Source: Patescibacteria group bacterium (GTDB lineage: Bacteria; Patescibacteriota; Patescibacteriia; UBA10025; JAHIVO01). Taken from it: DNA of 64,000 bases. A program made the position numbers and the translations under genes. Shown one piece after another: positions 1 to 64,000 of this stretch. Numbering within the stretch: the first letter of the stretch is position 1; the number at the start of each line of letters is the position of its first letter. The notes beneath the pieces were generated by a model. It did no database searches and had not been told where the DNA came from. It saw only the letters and a program-made list of their open reading frames with translations. Location: the NCBI GenBank assembly GCA_028718605.1, contig JAQULM010000001.1, positions 193,699-257,698 on the forward strand, written 5' to 3'.

Positions 1-3000
1 CTGAATGGCAACGGTGCCCTCGATGCCGGTGAACCGGCAATCGAAGGATGGAAGATGTACCTGAATGGCGGGAGCGAGCAGCTCACCAACGCCAGCGGCT
101 ACGCCTCATGGTATGTCCACACCGGCGGTACGTTCACCGTATCAGAAGAGAACCGCACTGGCTGGACACATACTTCCCCTGCCTCAATCGATGTTTCTGT
201 CACGTCAGGTGATTCTGCCAAGTTTGTCTACTTCTATAACTTCGAGAATGTTGATGTGAAAGTCAACAAGCTCATCGATACTGATGGCGACATTGCGACA
301 ACCGGCGATCGCACCGTTAAACAAGGCTGGACCGTCCAGCTCTGGAAAGGCGCTGCGCAAATCGGTACCGACCAAATAACTGACGTGAACGGCTCGTACA
401 CCTGGACCGATCTCGGCCCTGGCACATATACCGTGAAAGAAATCTTCAATAGCACTGAGTATACAGCGCTCACGAATACGGAATACACCTTTACCGTCAG
501 CTCGGGCACTGATGTGGAGCGGACGTTCATCAACTTCGAGAACATCGATGTGACGGTCTGCAAGTACGTTGATATGAACGGCGACGGCGACATAACCGGC
601 GATCCAGCATATACCAATAGCTGGGAAGTCACGCTCGGCAACAGCACACAGCTGACCGGTGCGAACGGCTGCGTCACCTATACGAACGCTGGTCCCGGCA
701 ACTACGATGTGACTGAAGACACGTCTGTCGCAGGCTGGGTGCAGACATACCCACGCGGTGGCAGCTATAACTTTGATGCGGTTTCAGGCGTGAATCGGAC
801 GTTCAACTTCGGTAACTTCGAAACCCCACACCTCACCGTCATCAAGCATGTCATCAATGATAATGGCGGTACAGCAGTCGCTTCTGACTTCACCATGAAT
901 GTCAGCGGGACAAACGTCTCTGACGACTCGTTCCCTGGCGATGAAGCTGGCACCACTGTCACGTTGGACGCAGGCGCGTACAGCGTTGATGAGGATGCAT
1001 TCTTCGGCTATGCCAAGACGATCGGCGCAGATTGCGCAGGGTCTGTTGTCAGCGGTGACAATAAGACCTGCACGATTACCAACGACGATATTGCGCCGGA
1101 ACTGACGGTTGTGAAGCACGTCATCAATGACAACGGCGGCTCAGCAGTCGCTGCTGACTTCACCATGAACGTCACCGCGACCAATGTTTCCGATGATTCA
1201 TTTCCCGGAGATGAGATTGGCGTCACCGTCACCCTCGACCAGGGCGCATACAGCGTAGACGAAAATGCGTTCTACGGGTATGCAAAGACGCTCAGCGCGG
1301 ACTGCACTGGCACCATTAATGTCGGTGAAACAAAGACTTGCACGATTACCAATGACGATATTCAGCCCAAACTGACCGTGACCAAAGTTGTCATCAATGA
1401 CAACGGCGGCACCGCAGTTGTGGCTGACTTCCCGTTGTTCGTGGATGCGACAAGCGTCGTCTCGGGCGTGCAGAACGGCTTCGATGCTGACGATTACGTC
1501 GTATCAGAAACCAACCTCTTCGGTTATTCAGCAACCATCTCGGGCGATTGCGACGTGAACGGTAACGTTACGCTCAATGTCGGTGACGTCAAGTCATGCA
1601 CCATCACAAATGACGATATCGCACCGGAACTGACGGTTGTGAAGCACGTCATCAATGACAACGGCGGCTCAGCAGTCGCTGCTGACTTCACCATGAACGT
1701 CACCGGAACGAACGTTTCTGACGATTCATTCGCTGGCGATGAGGCTGGTGTAACTGTTACTCTTGACCAGGGTGTATACGGCGTTGATGAGAATGCGTAC
1801 GTTGGCTATGCTAAGACACTTGGTGCGGATTGCACAGGCACCATCAATGTTGGCGAAACCAAGACCTGCACCATCACCAACGATGACATCCCCGGCAAAA
1901 TCTCCGGCTACAAGTACGACGACCACGGCACAGCGCTCCAGGGCTGGACAATCTGCATCATACAGAACGCAGCGCCGGTTAATGGGCTCGTCCCGCCGCC
2001 GTTCTGCACGGTTACTGACGCCAACGGCTACTACGAATTTGCCGGCCTCAATGTCGGCACGTTCACGATCAGCGAAACGCTAAAGGGCGGCTGGACACAG
2101 CTCGAACCTGTCGGCGTTACACACGTCATCGATGTTGTCCCTGGCACCGATTCGCAGAATAACAACTTCGTGAACCGCTTGAATGAGTTCAATGTTGACA
2201 TTGAGAAGAGCGCACCGGCAACCGTCGTTGCAGGTGATGAAATGACATACACGCTCGACTGGACGATTACTGGCAACACACCGGTATTCAACGCCCATGT
2301 GAGTGACGTCCTGCCTGCAAACACGACATTTGTGTCAGCTGCCAACGGCGGCACCTACGACAGCGCCACCAACACCGTGACCTGGGATCTCGGGACAGTA
2401 AACCCGGATGACAGCGGTACGGTTACCTTCGTTGTGAAGACAGCTTCGCCGCTCGATAACGCTACCGTTATCGAAAATACCGGCGAGGTATGCGGCACCG
2501 GGTATATCGTGCCTGAGGACGAGAACGAACTCTTTAACCCAGATGGTACGACCAAGTGCGATTCCGACAAAACCACGACGACCATCGAATCAGCGCCGAT
2601 CCTCGGCATTGAGAAGACAAACGACCGGCCAGTCGCAAATCCCGGTGATGTCGTGAACTACACAATCACCTGGAGCGTCGATGGCAATTCCAAGGCAACC
2701 AACGTTACCTTGACCGACACCGTGCCGGTTAACGAAGAAGTAGACATTACCACAATCAGCAACGGCGGCACCTACGATGCAGCGACGAGGATCATCACCT
2801 GGGATCTCGGTACGCAAATACCGCACGCCGAGGGCACTGTCACCTACTCCGTGGATCTCGATACGCCGCTCGCGAATGGCACAACGATTGTCAACGTTGC
2901 CAAACTCATGTGCGATGAAACAGATCCGCTGTTCGTAGAAGATGACTCGACGGTAGTTGTGAAGTCGGGCCCGATCCTCGAGATCGACAAGACGGTCAAC

Positions 3001-3795
3001 AAGGAATGGGTCAATCCCGGCGACACAGCCACGTATACCGTCGTCGTCAAGAACACCGGCAACGACACCGCGATCAACACGATGCTCACCGATCTCCTGC
3101 CCACTGGATTCACGTTTGTTGAATACGGCACCGACACGCATACATGGAGCCTCGGGGACCTCGAACCTGGCGACTCCGTCACGACTGTCTATGACGTGAA
3201 GATCGGCAAGGACGTCGCGAAAGGCACGTACGACAACCTCGCGGTCACCTGGGCGGATAACTACGGCAACGTCAGCGACAAGGCGCCGCTGGAAGTCCGC
3301 ATACCGCAGGTGCTCGGCACTGAACCGGAACTCGTCATCGACAAGGTTGTTGACAAGACGTTCATCAACCCCGGCGGTTCAGCGACCTACACGGTCACCG
3401 TGAAAAACATCGGCGAGGGCTTCGCCTTCAATGTGAAGGTACAGGACGTCCTGCCTGCCGGCTTCTCATTCGAGGACGGTGATGTCACCAAAGTGTGGAC
3501 ACTCGGAGATATGGCCCCTGACATGTCAAAGATGATTTCGTATAAAGTCGTCGCGGCAAAGACGATTCTTGCCGGCACGTACGAGAACATCGCGACTGCT
3601 TGGGCTGACAACAACGACAAGGTCAGCGATTCGGTGAAGCTCGAAGTCCGCATTCCGAAAGTGCTCGGCGAAGAGCTTCCGGTTACCGGCGGCAGCCTCA
3701 TGTTCTACGTGTACCTGTTCGCGGCTGGATTGATCGTCGTGTTCTCCCTGTACATGCTGAAGGTCACTTCATCCAACGAAGACGAGCAATCATAG
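1..3795 (+). CDS. Giant LPXTG-anchored surface protein (5' end lies outside the window): Cna-B/SdrD-B-like beta-sandwich repeats, four tandem ~88-aa Cys-pair repeats, five DUF11-type 'conserved repeat domain' units, and a C-terminal LPVTGG sorting signal with TM helix and charged tail
   Basis: The reading frame is open from nt 1, with the ORF track starting at 55. The protein shows repeated TVVKHVINDNGG...TKTCTITNDDI units and DUF11-like L.I.K...V.PG..V.YT..V.N.G units. The C-terminus reads ...KVLGEELPVTGGSLMFYVYLFAAGLIVVFSLYMLK, a sortase signal. Confidence 0.85.
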   Translation: MNGNGALDAGEPAIEGWKMYLNGGSEQLTNASGYASWYVHTGGTFTVSEENRTGWTHTSPASIDVSVTSGDSAKFVYFYNFENVDVKVNKLIDTDGDIATTGDRTVKQGWTVQLWKGAAQIGTDQITDVNGSYTWTDLGPGTYTVKEIFNSTEYTALTNTEYTFTVSSGTDVERTFINFENIDVTVCKYVDMNGDGDITGDPAYTNSWEVTLGNSTQLTGANGCVTYTNAGPGNYDVTEDTSVAGWVQTYPRGGSYNFDAVSGVNRTFNFGNFETPHLTVIKHVINDNGGTAVASDFTMNVSGTNVSDDSFPGDEAGTTVTLDAGAYSVDEDAFFGYAKTIGADCAGSVVSGDNKTCTITNDDIAPELTVVKHVINDNGGSAVAADFTMNVTATNVSDDSFPGDEIGVTVTLDQGAYSVDENAFYGYAKTLSADCTGTINVGETKTCTITNDDIQPKLTVTKVVINDNGGTAVVADFPLFVDATSVVSGVQNGFDADDYVVSETNLFGYSATISGDCDVNGNVTLNVGDVKSCTITNDDIAPELTVVKHVINDNGGSAVAADFTMNVTGTNVSDDSFAGDEAGVTVTLDQGVYGVDENAYVGYAKTLGADCTGTINVGETKTCTITNDDIPGKISGYKYDDHGTALQGWTICIIQNAAPVNGLVPPPFCTVTDANGYYEFAGLNVGTFTISETLKGGWTQLEPVGVTHVIDVVPGTDSQNNNFVNRLNEFNVDIEKSAPATVVAGDEMTYTLDWTITGNTPVFNAHVSDVLPANTTFVSAANGGTYDSATNTVTWDLGTVNPDDSGTVTFVVKTASPLDNATVIENTGEVCGTGYIVPEDENELFNPDGTTKCDSDKTTTTIESAPILGIEKTNDRPVANPGDVVNYTITWSVDGNSKATNVTLTDTVPVNEEVDITTISNGGTYDAATRIITWDLGTQIPHAEGTVTYSVDLDTPLANGTTIVNVAKLMCDETDPLFVEDDSTVVVKSGPILEIDKTVNKEWVNPGDTATYTVVVKNTGNDTAINTMLTDLLPTGFTFVEYGTDTHTWSLGDLEPGDSVTTVYDVKIGKDVAKGTYDNLAVTWADNYGNVSDKAPLEVRIPQVLGTEPELVIDKVVDKTFINPGGSATYTVTVKNIGEGFAFNVKVQDVLPAGFSFEDGDVTKVWTLGDMAPDMSKMISYKVVAAKTILAGTYENIATAWADNNDKVSDSVKLEVRIPKVLGEELPVTGGSLMFYVYLFAAGLIVVFSLYMLKVTSSNEDEQS
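826..1893 (+). repeat. Four intragenic tandem repeats of ~265 nt (each ~88 aa). Repeats 2 and 4 (about 1093-1180 and 1621-1708) are near-identical at the DNA level
   Basis: The string ccggaactgacggttgtgaagcacgtcatcaatgacaacggcggctcagcagtcgctgctgacttcaccatgaacgtcacc occurs twice, 528 nt apart. Confidence 0.85.
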
Positions 3796-3819
3796 ATTGT
3801 AAAATCAGCTTTCGATAGA

Positions 3820-3847
3820 AAAAGCCTGCCCATGGGCAGGCTTTTTC
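3820..3847. terminator. Bidirectional rho-independent terminator shared by the convergent surface-protein gene and the DUF559 gene
   Basis: The 13-bp palindrome aaaagcctgccca/tgggcaggctttt has an A-run on one side and a T-run on the other. Confidence 0.8.
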
Positions 3848-3854
3848 GTTTGGC

Positions 3855-4214
3855 TTAACGTGCCAATCGTAACAATAATTCGATGACGCCTGTTATATTA
3901 TGATAAACATCTCTATTGGTAATTCTAATGATTCGAATACCGAGCGATTCAATAAACTTCTGGCGTTGGTTATCATATACGATCGTTTGTTTTGATAGAA
4001 AATGTGACGGCCCATCAACCTCGATGCCAAGCCTAAGCCGGGCACAATAAAAATCAATCACATACCCGCTAACACTATACTGCCGGCGGAACTTACAACC
4101 AGCCAACTGCTTGCCTTTCAAATAACGCCACAGCACAATCTCAGCGCGTGGTGCTGAATTCCTCAAGCCCTGGCGTCGGCGCTTCATCGAATGTGTGTTA
4201 TAGATGACTGTCAT
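3855..4214 (-). CDS. DUF559 family endonuclease-domain protein (Vsr/very-short-patch-repair-like fold)
   Basis: The protein shows the DUF559 signature ...EIVLWRYLKGKQLAGCKFRRQYSVSGYVIDFYCARLRLGIEVDGPSHF...IRIIRITNRDV. An RBS aaaggggagg lies upstream of the ATG. Confidence 0.75.
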   Translation of the reverse strand: MTVIYNTHSMKRRRQGLRNSAPRAEIVLWRYLKGKQLAGCKFRRQYSVSGYVIDFYCARLRLGIEVDGPSHFLSKQTIVYDNQRQKFIESLGIRIIRITNRDVYHNITGVIELLLRLAR

Positions 4215-4265
4215 AGTGCCGGTAGCCTTACCTCCCCTTTAAACTAACTTGGTGATTCCTCCGCC

Positions 4266-4440
4266 GTCTGTTCTCTTCCCCTCCTCATTTCGAGGAGGGG
4301 AAAACGTGACAAGTATGCTATGCCACAGCGTTCGTAGAGAGGTGGTGGAGTTATCCTCCCCTCCTTAATTGAGGAGGGGAAAAAGCGATACATGAGCCTT
4401 ACCTGAACGTCAGGAGGGGGGTGGTTGAGCCATGCCCCCC
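4266..4440. repeat. Locus A of a dispersed palindromic repeat family: two or more units of a CCCCTCCTC-loop-GAGGAGGGG hairpin followed by the conserved block GTTCGTAGAGRGGTGGTKG
   Basis: An 11-bp stem hairpin sits at 4266-4292 and a second hairpin at 4347-4370. The block cgttcgtagagaggtggtggag is at 4320-4340, and degenerate gaggggggtggttgagcc at 4403-4420. The same family recurs at 8941-9170. Confidence 0.7.
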
Positions 4441-4603
4441 AACGCATACAACAACTCCCCACGTAGGTTATGGGGAGGTTACTGCTTCCACTTTATCATT
4501 ACCTATTACAATAATCAATATCCCCTAAACAAGCATTGACACCCCCAATTGCGTGTGATAAGGTGGCGTATTCAATATCCACAGCCCCTCAACACTTCAT
4601 ATT

Positions 4604-4638
4604 TGACAAAACCGGTATATATTACGTATAATGTGGGC
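4604..4638 (+). promoter_or_regulatory. Sigma70-like promoter TTGACA-N18-TATAAT upstream of the secreted-protein gene
   Basis: The sequence is tttgacaaaaccggtatatattacgtataatg. Confidence 0.55.
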
Positions 4639-4689
4639 GCTTACGAACAATTTAATACATATCATTTAACCCCAATTAATAAAGGAACA

Positions 4690-5487
4690 ATGACTATGAA
4701 AAACGCATCATTGCGTCTAACCAACCCCCTCCCCATGGTCGTAGCGGGAGTGTTTATGTTATCTCTAGCAGTTTTACTTTTTATCCCCCAGCAAGTTGCG
4801 GCAAAGGTAGAAACTCCAAAGATTGATATTTGTCATGCCGAGAGTTCTGATGTAAATCCATATAATTCTTTATCAGTTGATAAAAATGCAACTGCAGGTG
4901 GTCATGATGACCACGATGGGGGTATTTATCCCGCGAATCCGTGGGGCGATATTATCCCTTCATATCAATACAGCTACCAGGCTTGGGAAGTAATTGGCTC
5001 TCATCAAGGATGTCCAACAGATAGTGCGTTATATACATCATGGGATTCAAGTAAACCTTGCAAAAAGAAAATAAGTGGACATTGGAAATATACTGATTAT
5101 ATTAACATTGACGATTATGGCTGGGTAACACATGAGGATCAATATCCTGGTAAAAACTGGACTACTGAAGGACAAGAAATTTACAACAACGGTTGTGTAA
5201 TACCCCCTGTATATTCAGTTGAATCCTATGAAAGTGATTATTCAACAGTAAAAAATGACTTCTATCAGGGCGAGATCGTTTATGGAAAAGGTTGGACTGA
5301 ATTCGTAGGTAATAAAGATTTACGACTTGAATTTAAAAATCCTAACGGAGATTCCGTGGAAATTTGCGGCGAAAGGAAAGGGACGTGGTCGCAATGTCCT
5401 CATAACCTAAGTAATGATGCCCTTACTGGAACTTGGACAATTGAATTACAGCAGAAAGGTGATAAATATTGGAGCTGGAGTGATTAG
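4690..5487 (+). CDS. AT-rich secreted or membrane-anchored protein module (signal/anchor helix MVVAGVFMLSLAVLLFIP). It is in-frame with, and probably the N-terminal part of, the downstream LPXTG protein, interrupted by a TAG
   Basis: The ATG at 4690 is preceded by aaaggaac. The N-terminal hydrophobic helix is followed by AAKVETPK. The ORF ends at TAG 5485-5487, in the same frame as ORF 5542-8865. Confidence 0.6.
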   Translation: MTMKNASLRLTNPLPMVVAGVFMLSLAVLLFIPQQVAAKVETPKIDICHAESSDVNPYNSLSVDKNATAGGHDDHDGGIYPANPWGDIIPSYQYSYQAWEVIGSHQGCPTDSALYTSWDSSKPCKKKISGHWKYTDYINIDDYGWVTHEDQYPGKNWTTEGQEIYNNGCVIPPVYSVESYESDYSTVKNDFYQGEIVYGKGWTEFVGNKDLRLEFKNPNGDSVEICGERKGTWSQCPHNLSNDALTGTWTIELQQKGDKYWSWSD

Positions 5488-5541
5488 AGCTGGCACTACT
5501 ATTGGAATGTCAAAGCAACGGACACTTTCAATGTTAATGAA

Positions 5542-8500
5542 TTGCCTCCAGCAACCATCATTGCCTCAAAAATCGTCTGCGACAGCGAATCCGATCTGCC
5601 AAACTGGGGCGGAGCTCAAGGTGACCAATCCATCAATGCAAATACGGCAACAGACTTTGTCAATGCCAGTAATGGGAAATGCCATATTAATCTTGATTGG
5701 ACATTCCAGTATAAAACTGGCGATGTAGCCAATCCTGATGATAACTCCGGCGTTGCGAGTGACTGGTCTACTCCCTTCTCATCATCGGTGCCAGTTGATG
5801 TAAGCGCTTCCAATCTTATTAAAGTGCGTGAAATCTGGAACGATCAATATATCCCATTTACAGGTGACAACGACAACAAGAATGTAAGTGCCGAGTTTTA
5901 CTGCGCAAATGATAACTACAAATACGACAATTTCGACTATGTCACTAGCGCGCAGCCAGGCCAGACCTACTACTGCGTCGCGTTTAATGCACTCGCAGCT
6001 ATTTGCGGCGATGGTGAACTAGACCCGGCAACCGAACAATGCGACAATGGACCGGATAATACTGACGATGCATGCACAGCCGAATACGGCGATACATGTG
6101 ATTATTGCACAGCCTCATGCCAATCAGTCACAATCACTGGTCCGCATTGTGGTGACGGCATAGTCAATGGCGAAGAACAATGCGATGACGATAATTCAAT
6201 CAATAATGACGCCTGCACTAATCAATGCACATTCCCTACCGGCTCAATCACCGGTACGAAATACGAAGACATTAACGCGAGTGGTGATCGCGATACCATC
6301 GGAGACACGAGCAATACCGAACCAGGCCTCTCTGGCTGGAATATATATCTCTACCAAGGAGAAGGCCCTTCAATCGCTAATACAACCACGGATGCCAAGG
6401 GCGATTATGAATTCCTTGGTTTGACTCCGGGCGAGTACAGGGTTTGCGAAGACAACAAGCCAGATTGGCACCACACAGATCCGGGTATGAATGACAACCC
6501 GTGTAAAACCGTGACAGTAACAGCTGGCCAGGCGGTCACAGCGAATTTCGGTAACTTCCATGACGCTTGGATAGAAGGTTACAAATACGAAGATGCCAAT
6601 GGCAACGGGCAGTACGACGATGGTGAGCAATACATCAATGGTTGGCCAATTCGGTTATATAGATTAGAACAAAACAAGAAAGGTGGCACGTCCTGGGACA
6701 ATACCGCTGGCCAGGGAACTGGCTCGGTCTGGCCGGAAACCGGCAGGTATGCCTGGACTGATGTGCCTGGAACGTATTATGTTTGTGAGGTTGCCAAGCA
6801 CGACTTCGACGGTTCCGACTGGATCCAGACACAGCCGGCTGCTGACCAGGGCGTCGCGAACCAATCCGGCATGGAAGATGAAGCGTTTCGCTGTTATGAA
6901 GTCGTCATCGATGAATCCGGGGAGCAGAATACGCACCTCGATTTCGGTAATCAACGGATCGTCCCAACATACGACGTCCACGGCTACAAGTGGAACGACA
7001 TTGACGAGGATGGGTACTTTGATTGCGAAAATACCTTCTCCATTCAAACACTCACAAACGTGAACACGCTCCCCCCAGTGGCGCAATTATGCGAGCCGAA
7101 ACTCTGCGATTGGACCATCCAGCTCAAGCAGAATGGCGAAGTCCTCGATGAGACTACAACCTCGTGCGAAGACAGCCGCGATTACGGCTGGTACTGGTTC
7201 GAGGACCTTCCGGCCGGAACATACGAAATTTGTGAAGTCCAGCAGGAAGGCTGGGACCAAACGTACCCCGAGAACTGCCATAACGTGACGTTGCCGCTGG
7301 CCCAGGAAACGCTACGGGCAACTGTCATTTCTGACAATTTCGTCGAAGACGCCCCTGAGTTTGACTTTGGCAACCACCAAATCCCACCGGTTCCCGTTGT
7401 CGACATCACCAAGACCGTCACGGTAAATGGCGAGGAAACAGCCACGGCGCATGAGGGCGACTCGCTCGTCTATACGATTACTGTTTCCAATACGGGCAAC
7501 GCGACCGCGTATGACTTGAGAATCAGTGACGACTTGCCGGCAAACGTTACATTCGGAGAGGATGCGTTCAATCCCGCGCCTGGAGTCAATGACGGCACGA
7601 CTGCGGTTTGGGATCCGATCGACCTGCCCGCTGGCAATGATTATGTCATCACGATCACCGGCACCGTGAACGCAGGCCTCGAATATGGCAGCGCTGATAG
7701 CCTTGAGGTCGTCAATACGGCGACCGTCGAGCAATTCGAATTCAACCAAGAGGTTTCTTTCTGGCAAAAACTGCTCGGCGTGAAAGTCGCACATGCGCAA
7801 GCAGCAGCAGCGCCGATTAACTTTATCCACCAGGCAGCGGTTGCCGCGGTGAATGTCCTGAAGCCTGTTCCCGCTATCTGCGGCAATGGCACGATAGAGC
7901 AAGCAGCTGGCGAGGAATGCGATGACGGTGCGCTGAACAATAAGCCATGCACGGCAGGAGTCGGCCAGACCTGTACGTACTGCTCGTCAACCTGCACCAC
8001 ATTCACCGTGACTGGCGAAGAACCAACACCGGTGCTCGCTGTCCTGAAGACCGTTGACGATTCATTAACGAACCCCGGCCAAGTTGTTACCTATACAGTC
8101 ACGATCAGCAATTCCGGCAATGCGGCGGCGAAAGACGTGAAGCTCGTTGACACCCTGCCAGCAGGGCTCACCTTCGCTGACAAAAAAGGCAAAACAACCG
8201 GCGACACCGAGAAAACCTGGACTTGGAAAACGCTCGCCGCTGGCGATGACGTGACGGTCACCTACGATGCAGTAATCGACTCAAATACCGGCGCAGATGT
8301 ATATGATAACCTCGCAACAGTTACCGCAAAGAATTTCGACGGTTCAGTGACTGCCAAAGCGTCGACCGAGGTCCGCATCCCTGTCGTGCTCGGGGACGAG
8401 ACGCCTGAACTCGAAATTACGAAGACAGCAAAGCAGACATACGTTAATCCCGGCGGCACCGTTACCTACACGGTTACCGTGAAGAACGTTGGTGATGCGC

Positions 8501-8865
8501 CGGCAATGAACGCGGTGCTGACCGACACGCTTCCTGCCGGATTCGTCTTCGCTGACACGGGTAAATCGACAAAGACATGGAAATTGGGTGATATCGTGCC
8601 GGATGAGGTAGTAACCAAGACCTACACGGTCAAGGTTGATGCTTCAACAATCGCGGGTAAGTACACGAACTTAGCCACGGTGAAAGCTGATGATACGCCG
8701 GTTATAACGGCGAAGGCTGCTGTCGAGGTTCGGACGCCGAAAGTATTAGGTGCTGAAGACGAGCCGACACAGCTGCCAGTCACTGGCGCAGGCATTCTCG
8801 GGTTAGTTGCTGCTGCAGCCGTCATTATTGGCACGGGCGTCATCTCCAAGAAACGGACGCGGTAA
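5542..8865 (+). CDS. Large LPXTG-type surface protein body: SdrD-B/Cna-B repeats, two Myxococcus-type Cys-rich repeats (CGDG...EQCDDGN), three DUF11 repeats, and a C-terminal QLPVTGAG sorting signal with TM helix and KKRTR tail. It has no signal peptide of its own
   Basis: The motifs AICGDGELDPATEQCDNG and AICGNGTIEQAAGEECDDG are present. DUF11 units read EITKTAKQTYVNPGGTVTYTVTVKNVGDAP. The ORF-track start is a TTG directly after the in-frame TAG, and no RBS was found. Confidence 0.8.
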   Translation: MPPATIIASKIVCDSESDLPNWGGAQGDQSINANTATDFVNASNGKCHINLDWTFQYKTGDVANPDDNSGVASDWSTPFSSSVPVDVSASNLIKVREIWNDQYIPFTGDNDNKNVSAEFYCANDNYKYDNFDYVTSAQPGQTYYCVAFNALAAICGDGELDPATEQCDNGPDNTDDACTAEYGDTCDYCTASCQSVTITGPHCGDGIVNGEEQCDDDNSINNDACTNQCTFPTGSITGTKYEDINASGDRDTIGDTSNTEPGLSGWNIYLYQGEGPSIANTTTDAKGDYEFLGLTPGEYRVCEDNKPDWHHTDPGMNDNPCKTVTVTAGQAVTANFGNFHDAWIEGYKYEDANGNGQYDDGEQYINGWPIRLYRLEQNKKGGTSWDNTAGQGTGSVWPETGRYAWTDVPGTYYVCEVAKHDFDGSDWIQTQPAADQGVANQSGMEDEAFRCYEVVIDESGEQNTHLDFGNQRIVPTYDVHGYKWNDIDEDGYFDCENTFSIQTLTNVNTLPPVAQLCEPKLCDWTIQLKQNGEVLDETTTSCEDSRDYGWYWFEDLPAGTYEICEVQQEGWDQTYPENCHNVTLPLAQETLRATVISDNFVEDAPEFDFGNHQIPPVPVVDITKTVTVNGEETATAHEGDSLVYTITVSNTGNATAYDLRISDDLPANVTFGEDAFNPAPGVNDGTTAVWDPIDLPAGNDYVITITGTVNAGLEYGSADSLEVVNTATVEQFEFNQEVSFWQKLLGVKVAHAQAAAAPINFIHQAAVAAVNVLKPVPAICGNGTIEQAAGEECDDGALNNKPCTAGVGQTCTYCSSTCTTFTVTGEEPTPVLAVLKTVDDSLTNPGQVVTYTVTISNSGNAAAKDVKLVDTLPAGLTFADKKGKTTGDTEKTWTWKTLAAGDDVTVTYDAVIDSNTGADVYDNLATVTAKNFDGSVTAKASTEVRIPVVLGDETPELEITKTAKQTYVNPGGTVTYTVTVKNVGDAPAMNAVLTDTLPAGFVFADTGKSTKTWKLGDIVPDEVVTKTYTVKVDASTIAGKYTNLATVKADDTPVITAKAAVEVRTPKVLGAEDEPTQLPVTGAGILGLVAAAAVIIGTGVISKKRTR

Positions 8866-8892
8866 AACATTTCACAGGCATTCAAGATAGAA

Positions 8893-8925
8893 AAGCGGGC
8901 TCTACCAAGGGCCTGCTTTTCATTT
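8893..8925 (+). terminator. Putative terminator hairpin after the surface-protein gene
   Basis: The sequence agcgggctctaccaagggcctgct forms a stem with two G-U pairs and is followed by tttcattt. Confidence 0.35.
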
Positions 8926-8940
8926 ATTTGTTGTGCATGT

Positions 8941-9170
8941 ATCCTTCCCCTCCTCTCTGAGGAGGGGAAAACGTTATACGCACGCCGTTCCATAAAAGTT
9001 CGTAGAGGGGTGGTTGGTCCTCCCCCCCTCCTTTCCAAGGAGGGGAAATGCAATAAGCAAATTAATCCGCATTGTTTCTAGAGGGGTGGTTGGCTCTCTT
9101 CCCATCCTCTCTGAGGAGGGAAAAGGCACTCCATCTGCATTGCCGCGGTGTTTGTAGAGGGGAGGTGATG
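8941..9170. repeat. Locus B of the palindromic repeat family: three tandem units of ~78 nt, each a CCCCTCCTC-loop-GAGGAGGGG hairpin followed by GTTCGTAGAGGGGTGGTTGG
   Basis: Hairpins lie at 8945-8969, 9025-9045 and 9101-9121, the last with a bulge. Conserved blocks lie at 8997-9018, 9075-9094 and 9150-9168. Confidence 0.75.
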
Positions 9171-9202
9171 CCCTTTGAAGCGTCCTCGCGTAGGAGGAAC
9201 CC

Positions 9203-9231
9203 TTGACAAACCTTTGCGGGTATGGTAGTAT
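9203..9231 (+). promoter_or_regulatory. Sigma70-like promoter TTGACA-N17-TAGTAT upstream of the CAP-domain gene
   Basis: The sequence is ccttgacaaacctttgcgggtatggtagtatg. Confidence 0.5.
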
Positions 9232-9263
9232 GTTTTGTTAATGAAACATCTGCATCAGGAATA

Positions 9264-10958
9264 ATGTGGTATAATAATTACAGTCACTTTTCCATAAAGA
9301 AATATATGGACAAAGCAGCCCCGAAAAAAAAGGAACTCCACGAGCATATTATCCACCACTGCAAGAAGCTGCCTCATCATGCATGGCACTTTTTGGTACC
9401 GCACAAGGGAAATAACCACAAGCCCCACGCATTACGGCCAACCGCCCTTCGGCTGTACGTTTTTTCGATTATTGCCGTAAAAGTCTTCGTGGGCAGTTTC
9501 TTGTTCCTCTCGTACCCGTCAGCGGGTGAATTTGCTGCAATTGCACAAGCAGACATCTTGAGCCTTACGAATGCCTCGCGAGCAGAAGCAGGCATCGCCC
9601 CCCTGTCGCTGAACGCTGCGCTGAATAAAGCGGCACAGCTGAAAGCCCAGCATATGATCGCCAATAACTACTTTGCGCATACCGCGCCGGACGGTACAAA
9701 ACCGTGGTCATTTCTGAAACAGGCTGGATACAGCTACACCGCTGCGGGCGAAAATCTCGCCATGGACTTCACCGAGGCCGCGACCGTACACACCGCGTTC
9801 ATGAACAGCGAGTCGCACAAGAAAAACATCATGAATTCAAAATATACGCAGATGGGCATCGCAGTCTTGGATGGCGAGCTCGATGGCGTTTCAACAACTA
9901 TTCTTGTCGAGTTTTTCGGTGCCCCATATGAAGCTGCTGCTGCGCCAACCACCCCAACACCAACGCCGACGCCGACACCCACGCCAACCACTCCAACACC
10001 GACACCAACGCCAACACCCACTCCAACGCCGACACCAACGCCAACGACTCCAACGCCGACACCAACGCCAACGACTCCAACGCCGACACCAACGCCAATA
10101 CCCACTCCAGTACCCCAGTATTACCGGGCTGAGCTGACTGACCAGAGTGCTACAGAGCTTGGAATCAAGACGCTCGAACAAATCAGCTATTGGGTTGAAT
10201 TCAAGAATACCGGCACGATTACGTGGAATAATTCTGGCGAATATTTCGTTGCCCTGAATGTCAATAATCCGATCGGCAGGCACAGTGCGTTCGAAGATGA
10301 AACGTGGGTTGAATACTACCGCCCAGCCATACTCAAACAGCCACGCGTTGCCCCGGGAGAAATCGGGCGGTTTGAATTCACTTTGAAGTCACCCGACGAA
10401 GCTGGCGCATACGAAGAATCCTTCGGCATCGTCGCGGAGAATAAAGCATGGATCGATGGCGGCACCATCGAGCTCCCGATCGTCGTCGTCGCGCCGCCTG
10501 AACAGACATCAGAAATGGAAGTCAACGTTATACCGACCACGACAACTCCCCAAACCAACGCGAACACCAATACCGCTGCGCCGACGAATACAAACCAATC
10601 CCCAACGAATACAAACACCACGCCCGCAGCTGTTACCGAGACACCGCTTGTCAACGATAATACCAATGCACAAATAGTAACCCCCGAACAGCGTGCAGTC
10701 ATCGTCGCTGGCGCAGAGCAAAAAGGCGAGGAAGCGAAGGGCTTTATCGGTAAAATTCTCGAATACTCGAAGCGGTTCTATCTGGTGTTTGTCATCTTCC
10801 TTGTTGTTGCCCTGCTCATCAACATCCTGGTCGAGATCAGAATACAGCAGCCGCACATGATTATTCAGACAATTGTCGTCATTATCATCGCCGTAACTGC
10901 CATTCTTCTGAATCCCCATTTCCTCGAAAAAGTACCGCTCGCGCTCAGGATTGCCTAG
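9264..10958 (+). CDS. Membrane-anchored CAP/SCP/PR-1 domain protein (YkwD-like) with a long Pro-Thr linker, a beta-sandwich domain of unknown function, an N/T-rich linker and a C-terminal TM segment
   Basis: The CAP motifs ...LNKAAQLKAQHMIANNYFAHTAPDGTKPWSFLKQAGY...GENLA...HTAFMNSESHKKNIMNSKYTQMGIAV are present. The PT linker reads PTTPTPTPTPTP.... The ORF-track start at 9222 falls inside the predicted -10 element, so the ATG at 9264 (or 9306) is preferred. Confidence 0.8.
   Translation: MWYNNYSHFSIKKYMDKAAPKKKELHEHIIHHCKKLPHHAWHFLVPHKGNNHKPHALRPTALRLYVFSIIAVKVFVGSFLFLSYPSAGEFAAIAQADILSLTNASRAEAGIAPLSLNAALNKAAQLKAQHMIANNYFAHTAPDGTKPWSFLKQAGYSYTAAGENLAMDFTEAATVHTAFMNSESHKKNIMNSKYTQMGIAVLDGELDGVSTTILVEFFGAPYEAAAAPTTPTPTPTPTPTPTTPTPTPTPTPTPTPTPTPTTPTPTPTPTTPTPTPTPIPTPVPQYYRAELTDQSATELGIKTLEQISYWVEFKNTGTITWNNSGEYFVALNVNNPIGRHSAFEDETWVEYYRPAILKQPRVAPGEIGRFEFTLKSPDEAGAYEESFGIVAENKAWIDGGTIELPIVVVAPPEQTSEMEVNVIPTTTTPQTNANTNTAAPTNTNQSPTNTNTTPAAVTETPLVNDNTNAQIVTPEQRAVIVAGAEQKGEEAKGFIGKILEYSKRFYLVFVIFLVVALLINILVEIRIQQPHMIIQTIVVIIIAVTAILLNPHFLEKVPLALRIA
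9940..10110 (+). repeat. Imperfect tandem hexanucleotide repeat (ccaacg/ccgaca) encoding the PT linker
   Basis: The DNA reads ccaacaccaacgccgacgccgacacccacgccaacc.... The ORF-track minus-strand GVGVGV ORF is an artefact of this repeat. Confidence 0.8.
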
Positions 10959-11000
10959 AAAGGGTTTCCACTGCCTATCAACAAAGCATTTCGATAAATA

Positions 11001-11024
11001 AAACCCCTGGAAACAGGGGTTTTG
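11001..11024 (+). terminator. Rho-independent terminator with a GNRA-type loop
   Basis: The sequence is aaacccctggaaacaggggttttg. Confidence 0.8.
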
Positions 11025-11118
11025 CGTTCCTTGCCGCCACTGCCTTGTGCCGCTTGACCAAAGAATGGAAATCGAATAAAATAAAGTAATTACTTCAAAT
11101 TAAACGTACGGAAAAACT

Positions 11119-12231
11119 ATGCAGAATCTACCATCGAACCGGGGGGTACGGCTCTTCGGGCTCAGTGCACTCATGCTGATCGCCCTTGGGTGTGCGTGCG
11201 CAGTACCTGCCAGTGCCCAAAATACGAACAACCCGCCGCATATCACCTCGGAACCGTCCGCAACTGTCGCTGCAGGCGATCCTTATGCGTACCAACTCGA
11301 GGCAACGGATCAGGACAACGATACCGTGACCTTCTCGCTCACGGCAGCGCCGAAAGGCATGGTGATATCGAACGGCGTTATTTCATGGAATCCGACGGCT
11401 GTTGGCGTGTACAATGTCGTCATCGACGCAACTGATGGGAACGAGGGTTACGATACCCAGGCGTGGCACGTTACGGTACAACCATCGGTAGTTTCATTAT
11501 TAAAAATTATCCCCAACGAACGTCCGACCGTGATCGAGATTGGCGCTACCCAAAAATTTACTGCAACAGCGTATGATGCTTACGATAACGAGCTCAGTGG
11601 CGCAACTATTGCATGGACAACGGATGAAAAAACTGGCGTCGTTGATACTGACGGCACGTTTAGCGCGCGAAAAGGCGGCATCGGCTTTATTGCGGCGTCG
11701 ATTGGCGAAACAAGCACTTCAATCGGAATCGTCGTAAAAGATACACGGACTGAACAAGTAACGCCAGCCGCGAACGCGAATACGAACACAAACGCGGGCC
11801 AGGCGGCGTCAACCGAAACCACCAACACTGCGGCACAGCAAACGGTTACGAACACAAACAGCGCACTACCACAAACCACCACCGATACCGATGGGCCGCG
11901 TGTCCCGCTTTTAGCCGTCGACACGGGCGTTGGGATCGAAACTGCCTGCAAATACTGGTCAATGGGCACACTGTTGCTCTCGCTTGCCATATACCTTATC
12001 GGACTTGGCGCGTACTACACATTCACGAAAAACCGCCGCTTTCCTTTCTGGTGGATTTTTCCCATCGTTTTTACAGGGGTGGGTGTCACCCTCTACTATC
12101 GTCTCTTGTGCACGGATGCGACCGTCTGGTGGCCGTGGGTCTTGATCGCATTCGGTATACTGCTTACCTGGTACCATAAGTTTGGTGGGCGCGCAGTCAG
12201 CCAGAGTTCGCAAACAGAACTTCCGTTTTAA
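11119..12231 (+). CDS. Surface protein with a signal peptide, a cadherin-like/putative-Ig (He_PIG-like) domain, a Big_2 bacterial Ig-like domain, a T/N-rich linker and three or four C-terminal TM helices
   Basis: The signal peptide reads MQNLPSNRGVRLFGLSALMLIALGCACAVPASA. The domains read ...PPHITSEPSATVAAGDPYAYQLEATDQDNDTVTFSL... and ...IIPNERPTVIEIGATQKFTATAYDAYDNELSGATIAWTTDEK.... The C-terminus is hydrophobic. Confidence 0.7.
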   Translation: MQNLPSNRGVRLFGLSALMLIALGCACAVPASAQNTNNPPHITSEPSATVAAGDPYAYQLEATDQDNDTVTFSLTAAPKGMVISNGVISWNPTAVGVYNVVIDATDGNEGYDTQAWHVTVQPSVVSLLKIIPNERPTVIEIGATQKFTATAYDAYDNELSGATIAWTTDEKTGVVDTDGTFSARKGGIGFIAASIGETSTSIGIVVKDTRTEQVTPAANANTNTNAGQAASTETTNTAAQQTVTNTNSALPQTTTDTDGPRVPLLAVDTGVGIETACKYWSMGTLLLSLAIYLIGLGAYYTFTKNRRFPFWWIFPIVFTGVGVTLYYRLLCTDATVWWPWVLIAFGILLTWYHKFGGRAVSQSSQTELPF

Positions 12232-12312
12232 GCGTGCCGCGGTTTTGTGCGATACAATAATCCCCGCTCATGGACACCATGAGGCGACGGTTTGGTGTTG
12301 GAGCAATACTCG

Positions 12313-13128
12313 CTAGCGAAGCAGCACGTACGCAATAACTCCAGCGCCGAGTGCAAAGCGGTAGTATGCAAATGCGGAAAGTTTATGGTGCTCGAGGTAC
12401 CGGAGGAGGAATGCGATCGCGATATATCCAACAATGGCTGACGTAATGAAACCGGCAAGCATCATCATCCATTGATCCGAGGAAATGCCCGCCGAAGCCG
12501 CGTCGAGCATTTTTTTCATACCTGCGCCAAATACAATAGGCGCCGACAGGAGAAACGAAAATCGTGCAGCCTCCTGTCTCGAAAGGCCGAAGAATATGCC
12601 GGTAACGATGGTCATGCCAGAGCGCGATACGCCAGGCAAAAGCGCGAGAGCTTGCGCGCATCCAATAAGGACGGACCGGCAAAAACCAAGGTTCGCAATA
12701 TCAAGTCGCTGCCTTGAAAAACGCTCGACAACCAGAAACAGCACCCCGACCCCGATGAGGAGCCCAGCAACAAGCCATAAGTTCCTGAATGCCGAATCCG
12801 CGAGGTCAGAAAGCGCAATGCCGGCAATCACGCCTGGCACAGTCGCGGCAACGAGAAACCACGCAATGCGCTGGTTCTGGTCCTCCCGTAGTTTCCAATT
12901 GGCAAAGCTCCTGAAAAATGCTACGATGATAGCGCGAATGTCGCCCCAAAAAAATACGAGAATAGCAACGAGCGTCCCAAGATGCAGAGCCACGTCAAAG
13001 CTCAAGTCATCGAACAGGGAAAAATCGATAAGCTCGTGGGCGATTACCAAATGCCCAGAGCTTGAAATCGGCAAAAACTCGGTGATCCCCTGGATACAGC
13101 CCAATACGATTGACTGAATTATTTCCAT
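12313..13128 (-). CDS. uppP: Undecaprenyl-diphosphatase (BacA/UppP)
   Basis: The N-terminus reads MEIIQSIVLGCIQGITEFLPISSSGHLVIAHELI, and the protein is an 8-TM membrane protein. Confidence 0.9.
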   Translation of the reverse strand: MEIIQSIVLGCIQGITEFLPISSSGHLVIAHELIDFSLFDDLSFDVALHLGTLVAILVFFWGDIRAIIVAFFRSFANWKLREDQNQRIAWFLVAATVPGVIAGIALSDLADSAFRNLWLVAGLLIGVGVLFLVVERFSRQRLDIANLGFCRSVLIGCAQALALLPGVSRSGMTIVTGIFFGLSRQEAARFSFLLSAPIVFGAGMKKMLDAASAGISSDQWMMMLAGFITSAIVGYIAIAFLLRYLEHHKLSAFAYYRFALGAGVIAYVLLR

Positions 13129-13131
13129 ACT

Positions 13132-13566
13132 ATGAACCTTACCGTTGATCTGATTCTTGCCCCGATATTCACCTTATTTATCGTGCAGTCAATTAAGCTC
13201 GCATCCGATGGCATCAAGGGCAATTTCAATTTGAAGAATGTTCTTACCGCATACGGCGGCATGCCCTCCAGCCATTCAGCGGTTGTCGCAACGCTGACTG
13301 CTATGGTCGGTTATCGTGAGGGTGTTGCGTCAACGGCATTTGGCATCGCCCTGCTCTTCTCCCTCATCGTCATCACCGACGCGATGGTATTGCGGAAATA
13401 CATCGATCTCCAGGGCTCTGCAATCCGCACAATCGCGGCATCCCTGCCCCCAGCAGTCCAAACCCGCCTGAACCTACCAGCCAAGCGCCTCCAGCATACC
13501 TTTTTCCAAGTTGTTGTTGGTACGCTGATCGGCGTCGCGATCGCATCACTGGTTCATTTTCTCTAG
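13132..13566 (+). CDS. Divergent PAP2 family (DUF212) membrane phosphatase-like protein
   Basis: The protein carries the GGMPSSHSA motif. The gene is arranged head-to-head with uppP, only 3 nt apart. Confidence 0.7.
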   Translation: MNLTVDLILAPIFTLFIVQSIKLASDGIKGNFNLKNVLTAYGGMPSSHSAVVATLTAMVGYREGVASTAFGIALLFSLIVITDAMVLRKYIDLQGSAIRTIAASLPPAVQTRLNLPAKRLQHTFFQVVVGTLIGVAIASLVHFL

Positions 13567-13645
13567 TAACGGTTCCCTTATAAAAGTCCAAAACGGAGCT
13601 CTGGCATGATGCCGCTACTCCGCTTTTGGAGATACATCGCTCGGA

Positions 13646-14098
13646 TCAAATCTTGAGGCGGCTTTTTAATATATTCCGGTAAATATCTCGCCTGGTAACA
13701 ATACCCTCGATCCTGCCTTCATTGCTGACGACAACGACACGATGGATGCCCCTCACGAGCATGATAGAGCCGACCTGCATGAGCGATGCATTCGGATTGA
13801 CCGTGATAACATCACGAACCATCAGATCTTCCACAAACTTGTCCGCAGACTCTGTCGCCTTTTCCTCGAGCTTGTCGAGATCGATCCACACGCCAGGTGA
13901 TTCATAAAACTCAGCATGCGACGGATAGAGCGATTTAAAAAGATCCTTTTCTGAAACTATCCCGACGAGCACGCCGTTGCTGTCGACAACAGGCGCGCCT
14001 GAAATATTATGCTCAGCGAGTATCGCAGCAGCCTGGCGAAGGGTAGCGCGGTTTGAAATCGTTACGACGTTCCGTGACATTATTTCCTGTACAATCAT
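13646..14098 (-). CDS. CBS-domain pair protein
   Basis: Two CBS motifs are present: ...IMSRNVVTISNRATLRQAAAILAEHNISGAPVVD... and ...VRDVITVNPNASLMQVGSIML. Confidence 0.8.
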   Translation of the reverse strand: MIVQEIMSRNVVTISNRATLRQAAAILAEHNISGAPVVDSNGVLVGIVSEKDLFKSLYPSHAEFYESPGVWIDLDKLEEKATESADKFVEDLMVRDVITVNPNASLMQVGSIMLVRGIHRVVVVSNEGRIEGIVTRRDIYRNILKSRLKI

Positions 14099-14228
14099 AG
14101 TGCTTCTCGTGCTCGTAAATATATGTTTATCGGGGCTTTCTCCGTAATCAACATGCGGTAGCCTGAGTACAGTATAAAGGATGCCGTAAAAAAAATAAAG
14201 GCACCCGGAAAGCCTCGGAAATCAACGG

Positions 14229-15413
14229 TTAATCCCTGAAAAGGACGCCCTCGCGGGAAAATATCTTAGTAGCGATATATATTGATGCGGCGGCAGCGGC
14301 TAAGAGCACTAGAATCGTAATCCCTACATGGAGACCGCTCGTTTCTCCCATCAGGCTCTCTTTAAACACGAAAACGGCATTCAAGGGCGGCACGAAATAG
14401 AGCGCCAACGGCGGCTTGAAGCCGGGAATCGAAGTGAAGATTGATACCGGCAAAATCGCCAGTAAATAGAATGGCGTAACGTAATTCTGCGCTTCCTTGT
14501 AGCTCTTGGCAAAAATTGCGACCGCAAGCAGCATGCCGGCAAACATCACGGAGAGAATAATGCCGATTCCGAGCATCAAGAGGCTCGTGGTCAGAGTAAT
14601 ATCAAATGCAACCGCTTCTCCGAAATTCGGCGGCCAGAGTTTAAATGCCGCATACATGCTCCCAACCGACAGGACAACCGATGTAATCGCGGTCGTTGCA
14701 ACAGCGGTAAATTTGCCGGTGACGATCGATAGGCGCGAGAGCGGCGTCACTAAAATGGATTCAAGGGTCTTACGTTCCTTTTCACCCGCTGATACATCAA
14801 TGGCTACGTACATTCCGCCCATGATCGAAAACAATACGATAAACATCGGCAGCAGCAGCCCAAGGAAATACCCCCCGCGTTCCTGCTCTGACGCGATATC
14901 CTGGCGAGTAATGACAATGCTATGCAGAACTCCCGGATTCACGCCTGCTTCATCCAGTTTGCCGATTGTGATGCTTTCTCGGTAGAGGGCAAGTGCGGCT
15001 TCCACTTTCTGCGCAGCATTGAGGGATTTCTGGTCTGTGCTACGGGCATATATGTTGAGCGTAACCGGCTCGCCTGCTGCGATCTGTTCCTGGAAGTCAG
15101 CAGGAACCTGGAGATAGGTCTGCAGCTCACCTGCTGCGATCTTTTCCTGGAAATTCTCAGGTGCATCTTTTAATTCTATCTTGTCCTGGTTGTCGAGAAA
15201 TTCAACCAACGCCGGCGCTGCTGCTTCGTCGGAAATGGCGACTTGCGCAACCTGCTCTACAGCTGACTTCTGCTGGGATTCCTGCAGCTTGATGCTGCCA
15301 ATCATGATCAGCGGCATGAAGACGATCGGCATCACGATCGCGGTCATGAGCGTACGCCGGTCGCGAATCGTGTCCCGGAGCTCTTTTTTACAGATCGTCC
15401 AAATAGCGCCCAT
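14229..15413 (-). CDS. ABC-2 type transporter permease (NatB-like)
   Basis: The N-terminus reads MGAIWTICKKELRDTIRDRRTLMTAIVMPIVFMPLIM, followed by a large extracytoplasmic loop and five C-terminal TM helices. Confidence 0.75.
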   Translation of the reverse strand: MGAIWTICKKELRDTIRDRRTLMTAIVMPIVFMPLIMIGSIKLQESQQKSAVEQVAQVAISDEAAAPALVEFLDNQDKIELKDAPENFQEKIAAGELQTYLQVPADFQEQIAAGEPVTLNIYARSTDQKSLNAAQKVEAALALYRESITIGKLDEAGVNPGVLHSIVITRQDIASEQERGGYFLGLLLPMFIVLFSIMGGMYVAIDVSAGEKERKTLESILVTPLSRLSIVTGKFTAVATTAITSVVLSVGSMYAAFKLWPPNFGEAVAFDITLTTSLLMLGIGIILSVMFAGMLLAVAIFAKSYKEAQNYVTPFYLLAILPVSIFTSIPGFKPPLALYFVPPLNAVFVFKESLMGETSGLHVGITILVLLAAAAASIYIATKIFSREGVLFRD

Positions 15414-15416
15414 AGG

Positions 15417-16085
15417 TTATATTTCCTTTAAAATGTCCCGTAAATCGCTGCAAAAGTGATCTGGCTGCACCTTCAACGCATGATGTTTGTTGAACTGGTT
15501 GCAATAGTAGTATGTCGCTGCACCGACTGCCTTACCTGCCTCGATATCGCTTTCCCGATCGCCGATTTTAATAATTTTTCCATAGTGCCGGCCACCGATG
15601 TACGCGCGCAGCGCGTGCTCCTTTACCCGCATAATATCCGTATGTTCGCGCGGTTCGCTGTGCGCGTCGAGACCAATAAAGTCTTTAATATAAGAATCCA
15701 GACCAACCATCCTTGCAAACCATCTGATTTGATCATTGCGCGTGTTGCTCATGATGATATTCGTATGACCGCGCTCCGCAATTGTCCGGAGCACTTCCTC
15801 GGCGTAAGCGGTCGGCTTAATATACCGCTCAATGACATGATCATGCTCTTGAATTTCAAATGCGCGTTGCTTCATCGCATTCCACGTTTCGAGAGTACCG
15901 CGAGGGTCAAGATACCGAAAGTAATCAATCCACGAAAGTCCGTACCACTGCACAGTCTGTTCCAGTGATATCTGGCGCTGCAGATTACGTTCAGCGGCAA
16001 CGTGATTCAGTATTTCGTGCAATGCCTGCACATTCCCCTGCTCGAGTGTGCCATGAAAATCCCAGACAAAAAGCGCTGGTTTCAT
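15417..16085 (-). CDS. HAD-superfamily hydrolase-like protein embedded in the ABC operon
   Basis: Motif I is ALFVWDFHGTLE, a DxD variant, and motif IV is IGDRESDIEAG. The start codon overlaps the stop of the ATPase gene. Confidence 0.5.
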   Translation of the reverse strand: MKPALFVWDFHGTLEQGNVQALHEILNHVAAERNLQRQISLEQTVQWYGLSWIDYFRYLDPRGTLETWNAMKQRAFEIQEHDHVIERYIKPTAYAEEVLRTIAERGHTNIIMSNTRNDQIRWFARMVGLDSYIKDFIGLDAHSEPREHTDIMRVKEHALRAYIGGRHYGKIIKIGDRESDIEAGKAVGAATYYYCNQFNKHHALKVQPDHFCSDLRDILKEI

Positions 16086-16981
16086 TATTTTCTCATTACT
16101 TCATAAGCGACTGTGCCAATAAGCACTGCAAAAATTAAAACGACGCGCCACCACGCAAAAAGCTTGCCGGCGATACGAATGCCAGATTTACTAAAAGCTC
16201 TTGGAGCCTGGGTACCCTGGCTTTCCTGATGCGTCGGGGCAGCGGCCTGGGGACCGATTATTTTGAGAAATGCGTCTTCGAGCGAATGGGTGCCGGTCTC
16301 TTCCCGGATCGAATGTACGGTACCAAGCTTTATTAGCTTGCCTTGGTGTATGATTGCCACGCGGTCGCATAACCGTTCAGCGTCGTGCATAATATGGGTC
16401 GAGAGGATAACACACTTCCCCTGCTCCCGCGCATGCTGCATAAACTGAACCACTGCCTGTGCTGCGAGGACATCCAGGCCTGACGTCGGCTCGTCGAAGA
16501 TTATTACCTTCGGGTCGTGGATGACTGCGCGGGCGATCGCAACTTTCTGTTTCATGCCAGTCGAGTACTTGCCTGCCCGCCGGTCGATGAAACTGGCCAT
16601 CATGAGAGAGCCCACGAGCTCATTGATCCGGGGCTCAAGCACGGCTGGGAGAATCCCATACAACTCACCGAAGTAGCGCAGATTTTCCCGCCCGGTAAAA
16701 CGATCATACAAGCCGATGTCGGTCGTGAGAAGCCCGATATTTGTGCGGACTTCCGGGGCGTGCTCAAGAATATCAAAACCTGCGACACGCGCAGTGCCGG
16801 CGGTCGAATCAAGCACCGTGGCGATGATTCGTATCGTTGTCGTCTTGCCAGCGCCATTGGGTCCCAGGAGCCCGAAAATTTCACCAGCATCAGCCTGGAA
16901 GCTCACGCCGTCTACAGCGGCAACTGCCCCCTTCTTGCCTTCAAATATTTTCTTGATGCCATTGACTTCAAGGAGTGCCAT
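16085..16981 (-). CDS. ABC transporter ATP-binding protein
   Basis: Walker A is [12 protein letters not shown], the signature is [14 protein letters not shown], and Walker B is [14 protein letters not shown]-terminal hydrophobic tail is present. Confidence 0.9.
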
Positions 16982-17224
16982 ACTACGTGAATTATGCTGT
17001 AGTGCTCAATGCGCTCGCCGTCACGCGATACGGCAAGGCGCTAAAATGGTTTGAAAGGCATGCCAGGCCCGCGCGGAAGGCTCTCTTGCTTTTCGGCAAG
17101 GTGTTTTTCTGCTTTCTTCTGCTGTTTCGTCGCGCTGCGCATCAGGTACAGTATCGCACCAAGCCCGCACCCGATGAGTATTGGGAAGCCGAAACCGTCT
17201 GGATTGAGCAGGAAATCGCGTATG

Positions 17225-17668
17225 CTAATGATTGATTCCATTGGCGTCTGCGTTAGAATGATGTTTACGAACCCCACAAATTGCGCATACGAGGATTATT
17301 GCGTAAAATATAAAGCCGTATACGCACGCTGGCATTTCAGAAAAAGGTATATTCTGCACGACGAGGTCATAGTATGACAGGTATCCAGCGAACAACGACC
17401 CGCATACTGCGACAACCAGCACTGCAACCATAAGCTTTCCGCGCTGTTTCACGATCCCAATGCCAGAAAGCGCTGCTGCCACTAAAAACATAAAAAAGCC
17501 GTACACGCAGGTTGGCAGGCCGAGTATTTGCACTGGGCTCGGACCGCAACTGACGAATGAGTGCTCGCATCCCGGGCCCCAGAGATTATAGTATGAGAGG
17601 TATCCGGAAAATGCCATTCCGCACGACGCAACGACAAGCATGGCGATAAAAATCTTTTTATTCTGCAT
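17225..17668 (-). CDS. Small 4-TM membrane protein with an internal duplication and a conserved Cys/YLSYY/CVYGF pattern
   Basis: The two halves align: ...CGMAFSGYLSYYNLW...PTCVYGFFMF... and ...CGSLFAGYLSYYDLV...PACVYGFIFY.... Confidence 0.55.
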   Translation of the reverse strand: MQNKKIFIAMLVVASCGMAFSGYLSYYNLWGPGCEHSFVSCGPSPVQILGLPTCVYGFFMFLVAAALSGIGIVKQRGKLMVAVLVVAVCGSLFAGYLSYYDLVVQNIPFSEMPACVYGFIFYAIILVCAICGVRKHHSNADANGINH

Positions 17669-17690
17669 AAATTTTGCTCAAGAGTAAAAA

Positions 17691-18878
17691 TTATTTAATT
17701 ATTGAATGCTTTTTGCCAATCTTCTCAAACGCTGCGACGGCGCGATCAAGCTGCTCTGTCGTATGCGCCGCTGAAATCTGTACCCGTATCCGCGCTTGGC
17801 CCTCGGGCACAACGGGGAACGAAAATCCGATGACGTAGATCCCCTCCTTAAGAAGGTCGGCTGCCATCCCTTGCGCAACTTTTGCATCGTACAGCATCAC
17901 CGGAACAATCGGGTGCTCTCCGGGACGGACGTCGAGCCCGATAGACCCGATAGCGCTTCGAAAGTATTTCGTATTCGCCATCAGCTTTTCACGGAGGCTC
18001 CCGTCACGCTCAAGCATCCGGAACACCTCAATGGAAGTCGCGGCGACAACCGGCGATACGTTATTTGAAAACAGGTACGTGCGTGACCGCTGGCGTAAAT
18101 ACTCGACAATCTCCTTGCGCGCTGCGGTAAAACCGCCGCCCGCGCCGCCGAGCGCCTTGCCGAGAGTGCTGGTGATAATATCAATGCGCCCCTCAACGCC
18201 GCAGTACTCATGCGTTCCGCGGCCGTGCGCTCCAACGAACCCCGTCGCATGGGAATCATCGACCATAACAAGCGCACCGTATCGATCCGCGAGATCGCAG
18301 ATAGCCTTGAGATTTGCAATATCACCGTCCATGCTGAAAACTCCGTCAGTCGCGATCAACTTCGTCCTAAAACCGGCCGATGCCTTCAGCTGCGCTTCGA
18401 GATCGGCCATATCGCCGTGCTGGAACACCTTCCGCTCTGCTTTGCACAGCCGTATGCCGTCAATAATGCTCGCATGGTTCAGCTTGTCTGAAATTACGAC
18501 GTCTTCTGCCTGTAAAAGCGTCTCAAAGAGGCCTCCATTCGCATCAAAGCACGATGAATAGAGTATCGTATCGTCAGTGCCGAGGAATCGTGAAATCACG
18601 CTCTCGAGCTCTTTGTGCACAGCTGTCGTAGCGCAAATAAAACGGACTGACGACATGCCGTACCCATGCGCCCGCACTGCCCGCTCCGCTGCATCGAGCA
18701 CGGCCGGATGGTTGCACAATCCAAGGTAATTATTGGAGCAAAAATTCAGCACGTGCTTGCCCTGGACTGTGATGACCGCTCCCTGGGGAGACTCGATTAC
18801 ACGTTCAGATTTATATAATCCAGCGTCTCGAATCTTGCCAAGTTCAGCAATAAGCCTTTCACGGAAATTATTGTACAT
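17691..18878 (-). CDS. kbl: Glycine C-acetyltransferase / 2-amino-3-ketobutyrate CoA ligase
   Basis: The protein is near-collinear with E. coli Kbl: ...[10 protein letters not shown]..., [33 protein letters not shown], and a PLP lysine in STLGKALGG. Confidence 0.9.
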
Positions 18879-18898
18879 ATAAAAGAATTTTTACCTTA

Positions 18899-19165
18899 TT
18901 AACGTTTTATTCCTCGGCCTATAAGCTCGCGCTCAATATCATGCGATAATCGATTCCCGATGCCGTTTATTTTCTGGAGTCCCGCAAGCCAGCTTCGCCG
19001 GTATATCTCATCGAGGCCCTCGGTCAGCGCTTCAACCGCACGCGCCGCACGATAGTACGATAGTGTGCGAAACCGGTACCGCTCCCCTTTTGTTTCCAAA
19101 ATTTTGCCTTTTTTAAAAAAAAGTGCCGCGATCTGTTGATTGAACTCGCGACTCGCCTCGTTCAT
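18899..19165 (-). CDS. Stand-alone helix-hairpin-helix protein resembling the N-terminal 8-kDa domain of family X DNA polymerases
   Basis: The segment NQQIAALFFKKGKILETKGERYRFRTLSYYRAARAVEALTEGLDEIYRRSWLAGLQKINGIGNRLSHDIERELI resembles the PolX N-terminus. Confidence 0.6.
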   Translation of the reverse strand: MNEASREFNQQIAALFFKKGKILETKGERYRFRTLSYYRAARAVEALTEGLDEIYRRSWLAGLQKINGIGNRLSHDIERELIGRGIKR

Positions 19166-19491
19166 AGTGCAAACATCGTTCGTGCATTCAGCTCAACCCA
19201 TGTCCCCGTCGGTTCATCCCATCGATATGCTTTGAATGTATGGACGCTCTCCGTATCGGAATATACATATTCAACGTGCGCTGAACTACCGATGCGCTTC
19301 GAGCCAATCGCCTTTTTATCAAGTACCAGCGGCTTCGTGGTCCGCTCGAGCCGTACTTTACCCATTGGGCCATTGAAGATGATGCGCTCGATGGTGCCGG
19401 GTCCGTCCGGAAGCTCCTCAGTAACATGCTCGAGCACCTGACAATCATCCTTCGCTTTCGCAATAATGTCCTGCCACTTTTCGTCATTCAT
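19162..19491 (-). CDS. Hypothetical protein
   Basis: The ORF is 109 aa and overlaps the downstream gene by 4 nt (ATGA). It has a promoter of its own upstream. Confidence 0.5.
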   Translation of the reverse strand: MNDEKWQDIIAKAKDDCQVLEHVTEELPDGPGTIERIIFNGPMGKVRLERTTKPLVLDKKAIGSKRIGSSAHVEYVYSDTESVHTFKAYRWDEPTGTWVELNARTMFAL

Positions 19492-19522
19492 AGTGATAGC
19501 TGATACATGCTCTCGTATGTAT

Positions 19523-19551
19523 ATAATACGACATTACGCTCTAACCGTCAA
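19523..19551 (-). promoter_or_regulatory. Sigma70-like promoter TTGACG-N17-TATTAT on the minus strand
   Basis: The minus-strand sequence is ttgacggttagagcgtaatgtcgtattat. Confidence 0.5.
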
Positions 19552-19567
19552 AATATAAATAATGCAA

Positions 19568-19606
19568 AAAACTGCCCGCTGACCTACCAATCGGCAGTTT
19601 TTTAAC
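19568..19606. terminator. Putative bidirectional terminator
   Basis: The sequence is aaaaaactgcccgctgacctaccaatcggcagtttttta, with a short stem. Confidence 0.4.
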
Positions 19607-19639
19607 GAATGAGACCGCCCCGCGCACGCTTCCAGCCAG

Positions 19640-19792
19640 CTAGCCTACAAGCAGCCACACGACAACAGCCGCAATCACGATGACCGCAATCACGATGACC
19701 CACACCATGGCTTTGCTGCCGCCTTTGCCATTTGCCGGCGAGCCCTGTTCTGTCGGCTGGTTCACGGGATTAGTATTTTGGACTTGATCCAT
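19640..19792 (-). CDS. Small (50 aa) single-TM protein, not in the ORF track
   Basis: The peptide is MDQVQNTNPVNQPTEQGSPANGKGGSKAMVWVIVIAVIVIAAVVVWLLVG. An AGGA lies 9 nt upstream. Confidence 0.4.
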   Translation of the reverse strand: MDQVQNTNPVNQPTEQGSPANGKGGSKAMVWVIVIAVIVIAAVVVWLLVG

Positions 19793-19900
19793 AGCGATTC
19801 CTGCTTTTATTGCTCATTGAAATGCCCAGAGTCCATATGTATTGTACTGCTGTATTGTTTTGGCGTCCAGTAAATCGTGCACAGGCCTTTCCCTGCTCCA

Positions 19901-20455
19901 CTATGACATCTTTTTCTTGCTAAACTTATACAGCAGGAGGACGGCCAATAAAAACGGATCGACTATTTTCCCCGATACAACAAGCCGATCAACGTCCCGT
20001 ATCGATAAAGCTTCGAGCTCGACATGCTCTGCATGCTCGGGGTGTGGCAAACCCGGCCGCAAACCCCGTGCGCAGAATGCATAAAATCGGGAACCGGACC
20101 TGCCTGGATTCCCAAAAAACGTCCCGAGTAACGTCAGCGAGCGGGGAGTGAAACCGGTTTCTTCTTTCATCTCCCGCATTGCCGCGTGGCGGGGAGTCTC
20201 GCCCGGTTCAACGCTACCGCCGATGAGCCCGTAAACAACCTGGCCGACGGGGTACCGAAATTCTTTCCCGAGAATAATCCTCCCCTTCGCATCGATGGGC
20301 AGTACGACAGCGGCCTGTCCATTTTTATTGGAAAAGAAATAATCATACAGTTCCCCTGTCGGCAGCCGAACCGTATCACGGTGGATCGAGAAGTACGTAT
20401 TGCGGAATATAATTCGCGAACGTACCGTTTTCCATTTTTTCAGGCCTGTTCTCAT
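19901..20455 (-). CDS. NUDIX hydrolase
   Basis: The Nudix box reads GGSVEPGETPRHAAMREMKEETG. Confidence 0.85.
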   Translation of the reverse strand: MRTGLKKWKTVRSRIIFRNTYFSIHRDTVRLPTGELYDYFFSNKNGQAAVVLPIDAKGRIILGKEFRYPVGQVVYGLIGGSVEPGETPRHAAMREMKEETGFTPRSLTLLGTFFGNPGRSGSRFYAFCARGLRPGLPHPEHAEHVELEALSIRDVDRLVVSGKIVDPFLLAVLLLYKFSKKKMS

Positions 20456-20517
20456 CTCGGACAGTCCTCGTTACCTCGAATGCGCTGCTCGCCGCGTCAG
20501 CGTTTCTTCATCCAGCG

Positions 20518-21033
20518 TCACTCAACCTTTGTATACACGATAAAAGCATTGAGTGTTGTGATACGGTCAGTAGAATCCTTATTCTCTGAAGTCGTGTCAT
20601 TGCGGAAACCGTGCCCGAACCGAACCTCATTGCCAGACAGCTGGTAAATGTCTTTAATATAATTTCCTTTATCGGAATCAACGAGATCTATTTGCCCTGT
20701 CGTCGGGAATGAATACGAATACAGGTCAACAAGCGTCGTCGCTTCCCCTGCACACGAAGCTTGGTCATAGCTCACGCAGCGATGCTCGGCAGTGCTATCG
20801 TCATTGAAAGTAAAGAAGTGCTGTTCAGCCCAGGGCGAATCCGGATCCGGCACGAGGCAGTCCGTCTGCCATGACCCGAGAAGTTCATTCGAAACTGATG
20901 TTACATTATTCGCAAGTGCGTTTGAATTCTGTATCTGTGCCTTGCTATTGCTATTCGTTGATGTCGAAGCACAGCCAGTCAGAATACTAGCGATAGCCAC
21001 AATGATACCGGTGGTTAATAGCTTTTTTTTCAT
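20518..21033 (-). CDS. Lipoprotein, hypothetical
   Basis: The N-terminus MKKKLLTTGIIVAIASILTGCAS contains a lipobox. Confidence 0.7.
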   Translation of the reverse strand: MKKKLLTTGIIVAIASILTGCASTSTNSNSKAQIQNSNALANNVTSVSNELLGSWQTDCLVPDPDSPWAEQHFFTFNDDSTAEHRCVSYDQASCAGEATTLVDLYSYSFPTTGQIDLVDSDKGNYIKDIYQLSGNEVRFGHGFRNDTTSENKDSTDRITTLNAFIVYTKVE

Positions 21034-21081
21034 ACGAATCGGATTAATAATCTCCTGTTCAATGCGTATACTATACCATAT

Positions 21082-21450
21082 TTACTTGTTGCCGTTTAAC
21101 AATTTCTGAAGCATCTCTTTTATTTCCTGGATCTCCTTCTCAGCTTTAATATTGACCTCGTAGTCCAGCTGTTCGCGTATCTCGCTCCGCTGGGCTTCCC
21201 GATTCTGCGCAATGAGCACAAACGTGGATAGAAAAATCGCTTCAAGGGAAACGACAAACGTAAGGAAAATGAAGGGGTACGGATCCCATGCGCGATCGTG
21301 TGTAACAACATTGAAAATTATCCAAGCGATGAAGAGCCCAACGTGGATCCAGACGAACACCATTCTACCTGTAAATTGCGCAATGGCGATTGCCACACGG
21401 TCGGACCGTGAGAGCTTTTCTTCGAACACATGCCTTGGATGTTTGGGCAT
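21082..21450 (-). CDS. DUF1003 family membrane protein
   Basis: The protein reads ...WDPYPFIFLTFVVSLEAIFLSTFVLIAQNREAQRSE.... Confidence 0.65.
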   Translation of the reverse strand: MPKHPRHVFEEKLSRSDRVAIAIAQFTGRMVFVWIHVGLFIAWIIFNVVTHDRAWDPYPFIFLTFVVSLEAIFLSTFVLIAQNREAQRSEIREQLDYEVNIKAEKEIQEIKEMLQKLLNGNK

Positions 21451-21478
21451 AGGACTTTAGTTAATACTCATTATTGTG

Positions 21479-22372
21479 TTACGTGCTAATACAATAAATT
21501 CCCCCCAGGATAAGGCAAATCGCCGCCGCCTTTCGTAATACTACCCCGCGGCCAATCTCCTCGGAATACAAATGAGGCCATGTCTTGGTAATGACAATTC
21601 CCCAGAGAAAAATAAAAATAAACTGTACATTCACCGCGGTCTCAACAAGAGTAACGTACCACACTGAACTCGCGATAATAAAAAGCAGCGCGCCGCATTC
21701 ACCGAGAAACTCGCTAAAAAAACTAACGAGCAACAACCGCTTCTTCGGTACGCCTCGGATTCCTTGGATGATAGTCCGAAATGCAAACGGCAATCCAATG
21801 AGGCCGATGAGGCCAACAAACAGGCGCTCGTACGCATACACTTGCCAGGCAGAATAACTGTCAAGCAGGTGTTTCATGAGAACATACGCACCTGAAAAGC
21901 TGATCGTGCTCACGATCATGATTCCCAGCGCTCGGCTGCGAAAAACGCTCAGAAGGCTGCCGCGCGAGGTGAGCGCTACCGTGCCAAGGATTAAACAGCC
22001 GATGCCAAAATAAACCGAGAAACGAAATACCTCCCCGAGAAAAACCGCGCTAAAAATGCTTAAAAAAAGCACGACGAGCGCATACAGCGGAATGACGCGC
22101 GACGGCTCATCTTTCTGCAACGCCCAAAAATACAGTATAACCCCGAGAATATACAGCACGCTCATGCCCACGAAATAAGGCATATCAGCGCCCGATACCG
22201 TATGTGGTACGAATGGGTACGCGCCAACGCCTAATACAAATGAAACGATGATATAAAAATACACTAAAACAAACGGGTTTCTGATGATCTTCGTGACAAC
22301 GACCTTGTCAATCGCGTTGCCGACCGACCAGATAAATCCTGCTGCCAGTGAAAAAAACAATCCCAGGCTCAT
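21479..22372 (-). CDS. EamA/DMT-superfamily-like 10-TM membrane transporter
   Basis: The hydropathy pattern and length fit the family. Confidence 0.5.
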   Translation of the reverse strand: MSLGLFFSLAAGFIWSVGNAIDKVVVTKIIRNPFVLVYFYIIVSFVLGVGAYPFVPHTVSGADMPYFVGMSVLYILGVILYFWALQKDEPSRVIPLYALVVLFLSIFSAVFLGEVFRFSVYFGIGCLILGTVALTSRGSLLSVFRSRALGIMIVSTISFSGAYVLMKHLLDSYSAWQVYAYERLFVGLIGLIGLPFAFRTIIQGIRGVPKKRLLLVSFFSEFLGECGALLFIIASSVWYVTLVETAVNVQFIFIFLWGIVITKTWPHLYSEEIGRGVVLRKAAAICLILGGIYCIST

Positions 22373-23664
22373 GTCTTTTTCTTAGGCTGATAATACTTCG
22401 TGCCAACCAGTTTTTTGGGCAAATAGTCCTGTTTCCCCTCCTCCTCAGAATAATCATGCGAATATTTATACCCCTTGTGGTAATCGAGCTCCTTCATCAA
22501 ATCGGTAACTGCGTTCCTCAAATGCAACGGCACCGGCTCATTCATGCTGTCCTTCACGTCCTGTTTTGCAGCCATCAAGCCTTTATATGCTGAATTATCT
22601 TTCGGCGCCTTGGCGAGGTACACGACACCGTGGCCAAGATTAATCTGACATTCTGGGTAGCCAATAAGTTTGACTGCATTGAATACGTCGAGTGCTATGC
22701 GTAACGCGCCAGGATCCGCCATCCCCACGTCTTCTGATGCGAAAATTACCATTCGCCGGGCGATGAATTCAGGGTCTTCCCCCGCCTCTACCATGCGATT
22801 CAGCCAGTAAAGAGCGCCGTCTGGGTCTGACCCACGCATCGACTTTATGAATGCAGAAATGACATTATAATGTTCCTCGCCTTTTTTATCATACTGTAAT
22901 GCCTTGTGCTGCAGCGCGTCTTCAATCGTTTTTACGTCTAAATGTTTAATGCCACGTTTATCCGCTTTCGTTACTTTAACAGCAATTTCAACTGCGTTGA
23001 GCGCGGTACGGGCATCTCCGTTTGCACCCTGGATTAAAAGGTCCAATGCTTTGGGTGCAAGGGAAACTTTTTGGTTACCAAGCCCGTGCTCCTTATCCAG
23101 AAGCGCACGCTTGATAATTCTCGATAATTCAGGCACACCATGCCGCTGCATGACGAACACGCGCGAGCGGGACAGCAATGGCGCGATCACCTCAAAGGAC
23201 GGATTTTCGGTCGTGGCGCCGATGAGGGTAATGATGCCGTTCTCGACGTACGGCAGGAATGCGTCCTGCTGGGCCTTGTTCCAACGGTGGATTTCATCGA
23301 CAAACAGTATAGTTCGCGTACCGTGGAGCTTGCGGCGGTCAACGGATTCGCGGACAACCCGGCGCAGGTCATCAAGCCCCGACGTGACCGCACTGATACC
23401 GACAAAATACGATTTTGTCATGTTGGCAACGATGCGCGCGAGTGTAGTTTTGCCTGATCCCGGCGGTCCCCAGAATATTATTGAAAAAATCTCGTCATTC
23501 TCAATAGCCCGGCGCAATATCTTCCCCTTGCCGATAATCTCTTCCTGCCCGACAAAATCCTCAAGCTTGTCAGGCCGGATGCGGTCAGCCAGCGGCGCCT
23601 GGAACCGCAGGTCGCCTTCCAGCCGCGCGTCAAACAGATCCTTTTTTTGTTTACTCCTTTTCAT
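22369..23664 (-). CDS. rarA: Replication-associated recombination protein A (AAA+ ATPase)
   Basis: The motifs RPDKLEDFVGQEEIIGKGKILRRAIENDEIFSIIFWGPPGSGKTTLARIVA and ILFVDEIHRWNKAQQDAFLP are present. Confidence 0.9.
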   Translation of the reverse strand: MKRSKQKKDLFDARLEGDLRFQAPLADRIRPDKLEDFVGQEEIIGKGKILRRAIENDEIFSIIFWGPPGSGKTTLARIVANMTKSYFVGISAVTSGLDDLRRVVRESVDRRKLHGTRTILFVDEIHRWNKAQQDAFLPYVENGIITLIGATTENPSFEVIAPLLSRSRVFVMQRHGVPELSRIIKRALLDKEHGLGNQKVSLAPKALDLLIQGANGDARTALNAVEIAVKVTKADKRGIKHLDVKTIEDALQHKALQYDKKGEEHYNVISAFIKSMRGSDPDGALYWLNRMVEAGEDPEFIARRMVIFASEDVGMADPGALRIALDVFNAVKLIGYPECQINLGHGVVYLAKAPKDNSAYKGLMAAKQDVKDSMNEPVPLHLRNAVTDLMKELDYHKGYKYSHDYSEEEGKQDYLPKKLVGTKYYQPKKKT

Positions 23665-24487
23665 ACTTTCCTAAAGGGAAATTACGGTCAACCTGCTCGG
23701 CAATTTTCAGGCCAGCGTCCAGCATTGTATCGAGTATGTCTTTTTTTAGTGTCGGCATCGTATAGTATAGCACCACGCTGGAATCGGAAAATTCAAAAGC
23801 TGCAATCCCAGACTGCGTTATCAGCTCAATCAAAACCGGATCGAGGAGCTGAAGCGTCCCATGCCCTGCCCTCGCCTCAACGTGGTACATTTTTTCAAAT
23901 TGCCTGCTCTCAGTATTGACTGTATCCTTATTACCAACGAATGTGCGGTAAACCGCGAGGGCAACGGGAAGCCGATGCGTCTCGAGTTCCATGCACCATC
24001 CGTGAAAATCTCCCAGTACGCCTCCTTCTGTTTTCTTTACATTGCCAATAACATGGTAAGGGCTATGGACAGTGCGGAGATATGAATTCGCGGGAGCTCT
24101 GCCAACGAGTGAAAATAGCAGAAAATTTCTACCCTCGATTTTGCCGTCAATGTAGGGTACGGTATCATGCTCATACTTTACCGAACGGGATTCGAAGTAT
24201 TTTTTATTCGGGCTTTTTTTAAACCGCGCTTCACGCAGGTATCGCGCTCCATCCTTCATGAAATGGAGATTGTGCTCTTGTGCCCATTGCTCCATCCATC
24301 GGTAATCCGGCCAGAATCGCCACATTAATAACGCAACACCACTGATGAACAGCAACGCGAAAAGAGCTTGGACATACCGAGAGCCTCCCGATGTAAAGAG
24401 GAGGATCATTAAAAGCAGAAATAAAACAACAATTGCCGTATACGTGCCGAAAACAATTCGTGAGCGATTATTGTCAGAAGTACGCAT
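23651..24487 (-). CDS. Hypothetical membrane protein
   Basis: The ORF has two N-terminal TM helices and no recognised motif. Confidence 0.45.
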   Translation of the reverse strand: MRTSDNNRSRIVFGTYTAIVVLFLLLMILLFTSGGSRYVQALFALLFISGVALLMWRFWPDYRWMEQWAQEHNLHFMKDGARYLREARFKKSPNKKYFESRSVKYEHDTVPYIDGKIEGRNFLLFSLVGRAPANSYLRTVHSPYHVIGNVKKTEGGVLGDFHGWCMELETHRLPVALAVYRTFVGNKDTVNTESRQFEKMYHVEARAGHGTLQLLDPVLIELITQSGIAAFEFSDSSVVLYYTMPTLKKDILDTMLDAGLKIAEQVDRNFPLGKYEKE

Positions 24488-25019
24488 ACTTTTTTTTCAA
24501 TACTTTCAGCATCATTCTGTTGTAATGGATGCCAATAATGAAATCCTTCCGTTTCACCCCAAGCTTGAGCATGAAATCGGTAATCCGCTTCCTGTTTTTT
24601 TGCGTATCTGTTCCTTCCAGCTCAACTTCAATGAACTTGCCGAGCCGCTTGACGGTATCGAGCACTATTTCCAGCTGCCCCTTCCGGTACACCCGGCGGC
24701 GCTTATCAATAACAAATTCGGGGCGGAATTTCATCTTCTCAAGAATTGTCCGGGCTGTCCGGTAATTGCTGATAGCAACTTCATACTCCTGTGCGGCATA
24801 TGCGTTTTTCGGAACGTGCAACTCGAGCCGCGCCTGCCCGCTCAGCGCATCGTATCGAATGCGCAGAACCCTACCGCGGTACTTTTTGTACGGTTGGCCG
24901 ATCGGAAGGAAGTACGTATCGATCTGGCGTTTTACGCCGATATAACGGGCGCCGAGCTTTTTCAAATTGCGCTCGATGGGACTGAAGTTGCTCACCCTTG
25001 CCTTGAGTTCAATTTCCAT
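24474..25019 (-). CDS. CYTH domain protein (class IV adenylyl cyclase / triphosphatase fold)
   Basis: The sequence MEIELKARV...RIRYD...ELEVP is CYTH-like. The start was moved to the internal ATG to avoid a 56-nt overlap. Confidence 0.55.
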   Translation of the reverse strand: MEIELKARVSNFSPIERNLKKLGARYIGVKRQIDTYFLPIGQPYKKYRGRVLRIRYDALSGQARLELHVPKNAYAAQEYEVAISNYRTARTILEKMKFRPEFVIDKRRRVYRKGQLEIVLDTVKRLGKFIEVELEGTDTQKNRKRITDFMLKLGVKRKDFIIGIHYNRMMLKVLKKKYAYF

Positions 25020-25761
25020 GTTTTTTCCATTTAACCGATTTGATGAGCGGACCGTATAAATCACTGACGATGTTTATTTTCAGCGCAGGATGATTTTTTG
25101 ACGGACGATGTGCCCCGCGGATAAACTGAACGAATGGCACATCGGTAATCATCGCAAGCGGCGTACGCTCGTCGGTCTCCCCCATTGCCAGAACAGCAGC
25201 CGACGCCAACCCGTCAACAACGTCCACCGTAGTAATTTTTAATTTCCTGCCGAATAAATCCTTCAACCCGCGAAAATCATTCACTGGCCGAAACCCATAA
25301 AAACTTAACCCAACACCGACGACCCCCCTGCGCAATGGTACCGTATGGCTGTCGACAATCAGCACGCCGAATTGTTTTACCCGGTACTGCTTTTTAATAA
25401 AACGATGGATGTCTCGTGCTGCTTTATCCGGATTATCCGGCCACAGAATGTAATAACCGCCGGCGTTTGACTCATCAATGCCCGCTGTCGGTATAAGGAT
25501 GCCCTGTTTGATGGTGAGGACGGCGTACCGATTCGGCACGACTGACCGCGGCAGATATAAATCAGCTTCTTGCTGGATCAAATCGTCCTTTTGGAGCAGG
25601 TCAGTTTTCGGGATGCACCTGCCCTGGTGGATGCTGATAACTTTTGAGGCAATAACGACGATGGAGTGTTCGGGAACTCTCCGTATACTCAGACGTACTA
25701 CCTCAAAAAGCTCGTCTTTCGGCGGTTTTAGCAGACGCGTTTTTATTGGCTGAACATGCAT
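25009..25761 (-). CDS. F420-0:gamma-glutamyl ligase (CofE) family protein
   Basis: The segments ...SIVVIASKVISIHQGRCIP..., IVDSHTVPLRRGVVGVGLSFYGF and GLASAAVLAMGETDERTPLAMI fit the family. Confidence 0.55.
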   Translation of the reverse strand: MHVQPIKTRLLKPPKDELFEVVRLSIRRVPEHSIVVIASKVISIHQGRCIPKTDLLQKDDLIQQEADLYLPRSVVPNRYAVLTIKQGILIPTAGIDESNAGGYYILWPDNPDKAARDIHRFIKKQYRVKQFGVLIVDSHTVPLRRGVVGVGLSFYGFRPVNDFRGLKDLFGRKLKITTVDVVDGLASAAVLAMGETDERTPLAMITDVPFVQFIRGAHRPSKNHPALKINIVSDLYGPLIKSVKWKKHGN

Positions 25762-25807
25762 ATTATATTAAATTTTACCACGTTTCTTGGCTTGTGGAAA
25801 AGGCTAT

Positions 25808-25836
25808 TGACGCAGCAGGGTGTGCGTGGTAGAGTC
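25808..25836 (+). promoter_or_regulatory. Sigma70-like promoter TTGACG-N17-TAGAGT upstream of the tRNA-Pro region
   Basis: The sequence is ggctattgacgcagcagggtgtgcgtggtagagtcaac. Confidence 0.4.
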
Positions 25837-25978
25837 AACAGTCGTCTGAACAAACCCCTTTATTTCAAGCGCGTTTCCTGGTACTATACTACTATTGAAC
25901 CTTGGTTGGCCATTAACAATGCACGGGGTAACCACGCGACACGAGCGTACGAGCGATGCCCCGGTTCGAATCTTTTTC

Positions 25979-26014
25979 CGGGGATTAGCGCAGTTGGCTA
26001 GCGCGCACGCTTCG
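25979..26014 (+). other. Partial copy (36 nt) of the tRNA-Pro 5' half, running from the acceptor stem to the middle of the anticodon
   Basis: It is identical to nt 1-36 of the tRNA at 26079 and is followed by an unrelated CCCCGCA...TGCGGGG hairpin. Confidence 0.8.
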
Positions 26015-26078
26015 CCCCGCAACCTCTCGCTTTGTTCGGATGCGGGGTAAAGGTGCAGACGCGCTAGAGCTGGCTTGC

Positions 26079-26155
26079 CGGGGATTAGCGCAGTTGGCTA
26101 GCGCGCACGCTTCGGGTGCGTGAGGTCGCGAGTTCGAGTCTCGCATCCCCGACCA
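26079..26155 (+). tRNA. tRNA-Pro (anticodon CGG), CCA encoded
   Basis: Manual fold gives acceptor CGGGGAT/ATCCCCG, D-stem GCGC/GCGC, anticodon stem CACGC/GCGTG with loop TTCGGGT, and T-arm GCGAG-TTCGAGT-CTCGC. The discriminator is A, followed by CCA. Confidence 0.85.
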
Positions 26156-26233
26156 GCCAGCTCTATTGACAGCATAATAAAAATTGGTGCGCTTGTCCCG
26201 CATACGCGAGTGAAGCGAGCGTTGTGCGGGATG

Positions 26234-26264
26234 AGGTCGCGAGTTCGAGTCTCGCATCCCCGAC
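26234..26264 (+). other. Partial copy (31 nt) of the tRNA-Pro 3' part, running from the variable loop to the discriminator
   Basis: The sequence aggtcgcgagttcgagtctcgcatccccgac is identical to the tRNA 3' portion. It is preceded by a TCCCGCA...TGCGGGA hairpin and has no matching 5' acceptor strand. Confidence 0.75.
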
Positions 26265-26478
26265 AAAGGACTTGAAAAACGTGCCGGCAGGCACCGTTGG
26301 AGCAGTGCTCAATTGCTCCAGCGATGCCCGCTGGTAAACTACATTTCTTCCAAACCTCAAACAGAAAGAAGGGTCCCACTTGATCTTTCTACAATTTCCT
26401 CACGCTCCTCCTTTGTTACTATAGGTGTCCACAGAAACGAAAATGCGAAACCTGTAGATAAATCATTGGAGGAATCCC

Positions 26479-26682
26479 ATGTGTCAGTGTCATCATAAAC
26501 TCTCACACCTTATCGGCGAAGGTGATCCGCGTGGCAAGCGCGTCGTGATACACCCGCGGAAAGGGGCACAGTTCGGAGCTACGATCGAGAAAGTCGATCA
26601 TGGCAGTAACCACGCCATCGTACGGACGGTCGATGGCATCCGTTCTGTGGCGCTTACAACCGCTGCGATGCCTCATCGATAG
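26479..26682 (+). CDS. Small hypothetical protein (67 aa) with a strong RBS
   Basis: GGAGGA lies 6 nt upstream of the ATG. No homology was recognised. Confidence 0.35.
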   Translation: MCQCHHKLSHLIGEGDPRGKRVVIHPRKGAQFGATIEKVDHGSNHAIVRTVDGIRSVALTTAAMPHR

Positions 26683-26716
26683 AAGCGACACTACACGATG
26701 ATTTCATTCGAATTAA

Positions 26717-26748
26717 AAAGCCGGGGGTACCCAGTACCGCCCGGCTTC
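26717..26748 (-). terminator. Rho-independent terminator for purB
   Basis: The 8-bp stem aagccggg/cccggctt is followed by a T-run on the minus strand (ctttttaatt). Confidence 0.7.
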
Positions 26749-26773
26749 ATTATTACTGGTGCTGTTTTTCCTC

Positions 26774-28153
26774 CTAGCAGTTCGGCGTCAATGCCAGTGA
26801 GGTGTCGATACTCATCCGCCTGTACGCTCTGGGCAAATTCTTCCGCAGCGGCTTCTTGAAGTCGAAGCACGCATTGAGCATCCTCCGGTCAATCAGCTTG
26901 CCGATCGTTTTCCGCCGTCTGGGAAGTTTTGCGCCAAGCAATACTGCCTTGAAATGGCGGCGTTCCTTGAGCGCAGTGAACGCGCATCGCTGGATGAGCG
27001 CGTATACCTCCTCCGGATCGAAACCCTGCCCACAGAGCATGAGCTTTACCTCTTCGGACGCGTACAGTCCGAGCGCGCTGTTGATGTTTTCGGCCATCCG
27101 CTCACGACGGATGGTCATCCGCGAGAGCAGGCCGTTCATCTTCTGGAGCTGGTAGTCGACGATCGCGGTCGCATCCGGCAGGATTACGCGCTCGACCGAC
27201 GACTGGGAAATGTCGCGCTCGAACCAGGTGGCGATATTCTCGACACTGGCGTGGGCGTACGCGCGCGTGAGCCGTGCCTGGCCGCACACTCGTTCCGACG
27301 TAATCGGGTTTTTCTTATGCGGCATAGCGGATGACCCCTTCTGGGTCTTCTTGAACGGCTCCATCACCTCGGCGACGGCGCTGTGTGACATCAGGCGGAT
27401 ATCGGTCGCTATCTTCTCAAGATTAGCGCTGATGATCGCCAGCTCGCCCATGAACCGAGCGATAACATCCCGGTGTACGATCTGGGTCGCTGCAGGCCGT
27501 ACCCCAAGTCCCAGGATGTCGCAGACGCGCGCCTCAAGCTCCGGATCGATAGTTGCATAGTTGCCTACCGCACCGGAGCATTTTGTCAGCTTCAGCTGGT
27601 CGGTGATGAACAGCAAATTAGTCTGTGAACGCTCCATGAACTCAAGGTATCCCACAAATCTCCAACCGAGCGTTGTCACCTTCGCGTACTGGATATGTGT
27701 GAATGCCATACAGTACGTCCAAGCATGATCAGAAGCGAGCATGCGCAGCGTAGTGACGAGCAGATTCATATCCTCCAGGATGATCCTGGCGGCACGGAGG
27801 AGCTGCAGCGAGAGCGCCGGCTCCTCGGTATCGTACGAGGTCATCCCGTCATGGATGTACTTGCGCAGGCTCTTCGGGAGCGACTGGCGGACGGTCTCCA
27901 CGAACGCTAGAAGATCATGGTCAAGGGACACCTCGAGCTCGAGGATCCGCTTGACGCTGAACTGGGCTCGCTGCTTGATTTTGGTGTACGTACCCTTCGG
28001 GTACACGCCCAGATCCTCTCTCGCCTTGATCATAGCGAGCTCAACAAGCAGCCATTTGGCAAACTTGGAATTGAGCTGCCAGATTTGATGAATTTTCTTT
28101 GGGTTATACCGTGCAATCACGATACGCCTCCTTTCTGTGTATTTGGATGTCAA
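26774..28153 (-). CDS. purB: Adenylosuccinate lyase (fumarate-lyase superfamily)
   Basis: The family signature GSSAMPHKKNPITSE is present, together with DGMTSYDTEEPALSLQL and the MLCGQGFDPEEVYALIQ C-terminus. Confidence 0.75.
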   Translation of the reverse strand: MTSKYTERRRIVIARYNPKKIHQIWQLNSKFAKWLLVELAMIKAREDLGVYPKGTYTKIKQRAQFSVKRILELEVSLDHDLLAFVETVRQSLPKSLRKYIHDGMTSYDTEEPALSLQLLRAARIILEDMNLLVTTLRMLASDHAWTYCMAFTHIQYAKVTTLGWRFVGYLEFMERSQTNLLFITDQLKLTKCSGAVGNYATIDPELEARVCDILGLGVRPAATQIVHRDVIARFMGELAIISANLEKIATDIRLMSHSAVAEVMEPFKKTQKGSSAMPHKKNPITSERVCGQARLTRAYAHASVENIATWFERDISQSSVERVILPDATAIVDYQLQKMNGLLSRMTIRRERMAENINSALGLYASEEVKLMLCGQGFDPEEVYALIQRCAFTALKERRHFKAVLLGAKLPRRRKTIGKLIDRRMLNACFDFKKPLRKNLPRAYRRMSIDTSLALTPNC

Positions 28154-28267
28154 ATGTCCTCTTTTAAATTACCTTACCTTACACCCGATACCCCACCCCG
28201 GTCAATAAGAAAAGCCCCGTTCCTCCACAACGGGGCTTTGTGATAAAAATCAATCTCCTTCGATGTA

Positions 28268-29785
28268 CTATGCGGCAATCTGCACTTTCTTTTTCGCTGC
28301 GCTGGAACGAACGATGATCTGGTGGCGGGCTGGGCCTGTTCCAATGAGCAGGATCCGCACGCCAACGAGCTTCTCGAGCTTCCAGATGAACTGCTTCGCA
28401 GAGTACGGCAGGGCCTTCCAATCGCTGATGCCAGTAATATCCTCGTCCCAGCACTTCCAGTTCTCGATGATCGGCTCGACCCGATACAGATCGTCAGTAT
28501 CAGGCATATCACCTGGCTGCAGCCGCTTGCCATCAAGTTTGTAGCCGACGACAACCGGTACGTACTTCAAGCCGGACAACATGTCGAACCGCGTGAGCGC
28601 GAACCAGCGTGGCCCGTTAATGCGGATTACGTAGTGGAGCCACATGATATCCATCCAACCGACACTCCTGCCGCGGCCGGTCGTCGCACCGAGCTCGTAC
28701 CCCAGAACCTGGAAGTACTGCGCCCAATCCTTTGCCGTCGCGCGTCCCGCATTAATCAAAGCACGTTTCACGCGCAGGAACTTGATGCGGTCCGGGGTAT
28801 CCTTGAAGAGTTCCGGGTGGTCAAGTGCGAACTGCTCACACTTCTTCCGATCCCAGATCTCCGAGGGGAATGGGCCAGCGCCGACTCTCGTCGGAAGCGC
28901 CTTCATAACCATGAGGACGACAGCTCTCGCGAATGCCCGAAGAGGCATCCCAGTACCCAGCGGCGCACCAGCTGCAACTGAATGGCCTGCCGAGACGTAC
29001 GGCCACGTGCCGAGATCGATGTCGAGCCCGGGTGCCTGCGCCGCTTCGAAGAGCAAGCGGGCACGATGGCAAAACGCCTTGAACAATCCACTGGCTGTAT
29101 CGGTAACGTACCGCTCGATCCGTGGTGCGTGTTCAAGAAGCTCGCGTTCAACCTTGGACGGCCCCCATACCTCTTTCTTCCGAATGATGCCAAGCCGGAC
29201 CATCTCGTCGAAACACGGTTTCAATGCCACGTACAGGCCCGTGAGCCGCTGACGGAGGAGTCGAGGGTCACCATACAGGTGCCTGACCTCGATTCCAGCC
29301 CTGAGTATCCTCAAGCCAGCGAGCGGACCGATCGCCTTTCCGGTCGTCTGGACTCGCTTCTTCCCCATGGCATACTCCAGCCACTTCTCGAGCAGCTCGT
29401 GCCACTGGGTCCAAACCGGCGAGTATTTATCAACCCAGATCGGCGGCAGATTCTCACCGAAGACCCCCTTTGCCACGTCGAGTTCAGTGCAAAAACGCTT
29501 CAGGTCGGAGAAAACGCCCCGCCCGAGGACGCACCGCACCCGCCGTGCGATACCGCACGGGATCAGGTGCCCGATGAACTTCTGGCCGCCAGGCGTGACC
29601 AGAGTATGCCCTGCGCCGGCACCGCCGCTGAACCGTATCGCGTACTGGTACATGGCGCTGAGCAGGTCGACTATCTTGCCCTTCCCCTCATCGCCCCAGT
29701 ACGTACCCGTGACGATGAGCATTTGGAATGGCGCGAAGATCGCCCGCAACCGTGCGGAGAGCCTCCATAAACTGCCAGACTTCAT
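28268..29785 (-). CDS. purA: Adenylosuccinate synthetase, with a ~21-aa N-terminal extension and several insertions
   Basis: The motifs GTYWGDEGKGKIVD, GGAGAGHT and ...GTGPARHQII are present. A strong RBS gaaggagg lies 5 nt upstream of the ATG at 29785. Confidence 0.85.
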   Translation of the reverse strand: MKSGSLWRLSARLRAIFAPFQMLIVTGTYWGDEGKGKIVDLLSAMYQYAIRFSGGAGAGHTLVTPGGQKFIGHLIPCGIARRVRCVLGRGVFSDLKRFCTELDVAKGVFGENLPPIWVDKYSPVWTQWHELLEKWLEYAMGKKRVQTTGKAIGPLAGLRILRAGIEVRHLYGDPRLLRQRLTGLYVALKPCFDEMVRLGIIRKKEVWGPSKVERELLEHAPRIERYVTDTASGLFKAFCHRARLLFEAAQAPGLDIDLGTWPYVSAGHSVAAGAPLGTGMPLRAFARAVVLMVMKALPTRVGAGPFPSEIWDRKKCEQFALDHPELFKDTPDRIKFLRVKRALINAGRATAKDWAQYFQVLGYELGATTGRGRSVGWMDIMWLHYVIRINGPRWFALTRFDMLSGLKYVPVVVGYKLDGKRLQPGDMPDTDDLYRVEPIIENWKCWDEDITGISDWKALPYSAKQFIWKLEKLVGVRILLIGTGPARHQIIVRSSAAKKKVQIAA

Positions 29786-30009
29786 AAGTAACCTCCTTCT
29801 ACAAAATCTCTGTATTTCTGCACGTTAATTGTCAACAATTGCTCTTTTCCTCCAATCGATGGAAAATCAAGAACGATTTTCAATTAGGTTACCTTACCAC
29901 TGTGTACACCGAGAGTCAACTTGCGCGAAAGCGCTTGCTATATTACAATACGTGAACACAAATCAACACCAACAACACCCCAAAACAGGGGTTATTCATT
30001 GGAGGAACA

Positions 30010-30498
30010 ATGCTCTCTCGCATCTTCATGGTGGTTCTCGCGGTCATGGTGTGCACCGGATCGGCACGCTGCCAGACTGACAGCTCACTATGCCAGCTCT
30101 GCGAAGCGCGTGAACTGAACTGCGATACGATCCAACTCGTTTTCTCGACTCTCGAAACGGCGATGCAGGCGCTGCAAAATGCGCTCGCTGCACATCACGA
30201 CAGCTGTTTGGCCTGCGGCTATGAAATGACAATCGCCGATTTCGAAAAATCATTATCGGTGGAGCTCCCCCACTCCTCGATGACCGGGCCAGGCTGTTGC
30301 GTACGGATTATGCGGCAAAACAACGAGGATTTCGTTCCGGCCGGATGGAATTTTGAACTCGATCGGCCAATTCTCATCATTGCCATCTACCATCCCGCAG
30401 GGACCAATGCCAGGCCCGTTGCGCGTATCGTCAGAGCAGTTCCGACGAGGAGAACGCTTCTCGAATTTGATGGCGGCAACGCACGGTTGAGGTTCTAG
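30010..30498 (+). CDS. Secreted Cys-rich hypothetical protein
   Basis: The signal peptide is MLSRIFMVVLAVMVCTGSARC. The RBS is ggagga. Confidence 0.6.
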   Translation: MLSRIFMVVLAVMVCTGSARCQTDSSLCQLCEARELNCDTIQLVFSTLETAMQALQNALAAHHDSCLACGYEMTIADFEKSLSVELPHSSMTGPGCCVRIMRQNNEDFVPAGWNFELDRPILIIAIYHPAGTNARPVARIVRAVPTRRTLLEFDGGNARLRF

Positions 30499-30607
30499 GC
30501 ATCAGTACGCTCGATGAACAGGCATCCCCGCTCGTACGCTTCATGTACGGCGGGGGTTTTTATTTTCACGCAACTGTGCCGGGCAGTTTGTACAGTACGA
30601 ACAAGCA

Positions 30608-31615
30608 TTGTACAATGTAATTACTATGAAACTTTCGCCTGAAACAAAACGCCTCCTCTGGTTTTTCGCGATCTATCTCTTCATCAGCTGGGCGCTGGTT
30701 GGTGTCTATTTTTTTACCCACGCGCCCGTCTCGTCCCACGACTGGACGGCTTGGCATAATGATATTGCGGACGGTGGCATGAAAAATTCGACCCAATTCC
30801 GGCTGCTCTCATTCTGGCTTGCGGAGGGAATCCATCACTTCATGCAGATGCCGATCAACCTCGCCTATTTCACCCTGAGGTTTATTTTTACTTTCACTAC
30901 ACTTGTATTATTCCATTTTTTTCTCCTCAAATGGTTTGAGGAAAAGGAAGCGTTCCTCGGCACAATACTCCTGGCCGCGCTTACCCCCCTCACCTATATG
31001 CCGTTTCTCCAGGAATCGGACATGGTGCTCATGCCATTCTTCCTTCTCGCGCTCTTTTTCTCGAGAGAGCGAAAATTACTTCCCCTTGCGCTCATTGTCT
31101 TTATCGGGACGTTTGCGAAAGAGACGATCGCCTTCTGCGTGCCTTTTTACCTGATCGCACGCTGGGAGAAAGGAAGGACAGTACGTACAATCATGGAAAC
31201 CGCACTCCTGGCCGCAGTATGGGGCTTGGCGTTTTATATCACCAGAAACGCGTTCTATGACGGATTGAACTCGCACCTGTGGCAATTGGGGAAAAACATT
31301 CGAACTACCCTCGCGACGATCCGGGTGTACCCCCTGACAAATTACCGCCTGTATTTCATTCCCGTATTCGGGGCTTTGTGGATACTGCCATTTCTCCGCT
31401 TGAGGCAGAAACCACTTTTTTTCAAGCGTACCGCAATTTTCATTCCGCTCTACACGGCATTGAGCTTCCTTCTCGGATGGCCGCATGAAACAAGAATCAT
31501 GCTTCCCCTCGCGTTTCTTATTATTCCGGCAAGCATACTGACGCTCTTCCCTGAAACACTAAAAAAGACCGCCTCAGCATTGATGCCAGGTATGCCGAAC
31601 GCCAAATCGAAATAA
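30608..31615 (+). CDS. Polytopic membrane protein (about 9 TM), possibly glycan polymerase/ligase-like
   Basis: Only hydropathy supports this call. Confidence 0.5.
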   Translation: MYNVITMKLSPETKRLLWFFAIYLFISWALVGVYFFTHAPVSSHDWTAWHNDIADGGMKNSTQFRLLSFWLAEGIHHFMQMPINLAYFTLRFIFTFTTLVLFHFFLLKWFEEKEAFLGTILLAALTPLTYMPFLQESDMVLMPFFLLALFFSRERKLLPLALIVFIGTFAKETIAFCVPFYLIARWEKGRTVRTIMETALLAAVWGLAFYITRNAFYDGLNSHLWQLGKNIRTTLATIRVYPLTNYRLYFIPVFGALWILPFLRLRQKPLFFKRTAIFIPLYTALSFLLGWPHETRIMLPLAFLIIPASILTLFPETLKKTASALMPGMPNAKSK

Positions 31616-31617
31616 CA

Positions 31618-33147
31618 TCATTCCCACTCAACCGTCCCCGGAGGCTTAGGTGTAATATCATACAGCACCCGATTCACGTCGGGGATCTCGTTTGTTATGC
31701 GTGTTGAAATGCGGGCGAGCAGGCGATGCGGTACGCGGGCCCAATCTGCGGTCATGAAATCACGGGTCGTTACCGCACGTACGATGATGGGGTACCGATA
31801 GGTGCGGGCGTCTCCTTGCACGCCAACCGACTTAATGGTTGGTAAAACTGCAAAATATTGCTGAATCGCTTTCTGTAGCCGGGCTCGCGCAATTTCCTCC
31901 CGTACGATGCTGTCGGCATGCCGCACGATCGCGAGCTTTTCCGGCGTCACATCGCCGATAATGCGTACGGCAAGCCCGGGACCTGGAAATGGCTGCCGCT
32001 CGGTAATAGCAGGGGGCAGTCCCAACATGCGCCCGACTTTCCGCACTTCGTCTTTATAGAGGTATCGGAATGGCTCGATAAGCTTGAAGCCGAATTTTTT
32101 CGGCAATCCACCCACGTTATGGTGCGACTTAATCACCGCCGCGGCATTACCGACGCTCTGCCCTGAGGTTATCGCATCTGTGTACAGTGTCCCTTGAACA
32201 AGCCATTGTACGCGTCCAATTTTTTTCGATTCACGCTCAAAAATGCGTATAAACAATTCGCCGATTATTTTACGTTTGCGCTCCGGGTCAACGACACCCC
32301 GCAGCGCAGCAAGAAATTGCTTCTGGGCATGCACGACTTTCAAATTCATGCGCTGGTACGACCGGAAGGTGCGCTGGACCTGAATCGCCTCTCCCTCGCG
32401 CAGCAAACCCGTATCGACAAATATGCAATGAAGCTGCCTGCCGATTGCCCGATGTACAATAGTCGCTGCAACGGACGAATCAACCCCGCCGGACAATGCA
32501 CAAACCACCCGGTCATCGGCAACGTGCCGCCGGATTTCATTAACCTGCTCTGTGATAAACCGCCGCATTGTCCAGGATTTCTGGGCGCCGGTTAGCGCGA
32601 TAAAATTCCGCAGTATCCGATTGCCGTTCTTGGTATGCGAAACCTCGGGATGAAACTGGAGCCCGTATAACCGTCGTGCCTCATCCCCGATTGCAGCAAA
32701 CCCGCAGTTGTCCGAATGCGCGATGCCAACAAAACCGCGCGGTAATTTAGTTACCTGATCTCCGTGGGACATCCAGGTCATTTGCTTATTCTGAAGCCCG
32801 TGGAACAACCGAGACCGCTGATTGACTGTTACGCTCGTCGGACCGTATTCTCGTGCTTTTGCCCTGCGGACCGCCCCCCCAAGTTGATAAGCCATCAGTT
32901 GTAATCCATAACAAATGCCGAGGACCGGAATGCCCAGGGAAAAGACATCTTTTGAAATGCGCAAACTGCTTCTGCCCGATAAATTCTGGGGACCGCCGGA
33001 CAGTATGATCCCCTTGGCTGCCCGCAGCACCGAAATCTTCGTTGAAGCAGGCACAAGCTCCGCGTAGACGCCACATTCCCTCACGCGCCTGACGATCAGG
33101 TGCGAATATTGGGAACCAAAATCGAGAACATAGATGGTATCAGGCAT
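31618..33147 (-). CDS. guaA: GMP synthase (glutamine-hydrolysing)
   Basis: The protein is collinear with E. coli GuaA: LDFGSQY..., SGGVDSSV, KSHHNVGGLP, and the ...PPGTVEWE C-terminus. Confidence 0.95.
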   Translation of the reverse strand: MPDTIYVLDFGSQYSHLIVRRVRECGVYAELVPASTKISVLRAAKGIILSGGPQNLSGRSSLRISKDVFSLGIPVLGICYGLQLMAYQLGGAVRRAKAREYGPTSVTVNQRSRLFHGLQNKQMTWMSHGDQVTKLPRGFVGIAHSDNCGFAAIGDEARRLYGLQFHPEVSHTKNGNRILRNFIALTGAQKSWTMRRFITEQVNEIRRHVADDRVVCALSGGVDSSVAATIVHRAIGRQLHCIFVDTGLLREGEAIQVQRTFRSYQRMNLKVVHAQKQFLAALRGVVDPERKRKIIGELFIRIFERESKKIGRVQWLVQGTLYTDAITSGQSVGNAAAVIKSHHNVGGLPKKFGFKLIEPFRYLYKDEVRKVGRMLGLPPAITERQPFPGPGLAVRIIGDVTPEKLAIVRHADSIVREEIARARLQKAIQQYFAVLPTIKSVGVQGDARTYRYPIIVRAVTTRDFMTADWARVPHRLLARISTRITNEIPDVNRVLYDITPKPPGTVEWE

Positions 33148-33161
33148 CGTGCGTATTTGCG

Positions 33162-34151
33162 TTAGTCAATGAATGTTGCATCAAATGCCCACCGAGTGCA
33201 CCGGTTGATGTCACGCTGGGACAGAATCTTCTCGCGGCGCAATATCTCCTGCTCTTCAAAAATATTCGTATCGTACATTTCGGGACCGTCGGTATTGATG
33301 GTAAACCGGATTTTGTTCCTCAGAATAGTCTGTATGATCCGCTTTAACTCAGATTTATCCCGAATTACCGAATTCCGTAAGTTCGATGTCGGGCACAGTT
33401 CGAGCGTGATCTTGCGCTTAACGATATCCCGCATTAAAGCAGGATCCTGCACGCACAGAAATCCATGCCCGATCCGGTCCGGCTGGATTGTCCTCACCAC
33501 GTACCGGAGTTCAGGAATATTCCCTTCCTCACCCGCGTGCACGGTTACGCCCAAACCGGCTTTACGCGCCTTCCGGAACAGCGGGGTGTGTTTCTGGATT
33601 GAAAATGACTTGCGCTGGGGGCCAGCCAAGTCAATGCCGACTATCCCGCTCGCGCGATAGCGGATGGCCTTTTCTAAAATGATAGCATTCTGCTTATACG
33701 TAAACATCCGGTCCATCATCAGAATGATTCCAGCGCGTACCTGGGGGTATTCAAACATCGCGCGATCCAAGCCCCAGAGGGCAGCGACGATGATATGGTC
33801 GAGATCCCGCTCACCACCACGATTTCGGAACATCGGATTGAACCGCAATTCCTGCAGTACGATGTTGCACTTTCGGTAGCCGCCACCAAGCACACTCGTC
33901 ACCGACTCTTCGATAGCCTCCGGCGACGACTGGATGAGCTCAGTCCAATAGAAATACTTATTGTGCATGTCGTCGAGCGTTTTATTCCGTTCCGAGCCGG
34001 ACATGGTGATCATGTCCTCGAAATCCCAGTAGTTTTTCGTTGGCAGCCGTATTCCCTGCCGGTGCGCAATCGACCATAGGATCGCCGGATGAACCGATGA
34101 TCCGAGGTGGGCATGGAGCTCGGCACGTGCAATGCTTGTTTTTGGTGGCAT
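33162..34151 (-). CDS. add: Adenosine deaminase family protein
   Basis: The motifs ELHAHL, VTVHAGE, RIGHG, ELCPTSN and TINTDGP are present. Confidence 0.7.
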   Translation of the reverse strand: MPPKTSIARAELHAHLGSSVHPAILWSIAHRQGIRLPTKNYWDFEDMITMSGSERNKTLDDMHNKYFYWTELIQSSPEAIEESVTSVLGGGYRKCNIVLQELRFNPMFRNRGGERDLDHIIVAALWGLDRAMFEYPQVRAGIILMMDRMFTYKQNAIILEKAIRYRASGIVGIDLAGPQRKSFSIQKHTPLFRKARKAGLGVTVHAGEEGNIPELRYVVRTIQPDRIGHGFLCVQDPALMRDIVKRKITLELCPTSNLRNSVIRDKSELKRIIQTILRNKIRFTINTDGPEMYDTNIFEEQEILRREKILSQRDINRCTRWAFDATFID

Positions 34152-34155
34152 AAAA

Positions 34156-35238
34156 TTATTGGTAGTTTGGAGCTTTCTTACGGATCGTTATACTGTGCGG
34201 ATGCGACTCTAAAAAGCTTGCGCTCGTTATCTGGATAAATCTCGCTTGGCGCGGAAGGTCGACAATTCGCTGAGCCCCGAGATAGCCCATGCCGCTCCGC
34301 AGCCCGCCGGTTAAATGCCATATAATATCAGAAACCGGACCACAGTACGGGACCGCGCCTTCAACGCCTTCTGGCACGTAGCGTGCAGCGCCACGCTGAA
34401 AATAGCGGTCTGATGATTTTCCTCCCCGCATAGCGCCGAGGCTTCCCATACCGCGGTATGTTTTATATTTCTTGCCGCCGATGTGGATCAGTGTACCCGG
34501 CGCTTCGGTTGTCCCCGCGAGGAGCGAACCAAGCATGACGGTCGACGCGCCTGCAGCAAGCGCTTTCACGATATCACCGGAGTATTTGATCCCGCCGTCC
34601 GCAATAATGGGGATCCGGTACTTACGCGCTATTGGATACACGTTCTGAATTGCGGTAAGCTGCGGTACGCCAACGCCAGTCACGACTCGCGTGGTACAGA
34701 TCGCCCCCGGTCCGATGCCGACTTTGAGCGCGTCGGCAAACGGCGCAATCGCACGTGCCGCTTCTGCAGTCGCGATATTGCCGACAACCACTTGTGCGCG
34801 TACCGCCCGCTTGATCTTCTTCGCGTCAGCGATAATCCGGCTGTTGTGCGCATGCGCGCAATCAACAAAAAGAACGCCGGTTCCCGCGCGATCCAGTGCG
34901 ACCGCACGCTCGATGTCATGGGGGCCGACGGCCGCCCCGACGAGCACATGTTGGCGTTGTACGCGGCGAACCATTGTGACTTCATCGGAAATGGTGCAAT
35001 TACGGTGGAGAACCGCCATGCCGCCAAGTTTTCCCAGGGCAATCGCCATTCGAACGCCACTTACCGTATCCATGGCTGCGGCAAGAATCGGTACCTGGAG
35101 ATTCAAGCGTTTCGTTAGGGCAGACGAGAGATCAACTTCGCGGCGCACCACCATAGAGTATCGTGGCTCGAGGAGCACGTCATCGAAGGTAAGGCCGAGT
35201 GGAAAATGGTCCTGTTTCATGCGGTTTGGGGAGGTCAA
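34156..35238 (-). CDS. guaB: IMP dehydrogenase lacking the CBS subdomain (IMPDH/GMP-reductase family)
   Basis: The catalytic loop [11 protein letters not shown], the flap [15 protein letters not shown] and the C-terminal ...KKAPNY are present. The protein is only 360 aa. Confidence 0.8.
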
Positions 35239-35324
35239 ATTGAGTAGTTGCTATTATAGCATAAAGAGCGTTTCAGGATAAGTGGCCCCGTCCAAAAACT
35301 TAACAATAGCAGGTGAAGGAATAA

Positions 35325-36302
35325 TTACCGCGAATACCGGATATCATACACATGCTTCATATCCCATCGTTTAATCGGCTTGGATAAATCTACCTTCACG
35401 TATTTTGGGTACAATATAAAATCCCGGTATCCGCTCTGGGAGCTGGAACCGCCGTTCGAGAAAATCGTCAAAAACGCATTATTGAACATGAATTTATACC
35501 CTGCGGTAACATACTCATGGGACCGGATCAATACGGATGCTCGAATCGATTTCATAAAACTCCGGAATGCCTGTTTCCCGAACAAGTACCCCGTACCGCG
35601 CTTATAATTGTACACGTAGTCATCAATTTCCTCACTCGGGTCGTTCCATCGAACCTCGGTCAGAATTTCTTCGTTTCGCAGATCCAGGAGCGAATGGAAT
35701 GAATCAACCGGTATCCCGCCATGGAGACCGATAATGCCGTTTGCCGTCACGACGACATGGGAAAACCGCTCGAAAAGGTCATTGAAGCGCTGGAATACAT
35801 ACTGCCCGTTGTCGTACCCGAACCGTTTGATGCACGATCCGAGAAGGCCGAAAGACTGGCCAACGTTCGTTTCCTCGTGGTTACCGCGAAGCAAATAGAC
35901 ATTTGATGGAAATGCGCATTTCAGATTCAGGACAATTTCTAGGTTTCGGACATCTTCTTTGCCGCGGTCTGCGTAATCACCGAGGAACACGATGTACAGG
36001 GGCTCACCGGACCGTATCCTCGCGGCGCATCGCTCCTGTTCGAGCACAGAAATTGTTGAATCGGGATCGCCATGCGTGTCGCCGATAAATATTGCTTCCC
36101 CCCGCTTCGGTAAAAATATGACAGGATAATTCGCGAACGGGTCGCGAGATTTTATGCCTGCAATCGTGCCGCGAAGCTTATTCTTCCCGCGGCGCTGTTC
36201 CTGGCGTATGAGCTGGTCCGCATTCGCAATCAAATTAATGAAATCCCGCCAGTTCTTGCTGTCGTGAAACCAAACATCCTTTGTATCCCGTACTGTTATC
36301 AT
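35325..36302 (-). CDS. PPP-family serine/threonine protein phosphatase (calcineurin-like metallophosphoesterase)
   Basis: The motifs are GDTHGD, GDYADRG and GNHE. Confidence 0.8.
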   Translation of the reverse strand: MITVRDTKDVWFHDSKNWRDFINLIANADQLIRQEQRRGKNKLRGTIAGIKSRDPFANYPVIFLPKRGEAIFIGDTHGDPDSTISVLEQERCAARIRSGEPLYIVFLGDYADRGKEDVRNLEIVLNLKCAFPSNVYLLRGNHEETNVGQSFGLLGSCIKRFGYDNGQYVFQRFNDLFERFSHVVVTANGIIGLHGGIPVDSFHSLLDLRNEEILTEVRWNDPSEEIDDYVYNYKRGTGYLFGKQAFRSFMKSIRASVLIRSHEYVTAGYKFMFNNAFLTIFSNGGSSSQSGYRDFILYPKYVKVDLSKPIKRWDMKHVYDIRYSR

Positions 36303-37189
36303 ACGATGCTCGTTATGACCCGCAATTGATGGGGGTGGAGCGAAATGGCAAATCGCATTCCCGGCTCAATGATTTCACCGTCAGCCTGCGCTGCGCAGGG
36401 GCGCTCTGAAGTAAGGACGACGCGCTTACTTGTGTACGTGTGGACGATGGGGAGTGAAACATGCGTGCCGCGCATGATCTTCGGTATCGACCTCAATGCA
36501 TACAACCGGCTTATTTGGTCAACGACGCAAACCGTAAACATGCCGTCATCGATCTCAGCAGACGGTGCTACCTGGAACCCGCCGCCATACGTCGTACCGT
36601 TGCAGACGGCCGCAAACAGTACCTTTTTTTCCAGGACTCTTCCCCCATCAAGTTCAATGCGGATAAACCTGAACCGGTACGTTGCGAGTGTCCGAAGTGT
36701 AGCCAGAAGATACGCCGAAAATCCGCGGGCAAACCGCAGGTACTGCCGCACGCGTGACGCAACTTCACCATCAAAACCGATGCCAACCGCGTTGATAAAA
36801 TGGCGAGTGTCATTGACCGTACCGATATCTACGTTCCGTACCGCTCCACGGCGCAATGCCGAGAGGCATTGGCGCAAGCTCCTGGAATACCCGACCTGCC
36901 GCGCAAAATCATTACCAGAGCCAATCGGAATTACCCCAAGAGCGGCATTCGTGCCGACGATGCCGTTCACAACCTCATTGACCGTCCCGTCGCCCCCCAC
37001 CGCGATAACCGCGTCATAGGTATGCGCAGCCCGGCGGGCAAGGTCGACTCCCTCGCCGGCGCGGCGGGTTATCACGGTATCGAATCGTATATTGTTATCA
37101 CGGCAGTACTGCTGGATCCGAGGAACCACGGCAAGCTTTTTGCCTCGGCCGGCAGCAGGATTGATTACAAAAAAGTATTTCTTGAACAT
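36299..37189 (-). CDS. Diacylglycerol kinase catalytic-domain lipid kinase (YegS/BmrU/DagK family)
   Basis: The sequence reads MFKKYFFVINPAAGRGK...VIAVGGDGTVNEVVNGI...GVIPIGSGNDFAR. Confidence 0.8.
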   Translation of the reverse strand: MFKKYFFVINPAAGRGKKLAVVPRIQQYCRDNNIRFDTVITRRAGEGVDLARRAAHTYDAVIAVGGDGTVNEVVNGIVGTNAALGVIPIGSGNDFARQVGYSRSLRQCLSALRRGAVRNVDIGTVNDTRHFINAVGIGFDGEVASRVRQYLRFARGFSAYLLATLRTLATYRFRFIRIELDGGRVLEKKVLFAAVCNGTTYGGGFQVAPSAEIDDGMFTVCVVDQISRLYALRSIPKIMRGTHVSLPIVHTYTSKRVVLTSERPCAAQADGEIIEPGMRFAISLHPHQLRVITSIV

Positions 37190-37304
37190 ACGTGATGGTC
37201 TATAACTCCAGTATACCGTACTCTTTGTTGCACGTTAAGAAAACGCTCCCCCTGGAAAACCCCCTAGGAGAGCGCTTTTATTCCCGAGGCGGCTAATACC
37301 GCCT

Positions 37305-37610
37305 CTAATCCTGCAGAAAACGTGCTTGGACACTTGCTCCATTTAACAACTGCCCGCTTATGCGCTGGAGCATGAATACTGCATCATGGTTAGCTGGCGT
37401 TCCCCGGTCGGGCGCTATGAGCAGTACCTCCTCGTCCGTTCCCGGCACGATGTTCACCTGCCGGTAAACATGCATATTCCTTGGTGCGATTCCCAACACT
37501 GTGGAAAGTTCACTGCGAACGGCACGACAGAGCTTCTCCCAGTCCTCGTTCGGCAGGACGTCTCTCCTGACAACAATTACATGTACATGAGCGTGGGTAT
37601 CAATCTCCAC
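37305..37610 (-). CDS. Hypothetical protein with a GTG start
   Basis: An RBS gaggagg lies 5 nt upstream of the GTG, and a promoter lies upstream of that. Confidence 0.5.
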   Translation of the reverse strand: MEIDTHAHVHVIVVRRDVLPNEDWEKLCRAVRSELSTVLGIAPRNMHVYRQVNIVPGTDEEVLLIAPDRGTPANHDAVFMLQRISGQLLNGASVQARFLQD

Positions 37611-37639
37611 GGCAACCTCCTCGTTTTGGTAATTGCACT

Positions 37640-37669
37640 ATTGTAACCGAGCGAGCCGTTACTGTCAAG
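37640..37669 (-). promoter_or_regulatory. Sigma70 promoter TTGACA-N17-TACAAT on the minus strand
   Basis: The minus-strand sequence is cttgacagtaacggctcgctcggttacaat. Confidence 0.6.
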
Positions 37670-37714
37670 GGGGTATTTCCGGCCGGTTTCTTAATTATAA
37701 AATTCCCGGCTTTT

Positions 37715-37785
37715 CTCCGAGGCTTGGAATCGAACCAAGATTACGTGATCCAGAGTCACGTGTCCTACCATTAGACGACCTCGGA
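37715..37785 (-). tRNA. tRNA-Gln (anticodon CUG), CCA not encoded
   Basis: Manual fold gives acceptor TCCGAGG/CCTCGGA, D-stem GTCT/GGAC, anticodon stem CGTGA/TCACG with loop CTCTGGA, and T-arm CTTGG-TTCGATT-CCAAG. Confidence 0.85.
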
Positions 37786-37884
37786 AAGAAGCCGGCAATC
37801 TCGATGAAACGGAACCAATCCATACCGAGAGCTGGCAGTCATTGTAAACAAAAACCGGTCGCTCTGCAATACCCCATGCGGCGA

Positions 37885-39492
37885 TTACTGATCACTGCCG
37901 ACCACCTCGCCGCCAAACAACTCAAGCGCCTGTTTCATAGTTGTGTCATCCCCCGGTTTGTCTGCAGGTGCCGTACCACGCGGTGCGAGCTTCTCGTAGT
38001 CATCAGACTTAAGCACTGTCATCGACAACCGGCATCGGGTGCCGAGCACCTCACTCACCGCGTCCTCGATCGCATGCCGCGCCTCGGGGATTTTCAATCG
38101 GTCGGCATGCAAGGTATGCCGGAAACCTACGGTGAGCACGCCTTTTTCGAATGATACCGGCACACCGACTTTCAATGATAAACTCAAAGAATGATTAGCT
38201 TCCTTAACGCGCCTCATGATTGCGCTCCACTGCCGTTGGATACTTTCGAAAGAAGCGGCATGTGCCGCACTCTGTGGCGCTGAATCCCGAGGACGTTCAG
38301 ATTTCATATGGTCACTTTTTTTGGGCGCCTCGGTTCGGGGCGGCCGGACAGGTTTTTTCGGAATAGGAGGGGCAGGCTGCGCAGCGGACTGGTTCGTTTC
38401 AAGCGGTTCGCACAACTCGAGGACGGCAAGTTCCAACGGAAGCTGAGCGATCGGTGAATACCTGAAATCGCGGGTTTTCTTGAGCAGTACCTCAATGATC
38501 GTATTCAGCCGCATCAGCGGCGTCCCGGCAACAGTTTCACGAAGGCGTTGCAGCACCTCCTGCTCAAGTTCAAGTGCTTCGAGTTGATCAACCGAACCGG
38601 TAACCTTATAGATAATCAGGGTTCTGATGAAGTCAATGGCATCCCGCGCAAACGCTTCGATGGCGATGCCGTCATCAATTAAAGTATTCACGAGTATAAT
38701 CGCGCCGGCCGCATCCCCGGCAACTAAGCGATTGAACCATTCTATCACTGTCAACAGGTTCGACCGAGGAATGACGAGCGACGCTTCTTCGTCCGTCACG
38801 GTACTGCCTCCGATCGACACGATTTGCCCGAGGAGCACTTCTGCATCGCGCACCGACCCTTCAGCATGCCGTGCGATGCTCGTAAGAATTGTGTCATTGA
38901 CCCCTACTTTTTCCGATTCAGCAATCCAGCGCAACCGGCGCACGAGATCTTCGATGCCGACGCGCTTGAAATCAAACCGCTGGCAGCGTGAAATGATCGT
39001 TTCAGGGACACGGTGGATCTCAGTGGTTGCCAGGATAAAAATGACATGCGCGGGCGGCTCTTCGAGCGTTTTCAGAAGCGCATTGAATGCGGCGGTAGAA
39101 AGCATATGCACCTCATCGATAATGTACACTTTATAGGGGGCGCGCTGCGGGGTAAATCTGCTGTTCTCGATGATATTTTCCCGGACATTGTCGACCCCGG
39201 TGTGTGATGCTGCATCGATTTCCAGAAGGTCGAGAGACCTCCCGGACGTGATTTCCTTGCAAAACGAGCATGACTCGCAGGGCTCGCCGCTTTTGCGATT
39301 TGAGCAATTTGCCGCTTTTGCGAGTAACCGTGCCGTCGTGGTCTTACCAACGCCGCGCGGACCGGTAAACAGATACGCATGGCTGATTCGGCCATGTTCT
39401 ATCTCGCTCAAGAGCGTAACCTTGATAGCGTGTTGGCCGACCAGATCTTCGAACCGTTGCGGCCGGTACTTCCTATAGAGCGCTTGTGCCAT
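37885..39492 (-). CDS. dnaX: DNA polymerase III subunit gamma/tau
   Basis: The N-terminus reads MAQALYRKYRPQRFEDLVGQHAIKVTLLSEIEHGRISHAYLFTGPRGVGKTTTARLLAKAANC. The zinc module CSNRKSGEPCESCSFC and the motif IIDEVHMLS are present. Confidence 0.95.
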   Translation of the reverse strand: MAQALYRKYRPQRFEDLVGQHAIKVTLLSEIEHGRISHAYLFTGPRGVGKTTTARLLAKAANCSNRKSGEPCESCSFCKEITSGRSLDLLEIDAASHTGVDNVRENIIENSRFTPQRAPYKVYIIDEVHMLSTAAFNALLKTLEEPPAHVIFILATTEIHRVPETIISRCQRFDFKRVGIEDLVRRLRWIAESEKVGVNDTILTSIARHAEGSVRDAEVLLGQIVSIGGSTVTDEEASLVIPRSNLLTVIEWFNRLVAGDAAGAIILVNTLIDDGIAIEAFARDAIDFIRTLIIYKVTGSVDQLEALELEQEVLQRLRETVAGTPLMRLNTIIEVLLKKTRDFRYSPIAQLPLELAVLELCEPLETNQSAAQPAPPIPKKPVRPPRTEAPKKSDHMKSERPRDSAPQSAAHAASFESIQRQWSAIMRRVKEANHSLSLSLKVGVPVSFEKGVLTVGFRHTLHADRLKIPEARHAIEDAVSEVLGTRCRLSMTVLKSDDYEKLAPRGTAPADKPGDDTTMKQALELFGGEVVGSDQ

Positions 39493-39572
39493 AGACAGAC
39501 ATCATTTATCACAAAATTCCAAAACTACATGCGGTAGTATTGTATACCAACTGCAGGCCAAACGCAACTCAC

Positions 39573-40220
39573 TTACGTTTGCGAACCAATCTCCTCGATA
39601 TCTTCTACGTGCGCATCGAGGGGTTGGTGCGGTGTTTCCGCGCCTGGTGTCAAAGTGGCCGTTTGTGCGGTTTCGCCGGCTTCTTTGATAATATTTTCGA
39701 CCGCAGCCCAATCGCTCTCCCCTGCCTTCGGGACCAACACAACGACCTCGTCTCCTGGCTCGCCTTTAAAATAGGTAATGCTCGCAAGTAAAACCTTGAA
39801 TGCCTTCTCCCCGACGATAACGCGGTATTCGTCAGTCGTTTCATCCTTGGTCAGAATGCCGACCAAGCGTCCGCGCTCAACCGGCCCGATTTGCTTGTAG
39901 AGAAATGAACCGTCCGGTTTGATAGTCAATTTGAGCGTGTCGCCGACGACGAGTTTTGATTTGGATGCATAGTTTGCCGGTATGCTGTACTGCTTGCCGT
40001 CCGGACCGAGCATGTGCTGCCCGTCAAAGATGCCTTCAATGATTTTTTCATCGCCATTCGCGCTTACCTTGCCGAGTTCCTTGGCGCGGTCAGCAACTTC
40101 CGCAAGTGCCTCGTCTCCATTGCCGACGATCTGCGCTAAAATTTCCCGTGCACCCTCGAGGGAGATGTGTGCGGTATCGATGAGTTTCTTGATTTGGTCT
40201 AATTTATTTTGTTTTGCCAT
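39573..40220 (-). CDS. Hypothetical protein
   Basis: The ORF is 215 aa, acidic, with no recognised motif. Confidence 0.5.
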   Translation of the reverse strand: MAKQNKLDQIKKLIDTAHISLEGAREILAQIVGNGDEALAEVADRAKELGKVSANGDEKIIEGIFDGQHMLGPDGKQYSIPANYASKSKLVVGDTLKLTIKPDGSFLYKQIGPVERGRLVGILTKDETTDEYRVIVGEKAFKVLLASITYFKGEPGDEVVVLVPKAGESDWAAVENIIKEAGETAQTATLTPGAETPHQPLDAHVEDIEEIGSQT

Positions 40221-40369
40221 ATGTTATTTTCAAATTTTGTATTCTCGTGTGTATTGTTTGTGTAGTGTGTTTTCGTTTTATTGAGTTGCCTGCGCTTTTG
40301 TTTTTTACTGCTGTGTGTATTGTGTTGATAATTTATTGGTATTTTTGATGAATTTTCGCGGTATTTTTG

Positions 40370-40939
40370 TTAGTGCTTCTCTATTGTAACAGATTGCATT
40401 GATTCGTCAATAATATACTTATAGATTGGAATATGGCGCTCGTCGGGATGGTCTTTGGCTACCGCATGCCAGCCAGGGATGGGAAAACTGTATGAAATGA
40501 CCGTCGTGCCCGGATGAAGTTCATGCTGAAATTTCAGCCCGAGCTTCTTCATCGCCTTGGGTGTCAGAAAGCAAAAAAGCACATCCGCTTGCCCGAGATC
40601 CCGATTGAGAAAATCGCCGTACCGCACTTCGATCCGTTTTGAAAAACCGCGAAACCATACGCGCACCTTTGACCAGAAGTACAGGAGGAATGAAATTTCG
40701 TAGCCGACCACGAGCCGCGCTTTTGTATTATTCGCCAGAGCGATTAATATCCGGCCATCACCCGAACCAAGATCGTATACGACATCTCTCTCATTGATGC
40801 CGGCGAGGGTAACAATCCGCTGGATGTCTTTCTTGAATACCGGCAGCCACGGCGATGCGCGAAAACCGGCGTATGCAGCAGTGCCAAAGACGAGAAGAAT
40901 TACGCAAAGCAAGCCAATATATAACAATGTGGTAAGCAT
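40370..40939 (-). CDS. Membrane-anchored class I SAM-dependent methyltransferase-like protein
   Basis: An N-terminal TM helix is followed by motif I VVYDLGSGDGRILI. Confidence 0.55.
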   Translation of the reverse strand: MLTTLLYIGLLCVILLVFGTAAYAGFRASPWLPVFKKDIQRIVTLAGINERDVVYDLGSGDGRILIALANNTKARLVVGYEISFLLYFWSKVRVWFRGFSKRIEVRYGDFLNRDLGQADVLFCFLTPKAMKKLGLKFQHELHPGTTVISYSFPIPGWHAVAKDHPDERHIPIYKYIIDESMQSVTIEKH

Positions 40940-41020
40940 ACTAGTATCATAAAGTCTTTCAACTTTTTGTCAATCGCAAAACCAGCCCCTCGTTGCGAGG
41001 GGCTGGCAATGTAACTGGAA

Positions 41021-42553
41021 TTACTCAGCGATAGGCTCTGCGGCTGCTTTTAACGCGGGAATCGTGCTCGAATTCATCACATCATGCTGTAGCATCGGCC
41101 AGAGCTGGCCTGCCCTTGAGCCAGATACTTTATAGACGTGCAGCTTTGACGGGTAGGTATACTCACTGACTATCATTTCTGCTGTTCTATTCGCGTCAAC
41201 ATCAGCGAATGCCGGTTGCGTTACGCCTCCTCCGTGAGCTCCAACTAATGGAAAGCCCCTGAGTGTCTTATGGGCATAATCCCACCCATAGAGATTATCA
41301 TCCTTGGAGAAACCGAATATCTCAAGCTTTCCGTCGTTATTGATATCGGCGAGCGATGGTTTCTGAATTGGGGCTACCCACGTCAACCACGGGCTATCCT
41401 CCCCAAATGTTGACCCGTCATGATTCCAAATGCGGATATAGCTTGCTTCACACATATCACCATCACAAATTGCATCCCAAAATCCAATGTACATGACGAT
41501 TTCGAGTTTTTTATCACCATCAACGTCACCCATGACCGGAACTGAACTTGATTCCATTGCCCCTGATATATCAGCTGGAAAACCGGGAACGTTTGAACAG
41601 TCTTCATTGATCGCATACAGCACATAGCGTGGAAACTGGGCATCAGTGCGATCTATGGTGAATACGACCTCGTCTGAACCATCACCATCTAAATCTCCAA
41701 TCGCTGGCGTAAACGGCCGTCCATAGATTGGCGTTCCCAAATCATCCGTCCCGAGATTAAATTTGATCGGCCAGCAGCTGCCGAAAGCCTCCCCTGCGGA
41801 CGTAAACGCCGAAACCTGGTCCCCTTCCGCCGCAATGAGTTCTACTGAGCCATCGGCATTCAAATCACCCGCCCCAACAGTACGCATATTATACGGTTCG
41901 AGCGCATGTGGCCATCCGGTGAGCTCAGCACCGGTGCGGTCGTATACATGCAATGCAGTGCCGGCGATGACGGCGACTTCATCAAACCCGTCTTTGTTCA
42001 GATCTGCGACCACGGGCGCTTCATACACATCACTCGTAAATTGTTTTGGCCAGCCAGGAAGCGGCGTTCCGTCATGATTGACAACATACACGGATGGCGT
42101 TGCAGTCCCATACCATCGTGAAACTGAAAAAACGATCTCTGCCTGCGGATCGCTGTCCAGCTTGGTTGATGTTTTAGCGCTTTGGACAAAGCTGTCCTCA
42201 GCAAGCCGAATTGGCCATCCGGTGAGAACCTTGCCGCTCCGGTCGTATGCACTGATCGTTCCCTTCGCTCCCTGAACAATTTCCAGCTCAGCGTCAGTGT
42301 CTAGATTTACCGCCAAAGGCGATGCGGTGGTATATGACGGGAGTGTCTGGGGCCATCCGCTTAGTTCTGAAATAAGCGGTGTGACCGGCTCAGTGCCAGT
42401 ATCAATAGGATTCTCGACTCGTAACAGCGGCGTAGCTGCCATGAGCAAGCCGAGCGACGCTGCGGCACCGATGCCAACCGTTAAAAGCACGCCGATGCCG
42501 GTTTTTATTTCGACTTTTTGCTTGACTTCCGTCTCGATTGAAGGTTTTGCCAT
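41021..42553 (-). CDS. Secreted or membrane-anchored FG-GAP/VCBS-repeat beta-propeller protein
   Basis: Repeated Ca-binding loops are present: DLNKDGFDEVAV, GDLNADGSVELIAA, GDLDGDGSDEVVF, GDVDGDKKLEIVM, ADINNDGKLEIFG and ADVDANRTAEMIV. Confidence 0.75.
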   Translation of the reverse strand: MAKPSIETEVKQKVEIKTGIGVLLTVGIGAAASLGLLMAATPLLRVENPIDTGTEPVTPLISELSGWPQTLPSYTTASPLAVNLDTDAELEIVQGAKGTISAYDRSGKVLTGWPIRLAEDSFVQSAKTSTKLDSDPQAEIVFSVSRWYGTATPSVYVVNHDGTPLPGWPKQFTSDVYEAPVVADLNKDGFDEVAVIAGTALHVYDRTGAELTGWPHALEPYNMRTVGAGDLNADGSVELIAAEGDQVSAFTSAGEAFGSCWPIKFNLGTDDLGTPIYGRPFTPAIGDLDGDGSDEVVFTIDRTDAQFPRYVLYAINEDCSNVPGFPADISGAMESSSVPVMGDVDGDKKLEIVMYIGFWDAICDGDMCEASYIRIWNHDGSTFGEDSPWLTWVAPIQKPSLADINNDGKLEIFGFSKDDNLYGWDYAHKTLRGFPLVGAHGGGVTQPAFADVDANRTAEMIVSEYTYPSKLHVYKVSGSRAGQLWPMLQHDVMNSSTIPALKAAAEPIAE

Positions 42554-42668
42554 AATGAACTCATTACTTTTTCAATTTTATAATAAAAAATCTAATTATA
42601 TTTTTTACTAGCATCAGCATACCTATAAACTCCTCGTCCCTCCGCTCTTTTCCCCTCTGTATGTTGCA

Positions 42669-43283
42669 TTAAAGATGTGTTGTTAGATTTAATGCAGCCT
42701 GATGAAATTCATCAACGCTTTTATTATTAGCTTTGAAAGCCCTTGCGAGAGTGCTTAATTGTTTGATGGCAACATCAATTTCGGTTGTTTCGGGAATCCT
42801 GCCAGGAAGGGCCCCTTGCTCGGTAGCAGCAACCTTAGTATTGACAATGTCTTGAAATATTTGGTGAACCTGATCCCAGTCCCAATCTACTACCTGCTCC
42901 GTCTTCTCTTTTTCTTGAGGAGATTCTATTTGAGTCGGTTCAACCGCTCGGCCACCGGCAAAATTTGCAAGCCCCGCCAAAACGATAAATGTTTTCATTA
43001 AATGTGCAATCTTCCCCTTTCCAAACCGAGAAAGAAAACCACCCTCATTGTCGTCTGTAATACGGTCATGTGCTTCAAGTGCTATTTCGCAATTTGACTT
43101 TGTCGGATCGATATCAAAAGAAGTTGATAGTTCATGAAAAGCATTGTCTTGATTGAATTCTCCGGAACATTCTTGTATTGACTCAATCGATGCCCAAATT
43201 TTATCATCAACGGATTCGGTATGCTCAACCTCTCCATTCGAACTCTCGATCATGGGATCGAATGACATTTCAGGATTCGGCAT
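42669..43283 (-). CDS. Hypothetical acidic protein
   Basis: The start was moved to an internal ATG (MPNPEM...) to avoid an 82-nt overlap with the upstream ATPase gene. Confidence 0.4.
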   Translation of the reverse strand: MPNPEMSFDPMIESSNGEVEHTESVDDKIWASIESIQECSGEFNQDNAFHELSTSFDIDPTKSNCEIALEAHDRITDDNEGGFLSRFGKGKIAHLMKTFIVLAGLANFAGGRAVEPTQIESPQEKEKTEQVVDWDWDQVHQIFQDIVNTKVAATEQGALPGRIPETTEIDVAIKQLSTLARAFKANNKSVDEFHQAALNLTTHL

Positions 43284-43332
43284 TGTGGCGCAAATTATTA
43301 AAAAATTATTGGCATACCCGCGCGAACGCCCA

Positions 43333-45858
43333 TCAAACGTTGCGAACCCCCATTGACGGACCCTGCGTTGCCGCGGGCTGGCCCAAACGCGATTTCTCCA
43401 TGGTTTCCTCTTCAACTATTTTCCGGTCCCTGCCGTACTTCATACGTGAAAGTTCAATGAGATAGCTGGCCATTTCGGGGCTCCCCGGCTGGGGCGGGTA
43501 CGTCTTCATATTAAACGGTTTGGAGGACGTATTATCAATGAGGAGTTTCGCGTTCGCGGTATACATGTCGACGTTAATGACATCGTACTCGTTGAATACG
43601 GGCTCGAATTCCTTGGCGAGAATCTCAGCGTCGTCCACGCCCACACGGAACGCGATGAGCGTTCCGGCATTGCCGAACACCGCATCCCGTATTTTCGTAT
43701 CATTATTGTCACGGACGAGCTGGCCGACGTATTGGTGGGCCATGGTGAGATTGAGGTGGTACTTGCGCGCCTCGGACAGGATCGTCGCGATCGAATCAGT
43801 AACAAAATTCTGGAACTCATCGATATACAGGTAGAAATCGCTGCGCTGCTCCTGCGGCATGCTCACCCGGCGCATTGCAGCCATCTGCAGTTTCGATACG
43901 ATAATCAATCCGAGGAGGTTTGAGTTCACTTCGCCCGTGGTGCCCTTTGCTAGATTCACAAGCAGGATTTTTTTCTTGTTCATGACCTCATCGAAATCAA
44001 ATCCGGAATGCTCCTGGCCGATGATGTTTCGCATCATGCTGTTCTCGACGAACCGGCCGACTTTTGAAATCAAGTACCCGAGCATCTCGGACTTGTGAAA
44101 ATCGGACGTCTTAGCCATCTCTTTTTCCCAGAACGCACGGACGATCGGATCCTTCACCTTTGCCAGCTTATACTTCTGGTACGCGGGATCAGTGAACATG
44201 CGCGGTATTTCCGCGATCGTGCCGGGATGCTCCTCGTCCTCCATGAGGGTGAGCATCACATTGCGCATGTTGTGCTCGAACATCGGGCCGATCATTTCCG
44301 GCGGGAATAATTTGTAGAATATCGCAACCATTTCCTGGACTGCGAAATCCTTTTCTTCCGGGCTCCTGGCCTCCAGCATATTCAAGCCAATCGGCCTCCC
44401 CATATCAGACGGATTGAAATGAATGACGTCCTCCGCGCGCTCCCGGGGGATGTGCGGCAGGATATCGTTGATCAGGTCGCCGTGGGGATCAACAACGCCG
44501 ACTCCCTCACCGTTCAGAATGTCCTGAATAATCATATTGGAAAGCAAAACCGATTTGCCGACGCCGGATTTGCCGATGACGTACACGTGCCGCTGGCGAT
44601 CCCGCTGCTTGATCCGGATAATGGTATCCTGCCCCCGGTATTCGCAGTGCCCGAGAACAAGCCCCTCAGTGGGAATATTCGGCGGTGGCGGCGCTTTGCG
44701 TGCCGTGAGCCACCTGATATTCGGCGTTTCGGTCGTCGGCAGCGGAAAGTGGAATACGCTCGTCATCTCCTCCGTATTCAGTATCAACCCACATTTCGGC
44801 ATAAACCGGCGATAGATGAAATCCCTGACGAGCTTATCTGTATTGACGCCCTTGCGCACAAGGCCATTGCCGTACTCATAGAGCGTAAACTGGCTATAGG
44901 TATTTTCGAGATTTTTTAAAATTGCTTGCGCCCGCTCCTTGCTCTGCGCGGCAACAACAATGCGGATATTCACTTCCATGCCCGCTTTGGACGTCTTGTC
45001 CTCGAGGCTCTTCGCGATTTCCTCCTCGCGCGGAGACAGCTGGTGCGTCGGCTCAAATTCCTCCTTCTTCTTTTTTGGAAAAAATGTCCTCGCCAATTCA
45101 ACTATAAAGCCAACGAACCCGCGGCGCCCAACCGCGTCTTTCAGCTTCTTACCCATGTGCATCTCGCGTGCAGCGTGGGCGCCCCAGTTATGCCATTGCG
45201 CTTTCGCGGAACGAACCACGTACTGGATCGCGATTCCCTCATTCTCCGCGACTTTTGAGAGCGCATTCGTGATGGAGTTCAGCGGGTCAATGTCCAGCTG
45301 CTTATACGTGCGGATCGGAAAAATATACGGCTTCTTGAATTTAAAGGCTGTTCCCGTGACTGCGCTGGTCGGATGGAATAGGTTATATTCATCGACTTCC
45401 TCTATTTGGGCATCCGGGTACTGCGCGTGGATGTGCTGCTCCATGTACTGCTGCAAGTACCGCGGCACAACGACATAGAATGAAATTAGCCCATGGAGCG
45501 CGACGATCTCGAGCGAAAAATGGTCATGCCTTCCGGCTATGTATGAACCCATACCGCGTTCGGCTTTCATGCCCCCGAGCACGGTAAACCACGCTTCCGC
45601 GTCTGCAAGCAGCTCCGGAACTGTACGCCGCTGCCTGCCTTCCTCCTCCTGGACTGCCGCCTCTTTGGGAAGCGTAACGAGAAGGAAAACTTTATGGAAT
45701 TCAAGTGGCAGCGCACGCTGGCTCCGCAACCGGCGCATGATAATGCCAAGGGCGCCTGCAACAATACAAAGCGCGGCCAGGCTCACGAGGATGATAGTGA
45801 AGGCCGGATTGGCGAGAAGTTCGCTGAACCCACCTGTGTTTGCTGAGCCGAATGGCAT
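43333..45858 (-). CDS. VirB4/TrbE/TraE-like type IV secretion or conjugation ATPase (FtsK/HerA superfamily) with an N-terminal TM helix
   Basis: At 841 aa, Walker A YVIGKSGVGKSV lies near residue 430, followed by VVDPHGDL. The Walker B-like motif is YLYIDEFQNF. Confidence 0.6.
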   Translation of the reverse strand: MPFGSANTGGFSELLANPAFTIILVSLAALCIVAGALGIIMRRLRSQRALPLEFHKVFLLVTLPKEAAVQEEEGRQRRTVPELLADAEAWFTVLGGMKAERGMGSYIAGRHDHFSLEIVALHGLISFYVVVPRYLQQYMEQHIHAQYPDAQIEEVDEYNLFHPTSAVTGTAFKFKKPYIFPIRTYKQLDIDPLNSITNALSKVAENEGIAIQYVVRSAKAQWHNWGAHAAREMHMGKKLKDAVGRRGFVGFIVELARTFFPKKKKEEFEPTHQLSPREEEIAKSLEDKTSKAGMEVNIRIVVAAQSKERAQAILKNLENTYSQFTLYEYGNGLVRKGVNTDKLVRDFIYRRFMPKCGLILNTEEMTSVFHFPLPTTETPNIRWLTARKAPPPPNIPTEGLVLGHCEYRGQDTIIRIKQRDRQRHVYVIGKSGVGKSVLLSNMIIQDILNGEGVGVVDPHGDLINDILPHIPRERAEDVIHFNPSDMGRPIGLNMLEARSPEEKDFAVQEMVAIFYKLFPPEMIGPMFEHNMRNVMLTLMEDEEHPGTIAEIPRMFTDPAYQKYKLAKVKDPIVRAFWEKEMAKTSDFHKSEMLGYLISKVGRFVENSMMRNIIGQEHSGFDFDEVMNKKKILLVNLAKGTTGEVNSNLLGLIIVSKLQMAAMRRVSMPQEQRSDFYLYIDEFQNFVTDSIATILSEARKYHLNLTMAHQYVGQLVRDNNDTKIRDAVFGNAGTLIAFRVGVDDAEILAKEFEPVFNEYDVINVDMYTANAKLLIDNTSSKPFNMKTYPPQPGSPEMASYLIELSRMKYGRDRKIVEEETMEKSRLGQPAATQGPSMGVRNV

Positions 45859-45888
45859 AGGTACGCCGCTGTAGGCGGTAAGTGTTTA

Positions 45889-46422
45889 CTAACCTTGTTT
45901 ATGTTTTTGTTCGTGCAGATTGAGGATGCGGTCTGCCTTGATCTTCGCTTCCTGCTCGAGGAAAAATTTGTTGATACCGGGAATCATCCTCAGCCAGTCG
46001 CGCAAGAGCCCGAGAATCTCCCTGACCTTTACCTTAACGTCACGTAACAGTAATTCAATTTTTGAAGCGGTTTCCTCACCCTTACGCTGGAATGCCATCT
46101 GCTGTTCTGGCGTCATCTGGAGAAAAAGCTCGTCAAGGTGCTCAGATAAGATATGCTCGATCTTCTGCAGTTCAGGGCTTTTTGGCATTGCGGGTGCCGG
46201 TTCTTGAACCGGTTCCTGAACTGGCGGCGGTGCGTACTGCCTGCGTGCCTGCTCATCCTCCCGTGCCTGTTCCCCTTGCACATCTGGCGCTGTTTCACGG
46301 GTCACTTCAGCTGGCCGCTCCCGGATTTCCTGGCCTCCAGGCTGCTGCTCCTGAAACTCAAAAATGTCCTCAATGTTCTGAGGTTTCTGATTTCCTTTTT
46401 CTATATCAGTCGGGGCTGGCAT
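45889..46422 (-). CDS. Hypothetical Pro/Gln/Glu-rich protein
   Basis: The protein has a low-complexity N-terminus and a helical C-terminus. Confidence 0.45.
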   Translation of the reverse strand: MPAPTDIEKGNQKPQNIEDIFEFQEQQPGGQEIRERPAEVTRETAPDVQGEQAREDEQARRQYAPPPVQEPVQEPAPAMPKSPELQKIEHILSEHLDELFLQMTPEQQMAFQRKGEETASKIELLLRDVKVKVREILGLLRDWLRMIPGINKFFLEQEAKIKADRILNLHEQKHKQG

Positions 46423-46535
46423 ATGCGGTTCATTCCAAAACCAAGAATTGCTTTGATATTACTGCACTATCATAACCTATTATATCATATTTTCTTAGAA
46501 AAATCAAGATTTTACCCAGATGTGCATAATACCCC

Positions 46536-46564
46536 TTGACAACGAAACAAGCGTATGATAGACT
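46536..46564 (+). promoter_or_regulatory. Sigma70-like promoter TTGACA-N17-TAGACT
   Basis: The sequence is ccttgacaacgaaacaagcgtatgatagact. Confidence 0.45.
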
Positions 46565-46620
46565 GGTTTGTTCACGCTGAAATTCTGAAATGTTGAATTT
46601 GAATAATAAAGGAGAGAGTC

Positions 46621-47235
46621 ATGAACTCTTACAGAGGTTTCTCGAAGTGGGTGATTTGTATTGTCGCCCTTTTCATCATCATCGCTAACCCGATGCCTGC
46701 CAACGCCGGCATCGAGAAGGTTCCCAAGAAGGCCGCAAAGGTAGTGTTCTGGCCGTTGAAAACCGTCGGTAAGGCCATCGGAAAAGCAGTTACGCATTGC
46801 GTTAACGAAGGCCGCGCTCTGGAGGAGGCGGAGAACCGCAATCGGGATGATGTCAGTCGTCTTTGGAACATCTTCCTGACCGATGCCAATAAAGTCAATA
46901 TTGGCTTCAGTATCACGTGCGATGGCGCTCAGCTTATTGCACTGGTACAGTACAACGGCCCCTATAGCGGCAATGAAAAACTGACCATCCCGCAAATCAG
47001 CTTTGACAACGGGAAGCACTGGTCGGGGAAATATTTCCACAAGGACAAAAAGAGGAATGCCTGGACGCTCAAATTGGGCAAGGCGAGCTCGATGAAACGC
47101 GGATCAAGTTCGTTCAAGATCCGGATGAGGATCTATGATCCCGATATCGAGTTTGTCGATGGCAAAGAGCAGAAGGGCGACCCTCATTGGGGGCCGTGGG
47201 TGGAAAGTAGTGACTTCAGCCTTAGCTGGAGATGA
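46621..47235 (+). CDS. Secreted hypothetical protein
   Basis: The RBS is aaaggagag. The signal peptide is MNSYRGFSKWVICIVALFIIIANPMPANA. Confidence 0.65.
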   Translation: MNSYRGFSKWVICIVALFIIIANPMPANAGIEKVPKKAAKVVFWPLKTVGKAIGKAVTHCVNEGRALEEAENRNRDDVSRLWNIFLTDANKVNIGFSITCDGAQLIALVQYNGPYSGNEKLTIPQISFDNGKHWSGKYFHKDKKRNAWTLKLGKASSMKRGSSSFKIRMRIYDPDIEFVDGKEQKGDPHWGPWVESSDFSLSWR

Positions 47236-47377
47236 GTGATGAATGGCGTCTGAAATCTTGCGACAACAGTTGCGGGATTCCAGCGAAAGATTACGGGGGT
47301 GTTTCGAACAGTCGAACACCTCTGTTTTCTTTTCCGAAAAACATTGAAAAAATGCGTGAAATGTGATATACTGACAT

Positions 47378-48385
47378 TTGTACTGCTGGTTTTCATGGAA
47401 CCCATGTATGTTTCAGAACTTCACACCAATGTCATACTCACTCATCCTCATACTGCTCGTCGTCGGTGCAGTTATTTTTTGGTTATACAAGGAAAACATT
47501 AAGGTACGCTCAAACTTTTCCGTGCTCAAACTCTACTCAAGAGACCTCTCGGCGCTCGCCCGCGCGGATGAGCTGGATCCGGTCATTGGCCGCGAGCATG
47601 AAGTCGAGCGCCTCATACAGATACTTTCGCGCCGGACAAAAAACAACCCCGTGCTGATTGGCCAGTCAGGTGTCGGAAAAACGGCGATCGTCGAAGGGCT
47701 GGCGAATAAAATCGCGGCTGGCAACGTGACAACCACTCTCACAAACAAACGCGTTTTATCTCTCGACTTGTCGGGCCTGGTCGCCGGTACGAAATACCGC
47801 GGTGAATTCGAGAAGCGCCTCAAATCGCTGGTTGATGAAATCATCGCTGCCAAGCGCGAAATCATTCTATTTATCGATGAAATGCATACGCTGGCAGACG
47901 CCGGCCAGGCAACCGGCGCGATTGACGCCGCAGACATCCTCAAACCGGCATTGGCGCGCGGCGAACTGCAAGTGATTGGCGCAACGACCATGGAAGAGTA
48001 CAAGAAATACGTGGAGCGTGACGCGACACTCGAACGCCGGTTCCAGCCGATCATGATCGATGAGCCGTCAGCAGAAAACACCGTCGAAATCCTGAAAGGC
48101 ATCCGCTCGCGCTACGAAAACCACCACCAGGTGAAAATCAGCGATGACGCGCTCAAGGCGTGCGTCGAGCTTTCCGGCAAATACATCCACGACCGCGTGT
48201 ACCCGGATAAAGCGATTGACCTCATGGACGAGGCTGCGGCAAAAGTGAAGCTCGCGAGCATTGCCCGCAAACCAACGATGCGCGCGGAAATGCTCACGGT
48301 TGGCCCGCAGGATATCGAGTCTGTGATTTCAGAATGGAAAGAGATCGGCCTCGGCATCTCAACGTCGGAAAACAAAAAAGGCTGA
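47378..48385 (+). CDS. Membrane-anchored Clp/Hsp100 D1-only AAA+ ATPase (ClpB/ClpC nucleotide-binding domain 1, without the N-domain, M-domain or D2)
   Basis: An N-terminal TM helix is present. The sequence reads [44 protein letters not shown]...[10 protein letters not shown]...[10 protein letters not shown]...[14 protein letters not shown]. The protein ends after a ClpB-like [17 protein letters not shown]. Confidence 0.7.
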
Positions 48386-48415
48386 TTTTCTAACTACCAT
48401 AATTAGCACACTCCT

Positions 48416-49270
48416 ATGCCGGAACATACATCGGATACTTTTAACGCCATTGGCCAGCACGATTCCCCTCCCACAACGGGTGATGCTCCTGACGAAAGAA
48501 TACCGGTAACCGAAGTCGGGGAACCTGCAGAAACGACGCTCGAATCAGTAAACAACGTAGAACAACTTCTCGCTGCCTGGCTTAAGGAAAGCCGTGAAAC
48601 AACCGATAAAGACAGAAAGGTGGAATTGGCATACTGCATTCTGCAGATGAAGCAGGCGCTCGGCCTGGCACAGCTTGACGCCAGCGAAGTTCGAATCAGG
48701 GATTATGATCCTGGCACCGGGACTGTCGGTTTTTATGAAGAACAAAATGGTCAAACTGGTCAAGTCGGCATAACACCCAAAGGCCTCGAATTGCCGCCGG
48801 AGCATTTTGCAGACGTCTTGGTCCATGAAAGCGCGCATGCCGGAAAAAACACGCACGGCAGAAGAATTTTTGACGAAGGCTTTTGCGAGCTCCTCACGGT
48901 CAAAATTCTGCCCAACGCAATCCGCGGATTCTACCAGAAGGAACAGCAAAAAGCCCGCGAACTGTTCGATGAAGCGCACATGAACGATGCCCTGGAAAAA
49001 TACGATTTCGATAACCCGATGGCGCTCGTCGTGTATTACCTCGGCGTTGAACTGCATGACCGCTGGTCCCGCGTAAAAGCTGATTTTGCCCGAGAACAGT
49101 CAGACCCTGCGTTCGACGAGGCCGCTTTCCTGAAAAAATTCTTGGATGATAATGAAGACATCGAGCAGCAGTTAAAAGAAGGCGCGCCGGATATTTACCG
49201 TAAAATCGAAGCGGTCGGACTCGATTACGACAAAGCCGCGCTGGATATTCTAAAACATTTGGCAGCATAA
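48416..49270 (+). CDS. Hypothetical protein with an HExxH motif (VLVHESAHAG)
   Basis: The gene lies 30 nt downstream of the Clp-like gene. Confidence 0.45.
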   Translation: MPEHTSDTFNAIGQHDSPPTTGDAPDERIPVTEVGEPAETTLESVNNVEQLLAAWLKESRETTDKDRKVELAYCILQMKQALGLAQLDASEVRIRDYDPGTGTVGFYEEQNGQTGQVGITPKGLELPPEHFADVLVHESAHAGKNTHGRRIFDEGFCELLTVKILPNAIRGFYQKEQQKARELFDEAHMNDALEKYDFDNPMALVVYYLGVELHDRWSRVKADFAREQSDPAFDEAAFLKKFLDDNEDIEQQLKEGAPDIYRKIEAVGLDYDKAALDILKHLAA

Positions 49271-49378
49271 GGGGGCAAGGACCAACTGCCATACACGCCC
49301 GAACCGTGCGCATCAACGCGGTACTGTTCGTTTTTTGATTGCCGAAAGCGCCCAAAAACGCTACAATGCAAACATACT

Positions 49379-50752
49379 ATGCTTACGCTGTACAACACGC
49401 TGACGAAGAAAAAGCAGGAGTTCAAGCCGCTCCACGGCAACGAAGTCGGCTTGTATACGTGTGGCCCGACCGTGTACGACTACGCCCACATCGGCAACCT
49501 GCGCACGTACCTTTTTGAGGACATCTTAAAACGCACGCTGTTCGCGAACGGCTACGCAATCAAACACGTGATGAATATCACCGACGTGGGGCACCTCACG
49601 TCGGACGCTGACGAAGGCGAAGACAAAATGGAGAAAGGCAGCAAACGCGAGGGCAAGAGCGCATGGGACATTGCGAAATTTTATACTGGCGCGTTCCGCC
49701 AAAACTTACGTGACCTCAATATCACCGAGCCGGACATTTGGTGCCGTGCGACCGACCATATCCCCGAACAAATCGACTGGATTAAAAAGCTGGAAGAAAA
49801 AGGTTTTACGTACCGCACGTCAGACGGGATTTATTTTGATACGTCAAAATTCCCCAACTACGGCGCGCTCTCAGGCCAAAAACTCACTGATCTCAAGGAA
49901 GGCGCGCGCGTGGAAAAGAACCGTGAAAAACACAACCCGACCGACTTCGCGCTCTGGAAATTCTCGCCCAAAGGCGAAAAGCGCCAAATGGAATGGGACA
50001 GCCCCTGGGGCAAAGGCTTCCCGGGATGGCACATCGAGTGCTCGACCATGAGCGTCAAATACCTCGGTGAGACGTTTGACATCCACTGTGGCGGCATCGA
50101 CCACATTCCCACCCACCATACGAACGAGATTGCACAGGCAGAAGCGGTGACGGGAAAACCGCTCGCGCAGTTCTGGGTGCACGGCGAATTTCTGGTGCTC
50201 AAGGAAAAACGCATGGGTAAATCAGAAGGTAACCTTATCACTATACAGACGTTAAAAGATAAAGGGTATGATCCCCTCGCCTACCGTTTGCTCTGTCTCG
50301 GCACGCACTACCGCCAGAAACTGACATTCTCCTGGGAAGCGCTCGACAGCGCCCAGCGCACGCTCGACAACCTGTACGCGCTAACTGCTGGACTTGGCAA
50401 GCCCGGCACAATACTCGCAACATATGAAAAAAAATTCATAGCCGCCGTTAATGACGATTTAAATACGCCCAAGGGTCTCGCCGTCGTCTGGGACCTGCTC
50501 AAATCATCAGAACCAGCCGAATCGAAGAAGGCGACGCTCCTTAAGTTCGACGAAGTGCTCGGCCTCAAGCTCGCTGGCGCTCAACCGATTGTTATCCCGG
50601 ATACTATAAAAAAAATTTCGCAGGAACGTCAAGCGAAACGTGATGTAAAAGACTGGCAATCAGCAGACGCGCTACGCGGACAAATCGAAACTGCCGGCTT
50701 TTCTGTTGATGATACGCCAGCAGGATCAGTAATTAAAAAACTACGGAAATAA
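49379..50752 (+). CDS. cysS: Cysteine--tRNA ligase
   Basis: The N-terminus reads [17 protein letters not shown]...[20 protein letters not shown]. The KMSKS variant KRMGKSEGN is present. Confidence 0.95.
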
Positions 50753-50771
50753 TTATTACCTCCTACTCCAC

Positions 50772-51641
50772 ATGGTGGGCTTCCTTTTTGCCATAGCCGC
50801 GGCTGCAGTATTTGCCATACGCGAGGGTGCGAATAAAAAGCTTACCGAGCGCATGGACGTGAGCGTTCTCGTCTGGGGGTCGATACTGCTCTCGCTCGTA
50901 TTTTTCGCGGGTGCGTTTGCCGTAGAAGGCATGCCGGTGATAGAGCCGTCGTACTGGATTATATTGCCAATCGCGGTTGTCATGGCGACAACGACGAGCG
51001 TCCTCCTGATCCGCGCGCTCCAGTGCTCGCCGCTTTCGCTGACTCTCCCCTTCCTTTCGTTTTCCCCTGCTTTCATGATTTTCACCTCATATATCATGCT
51101 CGGCGAGATGCCAAACACGTGGGGTATCATCGGAATCGGGTTTATCGTACTTGGTTCATACCTCATTAACCTTGAGAAGGCGCGCCAGGGATTTCTCGCG
51201 CCCGTGAAAGCAATCTGGCATGAAAAGGGCAGTTTCTACGCTTTGCTTGTTGCGATAATCTGGAGCGTATCTTCAAACATCGATAAAATGGCACTTGAGC
51301 GCTCATCAGCCTTTTTCTATTTATTGACGGTCAACATTGGAGTGCTGATCCCTCTGACGGTATACCTGCTCTACACCCGCAAGCGATTTCTCCGGCAAAC
51401 CAAAGAGCATTTTGGGCTCCTGGCAACGGTCGCTACCCTGAGCAGCATCGGTTCCGGGTTTCAGATGCTCGCAATCGCGCGCATTCTCGTTCCCTACGTC
51501 ATCGCAATCAAACGGGGCGGCACTATCTTGGGCAGTATCATTTTGGGAAAAATTTACTTCCATGAAAAAAACATTGCGTACCGCCTGATCGGCGCCACTG
51601 CGATGATTATCGGCATTCTCTTTATTCTTGTATTCCATTAA
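50772..51641 (+). CDS. EamA/DMT family membrane transporter
   Basis: Ten TM helices with a duplicated EamA-like pattern. Confidence 0.55.
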   Translation: MVGFLFAIAAAAVFAIREGANKKLTERMDVSVLVWGSILLSLVFFAGAFAVEGMPVIEPSYWIILPIAVVMATTTSVLLIRALQCSPLSLTLPFLSFSPAFMIFTSYIMLGEMPNTWGIIGIGFIVLGSYLINLEKARQGFLAPVKAIWHEKGSFYALLVAIIWSVSSNIDKMALERSSAFFYLLTVNIGVLIPLTVYLLYTRKRFLRQTKEHFGLLATVATLSSIGSGFQMLAIARILVPYVIAIKRGGTILGSIILGKIYFHEKNIAYRLIGATAMIIGILFILVFH

Positions 51642-51686
51642 ACCGCTGACTGGCCTATACTATACGTGCGTTAACCGAAACACATT

Positions 51687-51827
51687 ATGGACAAGCCCCA
51701 GCTCGACACCGAAGTCAAAACAAAGCTCAAAACCAGCACCAAGATCGTACTGATCGTGGGGATTATCGCCGCTGTTTTCGCCGCTATCGGGTTTATCTTT
51801 TCGCTCCCGGCGTTTTCAGGAAACTAA
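51687..51827 (+). CDS. Possible 46-aa single-TM peptide
   Basis: The peptide is MDKPQLDTEVKTKLKTSTKIVLIVGIIAAVFAAIGFIFSLPAFSGN. The RBS is poor. Confidence 0.25.
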   Translation: MDKPQLDTEVKTKLKTSTKIVLIVGIIAAVFAAIGFIFSLPAFSGN

Positions 51828-51902
51828 TTTCTACAACGACCAGTTTTAAAAACTCCCCCGTTTTTAACACGCGGGTGTTTGTTGGTGCTTTGATTCATAC
51901 GT

Positions 51903-52610
51903 TTACGGCTCTTCCTCGATGTACTGCCGCTTCTTTTTCTGGCCGGCGCCGCCCTTGAAGATGAACATGGCAACCGCAGGCCCGATGATCCAGACATTCT
52001 GGGCAAAATCAGTCGTGAATATTCGGAGCGTCAACGGCGCGAGGACGCCATCCAGCGATTCACGCGGGATGTACGACAGTATGACACTCACGAGCAGACC
52101 GACATGCAATATGCTATAGAGCAACACCTGCCACCACGGCCCCGGCGTGTCGGACGACGCGATTGTTTTCAGGAGGGCGCTTCTCGTAATCACAAAAAAT
52201 AATATGACAAACAAAAGGAGGAACGCCGAGATCTGGAATACGAAAAATTGGCCAACCGCATTGTTTATCATGTGCTGGAATCCTGCATTGTTAACAATCG
52301 GCGCGTGCTCAACGATTGCCAGCGACATATAAATGCTCACGAGTATGACAATAATCCGGTCGCGGCCAAGCGAAAGGCCGTACAGAAACGCGGCAATGAC
52401 AAAAAAGAGAACGATGAACAGGTCCCACGTCGGCCGTGTCCAATCAATATTCTGCATGAATGACGCTGTACCTGCCGCGGCATTGACCGTGCCCGCAGCA
52501 ACCGCGACTGGAATCATAAACGTATGGTTTGTGTTTACCTCCACCTTGAGTATATCACAAAATTGCAGTTTTTGCAAGTGATGGCGGAAATAAAAACAGG
52601 CCGGCATCAC
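51903..52610 (-). CDS. Hypothetical polytopic membrane protein
   Basis: Supported by hydropathy. The start is uncertain. Confidence 0.45.
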   Translation of the reverse strand: MMPACFYFRHHLQKLQFCDILKVEVNTNHTFMIPVAVAAGTVNAAAGTASFMQNIDWTRPTWDLFIVLFFVIAAFLYGLSLGRDRIIVILVSIYMSLAIVEHAPIVNNAGFQHMINNAVGQFFVFQISAFLLLFVILFFVITRSALLKTIASSDTPGPWWQVLLYSILHVGLLVSVILSYIPRESLDGVLAPLTLRIFTTDFAQNVWIIGPAVAMFIFKGGAGQKKKRQYIEEEP

Positions 52611-52818
52611 GAACGCCGGCCTGCAATTATCATACTAGCAACATGTTCCGCCTGGCATAGTAAATAGTAAGGTTTTTAAAATGCTGTACCAATACCTGTG
52701 GTGGGGGTATAGCTCTAGAGCGCCCCCCTGTTTGAAATTGGTCAAATCAGGCAATGTAAAAAAGGAAAAGCCGGATCCTGTGCAAGGACCCGGCTTGGCT
52801 ATCATTGGCATAATCACG

Positions 52819-53214
52819 TCATGCCCGGTAAATCGCGCTTACCACCACTGGAAACTCCTCGATCTTCTCGGCAGCCCCGTCAGACTCAGAAGCAATGGCG
52901 ATGCACAGCCTTTTGTTGGGACTGATAAGACCAGGCAGCTGCGCCGCTGGGTCGCGAACGACGCGAACGCGTTTCGCGTCCTCTGGCTGAAAACTGGTGC
53001 CTGCCAGAGCGTGGAGAAACTCGCGAAACAAGCGCGGGCTTACCTTCGACGCAGACGATTCATGCATCCGGATGTAGCCATGCTCATTAACAGGCCCCTC
53101 GAATATACGGACTGCATATTCATCGCCGGACTGCATCACCGCAAATGCACGCTGGCCGGCAACCAAGGCGCGCGGATCAAACGTCGTATCCGTGCGCTTT
53201 ACTCTTAAGGTCAT
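52819..53214 (-). CDS. Hypothetical protein downstream of dnaJ
   Basis: The ORF is 131 aa with no recognised motif. Confidence 0.45.
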   Translation of the reverse strand: MTLRVKRTDTTFDPRALVAGQRAFAVMQSGDEYAVRIFEGPVNEHGYIRMHESSASKVSPRLFREFLHALAGTSFQPEDAKRVRVVRDPAAQLPGLISPNKRLCIAIASESDGAAEKIEEFPVVVSAIYRA

Positions 53215-53300
53215 GATGTACTCCTTCTGGTAACGATGTTGATTTTACCATTTCAAACAACCGTACCAGAAATCCGGCACGGTGTCAACCCGAGTAAAAA

Positions 53301-54425
53301 CTATTCAAGCTCGGTAAACCGCTCGAGGAGCTCCCGCTGGGCATGCGACAGGTGCTCGGGCGTAACAACGTTCACGGTCACGAGATGGTCTCCCCTGCCG
53401 CGTGAATGGAGGTGGGGCACGCCCTTGCTGTCCAGCCGAAATACCTTGCCGGACTGGGTCCCAGCCGGGATTTTCAGGATGACTTCGCCGTCAATCGTCA
53501 GCACCGGTATTTTTGCTCCGAGCGCTGCCTGGGGAAATGATATATTCGCTTCAGATAGGATATCGTCGGCCTCGCGCCTGAAATCAGGATCTTTATGAAC
53601 GCGTATCGTCAAGAACAGGTCACCGACGGCACCGCCGCGCGCACCCGCCTCTCCCTTGCCGGACAAACGGATCACCTGCCCGTCGCTGATACCCGCAGGA
53701 ATCTTCACCTTTAACTTTTCCGTTTCCTTCTTGCGCCCTTCGCCACGGCATACTGAACACTTCTTCGAGGCTCGTTTGCCCTCGCCCTTGCAGTCAGGGC
53801 ACGGTACAGCAGTCTGGAACGACCCGAGGATCGTGCGCTGCACCCGGGCAACCTGCCCGCTGCCGCCGCACGTCGGGCATGTTTCAACCTTGGTTCCAGG
53901 TTCCGCGCCATTGCCGCCACAGTGCGGACACACAGTTTGCTTGTACAGGTCAATAATTTTATCGACACCGAACGCCGCTTCCCGAAATTCAACTGTCATC
54001 TCCGCCTGGATATCCTGGCCGCGCCGCGATGCACGCCCTCCCCGCGCCGTGCGCCTGCCGAATCCGAAGAGGTCGCCGAAAATATCGCCGAGGTCGTTCA
54101 TGTCAAACTCCGCTCCCTGCTGTGAAAAACCGCCCCCGAACGGCCCTGCGCCTCCCTGCGCACGCGCAAAATCGTCCCAGGAGAAGCCGCCAGCGCCAGG
54201 GCCCCCTGCACCCCCGCTGAACGCCTGGCCAAACTGGTCATACTGCTTGCGCTTGTCAGGATTGGACAGCACCTGGTATGCCCCGTTGATTTCCTTGAAT
54301 TTCGCTTCATCGCCGCCTGCTTTATCGGGGTGATGCTGGTGTGCGAGCGTGCGGTACGCGCGCTTTATTTCGTCCGGTGACGCGCTCCGCGAAACGCCGA
54401 GTATTTCATAAAAATCCTTTGCCAT
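53301..54425 (-). CDS. dnaJ: Chaperone DnaJ
   Basis: The J-domain MAKDFYEILGVSRSASPDEIKRAYRTLAHQHHPDK is followed by a G/F-rich region and four CxxCxGxG zinc repeats. Confidence 0.95.
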   Translation of the reverse strand: MAKDFYEILGVSRSASPDEIKRAYRTLAHQHHPDKAGGDEAKFKEINGAYQVLSNPDKRKQYDQFGQAFSGGAGGPGAGGFSWDDFARAQGGAGPFGGGFSQQGAEFDMNDLGDIFGDLFGFGRRTARGGRASRRGQDIQAEMTVEFREAAFGVDKIIDLYKQTVCPHCGGNGAEPGTKVETCPTCGGSGQVARVQRTILGSFQTAVPCPDCKGEGKRASKKCSVCRGEGRKKETEKLKVKIPAGISDGQVIRLSGKGEAGARGGAVGDLFLTIRVHKDPDFRREADDILSEANISFPQAALGAKIPVLTIDGEVILKIPAGTQSGKVFRLDSKGVPHLHSRGRGDHLVTVNVVTPEHLSHAQRELLERFTELE

Positions 54426-54432
54426 AGTGCGC

Positions 54433-55476
54433 TTACAGTTTTATCCGTTCAACCTCGATCTGTTCCTTCTCCACGCGTATGAACTTCGTCCATTTCAGTA
54501 TGCAGAACATAAAAAAGCTGAATGATTTAATAAGCTCCCGGTACAGAAAACTAAAAATATTCAGGAGGAAGAAAAGCCCGACAGCCATGATGGCAGGGAA
54601 AAACTTCAGGTACGGGTCGATGTAGGTACTCAAGTTTTTTTCAACGATTTTCCGGACAACGTCGCGCACCTCCTCGTCCCCCGCCGCTTCGATTTTCAAG
54701 GATTTTAGCAGCTCTTCACGCACGCGCGTTATTGACTCAAGTTTCGCCGATTCAGCGGTTTCGTCCAGCACCCGGTCGATTTCATCGCTGCCGGTATCAT
54801 TGGGCAGGACGTTCTCGATCTCGCCAATGCCAACGGTTTCAATAAAGGTATCGAGCTCCATGTGCGGGTTGTATTTGTCTTTGAAATACATGCGCAGGAT
54901 ATTCTCCGCGGCTACCGTCCCATCGTCAATAAGGCTCTTCTCGAGCCTGTCTGAGGCATCATTGCCGGTCACGAGGTAGCTGTAGTACGTAAATGATGCT
55001 GCGAGCAGCACAAGCGTTACGGCGGTCTTCAGGCCAACATTGACCGTCCGCGTCGGCATGAATTTCACCCGGGAACTCCCGTCAATCCGAATTTCGCGGC
55101 GCCAGTACAGGAATGCGAGTGCCATAATGAGGTACCCGATAAAACTCCACACCGAGAACCTGAAAAAAACAAACACCGTTGCCGGCGCGGCCAGCGCCAT
55201 GGCGAGCAACATGAGCTTGCCCCGAATGAGCAGCTCCGCGGCCGCGAGCAGGCAAAACATCAGGCTGAACGCAAGGAGCGTCGTCACGGCAACCATGACA
55301 TTGCGGGATGCCGTTGAAAGCGTAATGCCGGTCACCAGCGCATTGTGCCATACGAGCCAGAACAACGCCGTGCTCCCGACCACCAGGCACAGAAGGACAA
55401 TGACCTTGCCGATCGGTTGGGGCTCTTTCTTTTGCTCCGGTTTTTTCAGGTCTTCCAGTTTTTTATCGACACGCAT
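54433..55476 (-). CDS. Hypothetical membrane protein
   Basis: The start was moved to the internal ATG (MRVDKKLEDL...). Several TM helices are predicted. Confidence 0.45.
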   Translation of the reverse strand: MRVDKKLEDLKKPEQKKEPQPIGKVIVLLCLVVGSTALFWLVWHNALVTGITLSTASRNVMVAVTTLLAFSLMFCLLAAAELLIRGKLMLLAMALAAPATVFVFFRFSVWSFIGYLIMALAFLYWRREIRIDGSSRVKFMPTRTVNVGLKTAVTLVLLAASFTYYSYLVTGNDASDRLEKSLIDDGTVAAENILRMYFKDKYNPHMELDTFIETVGIGEIENVLPNDTGSDEIDRVLDETAESAKLESITRVREELLKSLKIEAAGDEEVRDVVRKIVEKNLSTYIDPYLKFFPAIMAVGLFFLLNIFSFLYRELIKSFSFFMFCILKWTKFIRVEKEQIEVERIKL

Positions 55477-55511
55477 AGGTATGCTCAGTAAAATACTTGG
55501 ATAGCGTTGCG

Positions 55512-55817
55512 TTAGGCCGTCTTGAACCCGATCTCGTTGGCCGAAGGGCCTGCTGCAATCTCGATTTTCCCGAACTTTGCTTCGTACTTTTTGATATTTT
55601 CCTCGAGCGCCTTGAAAATGCGCTTCACGTGCCCGGGCGAGGTGATGACGCGCGACGTTACCACACCGGCGCGCTGCCACGGGTAAATGTTCATGAAGTC
55701 GAGCACAAACTCCTCTTTTGAATGCGAAATGCCCATTGCGTTCGCGTACGTGCCCTTCAGCGTCGCGTCATCGATTTTGATGTTGATCTGCTGCTGTTGC
55801 TGCGGTTGGTTGTCCAT
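55512..55817 (-). CDS. DUF3467 family protein
   Basis: The segment ...NAMGISHSKEEFVLDFMNIYP... fits the family. Confidence 0.55.
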   Translation of the reverse strand: MDNQPQQQQQINIKIDDATLKGTYANAMGISHSKEEFVLDFMNIYPWQRAGVVTSRVITSPGHVKRIFKALEENIKKYEAKFGKIEIAAGPSANEIGFKTA

Positions 55818-56009
55818 AGAATGGTATATGAGTTAATAATTGTGTGTAATTATATCACGAATGTGGTTATTGGGGGTATGCATTGTTCTTTGCGTTTCGT
55901 GGCGATGTGGCGATTATTTGACAGACAAACGACGATGCCGTACACTCTGTACCATTATCTCACTGCATGAAACAAACACACACCCAAAGCGTACAAAGGA
56001 GGTACTCGC

Positions 56010-56342
56010 ATGGCCGGTTATGCAATCAAGGAAGTGATTGACAACTCCAGGCATGGAAAAATGTCAATCAAGCACGACGGCGGCACGTTCTACGTCACCA
56101 AGGACGACCTCGTGGCTGGCGTTACGGTCCTCGAGCTGGCACCGGAAGAGACCGGGGAGATGCTCGAGCGGATCGGCACCAAAGGATGCGTGTTGACAGT
56201 GACTGCCGCGACCCGCGATAGTATTCTGGACGCGCTCGGAATTCCCGCTGAGGAGCGCGAATCCCTCGCAACGCAGGAAGATCTCGCCGCTGCCGCACTC
56301 GAGGTGGACAGCCAACCCCACCGCCATTCCCACACGCCGTAA
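56010..56342 (+). CDS. Hypothetical protein
   Basis: A strong RBS aaaggagg precedes the ATG. Confidence 0.6.
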   Translation: MAGYAIKEVIDNSRHGKMSIKHDGGTFYVTKDDLVAGVTVLELAPEETGEMLERIGTKGCVLTVTAATRDSILDALGIPAEERESLATQEDLAAAALEVDSQPHRHSHTP

Positions 56343-56634
56343 TCCAGCACCCTGCCCGTCGAAATACTCAGGAGCTCCAGCGGTCATTGCGACCAACGGG
56401 GCTCCTTCTATTACCCCGCTTATAAATTGACGCTTTCTCAAAGATCACTTATAGTTCCTGCTGCACATTGCCCTCCAAGCGCTCTTCTTGCTGCTAACCT
56501 TCCCGCAGTATTCTCGAGCGCGTGTGCGGATGAATTGCTCTTCCGCGCAAACGGGTCGCTGATGGTACGCTCCCGTGAATGCGTACCTCCACTTTTTTCC
56601 ACGGAGCCCTCCCACAAGGGCTCCCCCATTACCC

Positions 56635-56671
56635 GGCTCGCCTCCCCCTCACGTTTTTTGGGAGGCGGGCC
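56635..56671 (+). other. Very stable 12-bp stem hairpin with a U-rich loop, preceded by a second 7-bp hairpin at 56603-56624
   Basis: The hairpin is ggctcgcctccc[cctcacgtttttt]gggaggcgggcc and is followed by acttttatt. Confidence 0.5.
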
Positions 56672-56678
56672 ACTTTTA

Positions 56679-56708
56679 TTGACAATAGCGCGGGCTCCAG
56701 AATATTAT
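56679..56708 (+). promoter_or_regulatory. Sigma70-like promoter TTGACA-N18-TATTAT with no downstream CDS (candidate sRNA promoter)
   Basis: The sequence is ttgacaatagcgcgggctccagaatattat. A 10-bp perfect-stem hairpin at 56795-56825 and a T7 run at 56852 lie downstream. Confidence 0.4.
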
Positions 56709-57241
56709 GGGATAAACATACACACACCAACACAGAAAACAAACCACTCAATATAGATAACAGGGCGCAGCAACCCCTGGTTCCTCCCACAATCGCCCGC
56801 GGCGCATACTACCCTCGCCGCGGGCAACTTATAATATTTGAAACGTACGTTGAGTGCTTTTTTTCAGTACCCTTGACAATATGATTAATTGTAACTAACC
56901 TTTTATTGCCATCGTCGCCCTATCACTCTCCCTGCTATGTGTAGGGCATCATGGCACATGCCCAGCGGGTGGTAGCCGCATCCTTACACCAACAAAACTA
57001 CTGCCCCGGGCTTCCCTGCAAGTACCGTGATAAGACATGCTCTCCCAGGGCGTGGCTTATCAGAGCAAGCTGGCGTTTGCGATGTGTGATACTTCATGCT
57101 TTTCCAACCTCCTCGCGTGAGGTATCATACCAAGCCGTGCTTGCTGCATTATTGAGTCAGGTATCCACCCCCGGGTGCCTGGCTCAAATTTTTTTTTCAA
57201 AGAAACCCAACCTTTGTCATGCTAAACTTAATTCAGCATCT

Positions 57242-57709
57242 CTATTTCTTCCTCTCCAAATAATAATCATCAATGGCACGCACGAGCTCAACCGGCTTTG
57301 CGTCAAAAATCCACTCATGCTTGCCCTTGGTGCTATCATTCTCAACAATCAGCGTGTAGCAGTTCGCCATCGAGAGCAGGCAGTGCGGCATGGCAATATG
57401 GAAATGCCATTTCTCGCCTGTCTTGACGTACTTCCGCACCAAATCAAGCGCCTCATGCTTCACTGGCTTCCGGTTGCGGCGTTTGGGCTTATTGAGCTGG
57501 TACGCGTGTTCCTCAAGCTCCTCGCGGAGCTCTTTGGACGAATCGCAGTACAGCATGTCGTCTCCGCATTCGAAAACGATTATTTCCTTTCCTGTGTCAT
57601 TCGCGTAGCATTCCCGCGACAAACAATGGTGGTGCCATCCAGCGCCGGCCTTCATCGCCCGCTCGCGTATTTCATCTTGGGTGGCCTTTTTTCCGAGTTT
57701 TGTAATCAT
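57242..57709 (-). CDS. Hypothetical Cys/His-rich protein
   Basis: The sequence ...GWHHHCLSRECYANDTGKEIIVFECGDDMLYCDSS... has a non-repetitive composition. The antisense ORF 56951-57799 was rejected. Confidence 0.5.
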   Translation of the reverse strand: MITKLGKKATQDEIRERAMKAGAGWHHHCLSRECYANDTGKEIIVFECGDDMLYCDSSKELREELEEHAYQLNKPKRRNRKPVKHEALDLVRKYVKTGEKWHFHIAMPHCLLSMANCYTLIVENDSTKGKHEWIFDAKPVELVRAIDDYYLERKK

Positions 57710-57728
57710 TGGATATATCGAGAATTTA

Positions 57729-58373
57729 TTAATAGCCTAAAACTTCTTTCACCAGGACCATGTGCAGCTTCCTCCCTTTCGTCGGGGGACGCTCGATAAT
57801 CAGGATTTCACTGATGACACTCCCCGGTGCACCCAAGCTCTTCATGTGCTCATCCACCAGCGGAAAGACGTACTCCCGAAGCCGCTTCATACCCTCGGGA
57901 AGGGTCGGCACGATTTTCTGCGCGCCGACGACCCAGATGACGTTGTCACTCGTATACGCGTACGACGGCAGCTGGCTGCCCGTAGCCGACCCGATAACCA
58001 TCTGTCCGTCCTCGGTCAGCGCATGGACGCTCGCGAGGAAGTAATCGGCCAGCACGCTCTTCTTGCGCAGTACGTTCTGCTTCACCGGGTCCTTTTCAGC
58101 AACAATATCGTTTTTCAGGTTCTTCCACGGGTGGCCGCCTGATTTCAGCACATCGACAAACCCGATCTGCTCCAATGTCAGCGAGCTGCCGGTCATCACT
58201 TCCGCACCCGCGGGAATCAGGCCCCGCACCGTCCCAAGCGCCTCCTCTTTGTTTTTTACAACGTGAACGATCACGTTTTTCTCCTCCAACGCGCGCTGTG
58301 TTTTATTGATAATGTCTTTTGTTGGTACTGCATCGTATTTCATAATGATTTTCTTTAGTGAATTAGCTTCCAC
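57729..58373 (-). CDS. LUD-domain (LutC/YkgG-like) protein
   Basis: At 214 aa, the segments ...VHVVKNKEEALGTV...GAEVMTGSSLTLEQIG...VIGSATGSQL... fit the family. Confidence 0.45.
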   Translation of the reverse strand: MEANSLKKIIMKYDAVPTKDIINKTQRALEEKNVIVHVVKNKEEALGTVRGLIPAGAEVMTGSSLTLEQIGFVDVLKSGGHPWKNLKNDIVAEKDPVKQNVLRKKSVLADYFLASVHALTEDGQMVIGSATGSQLPSYAYTSDNVIWVVGAQKIVPTLPEGMKRLREYVFPLVDEHMKSLGAPGSVISEILIIERPPTKGRKLHMVLVKEVLGY

Positions 58374-58395
58374 TCAATCTCCCGCGGACTGAAAA

Positions 58396-58896
58396 TTATT
58401 TTTCTGCTTGCGCCTCTTTCTTGCTGGGGTTGCTACTTTTCTTTTTTTCATCAACTAAACCATTTAATGCATCTAAAGTAGCGGCCGATTGCCAATATTC
58501 AATATTAACTGAATGTAAATATGTATTTGCCAATTTTGTATTTATTATTTCCATATCGTATGAAACGGTTTTTTCTAACTCAGAGATATGGGCAATTAAA
58601 TTTCGAAATTTATTTAAATTTTCAAGTTGCTTATTTAATTCCTTATCATCAAAAATTTTTTTAATTATCTTAACTTTTTGTATAAATCTCAGCTCGGCAA
58701 GTACATCTTTTAAAGTTTGTTTCTTCTCTAATAAGTCGGGATTATTATCGACGTTTAATTGAATAATAAGATCCATTACACTTTCAACAAATGCGTGATC
58801 CTTAAGAACCTGTATATCAATCTCCTTCAGGTATATTTTTTGTTTTTCGATGAGCTTATTATACACTCTATCGAAGGCTTCATTAAGATTTGTCAT
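58396..58896 (-). CDS. Hypothetical all-alpha protein with a HEPN-like Rx4H motif (KFRNLIAH), inside an AT-rich island
   Basis: Local GC is roughly 30 percent against more than 50 percent in the flanks. The motif is R-N-L-I-A-H. Confidence 0.45.
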   Translation of the reverse strand: MTNLNEAFDRVYNKLIEKQKIYLKEIDIQVLKDHAFVESVMDLIIQLNVDNNPDLLEKKQTLKDVLAELRFIQKVKIIKKIFDDKELNKQLENLNKFRNLIAHISELEKTVSYDMEIINTKLANTYLHSVNIEYWQSAATLDALNGLVDEKKKSSNPSKKEAQAEK

Positions 58897-58932
58897 AAAT
58901 ATTTATAAATTACGTATATTTTATTGTTTGTT

Positions 58933-59466
58933 TTACCACTGAACAGTAAGACTATGCCTGTTCATAAATTTTTCTAGAGTTTCGTCCCTATAGTAACGCC
59001 CAATAATATTAGCAATACCCACCTGAATTGGAGTATACCAATAACTAAAATTTGCTTTTTCACTCTGCCCACTTATTAACTTTCTTTCTGGAACAGGAAT
59101 AAAATACCTACCTCCGTCCAAAGAAATGAACTCTACTGACACTAATGCCTGACCGTTTACCTTTATTTTCACCGCTCGAACATGCTTTGTTTCATCAGGG
59201 TAATCTTTCATCCAGCCCTCCTTCGTCGTCCAATTATGGCCTACTTCATCGATCTCAATAACAAATTCAGGATGGGTTTCATACTGCCAGTTTGACTCGT
59301 CTCTACTAATATTTATTTTTTTCCACTTTTTGGTTCTCTTTAGGTAATACTTAACCCTTTTAATGGGACTAATATAGGTAATTATTGCAAGATAGCTTCC
59401 AATAATTGTAGCGATTAATCCTAAAATTGTTACTATCCACGACATCCAATTCATACATTCCCCCAA
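58933..59466 (-). CDS. Hypothetical N-terminally membrane-anchored protein, the first gene of the AT-rich island
   Basis: The TM helix is WMSWIVTILGLIATIIGSYLAIITYI. The gene is AT-rich and lies 36 nt upstream of the HEPN-like gene. Confidence 0.45.
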   Translation of the reverse strand: MGECMNWMSWIVTILGLIATIIGSYLAIITYISPIKRVKYYLKRTKKWKKINISRDESNWQYETHPEFVIEIDEVGHNWTTKEGWMKDYPDETKHVRAVKIKVNGQALVSVEFISLDGGRYFIPVPERKLISGQSEKANFSYWYTPIQVGIANIIGRYYRDETLEKFMNRHSLTVQW

Positions 59467-59586
59467 AGAGCCCGCCCGGCTTTGCTTGAGGCAATACCGA
59501 TAGCGGACGGGCGGGCCCCAAACTGAGAACCCGCCCTTTGCGTATTAACTACATTGAAATTGTAAATTAGTTTTCATGGCAGCATA

Positions 59587-61509
59587 CTACTTCTTTACTT
59601 CCTCATACTGCGCGTCGACAGGGCCTTTATCCTGTTTCGGGGGCTCTTGCTTTGACCCGCCTGGTTGCGCGCCTCCTGAGCTCTGCGAAGGACCTCCTTT
59701 GGGCGGTTCTTGCTTCTGGTACATCGCCTGCCCGATCTTTTGGATTGTCTGCGACAGCTCATCCGTCGCTTTCTTGATTTCAGCCATGTCATCCTTGTCC
59801 TTCACTTTTTTCAGCGCTTCAATCTTTTCCTCAACCTCTTTCTTCACTTTCGCATCGAGCTTGTCGCCGGCATCCTTCACCGCTTTTTCGGCGGTGTAGG
59901 TCAGGGTTTCCGCCTGGTTGCGCGCATCGATCAGGTCTTTCTTTTTCTTGTCCTCGTCCGCGTGCTTGGACGCGTCCTGCTTCATTTTCTCCACTTCATC
60001 TTTTGACAAGCCGGATGACGCGGTAATGGTGATGGACTGCTCCTTGCCCGTCGCGCGGTCTTTTGCTTTGACATTGAGGATGCCGTTTGCATCAATGTCG
60101 AACGTAACCTCAACCTGCGGTACCCCGCGTGGTGACGGCGGAATGCCGGACAGGATAAACTTTCCCAAGGTCTTGTTGTCAGGCGCCATAGGCCGTTCGC
60201 CCTGCAGCACGTGGATTTCAACGCTTGTCTGGTTGTCAGCAGCCGTCGAAAACACCTGCGACTTGGACGTCGGGATGGTGGTATTGCGTTCAATCAATGG
60301 GGTAGAAACATTGCCCAGTGTTTCGATGCCGAGCGTCAGCGGCGTCACGTCGAGCAGCAGGACGTCTTTTACGTCCCCTTGCAGCACGCCTGCCTGCACT
60401 GCGGCACCGAGCGCCACGACTTCGTCCGGGTTTACGCCGATATGCGGTTTCTTGCCAAAGAATTTTTCAACCGTCTCGAGCACTTTTGGCATTCTCGTCA
60501 TGCCGCCAACCATGACGACCTCGTTGATATCTGTCGTCTTCACGTTCGCGTCAGCGAGCGCCTTTTTGACCGGCTCAATCGTTTTTTCAATGAGATCGCC
60601 AACCAAGTCTTCCAGTTTCGCCCGCGTGAGCTTCACGGTAAGATGCTTGGGCCCGGAAGCGTCAGTGGTGATAAACGGCAGGTTAATCTCAGTTTCCGTG
60701 GTTGTGGACAACTCGATCTTTGCCTTTTCGCCCTGCTCTTTGAGGCGCTGCAATGCCATCGGGTCTTTGCCCAGGTCAATGCCCTGGTCTTTCTTGAATT
60801 CCTCGATCAGCCAGTCAATGATGCGCTTGTCAAAATCATCGCCGCCGAGATGTGTATCGCCGTTCGTGGACTTCACCTCAACCGTATCTGATGCGACGTC
60901 GAGAATCGAAATATCGAACGTGCCGCCGCCCAGGTCGTACACGGCGATCTGCTGGTTCTTCTTTTTCTCGAAGCCGTAGGCGAGTGCAGCCGCGGTTGGT
61001 TCATTAATGATACGTTTTACCTTCAAGCCTGCGATCTCGCCCGCGTCCTTAGTCGCCTGGCGCTGGGAGTCATCAAAATACGCCGGTACGGTGATGACCG
61101 CTTCTTCGATTTTCTCGCCCAATTTCGCTTCCGCGTCCGCTTTCAGCTTCTGGAGAATCATTGCCGACACTTCCTGCGGCGTGTACTCCTTGCCGGCCAT
61201 GATGACCTTCACGCCTTCGCCGGCATGGACGATTTTGTACGGCATGGTTTTCACGTCACGCTGTACCTCATCGTCGCTCCAGTGGCGGCCGATCAAGCGT
61301 TTGATCGAAAAAATCGTGTTTTCATAATTTGTGACAGCCTGCCGCTTGGCAATCTGCCCGACCATGCGCTCGCCTGCCTTGTTGATCGCAACAACAGACG
61401 GCGTGGTCCTGTTCCCTTCTTTGTTCTCGAGCACTTTTGGCTCGCCTCCCTCGATGATTGCCATCGCGGAGTTGGTCGTGCCGAGATCGATTCCTAGAAT
61501 TTTTGACAT
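59587..61509 (-). CDS. dnaK: Chaperone DnaK (Hsp70)
   Basis: The motifs [26 protein letters not shown] and [11 protein letters not shown] are present, together with the acidic C-terminus. Confidence 0.97.
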
Positions 61510-61544
61510 ACAACGTCTATCCTTTCAAAATTATTAATGATTGA

Positions 61545-62003
61545 TTAATGAATGTTTTGGAGAAAATTATCTGTTTTTTCCATTGCTTCATGGAGCGTGA
61601 GTACGTCCTCGCTCTTCACTGCCGCCTCGTCCCTGAACCGCAGCACTTCATCCTGCTCCAGGTCGGTGAGCGCTGTGGCGACTTTCAGGCCAAAGCTGCC
61701 AAGGGCAATGATGGAGAGCGCAGCGCTGTCGCACACTGAACATTTGATATACATGAGCGTGGCTCCGTCCTCTTCCAGGAGCACCTCGAGTTTGCCGAAG
61801 TCGTACAGCGTGCCGCATACGGGGCAGCGCGCATCGATTTTGATGCGTTCTGGCTTGCCGCCCGGCCGCTTGGGCATGCCGGGAAAATCGCTCCCGTTCA
61901 TTATTTTCATATAAATGCTTTTATAAATTATTACTGGCTGAAGTGAGGAGATAACAGCCATCGTTTTGCGGCTTACCTCTCTCGCTTCGGCCAGGCTGCC
62001 CAT
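61545..62003 (-). CDS. Hypothetical protein with two CxxC pairs (zinc-ribbon-like), inserted between hsp20 and dnaK
   Basis: The pairs are CPVCGT and CSVCDS. Confidence 0.5.
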   Translation of the reverse strand: MGSLAEAREVSRKTMAVISSLQPVIIYKSIYMKIMNGSDFPGMPKRPGGKPERIKIDARCPVCGTLYDFGKLEVLLEEDGATLMYIKCSVCDSAALSIIALGSFGLKVATALTDLEQDEVLRFRDEAAVKSEDVLTLHEAMEKTDNFLQNIH

Positions 62004-62026
62004 GGGCAGCCTAACCGGACGCGGCC

Positions 62027-62461
62027 TTATTTGGTTTTATTTTTCTTGACCGCGATTTTTATAGTTTTTGGCTTCACCTCTTCCGCTTTCGGGATGGTAA
62101 TCTTGAGCATCCCGTTCTCGAATTCCGCTTTTGCCTGGTCGCCTTTCACGTGCGTCGGCAGTGCGACGGCGCGGTAGAAACTGCCCATGCGGACTTCTTT
62201 GCGGTAGTAGTTCTTGTCGTCCACTTCAGACTTATGCTCGACTTTGCCCTCGATCTTGAGGACGTCATTTTCGATCGACACCGTCACCTTGTCCGGATCC
62301 ACGCCTGCGAGCGGGGTTTCCGCGATGACATTGTCCTTGTCGTGGTACACGTCCACTGCCGGCGTAAACGCCTGCATATTGCCGGGCATCATCGGCATGT
62401 CTTCGAAGAACTTGTCGACATCCGCCGTGTCAAACATTGGTCTCCAACGTATAATTGCCAT
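62027..62461 (-). CDS. Hsp20/alpha-crystallin family small heat-shock protein
   Basis: The alpha-crystallin domain reads ...PAVDVYHDKDNVIAETPLAGVDPDKVTVSIENDVLKIEGK...ENGMLKITIPK. Confidence 0.9.
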   Translation of the reverse strand: MAIIRWRPMFDTADVDKFFEDMPMMPGNMQAFTPAVDVYHDKDNVIAETPLAGVDPDKVTVSIENDVLKIEGKVEHKSEVDDKNYYRKEVRMGSFYRAVALPTHVKGDQAKAEFENGMLKITIPKAEEVKPKTIKIAVKKNKTK

Positions 62462-62503
62462 AATGTTGTTCGTTAATTAATTAGTTAGTTATTCTTTTAC
62501 AAA

Positions 62504-62531
62504 TATTGGGTATTGGAAATTGGATATTGGA
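62504..62531. promoter_or_regulatory. Four perfect-period heptamer direct repeats, TATTGG(G/A), immediately upstream of hsp20
   Basis: The repeat is tattgggtattggaaattggatattgga with a 7-bp period, followed by a TTGTAA...TAATTA promoter-like element on the minus strand. Confidence 0.35.
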
Positions 62532-62535
62532 TATT

Positions 62536-63042
62536 TCATTCAGCTACCTTCACCTTCGCATGCTCTAACACTTTATCGTACAATTTGTACCCGCCCTTTA
62601 CTTCCTCAATGATGGTACCGGGCACTGCGCCTTCGCGTTTTTCTTTCGCCACTGCGTCGTGGAACTCTGGATCGAACTTCTCGCCAACGGTCTTTATCTC
62701 TTCAATGCCGAGGTTTTTCAACAGGTCTGCGAACTGGCGTTTGATGTGCTCGATGCCCTTGAGCCACGTGTCATTCTTCCGGTGCTCCTCAGGGATATGC
62801 TGCCACGCGAGCTTGAAATTATCGTAGATGGGCATGAGCTCCAGGATGAGGCCGGCGTTCGCGAACTGTACGATCTCCTTCTCGCGCTTTTCTGATTCCT
62901 TTTTCAGGTTCAGATAGTCCGCTTTCGCGCGCTTCCACCCATCGAGGTACTCTTCCATCCTCTGCTGTGTTTTCTGGAGTTCGGTCAGCGGTGTTTCTTT
63001 CGCTGGCTGCTTTTGAACGTGCTCTGGTTGCTGGTCTGTCAT
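62536..63042 (-). CDS. grpE: Nucleotide exchange factor GrpE
   Basis: The segments ...RAKADYLNLKKESEKREKE...GLILELMPIYDNFKLA... and the C-terminal beta domain fit GrpE. Confidence 0.85.
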   Translation of the reverse strand: MTDQQPEHVQKQPAKETPLTELQKTQQRMEEYLDGWKRAKADYLNLKKESEKREKEIVQFANAGLILELMPIYDNFKLAWQHIPEEHRKNDTWLKGIEHIKRQFADLLKNLGIEEIKTVGEKFDPEFHDAVAKEKREGAVPGTIIEEVKGGYKLYDKVLEHAKVKVAE

Positions 63043-63060
63043 TACTATACAAGTTATATG

Positions 63061-63762
63061 TTAAATTTCTGTGAACAATTCCTGCGCGTGCTTCAGGAGC
63101 GCGAGGTTTGTTTCGTAGTCCATGCGCATCGGGCCGAGAATGCCGAGAATGCCCTGCTGGTCGCCCTTGCACTGGTACCGCGCGACGATCGAGCTGCACT
63201 CCGTGCCGAACGGGTTGTCGCTGCCGATCTTGATTGAAACGTGCTTATCCAAATTAATCACAATCTTCTTGATAACGTCATCCATGTGGTCAACGATGCC
63301 CGAAATATGGTACACGAGGTCCAGGCGCTGGAATTCCGGCTGGCGCACGAGATTGGACAGGCCGGTGTAATAGAAACTGTCCGCCCCGAATCCGACAAAC
63401 ACCGCCTCGCGCGACAGTTCCGCGAGGCTCTTTGCTACTGATTTTACCGCGCTCTCGTATGACTGGTTTGCCTGCCGCAGCGCGTCGCCGATTTCCCGCT
63501 GCTGCGCCTTGGTAAGCTTGATATCCTTAATAAAGTTCTCAATGTAGTATTTCCAGCCCTTTTCCGTGGGAATCCTGCCTGCTGACGTATGGGGCTGCTG
63601 GATAAAGCCCTCTTCTTCGAGTTCTGACATGTCATTTCGGACGGTGGCTGGGGATACGGAAAAAGCGTGTTTATCCACAATTGCTTTTGAGGCAACTGCC
63701 GTGCCGGTCAGAATATGCTCCTTGATTATTGCGCTGAGTAAAGCGCTTTTTCTGTCTTTCAT
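63061..63762 (-). CDS. hrcA: Heat-inducible transcription repressor HrcA, short form of about 233 aa
   Basis: The winged helix reads MKDRKSALLSAIIKEHILTGTAVASKAIVDKHAFSVSPATVRNDMSELEEEGFIQQPHTSAGRIPT. The ORF-track GTG start at 63795 falls inside CIRCE, so the ATG at 63762 is preferred. Confidence 0.8.
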   Translation of the reverse strand: MKDRKSALLSAIIKEHILTGTAVASKAIVDKHAFSVSPATVRNDMSELEEEGFIQQPHTSAGRIPTEKGWKYYIENFIKDIKLTKAQQREIGDALRQANQSYESAVKSVAKSLAELSREAVFVGFGADSFYYTGLSNLVRQPEFQRLDLVYHISGIVDHMDDVIKKIVINLDKHVSIKIGSDNPFGTECSSIVARYQCKGDQQGILGILGPMRMDYETNLALLKHAQELFTEI

Positions 63763-63788
63763 ACGCGTCCATAACCAGTATATCCCAA

Positions 63789-63815
63789 TTAGCACTCTCA
63801 GGTCAAGAGTGCTAA
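63789..63815. promoter_or_regulatory. CIRCE operator (HrcA binding site), a perfect inverted repeat
   Basis: TTAGCACTC-N9-GAGTGCTAA lies 27 nt upstream of the hrcA start. Confidence 0.9.
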
Positions 63816-63837
63816 TTATCGTGCAAAGGGGATTATT

Positions 63838-64000
63838 CTACTCCGATATCGAAAATGTGCTTATTAACCTATCCATGCCCTCTAACAGGTTTTTTTCCTC
63901 ATCAGTTATGCCATTCCTATCAATCACCTTGCGTAATTCAGTATCAGTTATGCGGTCCCAAAGTTCCTGGTCATCACTCGTACAGTCCCAATCTCCATCA
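63838..64000 (-). CDS. Hypothetical protein, 3' end only (5' end beyond the window)
   Basis: The frame is open to the window edge, reading ...DGDWDCTSDDQELWDRITDTELRKVIDRNGITDEEKNLLEGMDRLISTFSISE*. Confidence 0.4.
   Translation of the reverse strand, partial: DGDWDCTSDDQELWDRITDTELRKVIDRNGITDEEKNLLEGMDRLISTFSISE

What the first reader, a model, noticed from the sequence alone, without database searches (positions are those of the whole stretch)
4266..4440. Dispersed palindromic repeat family (CCCCTCCTC-loop-GAGGAGGGG plus a GTTCGTAGAGGGGTGGTTGG box), locus A
A composite element of ~75-80 nt occurs at two intergenic loci, 4266-4440 and 8941-9170, in two to three tandem copies each. Each unit is a GC-rich hairpin whose 3' arm, GAGGAGGGG, is a perfect anti-Shine-Dalgarno target mimic, followed by a conserved box. 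The hairpin loops differ between copies (atttc, ttaatt, tct, tcc) while the stems are conserved. That pattern points to selection on structure, as seen for REP/BIME-like elements or a structured RNA. Both loci lie immediately downstream of the giant LPXTG genes and upstream of secreted-protein genes. The element was tested and rejected as a CRISPR array, because the 'spacers' are conserved and the 'repeats' vary.
Basis: seen in the sequence. Interest (0 to 1): 0.6.

Follow-up and report, generated by a model that had tools for sequence, protein, structure and literature searches.

The report
Triplex-motif repeats beside a DUF559 nuclease gene
The repeats are real and are a Patescibacteria version of the poorly understood BoxC/"intrastrand triplex" hairpin repeats of E. 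coli; here and in every other lineage I sampled, such repeats sit next to a small DUF559 endonuclease gene, a link I found in no paper.

Summary
There are five ~78-nt units on the + strand, two at 4269-4431 and three at 8938-9172, and no other copy in the 64 kb.

Each unit has a pyrimidine arm CCCCTCCTY, a 3-5 nt loop and a purine arm RAGGAGGGG. About 35 nt further on lies a G/T box, GGGGTGGT(T). That box is the mirror image of the purine arm. This three-block layout matches E. coli BoxC/PIT/TMECO "intrastrand triplex motif" repeats, which are known, of unknown function and tied to unstable loci. The main difference is a long second loop (31-33 nt instead of 3).

Locus A is not simply "downstream of an LPXTG gene". 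It abuts the start of a minus-strand DUF559 (Vsr-like) endonuclease gene and lies between that gene and a promoter-like site. The same arrangement recurs in about ten Patescibacteria lineages. All 13 DUF559 loci retrieved by protein, from several phyla including E. coli ycjD, carry a related element within ~350 nt.

Locus B is a gene-less insertion that syntenic relatives lack. Unit number differs between strains.

It is not CRISPR and not a coding repeat, and it matches no Rfam family. My verdict is a new variant of a known kind. The DUF559 link is a testable lead.

The parts
4269..4352 (+). Unit A1: pyrimidine arm 4278-4286, loop 4287-4291, purine arm 4292-4300, linker, mirror G/T box (core GAGGTGGTG 4339-4347 within box 4330-4349)
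   Evidence: covariance model R1 77.5 bits; 8 of 9 triads
4354..4431 (+). Unit A2: pyrimidine arm 4358-4366, loop AATT, purine arm 4371-4379, mirror box core GGGGTGGTT 4418-4426
   Evidence: R1 62.2 bits; 8 of 9 triads
8938..9020 (+). Unit B1: pyrimidine arm 8947-8955, loop TCT, purine arm 8959-8967, mirror box core GGGGTGGTT 9007-9015
   Evidence: R1 73.8 bits; 8 of 9 triads, reached by 20 of 2000 shuffles
9023..9090 (+). Unit B2: pyrimidine arm 9025-9033, loop TCC, purine arm AAGGAGGGG 9037-9045, mirror box core GGGGTGGTT 9083-9091
   Evidence: R1 51.4 bits; 9 of 9 triads, reached by 1 of 2000 shuffles
9091..9172 (+). Unit B3 (degenerate): CCCATCCTC 9101-9109, loop TCT, GAGGAGGGA 9113-9121, box core GGGGAGGTG 9159-9167
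   Evidence: R1 60.5 bits; 8 of 9 triads
4229..4237 (-). Proximal mirror box GGGGAGGTA on the DUF559 sense strand, 14 nt upstream of the start codon. With hairpin A1 it forms a second element half in inverted orientation (4224-4309, minus strand).
   Evidence: R1 hit on the minus strand, 40.8 bits, E 3e-10; 8 of 9 triads
3855..4214 (-). Stand-alone DUF559 (Vsr-like PD-(D/E)XK) endonuclease gene, 119 aa. It is the constant neighbour of the element.
   Evidence: Pfam PF04480 E 3.9e-27; only DUF559 gene in the window; homologues carry the element upstream
4455..4477 (-). Conserved 5' stem-loop CTCCCCA..TGGGGAG followed by a U-rich run. It lies between the promoter-like site and the array on the DUF559 sense strand.
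   Evidence: terminator-like hit on the minus strand; the same feature at the same place in L003, L004, L005, L009, L010, L030, L031, L042, L043
4490..4518 (-). Sigma-70-like promoter candidate TTGATT-17-TAAAGT. It is weak (8 of 12) and below the scanner's threshold.
   Evidence: read from sequence; positionally equivalent strong promoters in relatives, e.g. L009 TTGACA-17-TAGAAT and L003 TTGACC-17-TAGAAT and L043 TTGACG-17-TACAAT
8890..8921 (+). Terminator of the 1107-aa LPVTG gene. It marks the left boundary of the locus B insertion.
   Evidence: alignment with syntenic loci
9203..9231 (+). Promoter of the CAP-domain gene (TTGACA-17-TAGTAT). It marks the right boundary of the locus B insertion.
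   Evidence: conserved CTTGACAAA...TATGGTA in L006 and L010, with no array between terminator and promoter there

Best explanation
The units are DNA repeats of the BoxC/PIT/'intrastrand triplex motif' kind. Each has a homopyrimidine arm and a complementary homopurine arm that form a 9-bp hairpin. A third G/T block, GGGGTGGT(T), mirrors the purine arm, so on one strand it could lie antiparallel on the purine arm as G*G-C and T*A-T triads.

In Patescibacteria the element is fixed at the 5' end of a stand-alone DUF559 (Vsr-like) endonuclease gene. There it takes a palindromic form: box' - linker - hairpin - linker - box, about 15 nt, then ATG. It lies downstream of a promoter-like site, so it is probably transcribed as that gene's leader.

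Arrays arise by tandem duplication of the (box' + hairpin) half. Gene-less copies such as locus B arise by insertion or duplication.

Shown:
- the anatomy and the mirror relation between box and purine arm;
- the linkage to DUF559;
- locus variability between relatives.

Inferred:
- the element acts mainly at the DNA level, as a non-B structure or slippage hot spot, as reported for E. coli TMECO loci;
- its tie to DUF559 is functional (cognate nuclease, or a nuclease gene cassette that travels with or targets the element);
- once transcribed, its C-rich box' can mask the G-rich box just upstream of the start codon.
For: 1. Mirror relation. The box gives 8-9 of 9 allowed purine-motif triads with the reversed purine arm in most units and relatives. 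B2 scores 9/9 (reached by 1 of 2000 shuffles), L054 9/9 (2 of 2000) and L002 9/9 (0 of 2000). The antiparallel score is at least the parallel score in all but two of the hairpins that have a box.

2. Other families keep the relation with different blocks.
- L045: C7/G7 followed by G7.
- Photobacterium: AAGGGGAGGG-TTA-GGGTGGGGTT.
- L067: AAAGGGAGGG-CT-GGGGTGGGTT.
- E. coli: GGGAGAGGG-TTA-GGGTGAGGG.

3. Match to the published family. TMECO is defined as CCCTCNCCC N3-6 GGGNGAGGG N3 GGGNGAGGG, has 23 copies in K-12 and sits in unstable loci (PMC4666352).

4. Where the linker is long, in phage, L044 and L002 copies it is itself a hairpin of variable sequence and length (CAGCCG/CGGCTG, CAGCCCCA/TGGGGCTG, GGCAGC/GCTGCC, TTTCAGC/GCTGAAA). 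That brings the box back to the base of the main hairpin.

5. DUF559 linkage.
- All 13 loci retrieved by protein alone carry an element within ~350 nt.
- Strict pyrimidine/purine hairpins occur at 1.18 per kb near DUF559 and 0.06 per kb elsewhere.
- In L044 a 38-bp perfect inverted repeat of the element brackets the gene.

6. Instability.
- There are 2 units in L006 and 3 in L007, which are the same species.
- Locus B is absent from the syntenic intergenic region of L006 and L010.
- Homology between L005 and L009 ends inside the hairpin.
- L010 holds a paralogous copy of the cassette without the DUF559 ORF.

7. Transcription context.
- A promoter-like site and a 5' stem-loop lie at the same place in at least 8 lineages.
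- Hairpins are more stable on the DUF559 sense strand in 17 of 20 cases, with 22 G.U pairs against 3.
Against: - The second loop is 31-33 nt and poorly structured in the window, far outside the 1-6 nt used to define triplex motifs. Triplex folding here is therefore doubtful.
- Stable triplex formation was not supported in vivo even for TMECO (PMC4666352 discussion).
- G-rich boxes also match G-rich arms fairly well in the parallel control (6-9 of 9), and several relatives have GGGGCGGT, which gives one bad triad.
- The ninth triad does not covary convincingly with the A/G at the top of the purine arm (11 of 19, hand count).
- Only two loci occur in 64 kb, so 'dispersed' is weak for this genome.
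- The DUF559 link is an adjacency. No direction of causation is shown, and nuclease genes may simply land in unstable loci.
- The window's own promoter is a poor match (8 of 12).
Confidence: 0.55

Rival explanations
1. Purely cis-regulatory RNA. The array is the structured 5' leader of the DUF559 mRNA. The C-rich box' (ACCACCCCTC) pairs with the G-rich box just upstream of the start codon and occludes ribosome loading, keeping a potentially toxic nuclease silent. This resembles the RBS-sequestering hairpins that control phage free-standing homing endonuclease genes. Extra units would be spare anti-SD copies.
For: - A promoter-like site, then a 5' stem-loop, then the array, then the gene: this order is conserved in at least 8 lineages.
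- MFE folds of single-unit leaders pair box' with the proximal box in L003, L009, L030, L031, L042 and L014.
- L042 has a perfect 16-bp complement.
- The RNAalifold consensus on 10 leaders contains this helix.
- Cognate box'/proximal-box duplexes are stronger than non-cognate ones (-20.1 vs -18.1 kcal/mol, permutation p = 0.022).
- G.U asymmetry favours the sense strand.
- In phage copies the purine arm itself is the SD of the next gene (L061 AAGGAGGGGAGCTTTTTATG).
Against: - The proximal G box lies 14-17 nt from the ATG, which is too far for a normal SD.
- The helix pairs are almost invariant, so there is no real covariation.
- A recurrent A.A mismatch (L031, L043) is natural for mirror boxes but not for a selected helix.
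- Pairing is weak in the window itself (-13.2 kcal/mol) and in L004.
- Locus B, the second L010 locus, L014 and L039 have the element but no DUF559 ORF.
- In other phyla the element lies downstream of the gene (E. coli, Photobacterium, Sinorhizobium) or on both sides (L044, L045, Picosynechococcus).
Confidence: 0.25
2. Bystander association. The repeats are ordinary selfish or neutral palindromic repeats that mark recombination-prone 'junk' intergenic sites, and small selfish nuclease genes (DUF559, GIY-YIG) accumulate at such sites. No functional relation exists between them.
For: - TMECO loci are rearrangement hot spots (PMC4666352).
- In E. coli, ycjD occupies the place of the eefRABCD operon in some phylogroups (PMC12817139).
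- L005 has a GIY-YIG gene where L009 has DUF559.
- Phage copies mostly lie next to structural genes such as portal, Mu F and baseplate J, not next to DUF559.
Against: - In all 13 independent DUF559 loci the neighbour is this particular three-block element, across genomes of 36-65% GC.
- The distance from the end of the element to the ATG is similar (14-19 nt) in Patescibacteria and in an Ignavibacteriales-like contig.
- L044 has the gene bracketed by a perfect 38-bp inverted repeat.
Confidence: 0.12
3. Independent structured small RNA genes transcribed from the + strand (hairpin followed by box), or a degenerate CRISPR-like or MITE/IS-end array.
For: - Regular ~78-nt period.
- Conserved stems with variable loops.
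- The L010 gene-less copy sits between a promoter-like sequence and a terminator.
Against: - No Rfam match, even at E up to 10.
- No + strand promoter.
- Hairpins are less stable on the + strand.
- The hairpin is followed by an A-run, not a U-run, so it is not a terminator.
- The 'spacers' are homologous between units and between species.
- No cas gene or transposase among the ORFs flanking the two arrays that were scanned against Pfam.
- The 72-aa ORF through array A has no family and is not conserved: L004 reads MRLGV* from the same ATG.
Confidence: 0.05

Closest known systems
E. coli BoxC / PIT elements / TMECO intrastrand triplex motif (Holder et al. 2015, PMC4666352; the earlier work by Bergler, Bachellier and Hoyne & Maher is cited from that paper's text and from my own memory)
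   Same: - Three blocks on one strand: a 9-nt pyrimidine block, a 3-6 nt loop, the complementary purine block, then a second G-rich block that mirrors the purine block.
- G/C-rich whatever the genome GC.
- Intergenic.
- Loops less conserved than blocks.
- Sometimes paired in inverted orientation.
- Loci vary between close relatives.
- Function unknown.
- A copy lies right beside E. coli's DUF559 gene ycjD.
   Different: - Block sequence: CCCCTCCTY/RAGGAGGGG/GGGGTGGT instead of CCCTCNCCC/GGGNGAGGG/GGGNGAGGG.
- T*A triads instead of A*A triads.
- The second loop is 31-33 nt instead of 3, so the published search (loops of 1-6 nt) could not have found it.
- Units are in head-to-tail arrays of 2-3.
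- Low copy number in the stretch seen.
- The host is a Patescibacteria bacterium, whereas TMECO was reported only in Proteobacteria.
REP/REPIN elements with their RAYT transposase (REPtron)
   Same: - Short intergenic palindromic repeats.
- A single nuclease-type gene flanked by copies of the repeat, in inverted orientation in L044 and L045.
- The repeat outnumbers the gene.
- Singlets, doublets and clusters all occur.
   Different: - The neighbour is a Vsr-like PD-(D/E)XK DUF559 protein, not an IS200/IS605-type Y1 (HUH) transposase.
- There is no conserved 5' GTAG outside this genome.
- The element has a third, mirror block.
- No evidence of mobilisation by the protein.
RBS-sequestering hairpins that control free-standing or intron-encoded homing endonuclease genes of T4-like phages (I-TevI, mobE; recalled from memory, not checked here)
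   Same: - A small selfish-type nuclease gene preceded by a stable hairpin built from SD-like and anti-SD-like sequence.
- Predicted masking of the region just upstream of the start codon.
   Different: - Here the hairpin lies 55-75 nt from the start codon and the masked G box 14-17 nt from it.
- The element also occurs without any gene, and downstream of genes in other phyla.
- Regulation has not been tested.

Membership tests
BoxC / PIT / intrastrand triplex motif (TM) | Three consecutive blocks on one strand: a pyrimidine block, the complementary purine block, and a third G/A- or G/T-block that mirrors the purine block (G*G, A*A, T*A triads) | tested here: met
   8-9 of 9 triads in all five window units and most relatives. 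B2 scores 9/9, reached by 1 of 2000 shuffles.
BoxC / PIT / intrastrand triplex motif (TM) | First loop of 3-6 nt | tested here: met
   Loops are ATTTC, AATT, TCT, TCC, TCT.
BoxC / PIT / intrastrand triplex motif (TM) | Second loop short (3 nt in TMECO; 1-6 nt in the ITxF definition) | tested here: not met
   In the window, 37-39 nt separate the end of the purine arm from the best-scoring 9-nt box core. That is 31-33 nt when measured from the AAA that follows the arm to the AGAG that starts the box. In phage, L044 and L002 copies the linker is a hairpin. A 3-nt loop is seen only in L067 and in Proteobacteria.
BoxC / PIT / intrastrand triplex motif (TM) | Match to the TMECO consensus CCCTCNCCC N3-6 GGGNGAGGG N3 GGGNGAGGG | tested here: not met
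   The block sequences differ (compared with PMC4666352). The match is to the architecture, not to the sequence family.
BoxC / PIT / intrastrand triplex motif (TM) | Loci variable between close relatives | tested here: met
   2 vs 3 units in L006 and L007. Locus B is absent in syntenic L006 and L010. Synteny between L005 and L009 breaks in the hairpin.
BoxC / PIT / intrastrand triplex motif (TM) | The single strand forms a triplex in vitro (CD/NMR) | not testable with these tools
   Needs oligonucleotide biophysics.
REP/BIME-REPIN with RAYT | An IS200/IS605-like Y1 transposase (RAYT) gene flanked by the repeats | tested here: not met
   The flanked gene is DUF559/MTES_1575 (PF04480, PF18741). 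A genome-wide RAYT search was not possible.
REP/BIME-REPIN with RAYT | Tens to hundreds of copies per genome | tested here: inconclusive
   Only 2 loci in 64 kb and 1-2 per 20-kb locus in relatives. The whole genome was not available.
CRISPR array | Near-identical direct repeats separated by unrelated spacers, with cas genes nearby | tested here: not met
   Whole units are only 63-75% identical. The 'spacer' parts are homologous between units and between species. No cas domain among the ORFs flanking the two arrays that were scanned.
Any Rfam 15 RNA family | Covariance-model match at or near the gathering score | tested here: not met
   Only two tRNAs in the window. The best sub-threshold hits at the two loci are far below gathering. 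Nothing in related loci.
SD-sequestering 5' leader | Lies between promoter and start codon, and a helix masking the ribosome-binding region is supported by covariation | tested here: inconclusive
   The position is met at locus A and in relatives but not at locus B. The helix is predicted, but its pairs are invariant, the masked box is 14-17 nt from the ATG, and the cognate-pairing test gives p = 0.022.

The most novel reading that the evidence does not exclude
YcjD-like stand-alone DUF559 endonucleases are the cognate nucleases of BoxC/PIT/triplex-motif repeats, as RAYT transposases are for REP/REPIN elements. The protein would recognise the hairpin or triplex-prone element that flanks its own gene and drive its duplication, spread or the local rearrangements seen around it. 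That would give a mechanism for a 30-year-old orphan repeat family and for the 'genomic instability' reported at these loci. The Patescibacteria arrays in this window would be one lineage's version of that system.
Probability: 0.3. Interest if true: 0.8.

Novelty: new variant of a known kind. Interest (0 to 1): 0.6.

Why it matters
BoxC/PIT/TMECO repeats have been known in E. coli since the 1990s. They have no function, no known mechanism of spread, and only a statistical link to unstable loci.

This window adds three things:
1. The same three-block architecture exists in Patescibacteria, in a form with a long second loop that published triplex searches would miss.
2. That form occurs as tandem arrays.
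3. In every lineage sampled, including E. coli's own ycjD, the element sits next to a small DUF559 nuclease gene of unknown function.

If the link is functional, two orphans explain each other: a widespread repeat and a widespread domain of unknown function. The question also becomes directly testable in E. coli, by deleting ycjD and by cleavage and binding assays on BoxC DNA.

If the link is only a bystander effect, the finding is a modest extension of a known repeat class to a new phylum.

Tried and rejected
- CRISPR. Rejected: units are 63-75% identical, the 'spacers' are homologous between units and species, and no cas gene is present among the flanking ORFs scanned.
- Coding repeat or small protein. 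Rejected: the period is 79/78/76 nt, not a multiple of 3. The 72-aa ORF at 4244-4462(-) has no Pfam family and is not conserved; L004 reads MRLGV*.
- Intrinsic terminators. Rejected: on the + strand the hairpin is followed by an A-run, and on the minus strand it is preceded, not followed, by the U-run.
- Rfam. No family at gathering or at E up to 10.
- Other copies in the window. The GAGGAGGGGAAA at 22432 lies inside a coding region. The covariance model with filters off finds nothing else.
- Searching the phage element against GenBank phages by blastn found nothing. tblastn of the DUF559 protein against phages gave one unannotated hit.
- Box'/proximal-box covariation. The helix is predicted, but its pairs hardly vary.
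- Hairpin covariation. Only the loop-closing pair varies on both sides. MAFFT mis-registers some hairpins by 1-2 columns, which lowers the counts.
- Ninth-triad covariation between the A/G at the top of the purine arm and the base after GGGGTGGT. Result: 11 of 19 fit, not convincing (hand count).
- E. coli ycjD presence against BoxC copy number. In 60 evenly sampled chromosomes, ycjD+ genomes have 11-24 places (median 18) and ycjD- genomes have 1-16 (median 2). The difference follows phylogroup: B2 strains have 1-2, and the O157:H7, strain 042 and UMN026 genomes have 11-15 (supplement of PMC4666352; PMC12817139). I do not count it as evidence.
- Chi-site and tRNA-like readings of GGGGTGGT were considered from memory and dropped for lack of fit.
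- Two context look-ups returned no DNA.
Full report
**1. The observation**

There are five head-to-tail units on the + strand: A1 4269-4352, A2 4354-4431, B1 8938-9020, B2 9023-9090 and B3 9091-9172.

Each unit has four parts:
- a pyrimidine arm CCCCTCCTY;
- a loop of 3-5 nt (ATTTC, AATT, TCT, TCC, TCT);
- a purine arm RAGGAGGGG followed by AAA(A);
- about 25 less conserved bases and then a box, GTTCGTAGAGGGGTGGTTGG or a variant.

B3 is degenerate (CCCATCCTC/GAGGAGGGA). Unit spacing is 79, 78 and 76 nt, and units are 63-75% identical.

The box is far beyond chance: 3 hits with up to 3 mismatches, against 0.00 expected. A covariance model built from 17 units of this and related genomes scores the five units at 51-78 bits. 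With filters off it finds no further copy in the 64 kb.

Tandem Repeats Finder does not report the arrays. Rfam has nothing at either locus.

**2. Where the window comes from, and the real neighbour**

The window is part of contig JAQTSE010000003.1 of assembly GCA_028711455.1. Its DUF559 protein is labelled 'Patescibacteria group bacterium' in NCBI.

The two large flanking genes do end in LPVTG plus a membrane anchor and carry DUF11/SpaA domains.

Locus A, however, does not follow the first of them directly. A 119-aa gene on the minus strand (3855-4214) lies between, and it is a DUF559 / Vsr-like PD-(D/E)XK endonuclease (PF04480, E 3.9e-27). Array A begins about 55 nt from its start codon.

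**3. Relatives**

A pattern scan of species-representative genomes found the composite in three Patescibacteria MAGs and in one contig binned to a Bacteroidota MAG. A metagenome scan added seven more Patescibacteria-like contigs.

I also fetched the contexts of DUF559 homologues chosen by protein alone. All five that returned DNA (P0002, P0003, P0009/P0012, P0013, P0011) have the element directly upstream of the gene. Every DUF559 ORF in the whole data set has it.

Read on the DUF559 sense strand (the window's minus strand), the order is always the same:
- a sigma-70-like promoter, e.g. L009 TTGACA-17-TAGAAT, L003 TTGACC-17-TAGAAT, L043 TTGACG-17-TACAAT. The window's own TTGATT-17-TAAAGT at 4490-4518 is weak, 8 of 12;
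- a 5' stem-loop CCTTCCC..GGGAAGG with a U-run (window 4455-4477);
- one to three copies of [box' ACCACCCCTC - about 35 nt - TTTT - hairpin];
- about 40 nt;
- a G-rich proximal box (GGGGAGGTGG-like; window 4229-4237);
- 14-17 nt, then the ATG.

**4. What the box is**

The box is not an independent motif. GGGGTGGT(T), read 5' to 3', is the mirror image of the purine arm (A)AGGAGGGG with T in place of A.

Laid antiparallel on the purine arm, it gives only G*G and T*A (or A*A) combinations. Those are the triads of a purine-motif triple helix.

The scores are as follows:
- All five window units give 8-9 of 9 allowed triads. B2 scores 9/9, reached by 1 of 2000 shuffles of its own downstream sequence.
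- Most relatives give 9/9.
- The proximal G box on the other strand does the same with hairpin A1 (GGGGAGGTA, 8/9).
- The parallel control is lower or equal in all but two of the hairpins that have a box, but often not by much, because everything is G-rich.

Stronger support comes from families whose blocks differ but keep the relation:
- L045: C7/G7 then G7.
- Photobacterium: AAGGGGAGGG-TTA-GGGTGGGGTT.
- An Ignavibacteriales-like contig: AAAGGGAGGG-CT-GGGGTGGGTT.
- E. coli: GGGAGAGGG-TTA-GGGTGAGGG.

In phage contigs, L044 and L002, the long linker between purine arm and box is itself a hairpin. Its sequence and length vary while the pairing is kept (CAGCCG/CGGCTG, CAGCCCCA/TGGGGCTG, GGCAGC/GCTGCC, TTTCAGC/GCTGAAA). 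That would bring the box back to the base of the main hairpin.

**5. The known family**

A full-text search for the E. coli sequence led to Holder et al. 2015 (PMC4666352). They describe the motif, earlier called BoxC and then PIT element, as 'TMECO':
- consensus CCCTCNCCC N3-6 GGGNGAGGG N3 GGGNGAGGG;
- 23 copies in K-12, always intergenic;
- loops less conserved than blocks, and sometimes two copies in inverted orientation;
- forms a triplex in vitro as a single strand, but stable triplex formation was not supported in vivo;
- no promoter or terminator activity;
- loci much more rearranged between strains than control loci;
- mechanism unknown.

The window's element shares the architecture and the behaviour. 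It fails two defining details: the second loop is 31-33 nt instead of 1-6, and the block sequences differ. I therefore file it as a variant of that kind, not as a TMECO member.

**6. Instability, as in the known family**

- L006 and L007, the same species from two samples, have two and three units.
- Array B fills the space between a terminator (8890-8921) and a promoter (9203-9231). In the syntenic intergenic regions of L006 and L010 those two features lie close together with no array between them, so B is an insertion of about 250 nt or a loss elsewhere.
- L005 and L009 are syntenic up to the loop of the hairpin. Beyond it L009 has DUF559 and L005 has a GIY-YIG gene within 3-5 kb of unrelated DNA.
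- L010 holds a second copy of the whole cassette, leader and terminator, without the DUF559 ORF.

**7. The DUF559 link beyond Patescibacteria**

More distant homologues were again chosen by protein alone.

| Locus | Organism or source | Position of the element relative to DUF559 |
|---|---|---|
| L044 | 36% GC contig | Gene bracketed by inverted copies, with a 38-bp perfect inverted repeat |
| L045 | 65% GC contig | Flanking inverted C7/G7 versions |
| L062 | Photobacterium | Four tandem ~148-nt units downstream |
| L063 | Azospirillum | Upstream |
| L064 | Picosynechococcus | Both sides |
| L065 | Sinorhizobium | Downstream |
| L067 | Ignavibacteriales-like contig | A doublet ending 19 nt before the ATG |
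| L066 | E. coli K-12 ycjD | A TMECO/BoxC copy just downstream, and a C-rich hairpin at the gene's 3' end |

The E. coli downstream sequence recurs a median of 16 times per E. coli genome.

Counting only perfect pyrimidine/purine hairpins of at least 7 bp, the density is 1.18 per kb within 350 nt of DUF559 genes and 0.06 per kb elsewhere in the same loci. The 'elsewhere' hits are window locus B, the second L010 locus and the continuation of the Photobacterium array.

I found no paper in the held library that links DUF559/ycjD with these repeats.

In phage contigs the element is mostly not next to DUF559 (1 of 16). It sits at gene junctions, directly before start codons, with the purine arm serving as the SD.

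**8. DNA or RNA?**

For an RNA role:
- the conserved promoter and 5' stem-loop;
- the predicted pairing of box' with the proximal G box in single-unit leaders;
- a cognate-versus-non-cognate duplex test, p = 0.022;
- hairpins more stable on the DUF559 sense strand in 17 of 20 cases, with 22 G.U pairs against 3. This includes the three hairpins of locus B.

Against a purely RNA explanation:
- the helix pairs do not covary;
- a recurrent A.A mismatch fits two mirror boxes better than a selected helix;
- the proximal box is 14-17 nt from the ATG, too far for an ordinary SD;
- pairing is weak in the window itself;
- gene-less copies exist;
- in other phyla the element lies downstream of the gene or on both sides.

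My reading is that this is a DNA-level element that is also transcribed here and is likely to influence DUF559 expression.

**9. A tempting test that does not hold**

In an even-step sample of 60 E. coli chromosomes, the 37 with ycjD have 11-24 BoxC places (median 18). The 23 without it have 1-16 (median 2).

The published per-strain counts show that this follows phylogroup. B2 strains have 1-2, the O157:H7 genomes have 11, and strains 042 and UMN026 have 12-15. ycjD is confined to phylogroups A, B1 and C and two sequence types. It is suggestive, but it is not independent evidence.

**10. Verdict**

The element is a Patescibacteria variant of the BoxC/PIT/triplex-motif class. It is arranged in tandem arrays and tied to a DUF559 endonuclease gene.

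The cross-phylum DUF559 link is the unexpected part. It rests on 13 of 13 sampled loci, not on a genome-wide test.

Noticed in passing
L005:6540-6700 compared with L009:9860-10010: Two related Patescibacteria genomes share the upstream gene, promoter, 5' stem-loop, box' and the pyrimidine arm. Homology stops in the hairpin loop. L009 continues with the purine arm and DUF559. L005 continues with unrelated DNA and a GIY-YIG nuclease gene, whose own SD lies in a different hairpin.
   Followed up: partly
L010:15990-16260: A second, paralogous copy of the whole DUF559 cassette (box/box' hairpin, two hairpins, proximal G box, shared 3' sequence TCGATGTGACA..ATAAACC and terminator), but without the DUF559 ORF. 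It looks like an 'empty' allele or a precise deletion.
   Followed up: partly
L046, L049, L051, L057 (IMG/VR contigs); e.g. L049:851-922: Doublet versions (ACCACCCCC - two hairpins - GGGGGTGGT) lie just after the Portal_Mu domain, inside uninterrupted ORFs of Mu-like phage portal genes. In L057 the portal and Mu F domains are in one ORF across the element. I did not resolve whether this is an in-frame insertion, a gene junction or a recoding site.
   Followed up: partly
L054:6510-6570, L061:5525-5585 (IMG/VR contigs): Single phage copies (AGCT-hairpin-TGG-small hairpin-AC-GGGGTGGTT-CTC) sit in reverse orientation immediately before the start codons of baseplate J and Mu F-like genes. AAGGAGGGG is then the SD, locked in the hairpin.
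   Followed up: partly
L066:4280-4480 (E. coli K-12, minus strand, 3' end of ycjD): The last ~45 nt of ycjD are duplicated downstream: GAGACGGTGCTGGAGAATATTC.. occurs twice. The present C-terminus ..RRSPSP* runs into a C-rich hairpin, as if an element insertion had replaced the original end of the gene.
   Followed up: no
window 4433-4447 (minus strand) and the equivalent place in L003, L004, L009, L010, L030: A conserved ATGCGTTGG-like start lies 5-11 nt after the SD-like 3' arm of the 5' stem-loop. It opens a leader ORF of very variable length (5 to about 70 codons) that overlaps a G-run able to pair with box'. This could be a translational-attenuation device, but it is not conserved enough to call.
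   Followed up: partly
L014:4230-4380: The same kind of promoter plus CCTTCCC..GGGAAG stem-loop plus U-run also precedes a RelE/Gp49-like toxin gene. The 5' stem-loop may therefore be a general leader feature of small selfish genes in these genomes.
   Followed up: no
window 4520-5356: About 0.8 kb between array A's promoter region and the start of the next surface-protein gene has no called gene in the NCBI record (L001). A perfect TTGACA-18-TATAAT promoter lies at 4603-4632 (+), and a 312-aa ORF (4549-5487) has no Pfam match.
   Followed up: no
window 835-1431 and 9943-10109: A 270-nt tandem repeat (2.2 copies) lies inside the first LPVTG gene. A CCAACG-type Thr/Pro-rich low-complexity repeat lies inside the CAP-domain gene. 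Both are ordinary coding repeats of surface proteins.
   Followed up: no
L012, L022, L024, L026 (soil metagenome contigs, 58-65% GC): Look-alike elements: GACCACCCCG ... two or three CCCCTCCTC-loop-GAGGAGGGG hairpins ... CGGGGTGGT. No DUF559 ORF is detectable on these short contigs.
   Followed up: partly

What the first reader, a model, noticed from the sequence alone, without database searches (positions are those of the whole stretch)
4690..8865. Mosaic LPXTG surface-protein gene: an AT-rich signal-peptide module joined in-frame to a GC-rich adhesin body through a single TAG
ORF 4549-5487 and ORF 5542-8865 are in the same frame and separated only by TAG 5485-5487. The upstream part supplies the only signal/anchor helix, with an RBS and a promoter. 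The downstream 1107-aa part ends in an LPXTG sorting signal but has no signal peptide, no ATG (the track starts it at a TTG) and no RBS, so it cannot be exported on its own. GC content also shifts sharply: roughly 38-43 percent from 4690 to about 5900, and more than 55 percent after about 6000. This suggests a recombined N-terminal cassette. TAG is used as an ordinary stop elsewhere in the window, so possible readings include a recent pseudogenisation (phase-variable loss of a surface antigen), an assembly or sequencing error at a cassette junction, or low-level amber readthrough.
Basis: seen in the sequence. Interest (0 to 1): 0.6.

Follow-up and report, generated by a model that had tools for sequence, protein, structure and literature searches.

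The report
Surface adhesin gene broken by one nonsense SNP
A 1391-codon cell-wall-anchored surface-protein gene of a Patescibacteria bacterium is cut in two by one G-to-A change (Trp TGG to stop TAG); an otherwise identical sister genome carries the intact gene, so this is an ordinary, very recent knock-out allele and not a recoding event or a cassette joint.

Summary
ORFs 4690-5487 and 5488/5542-8865 share a frame and are separated only by TAG 5485-5487. The deciding evidence is a sister MAG (GCA_028711455.1). It is identical to the window at 60,751 of the 60,752 compared bases, and the one difference is nt 5486: A here, G there. That makes TAG here and TGG (Trp) there, and the sister ORF runs 1391 aa from signal peptide to LPVTG anchor.

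The TAG is not a module junction. It lies in a variable aromatic-rich loop inside a conserved Ig-like domain (B). That domain's last conserved strand ('TDTFNV', family motif 'DHFNV') is encoded after the stop. One perfect promoter (4603-4632) and one terminator (8890-8921) bracket the gene. TTG 5542 has no SD-like motif and no signal peptide follows it. TAG ends housekeeping genes in the window, no suppressor tRNA is present in the window, and no RNA structure follows the stop.

The compositional mosaic is real but inexactly described: GC3 is 0.26, 0.46 and 0.62 in three segments, with the first break near the B/C domain boundary.

Verdict: a recent nonsense allele of a modular sortase-type adhesin. 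Ordinary; low interest.

The parts
4603..4632 (+). Sigma-70-type promoter TTGACA-18 nt-TATAAT (12 of 12 matches)
   Evidence: It is the only perfect match in 4200-9300 and lies 58 nt upstream of ATG 4690.
4690..4803 (+). Start codon (ATG 4690; NCBI uses ATG 4696) and Sec-type signal peptide, aa 1-38 (K/R n-region, hydrophobic MVVAGVFMLSLAVLLFI, 'VAA|K')
   Evidence: top hydropathy segment; AGGA 7-10 nt upstream. No signal-peptide predictor was available, so this is read from the sequence.
4804..5205 (+). Module A: N-terminal 'ICHA..NPY...GH..H...WGDIIP...YPGKNWT' domain with no Pfam or NCBIfam model
   Evidence: About 20 homologues have it directly after a signal peptide. 12 of the 15 homologues fetched end in an LPXTG-like signal plus TM helix plus basic tail.
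5206..5538 (+). Module B: Ig-like (weakly MG2-like) domain that spans the stop codon; its last conserved strand TDTFNV is at 5518-5535
   Evidence: MG2, below threshold; 55 homologues by exhaustive HMMER; alignment: the 'DHFNV' strand is present in 19 of 20 homologues and aligns to the post-TAG TDTFNV.
5485..5487 (+). In-frame TAG; nt 5486 is A here and G (TGG, Trp) in sister MAG GCA_028711455.1. This is the only difference in 60,752 compared bases.
5551..6000 (+). Module C: 'KIVCDSESDLPNWG...VSAEFYC..D...YDN...YYCVAFN' domain with no Pfam model; in nearly every homologue it starts 70-460 residues into the protein, and in P0032 at residue 19
   Evidence: 43 invariant columns in the 5-sequence alignment.
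6001..6240 (+). Cysteine-rich acidic repeats (CGDG....EQCD); a second block lies near 7870-8000
   Evidence: (TIGR02232, 31 bits) and the sequence.
6286..7330 (+). SdrD B-like / prealbumin-fold repeats (about 3)
   Evidence: PF17210, 1.1e-20, 3 stretches; also PF17802 and PF13620. Boundaries are approximate.
7390..8700 (+). DUF11 (CLIPPER) / isopeptide-type repeats (3 or more) with the second Cys-rich block between them
   Evidence: PF01345, 1e-46; TIGR01451, TIGR04226. Boundaries are approximate.
8773..8865 (+). Sorting signal LPVTG (8773-8787), hydrophobic helix, KKRTR tail, TAA stop 8863-8865
   Evidence: TIGR01167 scores 15.4 bits against a 15.9-bit cut-off.
8890..8921 (+). Intrinsic-terminator-like hairpin (14-bp stem) followed by a T-rich tail

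Best explanation
Positions 4690-8865 are one gene for a 1391-aa modular surface protein of sortase-substrate type. Its order is signal peptide, domain A, Ig-like domain B, domain C, Cys-rich repeats, SdrD-B-like repeats, DUF11 repeats, then LPVTG, a TM helix and a basic tail.

In the genome sampled in this window, one G-to-A transition at nt 5486 turned Trp codon 266 (TGG) into TAG.

Shown:
- The intact allele exists in an otherwise identical sister MAG.
- The stop lies inside domain B, ahead of its last conserved beta-strand.

Inferred:
- The TAG allele yields a secreted, unanchored 265-aa fragment (signal peptide, A and a truncated B) that probably misfolds.
- The 1125 downstream codons have no start signals and no export signal, so they are not productively expressed. 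The allele is therefore a null for the wall-anchored adhesin.
- The rest of the ORF is undamaged and the genomes are otherwise identical, so the lesion is very recent, or is a variant segregating in one population.
- The low-GC3 5' third (signal peptide, A, B) probably reflects older domain-level shuffling between lineages of different GC content. It is unrelated to the stop.
For: Sister MAG:
- P0054 reads ...WSWSDWSWHYYW....
- Window 1-18865 versus L006 shows one mismatch and no gaps, at 5486, A versus G.
- Window 18268-60752 versus L007 and L010 shows no mismatches.
- The sister ORF is 1391 aa with no internal stop.

Domain evidence:
- The domain-B family alignment places the conserved terminal 'DHFNV' strand after the TAG.
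- P0057 and P0070 align across the TAG position in single HSPs. P0055 is collinear from B to its LPETG anchor.
- P0004 and P0028 carry A and C in one chain.
- 12 of the 15 A-family homologues fetched have a C-terminal sorting signal, which the 263-aa ORF lacks.

Expression signals:
- One promoter and one terminator bracket the whole ORF. No SD-like motif precedes TTG 5542.

Genetic code:
- TAG ends adenylosuccinate synthase and lyase, DnaJ, DnaK and both neighbouring genes.

Assembly:
- The Logan assembly has the same base.
Against: - Read-level data were not available. A consensus error, or a minority versus majority allele within the sample, cannot be separated from a fixed mutation.
- The two assemblies that show TAG probably derive from the same run, so they are independent only at the assembler level.
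- Expression of either product is untested.
- The direction of mutation (TGG ancestral) is inferred from ORF integrity and domain conservation, not from an outgroup of close relatives. None exists in the searched collections.
Confidence: 0.88

Rival explanations
1. Consensus or sequencing artefact, or a within-sample polymorphism. Under this reading the organism in this sample mostly or partly carries TGG, and the TAG in the assembly does not represent a fixed genotype.
For: The site is the only difference from the sister MAG in 60.75 kb. A lone difference is what an isolated error would also look like. No reads could be inspected.
Against: Two different assemblers (the deposited MAG and the Logan contig of SRR22315506) give A at 5486. 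The site is not in a homopolymer or repeat. Substitution errors in short-read consensus sequence are rare (established knowledge).
Confidence: 0.08
2. Functional stop-codon readthrough or recoding. Under this reading TAG 5485 is decoded at some frequency, so the cell makes both a short secreted protein and the full anchored adhesin.
For: The downstream 1125 codons are still fully open. The nucleotide after the stop is A. Nothing here measures translation.
Against: - The stop is not conserved, because the clonal sister has a plain TGG.
- TAG terminates conserved housekeeping genes at their expected lengths.
- The window has no tRNA with a CUA anticodon.
- The 125 nt around and after the stop fold no better than shuffles, z = 0.22.
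- An open downstream frame is expected after any very recent mutation.
Confidence: 0.03
3. Two separate genes. Under this reading a complete foreign low-GC 263-aa gene with its native TAG stop was inserted in front of a 5'-truncated resident adhesin gene, and the shared frame is a coincidence.
For: The maximum-likelihood GC3 change-point is nt 5488, directly after the TAG. Many module-A homologues are short, 244-340 aa.
Against: - The sister MAG has the same low-GC 5' part joined to the body by TGG in an open frame.
- Domain B continues past the stop.
- The short A-family proteins all carry their own C-terminal anchors, which the 263-aa ORF lacks.
- The change-point support interval is 240 nt wide (5335-5575) and includes the B/C domain boundary.
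Confidence: 0.01

Closest known systems
Sortase-anchored (LPXTG-type) modular surface adhesins of Gram-positive bacteria, e.g. the SdrD/Clf MSCRAMM class and SpaA-type pilins
   Same: It has an N-terminal Sec signal peptide and tandem Ig-like or prealbumin-fold repeats (SdrD_B, SpaA and DUF11/isopeptide-type). It ends in LPVTG, a hydrophobic helix and a basic tail.
   Different: The host is a Patescibacteria (CPR) MAG. The three N-terminal domains A, B and C have no Pfam or NCBIfam model. The anchor scores just under the TIGR01167 cut-off. No sortase gene was looked for.
Nonsense or frameshift null alleles of surface proteins segregating within bacterial populations. From my own knowledge, premature stop codons in Listeria inlA are an example; it was not checked here.
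   Same: A single point mutation truncates an LPXTG protein before its anchor and produces a secreted, non-anchored fragment. Intact and truncated alleles coexist in near-identical genomes.
   Different: Only two genomes are available, from metagenomes. No phenotype, allele frequency or evidence of selection is available.
Phase-variable surface antigens (slipped-strand or invertible switches)
   Same: It shows on/off alleles of a surface protein.
   Different: The site has no simple-sequence repeat and no invertible element. The change is a plain transition, so reversion would require the exact back-mutation.

Membership tests
LPXTG/sortase-substrate surface protein | N-terminal Sec signal peptide | tested here: met
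   The top hydropathy segment is aa 12-34, preceded by K4 and R9 and followed by VAA|K. This was read from the sequence, because no dedicated predictor was available.
LPXTG/sortase-substrate surface protein | C-terminal LPXTG motif followed by a hydrophobic stretch and a positively charged tail | tested here: met
   The sequence reads LPVTG-AGILGLVAAAAVIIGTGVIS-KKRTR at the very C-terminus.
LPXTG/sortase-substrate surface protein | Match to the curated anchor model TIGR01167 above its cut-off | tested here: inconclusive
   15.4 bits against a 15.9-bit cut-off, E = 0.023, profile positions 1-32 of 34.
LPXTG/sortase-substrate surface protein | A sortase encoded in the genome | not tested
   The window's other ORFs were not scanned for PF04203, and the rest of the 651-kb genome was not available.
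Single gene interrupted by a nonsense mutation (pseudogene or null allele) | An intact allele or orthologue with a sense codon at the stop position | tested here: met
   Sister MAG GCA_028711455.1 has TGG, and its ORF is 1391 aa and uninterrupted.
Single gene interrupted by a nonsense mutation (pseudogene or null allele) | The stop falls inside a conserved domain, so neither product is a natural unit | tested here: met
   The terminal 'DHFNV' strand of the domain-B family lies after the TAG. The upstream product lacks the anchor present in 12 of the 15 A-family homologues fetched. The downstream part lacks a start, an RBS and a signal peptide.
Programmed stop-codon readthrough or amber recoding | Conservation of the in-frame stop among relatives | tested here: not met
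   The clonal sister genome has TGG.
Programmed stop-codon readthrough or amber recoding | Suppressor tRNA, recoding machinery or a stimulatory RNA structure | tested here: not met
   Only tRNA-Pro(CGG) and tRNA-Gln(CTG) are found in the window. Folding z-score is 0.22. TAG is used as a terminator in housekeeping genes. The rest of the genome was not scanned.
Phase-variable contingency locus | Simple-sequence repeat or invertible segment at the switch site | tested here: not met
   The sequence around 5486 is GAGTGATTAGAGCTGG, with no homopolymer or short tandem repeat. No inverted repeats flank it.
Mosaic (recombined) gene | Significant intragenic compositional break relative to genome background | tested here: met
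   GC3 is 0.26, 0.46 and 0.62 in the three segments. The two-change-point model gains 51 log-likelihood units over the no-break model and 9.5 over a single break. Other genes in the window have GC3 of 0.49-0.73.
Mosaic (recombined) gene | An identifiable donor, or a paralogue sharing one segment at DNA level | tested here: not met
   The closest A and B homologues are 40-52% identical at protein level. The window holds no DNA-level paralogue beyond a 61-nt match at 75% identity.

The most novel reading that the evidence does not exclude
The TAG allele might be a selected loss-of-function switch rather than a dead gene. It is the only difference in 60.75 kb between two otherwise clonal populations of an ultra-small Patescibacteria bacterium (a group many of whose members are episymbionts), and only about 3-4% of random substitutions in this gene would be nonsense. 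Shedding this 1391-aa wall-anchored adhesin might therefore be adaptive, for example by escaping a phage or predator that uses it as a receptor, or by detaching from a host cell. It could revert by the back-transition, or be softened by leaky readthrough of the UAG.
Probability: 0.1. Interest if true: 0.45.

Novelty: new member of a known kind. Interest (0 to 1): 0.15.

Why it matters
The main value is practical.
- Annotation: two NCBI CDSs (MDD5715250.1 and MDD5715251.1) are halves of one gene and should be flagged as a pseudogene or null allele. In the sister MAG the intact gene is annotated 222 codons too short, without its signal peptide, probably because of the atypical composition of its 5' end.
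- Recoding surveys: an apparent in-frame TAG should be checked against near-identical genomes before recoding is invoked.
- Biology: it adds a documented strain-level on/off difference in a giant adhesin of a CPR bacterium. It also delineates three unmodelled domains (A, B, C) that recur in CPR surface proteins.

None of this would surprise a specialist.

Tried and rejected
- Read-through structure prediction. The tool refuses translations containing a stop and refuses edited sequences. A family alignment of domain B replaced it.
- Pfam MG2 match as evidence that domain B ends at the TAG. The match is below threshold and stops at profile position 92 of 96 whether or not the read-through sequence is supplied. 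The exhaustive HMMER search overrode it by showing a conserved strand after the stop.
- Recurrent split in homologues. P0036 looked similar, with a 54-nt gap and the same frame, but it has two stops and an unrelated downstream protein. P0021 is followed by an unrelated cupin gene.
- The 'foreign complete gene plus truncated resident gene' model, prompted by the GC3 change-point at 5488. It was rejected using the sister allele and domain continuity.
- Looking for the full-length intact protein (1391 or 1389 aa) in the 15-billion-protein collection. It is absent, because the sister's gene was called from an internal GTG.
- Genotyping a third sample (SRR22315508). That organism is present there (L009), but no contig covering the TAG site could be retrieved.
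- Literature searches for the accessions, and for Patescibacteria plus sortase plus LPXTG, found nothing relevant.
- Method note: the word-index homology search missed P0053 and P0054 although they share more than 150 identical residues with the query. The sister allele was found only through the cluster look-up.
Full report

Yes. The ORF list and the raw sequence show ORF 4549-5487 and ORF 5542-8865 in the same frame. The 18 codons between TAG 5485-5487 and TTG 5542 hold no stop, so translating 4690-8865 gives 1392 codons with one internal stop at codon 266.

Only two strongly hydrophobic segments exist. One is aa 12-34, a signal-peptide h-region preceded by K/R and followed by VAA|K. The other is the helix after LPVTG at the C-terminus.

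The expression signals fit one transcription unit:
- A perfect TTGACA-18-TATAAT promoter lies at 4603-4632.
- AGGA precedes ATG 4690.
- No SD-like motif precedes TTG 5542.
- A 14-bp hairpin with a T-tail follows the TAA at 8890-8921.

The composition claim is qualitatively right but numerically loose. GC reaches 0.55 or more only after about 7050. At third codon positions the signal is strong: 0.26 for 4690-5487, 0.46 for 5488-6685 and 0.62 for the rest. Twenty other genes in the window have GC3 of 0.49-0.73.

**2. Where the window comes from**

The 263-aa product is NCBI MDD5715250.1 (locus tag PHF98_00930), annotated 'Patescibacteria group bacterium', on a 651-kb contig. The downstream ORF is MDD5715251.1, annotated as a separate 'SdrD B-like domain-containing protein'. 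A Logan assembly of run SRR22315506 is 100% identical to window 1676-10049 and has the same split, so the TAG is not peculiar to one assembler.

**3. The decisive comparison**

The 90%-identity cluster of the 1107-aa product holds one more member, P0054 (MDD5039942.1, 1169 aa), from MAG GCA_028711455.1. It reads ...KYWSWSDWSWHYYWNVKATDTFNV..., with Trp where the window has the stop.

At DNA level:
- The sister contig matches window 1-18865 with one mismatch and no gaps. The mismatch is nt 5486, A in the window and G in the sister.
- Two further stretches of the sister contig match window 18268-60752 with no mismatches.

So the two genomes are identical over 60,752 bases except for TGG versus TAG. 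In the sister, the ORF from the ATG equivalent to 4690 to the TAA equivalent to 8865 is 1391 aa and uninterrupted.

The sister's annotation starts the gene at an internal GTG (window 5356). That leaves the signal peptide and 222 codons uncalled, which is probably a gene-finder artefact caused by the atypical composition.

**4. Where the stop sits in the protein**

Homology searches resolve three unmodelled N-terminal modules.

*Module A (aa 39 to about 172)* follows a signal peptide in about 20 homologues. Of the 15 homologues fetched, 12 end in an LPXTG-like motif, a TM helix and a basic tail. Two others (P0021, P0036) have no anchor, and P0045 appears to be cut at a contig end. The 263-aa ORF has no such anchor.

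*Module C (aa 288-437)* starts 70-460 residues into nearly every homologue, and at residue 19 in P0032.

*Module B (aa about 173-283)* gave only a sub-threshold MG2 match that ended at the stop. For a while this, together with a GC3 change-point at 5488, made a rival 'two genes' model worth considering. An exhaustive HMMER search with the pre-TAG part of B found 55 homologues. In an alignment of 20 of them, the domain ends with a conserved 'DHFNV' strand after a variable, aromatic-rich loop. In the window that strand (TDTFNV, 5518-5535) lies after the TAG, and the TAG is in the loop.

Distant homologues also carry these parts in one chain:
- P0057 and P0070 align across the stop position in single HSPs.
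- P0055 is collinear from B to its LPETG anchor.
- P0004 and P0028 carry A and C in one chain.

The stop therefore interrupts a folded domain and is not a module joint.

**5. Rivals**

*Readthrough or recoding.* The stop is not conserved in the clonal sister. TAG terminates adenylosuccinate synthase and lyase, DnaJ, DnaK and both flanking genes at the lengths annotated in the sister. The window has no CUA-anticodon tRNA. The RNA after the stop folds no better than shuffles, z = 0.22.

*Phase variation.* There is no simple repeat or invertible element at the site.

*Two separate genes.* This is refuted by the sister allele and by domain continuity.

*Artefact or polymorphism.* This cannot be excluded without reads. 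Two assemblers agree, and the site is not error-prone sequence.

**6. The mosaic**

The 5' third of the gene is compositionally foreign. It is the second lowest-GC island in the window (z = -2.9). The first change-point has a 240-nt support interval (5335-5575) that contains both the TAG and the B/C domain boundary at about 5540.

Because the TAG is a simple transition in a gene that is intact in the sister, its closeness to the break is best read as coincidence. The break itself fits domain-level shuffling. Related proteins show the same modules in other orders, for example signal peptide, B, Cys-rich repeats, then C in P0055.

No donor and no DNA-level paralogue was found. The C-terminal DUF11 region is 45% identical in protein to the upstream giant adhesin, with no evidence of recent gene conversion.

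**7. Mechanism and consequences (inferred)**

The TAG allele should give a secreted, unanchored 265-aa fragment whose B domain lacks its last strand. No anchored adhesin should be made.

The lesion is recent: the remaining 1125 codons are undamaged and the genomes are otherwise identical. About 3-4% of random substitutions in this gene would be nonsense. That the only difference in 60 kb is a stop in a giant adhesin is mildly suggestive of selection for loss. It is a single event, however, and no claim is made on it.

**8. Comparison with known systems, and verdict**

By architecture this is a sortase-substrate-type modular adhesin. The signal peptide and the LPVTG, helix and basic tail are met. 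The TIGR01167 model scores 15.4 bits against a 15.9-bit cut-off. A sortase was not searched for.

A premature stop that removes the anchor of a surface protein is a familiar kind of population variant. I rate the finding as a new member of a known kind, with low interest (0.15). Its value lies in correcting the annotation of both MAGs and in showing that this in-frame TAG is not recoding.

Noticed in passing
window 4275-4462 and 8930-9166: Tandem 76-80-nt repeat units, each containing a CCCCTCCTC-loop-GAGGAGGGG hairpin, occupy both intergenic flanks of the adhesin gene. The core pattern occurs nowhere else in the 64-kb window, and 0 matches are expected by chance. They have no T-tail, so they are not canonical terminators.
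   Followed up: partly
window 58150-59500: This is the lowest-GC island in the window (GC about 0.30, against a mean of 0.51). It covers small minus-strand ORFs (57729-58373, 58396-58902, 58933-59544) and may be foreign DNA.
   Followed up: no
L006 9335-13510 (sister MAG GCA_028711455.1, equivalent to window 4690-8865): The intact gene is annotated only from an internal GTG (window 5356; 1169 aa). The signal peptide and 222 codons of low-GC coding sequence are left unannotated. In the window's own MAG the two halves are annotated as ordinary CDSs rather than as a pseudogene.
   Followed up: yes
window 1-3795: This is the 3' end of a surface protein of at least 2842 aa (SpaA_2, DUF11, LPVTGG anchor), according to the sister contig's gene call. 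Its C-terminal DUF11 region is 45% identical to that of the split gene.
   Followed up: partly
window 3855-4214 (minus strand): A DUF559 / Vsr-like endonuclease-fold gene (119 aa) sits alone on the opposite strand between the two adhesin genes.
   Followed up: no
window 9222-10958; L004 4982-5833: A CAP-domain (cysteine-rich secretory protein family) gene with a long Pro-Thr repeat lies next to the adhesin. A CAP-domain gene also sits directly upstream of the distant A-family homologue P0004, which may indicate a conserved neighbourhood. The PT repeat is where the Logan contig breaks.
   Followed up: no
window 4804-6000: Three recurrent CPR surface-protein domains have no Pfam or NCBIfam model. 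A has the motif ICHA..NPY...GH..H...WGDIIP...YPGKNWT. B has the motif Y.VESY...YST.KN.F.QGETVYGKG...DAP.GEWDI.L...DHFNV. C has the motif KIVCD.ESDLPNWG...VSAEFYC...YDN...YYCVAFN.
   Followed up: partly
window 43333-45858 (minus strand): An 841-aa protein has DUF8128 and weak T4SS-DNA_transf / TrwB-type coupling-protein hits, as recorded for the sister contig's identical gene.
   Followed up: no

What the first reader, a model, noticed from the sequence alone, without database searches (positions are those of the whole stretch)
8941..9170. Locus B of the same repeat family: three tandem ~78-nt units in front of the CAP-domain gene
There are three consecutive units (hairpins at 8945-8969, 9025-9045 and 9101-9121, each followed by the GTTCGTAGAGGGGTGGTTGG box) with a regular 76-80 nt spacing. 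They sit between the terminator of the LPXTG gene and the promoter of the CAP-domain gene. The third hairpin has decayed (an A insertion in the stem), which points to duplication followed by drift. If transcribed, the array could act as an insulator or terminator stack, as a protein-binding site array, or as a small structured RNA.
Basis: seen in the sequence. Interest (0 to 1): 0.55.

Follow-up and report, generated by a model that had tools for sequence, protein, structure and literature searches.

The report
Orphan BoxC-like nuclease-associated repeat array
The three tandem ~78-nt units are real. They are a stranded, partly decayed copy of a repeat (C-rich/G-rich hairpin plus a mirror-image G-rich box) that normally lies just upstream of small DUF559 endonuclease genes, and that resembles the enigmatic E. 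coli BoxC "triplex-motif" repeats.

Summary
Units B1-B3 (8938-9170) and A1-A2 (4268-4428) are the only members in the window. A profile built only from other genomes recovers exactly these five (E 8e-15 to 2e-7).

Each unit is a CCCCTCCT/AGGAGGGG hairpin, then ~35 nt, then a GGGGTGGT box that mirrors the purine arm. That is the sequence logic of BoxC/PIT/TMECO intrastrand-triplex repeats, but with a much longer second loop.

In six other Patescibacteria loci the units lie between a sigma70-like promoter with a 5' hairpin and the start codon of a small nuclease gene (DUF559; once GIY-YIG). Locus A is such a leader.

Locus B has no nuclease gene, no clear promoter and a decayed third unit. In a syntenic relative the same site holds a GIY-YIG gene in the predicted orientation. 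B is therefore most likely an orphan or relic copy, not a regulator of the CAP gene.

Triplex-type motifs lie within 150 nt of 10 of 13 DUF559 genes picked by protein similarity alone, across five phyla (P~2e-13). I found no paper reporting this link.

The parts
8938..9017 (+). Unit B1: hairpin TTCCCCTCCTC-tct-GAGGAGGGGAA (8944-8970), A-run, about 30-nt loop, G-box GTTCGTAGAGGGGTGGTTGG (8998-9017)
   Evidence: External HMM E 7.6e-15. Meets the triplex-type rule with 0 mismatches and a 37-nt second loop.
9018..9093 (+). Unit B2: hairpin CCCCTCCT-ttcca-AGGAGGGG (9025-9045), G-box GTTTCTAGAGGGGTGGTTGG (9074-9093)
   Evidence: HMM E 8.4e-9. Meets the triplex-type rule with 1 mismatch.
9094..9170 (+). 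Unit B3, decayed: stem with a bulged A (about 9098-9124) and a diverged box GTTTGTAGAGGGGAGGTGATG (9150-9170)
   Evidence: HMM E 1.7e-7. Fails the triplex-motif finder.
9183..9198 (-). Weak 5-bp hairpin TCCTC-gcgtag-GAGGA, in the position of the promoter-proximal 5' hairpin of intact leaders. It has no U-run and is probably a decayed remnant.
   Evidence: Read from the sequence and compared with 4455-4478 and with L003, L007, L136 and L137. This is an inference.
8890..8921 (+). Terminator-like hairpin of the LPXTG/DUF11 gene (5542-8865). It abuts the left end of the array, where a nuclease gene would be expected.
9203..9231 (+). Sigma70-like promoter of the CAP-domain gene (TTGACA-17-TAGTAT). 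A TTGACAAA promoter occupies the same position in the orthologous loci L146, L149 and L150.
4268..4428 (+). Locus A: units A1 (4268-4349) and A2 (4350-4428), which form the 5' leader of the DUF559 gene when read on the minus strand
   Evidence: The units are about 88-92% identical to their L004 orthologues by eye, against 76.6% for the CDS.
3855..4214 (-). 119-aa DUF559 (Vsr-like PD-(D/E)xK) endonuclease gene. Its start codon faces locus A.
   Evidence: Pfam PF04480 E 3.9e-27. Closest solved structure 3HRL.
4230..4237 (-). GGGGAGGT, the Shine-Dalgarno region of the DUF559 gene. It is also a mirror repeat of the purine arm of the last hairpin, so it forms a sense-strand triplex-type motif spanning 4231-4300.
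4455..4478 (-). Promoter-proximal hairpin CCTCCCCA..TGGGGAG followed by a U-rich tract. It marks the 5' end of the DUF559 leader.
   Evidence: The same element starts 11 nt after the -10 box in L003, L007, L136 and L137.
4490..4518 (-). Weak promoter-like site TTGATT-17-TAAAGT, 11 nt upstream of the 5' hairpin
   Evidence: Read. The spacing matches the strong promoters of L003, L007, L136 and L137. The consensus scan did not call it.

Best explanation
Locus B is an orphan, partly decayed tandem array of a Patescibacteria variant of BoxC/PIT-type repeats. Each unit has a polypyrimidine/polypurine hairpin (CCCCTCCT/AGGAGGGG), about 35 nt of loop, and a G/T box (GGGGTGGT) that is the mirror image of the purine arm.

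Intact arrays of this family (1 to 3 units) lie on the opposite strand, between a sigma70-like promoter with a 5' hairpin and U-run and the start codon of a small stand-alone nuclease gene (DUF559, once GIY-YIG). Locus A is one of these.

Locus B keeps the units in the same orientation but has lost, or never had, the nuclease ORF, the SD-proximal box and a usable promoter. It sits at an intergenic site that holds other small selfish or palindromic elements in relatives. It is therefore most likely a relic or non-autonomous copy of a nuclease cassette.

Inferred, not shown: the repeats act at the DNA level. They would be structure-prone (hairpin or triplex-type) sequences that are recognised by, or co-mobilised with, the DUF559 nuclease, and they would promote local rearrangement. 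They would not regulate the LPXTG or CAP genes.

Patescibacteria context:
- L003, L004, L136 and L137-139 have units directly upstream of DUF559 start codons. L007 has one upstream of a GIY-YIG gene.
- In sense orientation the order is always promoter (TTGACA/TTGACC-16 to 18-TAGTAT/TAGAAT/TATTAT), 11 nt, hairpin plus U-run, C-box, about 30 nt, hairpin, SD, ATG.

Orphan status of B:
- No DUF559 remnant lies near B, even at tblastn E 10.
- No minus-strand promoter is found.
- B3 fails the motif rule.

Hot spot:
- CAP-gene synteny is conserved in L146-L152.
- At the position of B, L146 carries a minus-strand GIY-YIG gene with the same kind of 5' hairpin and U-run. L149 and L150 carry a different palindromic element. 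No relative has B-type units.

Mirror-repeat logic:
- It holds for A1, A2, B1 and B2, and there are zero such motifs elsewhere in the 64 kb.
- It matches the BoxC/PIT/TMECO description (PMC4666352).

General link to DUF559:
- 10 of 13 loci chosen by protein similarity alone have such a motif within 150 nt of the gene. These come from Patescibacteria, Planctomycetota, alpha- and gamma-Proteobacteria, Deinococcota and Cyanobacteria.
- Only 7 motif sites occur in about 153 kb of control sequence; binomial P about 2e-13.
- Inverted copies often bracket the gene (L140, L153, L155, L164).
- A module truncates a DUF559 ORF in L083.
- 6 to 8 of 120 metagenomic loci chosen by the motif alone have a DUF559 start next to it.
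Against: - No closely related genome showing locus B present or absent was available, so loss of the ORF cannot be told apart from independent spread of the units.
- The DUF559 gene with its leader is syntenic in the window and L137-139, and apparently in L004. The units are more conserved than the CDS. That looks like a stably inherited, selected cis-element rather than an active mobile element.
- The second loop is 35-39 nt, far outside the 1-6 nt used to define intrastrand triplex motifs, so triplex formation is doubtful for these units.
- Two of 12 Patescibacteria boxes read GGGGCGGT, which breaks the triad rule but keeps Watson-Crick pairing with a partner C-box (L136).
- No biochemical activity is known for DUF559.
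- E. coli has 23 TMECO copies but only one lies near its DUF559 gene ycjD, about 170 nt downstream.
Confidence: 0.6

Rival explanations
1. The family is an RNA-level cis-regulator. On the nuclease mRNA the C-boxes (CCACCCCUCU, resembling the 16S 3' end) and the hairpins carry anti-SD and SD sequences. These would sequester the true SD (GGGGAGGU) and, together with the promoter-proximal hairpin and U-run, keep a potentially toxic nuclease at very low expression. Under this reading locus B is a non-functional leftover of such a leader.
For: - Promoter, 5' hairpin with U-run, units, SD and ATG occur in the same order in 6 genomes.
- In predicted folds C-rich segments pair with the SD region: in window locus A (z -4.0) and C-box with G-box in L136 (z -4.1).
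- The L136 C-box (CCGCCCC) and its SD-proximal box (GGGCGG) change together.
- The units are more conserved than the CDS between the window and L004, and one C-to-U change keeps a G-U pair only on the sense strand.
- In L033 and L083 the G-box lies 2-6 nt before the ATG.
Against: - The hairpin arms are invariant rather than covarying, so there is no structural proof.
- Weak G-U asymmetry in the variable second hairpins of metagenomic copies favours the opposite (G-box) strand, 12 against 6 G-U pairs.
- About 90% of metagenomic copies, and 22 of 23 E. coli TMECOs, are not in front of a nuclease gene.
- It does not explain copies that flank the 3' ends of DUF559 genes or that truncate the ORF.
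- No Rfam family matches.
Confidence: 0.25
2. Locus B works where it sits. It would act as an insulator, terminator back-up or protein-binding array between the LPXTG gene and the CAP promoter.
For: Its position lies between a terminator and a promoter. The spacing is a regular 76-80 nt.
Against: - No hairpin has a 3' T-run on either strand, and none is flagged as terminator-like.
- Five syntenic relatives keep the CAP promoter without any such array.
- The same units occur at locus A and in other genomes in a different, nuclease-linked context.
- Unit B3 is decaying.
Confidence: 0.07
3. It is a degenerate CRISPR-like mini-array or a set of tandem small-RNA genes, with a hairpin repeat and about 30-nt variable 'spacers'.
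For: A periodic conserved part alternates with a more variable 30-nt part.
Against: - The repeats are only about 72% identical.
- The 'spacers' are homologous between units (A1 against B1 z 9.8 after removing the hairpin).
- The 'spacers' are conserved between genomes.
- L004 units 2 and 3 are duplicated including the 'spacer'.
- No promoter or terminator brackets individual units.
- No Rfam match.
Confidence: 0.02

Closest known systems
BoxC / PIT elements / TMECO intrastrand triplex motifs (E. coli; Holder et al. 2015, PMC4666352; earlier work by Bergler and by Hoyne and Maher as cited there)
   Same: - Pyrimidine arm, short loop, complementary purine arm, then a G-rich block that mirrors the purine arm (G opposite G, T or A opposite A).
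- G/C-rich, intergenic and multi-copy.
- Found as adjacent pairs.
- Linked to locally variable regions.
- No promoter or terminator activity reported.
- 101 of the 120 metagenomic relatives found here meet the strict short-loop definition.
   Different: - The window units have a 35-39-nt second loop instead of 1-6 nt.
- The sequence differs: CCCCTCCT/AGGAGGGG/GGGGTGGT against CCCTCNCCC/GGGNGAGGG/GGGNGAGGG.
- They are direct tandem arrays with 76-80-nt period rather than single or inverted copies.
- They sit in the leader of a nuclease gene.
- The paper does not mention DUF559 or any endonuclease.
REP/BIME elements and their RAYT transposases (REPIN-RAYT systems)
   Same: Short structured intergenic repeats are dispersed in a genome. 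One protein-coding gene is characteristically flanked by them. Clusters without the gene are common.
   Different: The associated gene is a Vsr-like PD-(D/E)xK DUF559 protein, not a Y1 (IS200/IS605-type) transposase. The repeat architecture differs. Neither mobility nor an enzyme-repeat interaction has been shown.
Free-standing homing-endonuclease cassettes, such as the phage T4 seg/mob genes and I-TevI, with RBS-sequestering hairpins (from my own knowledge)
   Same: A small GIY-YIG or Vsr-like nuclease ORF has its own promoter and a structured leader carrying SD/anti-SD hairpins. Occupancy of a syntenic intergenic site varies between relatives.
   Different: No target gene or homing site is known. 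The leader is made of repeated units that also occur alone.
MITEs and other small bacterial interspersed repeats (ERIC, Correia/CREE, BOX, RUP)
   Same: Short, structured, non-coding and intergenic. A module can insert into, or truncate, an ORF (L083).
   Different: No target-site duplications or defined terminal inverted repeats could be identified for the window units.

Membership tests
BoxC / PIT / TMECO-type intrastrand triplex motif (definition used in PMC4666352) | A pyrimidine block and a complementary purine block form a hairpin with a short first loop | tested here: met
   B1 and B2 (also A1 and A2) have perfect 8-9-bp CCCCTCCT/AGGAGGGG stems with loops of 3-7 nt. B3 has a bulge.
BoxC / PIT / TMECO-type intrastrand triplex motif (definition used in PMC4666352) | A third block mirrors the purine arm (G opposite G, A or T opposite A) with at most one mismatch | tested here: met
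   Met by A1, A2, B1 and B2 and failed by B3. No other such site occurs on either strand of the 64-kb window.
BoxC / PIT / TMECO-type intrastrand triplex motif (definition used in PMC4666352) | The second loop is 1-6 nt (3 nt in TMECO) | tested here: not met
   The second loop is 35-39 nt in the window units. Metagenomic relatives do meet it.
BoxC / PIT / TMECO-type intrastrand triplex motif (definition used in PMC4666352) | TMECO consensus CCCTCNCCC-N3-6-GGGNGAGGG-N3-GGGNGAGGG | tested here: not met
   The block sequences differ.
BoxC / PIT / TMECO-type intrastrand triplex motif (definition used in PMC4666352) | The single strand physically forms a triplex (CD/NMR) | not testable with these tools
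   Needs spectroscopy or chemical probing of B1-type oligonucleotides.
REP/BIME-RAYT system | The repeats flank a Y1 (RAYT) transposase gene | tested here: not met
   The flanked gene is DUF559/PF04480. The only Y1_Tnp gene seen is unrelated, in L150.
CRISPR array | Near-identical repeats separated by unrelated spacers | tested here: not met
   Mean column identity is 72%. The 'spacers' are homologous between units and between genomes.
Intrinsic terminator (stack) | A G+C-rich stem followed by a T-run on the transcribed strand | tested here: not met
   An A-run follows on the + strand and a T-run precedes on the - strand. No unit hairpin appears in the terminator scan.
Any curated RNA family (Rfam 15) | A covariance-model match at or near the gathering score | tested here: not met
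   Nothing at gathering score in the window or in 20 related loci. Only chance-level hits at E up to 5.
MITE | Terminal inverted repeats plus a target-site duplication | tested here: inconclusive
   Metagenomic modules are bounded by ACCACCCC...GGGGTGGT, and one truncates an ORF. No duplication was recognisable and no empty site was recovered for locus B.

The most novel reading that the evidence does not exclude
DUF559 (Vsr-like) endonucleases are the cognate enzymes of BoxC/PIT/TMECO-type triplex-motif repeats throughout Bacteria, in a partnership analogous to RAYT and REP. The gene sits inside an inverted pair, or at the head of an array, of these motifs. Gene-less arrays such as locus B and the dispersed BoxC copies would be its non-autonomous products or substrates. 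This would explain both the unknown function of DUF559 and the genomic instability reported around these motifs.
Probability: 0.3. Interest if true: 0.8.

Novelty: new variant of a known kind. Interest (0 to 1): 0.55.

Why it matters
BoxC/PIT/TMECO repeats have been known in E. coli since the 1990s. They have a proven in-vitro triplex structure and a link to local genome variability, but no known function or origin. DUF559 is a very widespread endonuclease-fold family with no assigned role.

This locus led to a strong statistical link between the two across at least five phyla. That turns both open questions into one testable hypothesis: does DUF559 bind, nick or mobilise these motifs?

For genome annotation it also identifies a recurrent, recognisable leader and repeat in Patescibacteria. 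It shows that arrays like locus B should not be read as regulators of their neighbouring genes.

Tried and rejected
- **Tandem Repeats Finder.** It did not report the array because the units are too diverged.
- **Rfam.** Searches at gathering and permissive thresholds found nothing.
- **Terminator and promoter readings of the units.** Rejected.
- **Coding potential.** ORFs spanning the arrays (72 aa at 4244-4462; 143 and 51 aa across locus B) were rejected, because the unit lengths are not multiples of three and the translations only repeat the motif.
- **CRISPR-like reading.** Rejected.
- **G-quadruplex.** G-runs are 30-40 nt apart, too far for a canonical quadruplex (from the sequence).
- **Sigma54-like TGGCA in the loop region.** The spacing does not fit (by eye).
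- **First neighbour-gene clustering.** It was swamped by spurious ORFs that translate the repeat itself.
- **A stricter array regex.** It found too few arrays to be useful.
- **G-U against A-C asymmetry to pick the functional strand.** Only a weak, non-significant bias (12 against 6).
- **Literature searches.** Searches for DUF559 with repeats, GIY-YIG, Patescibacteria or intrastrand triplex found no paper linking the nuclease to the repeats. The library is not exhaustive.

Full report
**1. The observation**

The region 8938-9170 holds three head-to-tail units of 80, 76 and 77 nt. Read on the + strand, each unit has four parts:
- a hairpin with a pyrimidine 5' arm and a purine 3' arm (CCCCTCCT-loop-AGGAGGGG);
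- an A-run;
- about 30 less conserved bases;
- a G-rich box (consensus GTTCGTAGAGGGGTGGTTGG).

Two more units form locus A at 4268-4428.

The similarity is far above chance.
- The box pattern gives 6 matches against 0.94 expected, and 0 of 100 shuffles reach 6.
- Whole-unit alignments beat 1000 dinucleotide shuffles with z = 5 to 25.
- A profile HMM built only from units of other genomes recovers exactly A1, A2, B1, B2 and B3 in the 64 kb (E 7.6e-15 to 1.7e-7).

B1 is closest to A1 (83% identity). B3 is the most diverged. Its stem has a bulged A, caused by a C-to-A change plus loss of a G rather than by an insertion.

The array lies between a terminator-like hairpin (8890-8921) after the LPXTG/DUF11 gene and a sigma70-like promoter (9203-9231) of the CAP-domain gene.

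**2. Source organism and relatives**

The window is part of contig JAQTSE010000003.1 of assembly GCA_028711455.1. Sources name its proteins as from a Patescibacteria group bacterium.

A pattern scan of one genome per species found the same unit in three other Patescibacteria MAGs (L003, L004, L007). Looking up homologues of the neighbouring protein added L136 (Kerfeldbacteria) and L137-139.

**3. Context of intact copies**

Locus A abuts the start codon (4214, minus strand) of a 119-aa DUF559 gene. This is a Vsr-like endonuclease fold (PF04480, E 3.9e-27; closest solved structure 3HRL).

In L003, L004, L136 and L137-139 the units also lie directly upstream of a DUF559 start codon. In L007 they lie upstream of a GIY-YIG gene.

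Read in the sense of the nuclease gene, the order is always the same:
- a sigma70-like promoter (TTGACA/TTGACC/TTGACT, 16-18 nt, TAGTAT/TAGAAT/TATTAT);
- 11 nt;
- a hairpin CCUUCCCCA...UGGGGAAGG followed by a U-run;
- one to three copies of C-box (CCACCCCUCU), about 30 nt, UUU and the CCCCUCCU/AGGAGGGG hairpin;
- a G-rich Shine-Dalgarno region;
- the ATG.

The window has a weaker promoter-like site (TTGATT-17-TAAAGT, 4518-4490) with the same 11-nt spacing to its hairpin (4478-4455).

Between the window and L004 (79% protein identity) the CDS is 76.6% identical at the nucleotide level. By my reading of that alignment, the units are about 88-92% identical and the rest of the leader is poorly conserved. 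That argues for constraint on the units at locus A.

**4. Locus B is an orphan**

B has the units in the same orientation as A, so a nuclease gene would be expected to its left, on the minus strand. Instead the LPXTG-gene terminator abuts the first unit.
- No DUF559 remnant is detectable, even at tblastn E 10.
- No minus-strand promoter is found.
- The hairpin that should mark the 5' end is reduced to a 5-bp stem without a U-run (9183-9198).
- B3 no longer fulfils the motif rule.
- B1 is preceded by what looks like the remnant of a further G-box (GTTGTGCATG against GTGGTGGAG; family D13). This suggests the array was truncated on that side.

Orthologues of the CAP gene keep the synteny surface-protein gene, X, CAP, He_PIG, BacA, DUF212. 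Position X is where B lies in the window. What is found at X differs between relatives:
- L146 has a GIY-YIG gene on the minus strand, with a hairpin and U-run directly before its ATG.
- L149 and L150 have an unrelated palindromic element.
- L147 and L151 have sortase and response-regulator genes.
- None has B-type units.

The site is thus a hot spot for small nuclease or palindromic insertions. The B array is lineage-specific and is not a conserved part of CAP regulation.

**5. What the unit is**

Most of these share features the pattern did not demand:
- a second identical hairpin;
- an upstream ACCACCCC, the reverse complement of the box (82 of 130 matches).

Others have a variable second hairpin with compensatory changes.

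The key to the architecture came from the E. coli DUF559 gene ycjD. Its downstream region carries CCCCTCTGGGGAGAGGGTTAGGGTGAGGGG. This is a BoxC/PIT/TMECO element as defined by Holder et al. 2015 (PMC4666352): CCCTCNCCC-N3-6-GGGNGAGGG-N3-GGGNGAGGG. That paper reports that it:
- is a class II purine-motif intrastrand triplex, shown by CD and NMR;
- often occurs as inverted pairs;
- is associated with locally variable regions;
- has no promoter or terminator activity in earlier tests.

The window's box obeys the same rule. GGGGTGGT read backwards aligns with AGGAGGGG as T opposite A and G opposite G. The B3 variant GGGGAGGT gives A opposite A, which is also allowed.

A finder written for this rule (7-nt blocks, at most one mismatch in all) gives these results:
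- It detects A1, A2, B1 and B2, and nothing else on either strand of the window.
- It detects short-loop motifs in 101 of the 120 metagenomic loci, mostly as inverted pairs.

The window units differ from the defined family in their 35-39-nt second loop, their block sequences and their direct tandem arrangement. I therefore call them a variant and not a member.

According to the same paper, purine-motif triplexes do not form in RNA. If a triplex matters at all, it would be on single-stranded DNA of the G-rich (+) strand.

**6. A general link to DUF559**

Thirteen DUF559 loci were chosen by protein similarity alone. They come from Kerfeldbacteria and other Patescibacteria, Phycisphaerae, Aquipseudomonas, E. 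coli, Azospirillum, Deinococcus, Picosynechococcus, Sphingobium, Synechocystis, Neisseria and Sinorhizobium.
- Ten of the 13 carry at least one motif within 150 nt of the gene.
- Only 7 motif sites occur in about 153 kb of control sequence. Six of those form one array 230-900 nt downstream of the Neisseria gene. The seventh is a site at 8900-8965 on the edge of locus B, which the script's cut-off counted as outside it.
- Binomial P is about 2e-13.

In L140, L153, L155 and L164 inverted motifs bracket the gene with their G-rich boxes facing inward.

In L083 a module replaces the last ~20 codons of the ORF.

In the other direction, 6 to 8 of the 120 loci chosen by the motif alone have a DUF559 start next to the motif.

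L007 and L136 lie downstream of the same kind of gene (OmdA). They share the promoter, the 5' hairpin and the C-box up to the loop of the CCCCTCCT hairpin. Beyond that point they diverge into a GIY-YIG and a DUF559 gene respectively.

I found no paper that connects DUF559 with these repeats. The Holder paper mentions neither DUF559 nor any endonuclease. The searchable library is not exhaustive.

**7. Mechanism**

Shown:
- family membership;
- strand and order of elements in intact leaders;
- absence of the gene at B;
- variable occupancy of the site in relatives;
- the mirror-repeat rule;
- the statistical link to DUF559.

Inferred: B is a relic or non-autonomous copy of a nuclease cassette, and the repeats act as structure-prone DNA tied to the nuclease.

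The main rival is an RNA-level role at locus A. In that model the anti-SD-like C-boxes and the promoter-proximal hairpin with U-run throttle expression of the nuclease.
- In its favour: predicted long-range pairing with the SD region and conservation of the units.
- Against it: it cannot explain copies at the 3' ends of genes, copies that truncate ORFs, or the many gene-less copies.

The two models are not exclusive. Under both, locus B has no demonstrable function of its own. Terminator-stack, CRISPR-like and chance explanations are rejected.

**8. Verdict**

The repeat array is real and statistically solid. It is a new long-loop, tandem variant of a known but unexplained repeat kind (BoxC/PIT/TMECO). 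The particular copy flagged here is most likely an orphan. The wider result it led to, a cross-phylum association of these motifs with DUF559 endonuclease genes, is the part worth following up.

Noticed in passing
window 25975-26014 and 26075-26114: The first 40 nt of tRNA-Pro(CGG) (26079-26155) are duplicated at 98% identity, 100 nt upstream. ARAGORN and Rfam call only one tRNA. This looks like a partial tRNA duplication, of the kind left by integration at a tRNA gene.
   Followed up: partly
L146 3480-3560; L149 3775-3880; L150 about 905-990; L007 6560-6600: A second, unrelated palindromic repeat of the type GTCATT(T/G)CGA...GAGCGGAGCGA...AATGAC occupies the same LPXTG-CAP intergenic site in relatives. 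It also lies next to GIY-YIG genes, so GIY-YIG genes may have their own partner repeat.
   Followed up: no
L007 6552-6770 against L136 2780-3000: Both cassettes follow an OmdA-family gene. They share the promoter, the 5' hairpin and the C-box, and diverge exactly in the loop of the CCCCTCCT hairpin. Beyond that point one encodes GIY-YIG and the other DUF559. This suggests gene replacement or recombination at the hairpin.
   Followed up: partly
L163 (Neisseria gonorrhoeae) 2002-2696: Three copies, about 281 nt apart, of an inverted pair of triplex-type motifs lie just downstream of a DUF559 homologue. The record is labelled a plasmid but is chromosome-sized.
   Followed up: no
L161 (Pseudanabaena galeata plasmid) 1363-2624: An ORF annotated as a very long 'DUF559 domain-containing protein' is peppered with at least ten triplex-type motifs on both strands. 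The annotation probably reads through a repeat array.
   Followed up: no
L156 (E. coli K-12 ycjD) about 2480-2410 and 2365-2300, minus strand: The last ~50 nt of ycjD are duplicated downstream of the gene. A degenerate CCCTCTCCC...GAGGGGG hairpin spans the stop codon, and a full TMECO/BoxC element follows about 170 nt after the stop. This suggests a past rearrangement at the motif.
   Followed up: no
L150 4214-4678: A Y1 transposase (PF01797) gene is inserted between the He_PIG and BacA genes of a syntenic relative. This is another small mobile gene in the same neighbourhood.
   Followed up: no
window 9943-10109 and 835-1431: Coding tandem repeats. A Pro/Thr-rich linker (periods of 6 to 57 nt) lies inside the CAP-domain gene. 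270-nt repeats encoding SpaA_2-type domains lie in the first LPXTG/DUF11 gene.
   Followed up: no
L153 about 2230-2590: By eye, the sequence downstream of the Phycisphaerae DUF559 cassette looks like an RNase P RNA gene (GGAGGAAAGTCCG...). This was not tested with Rfam.
   Followed up: no
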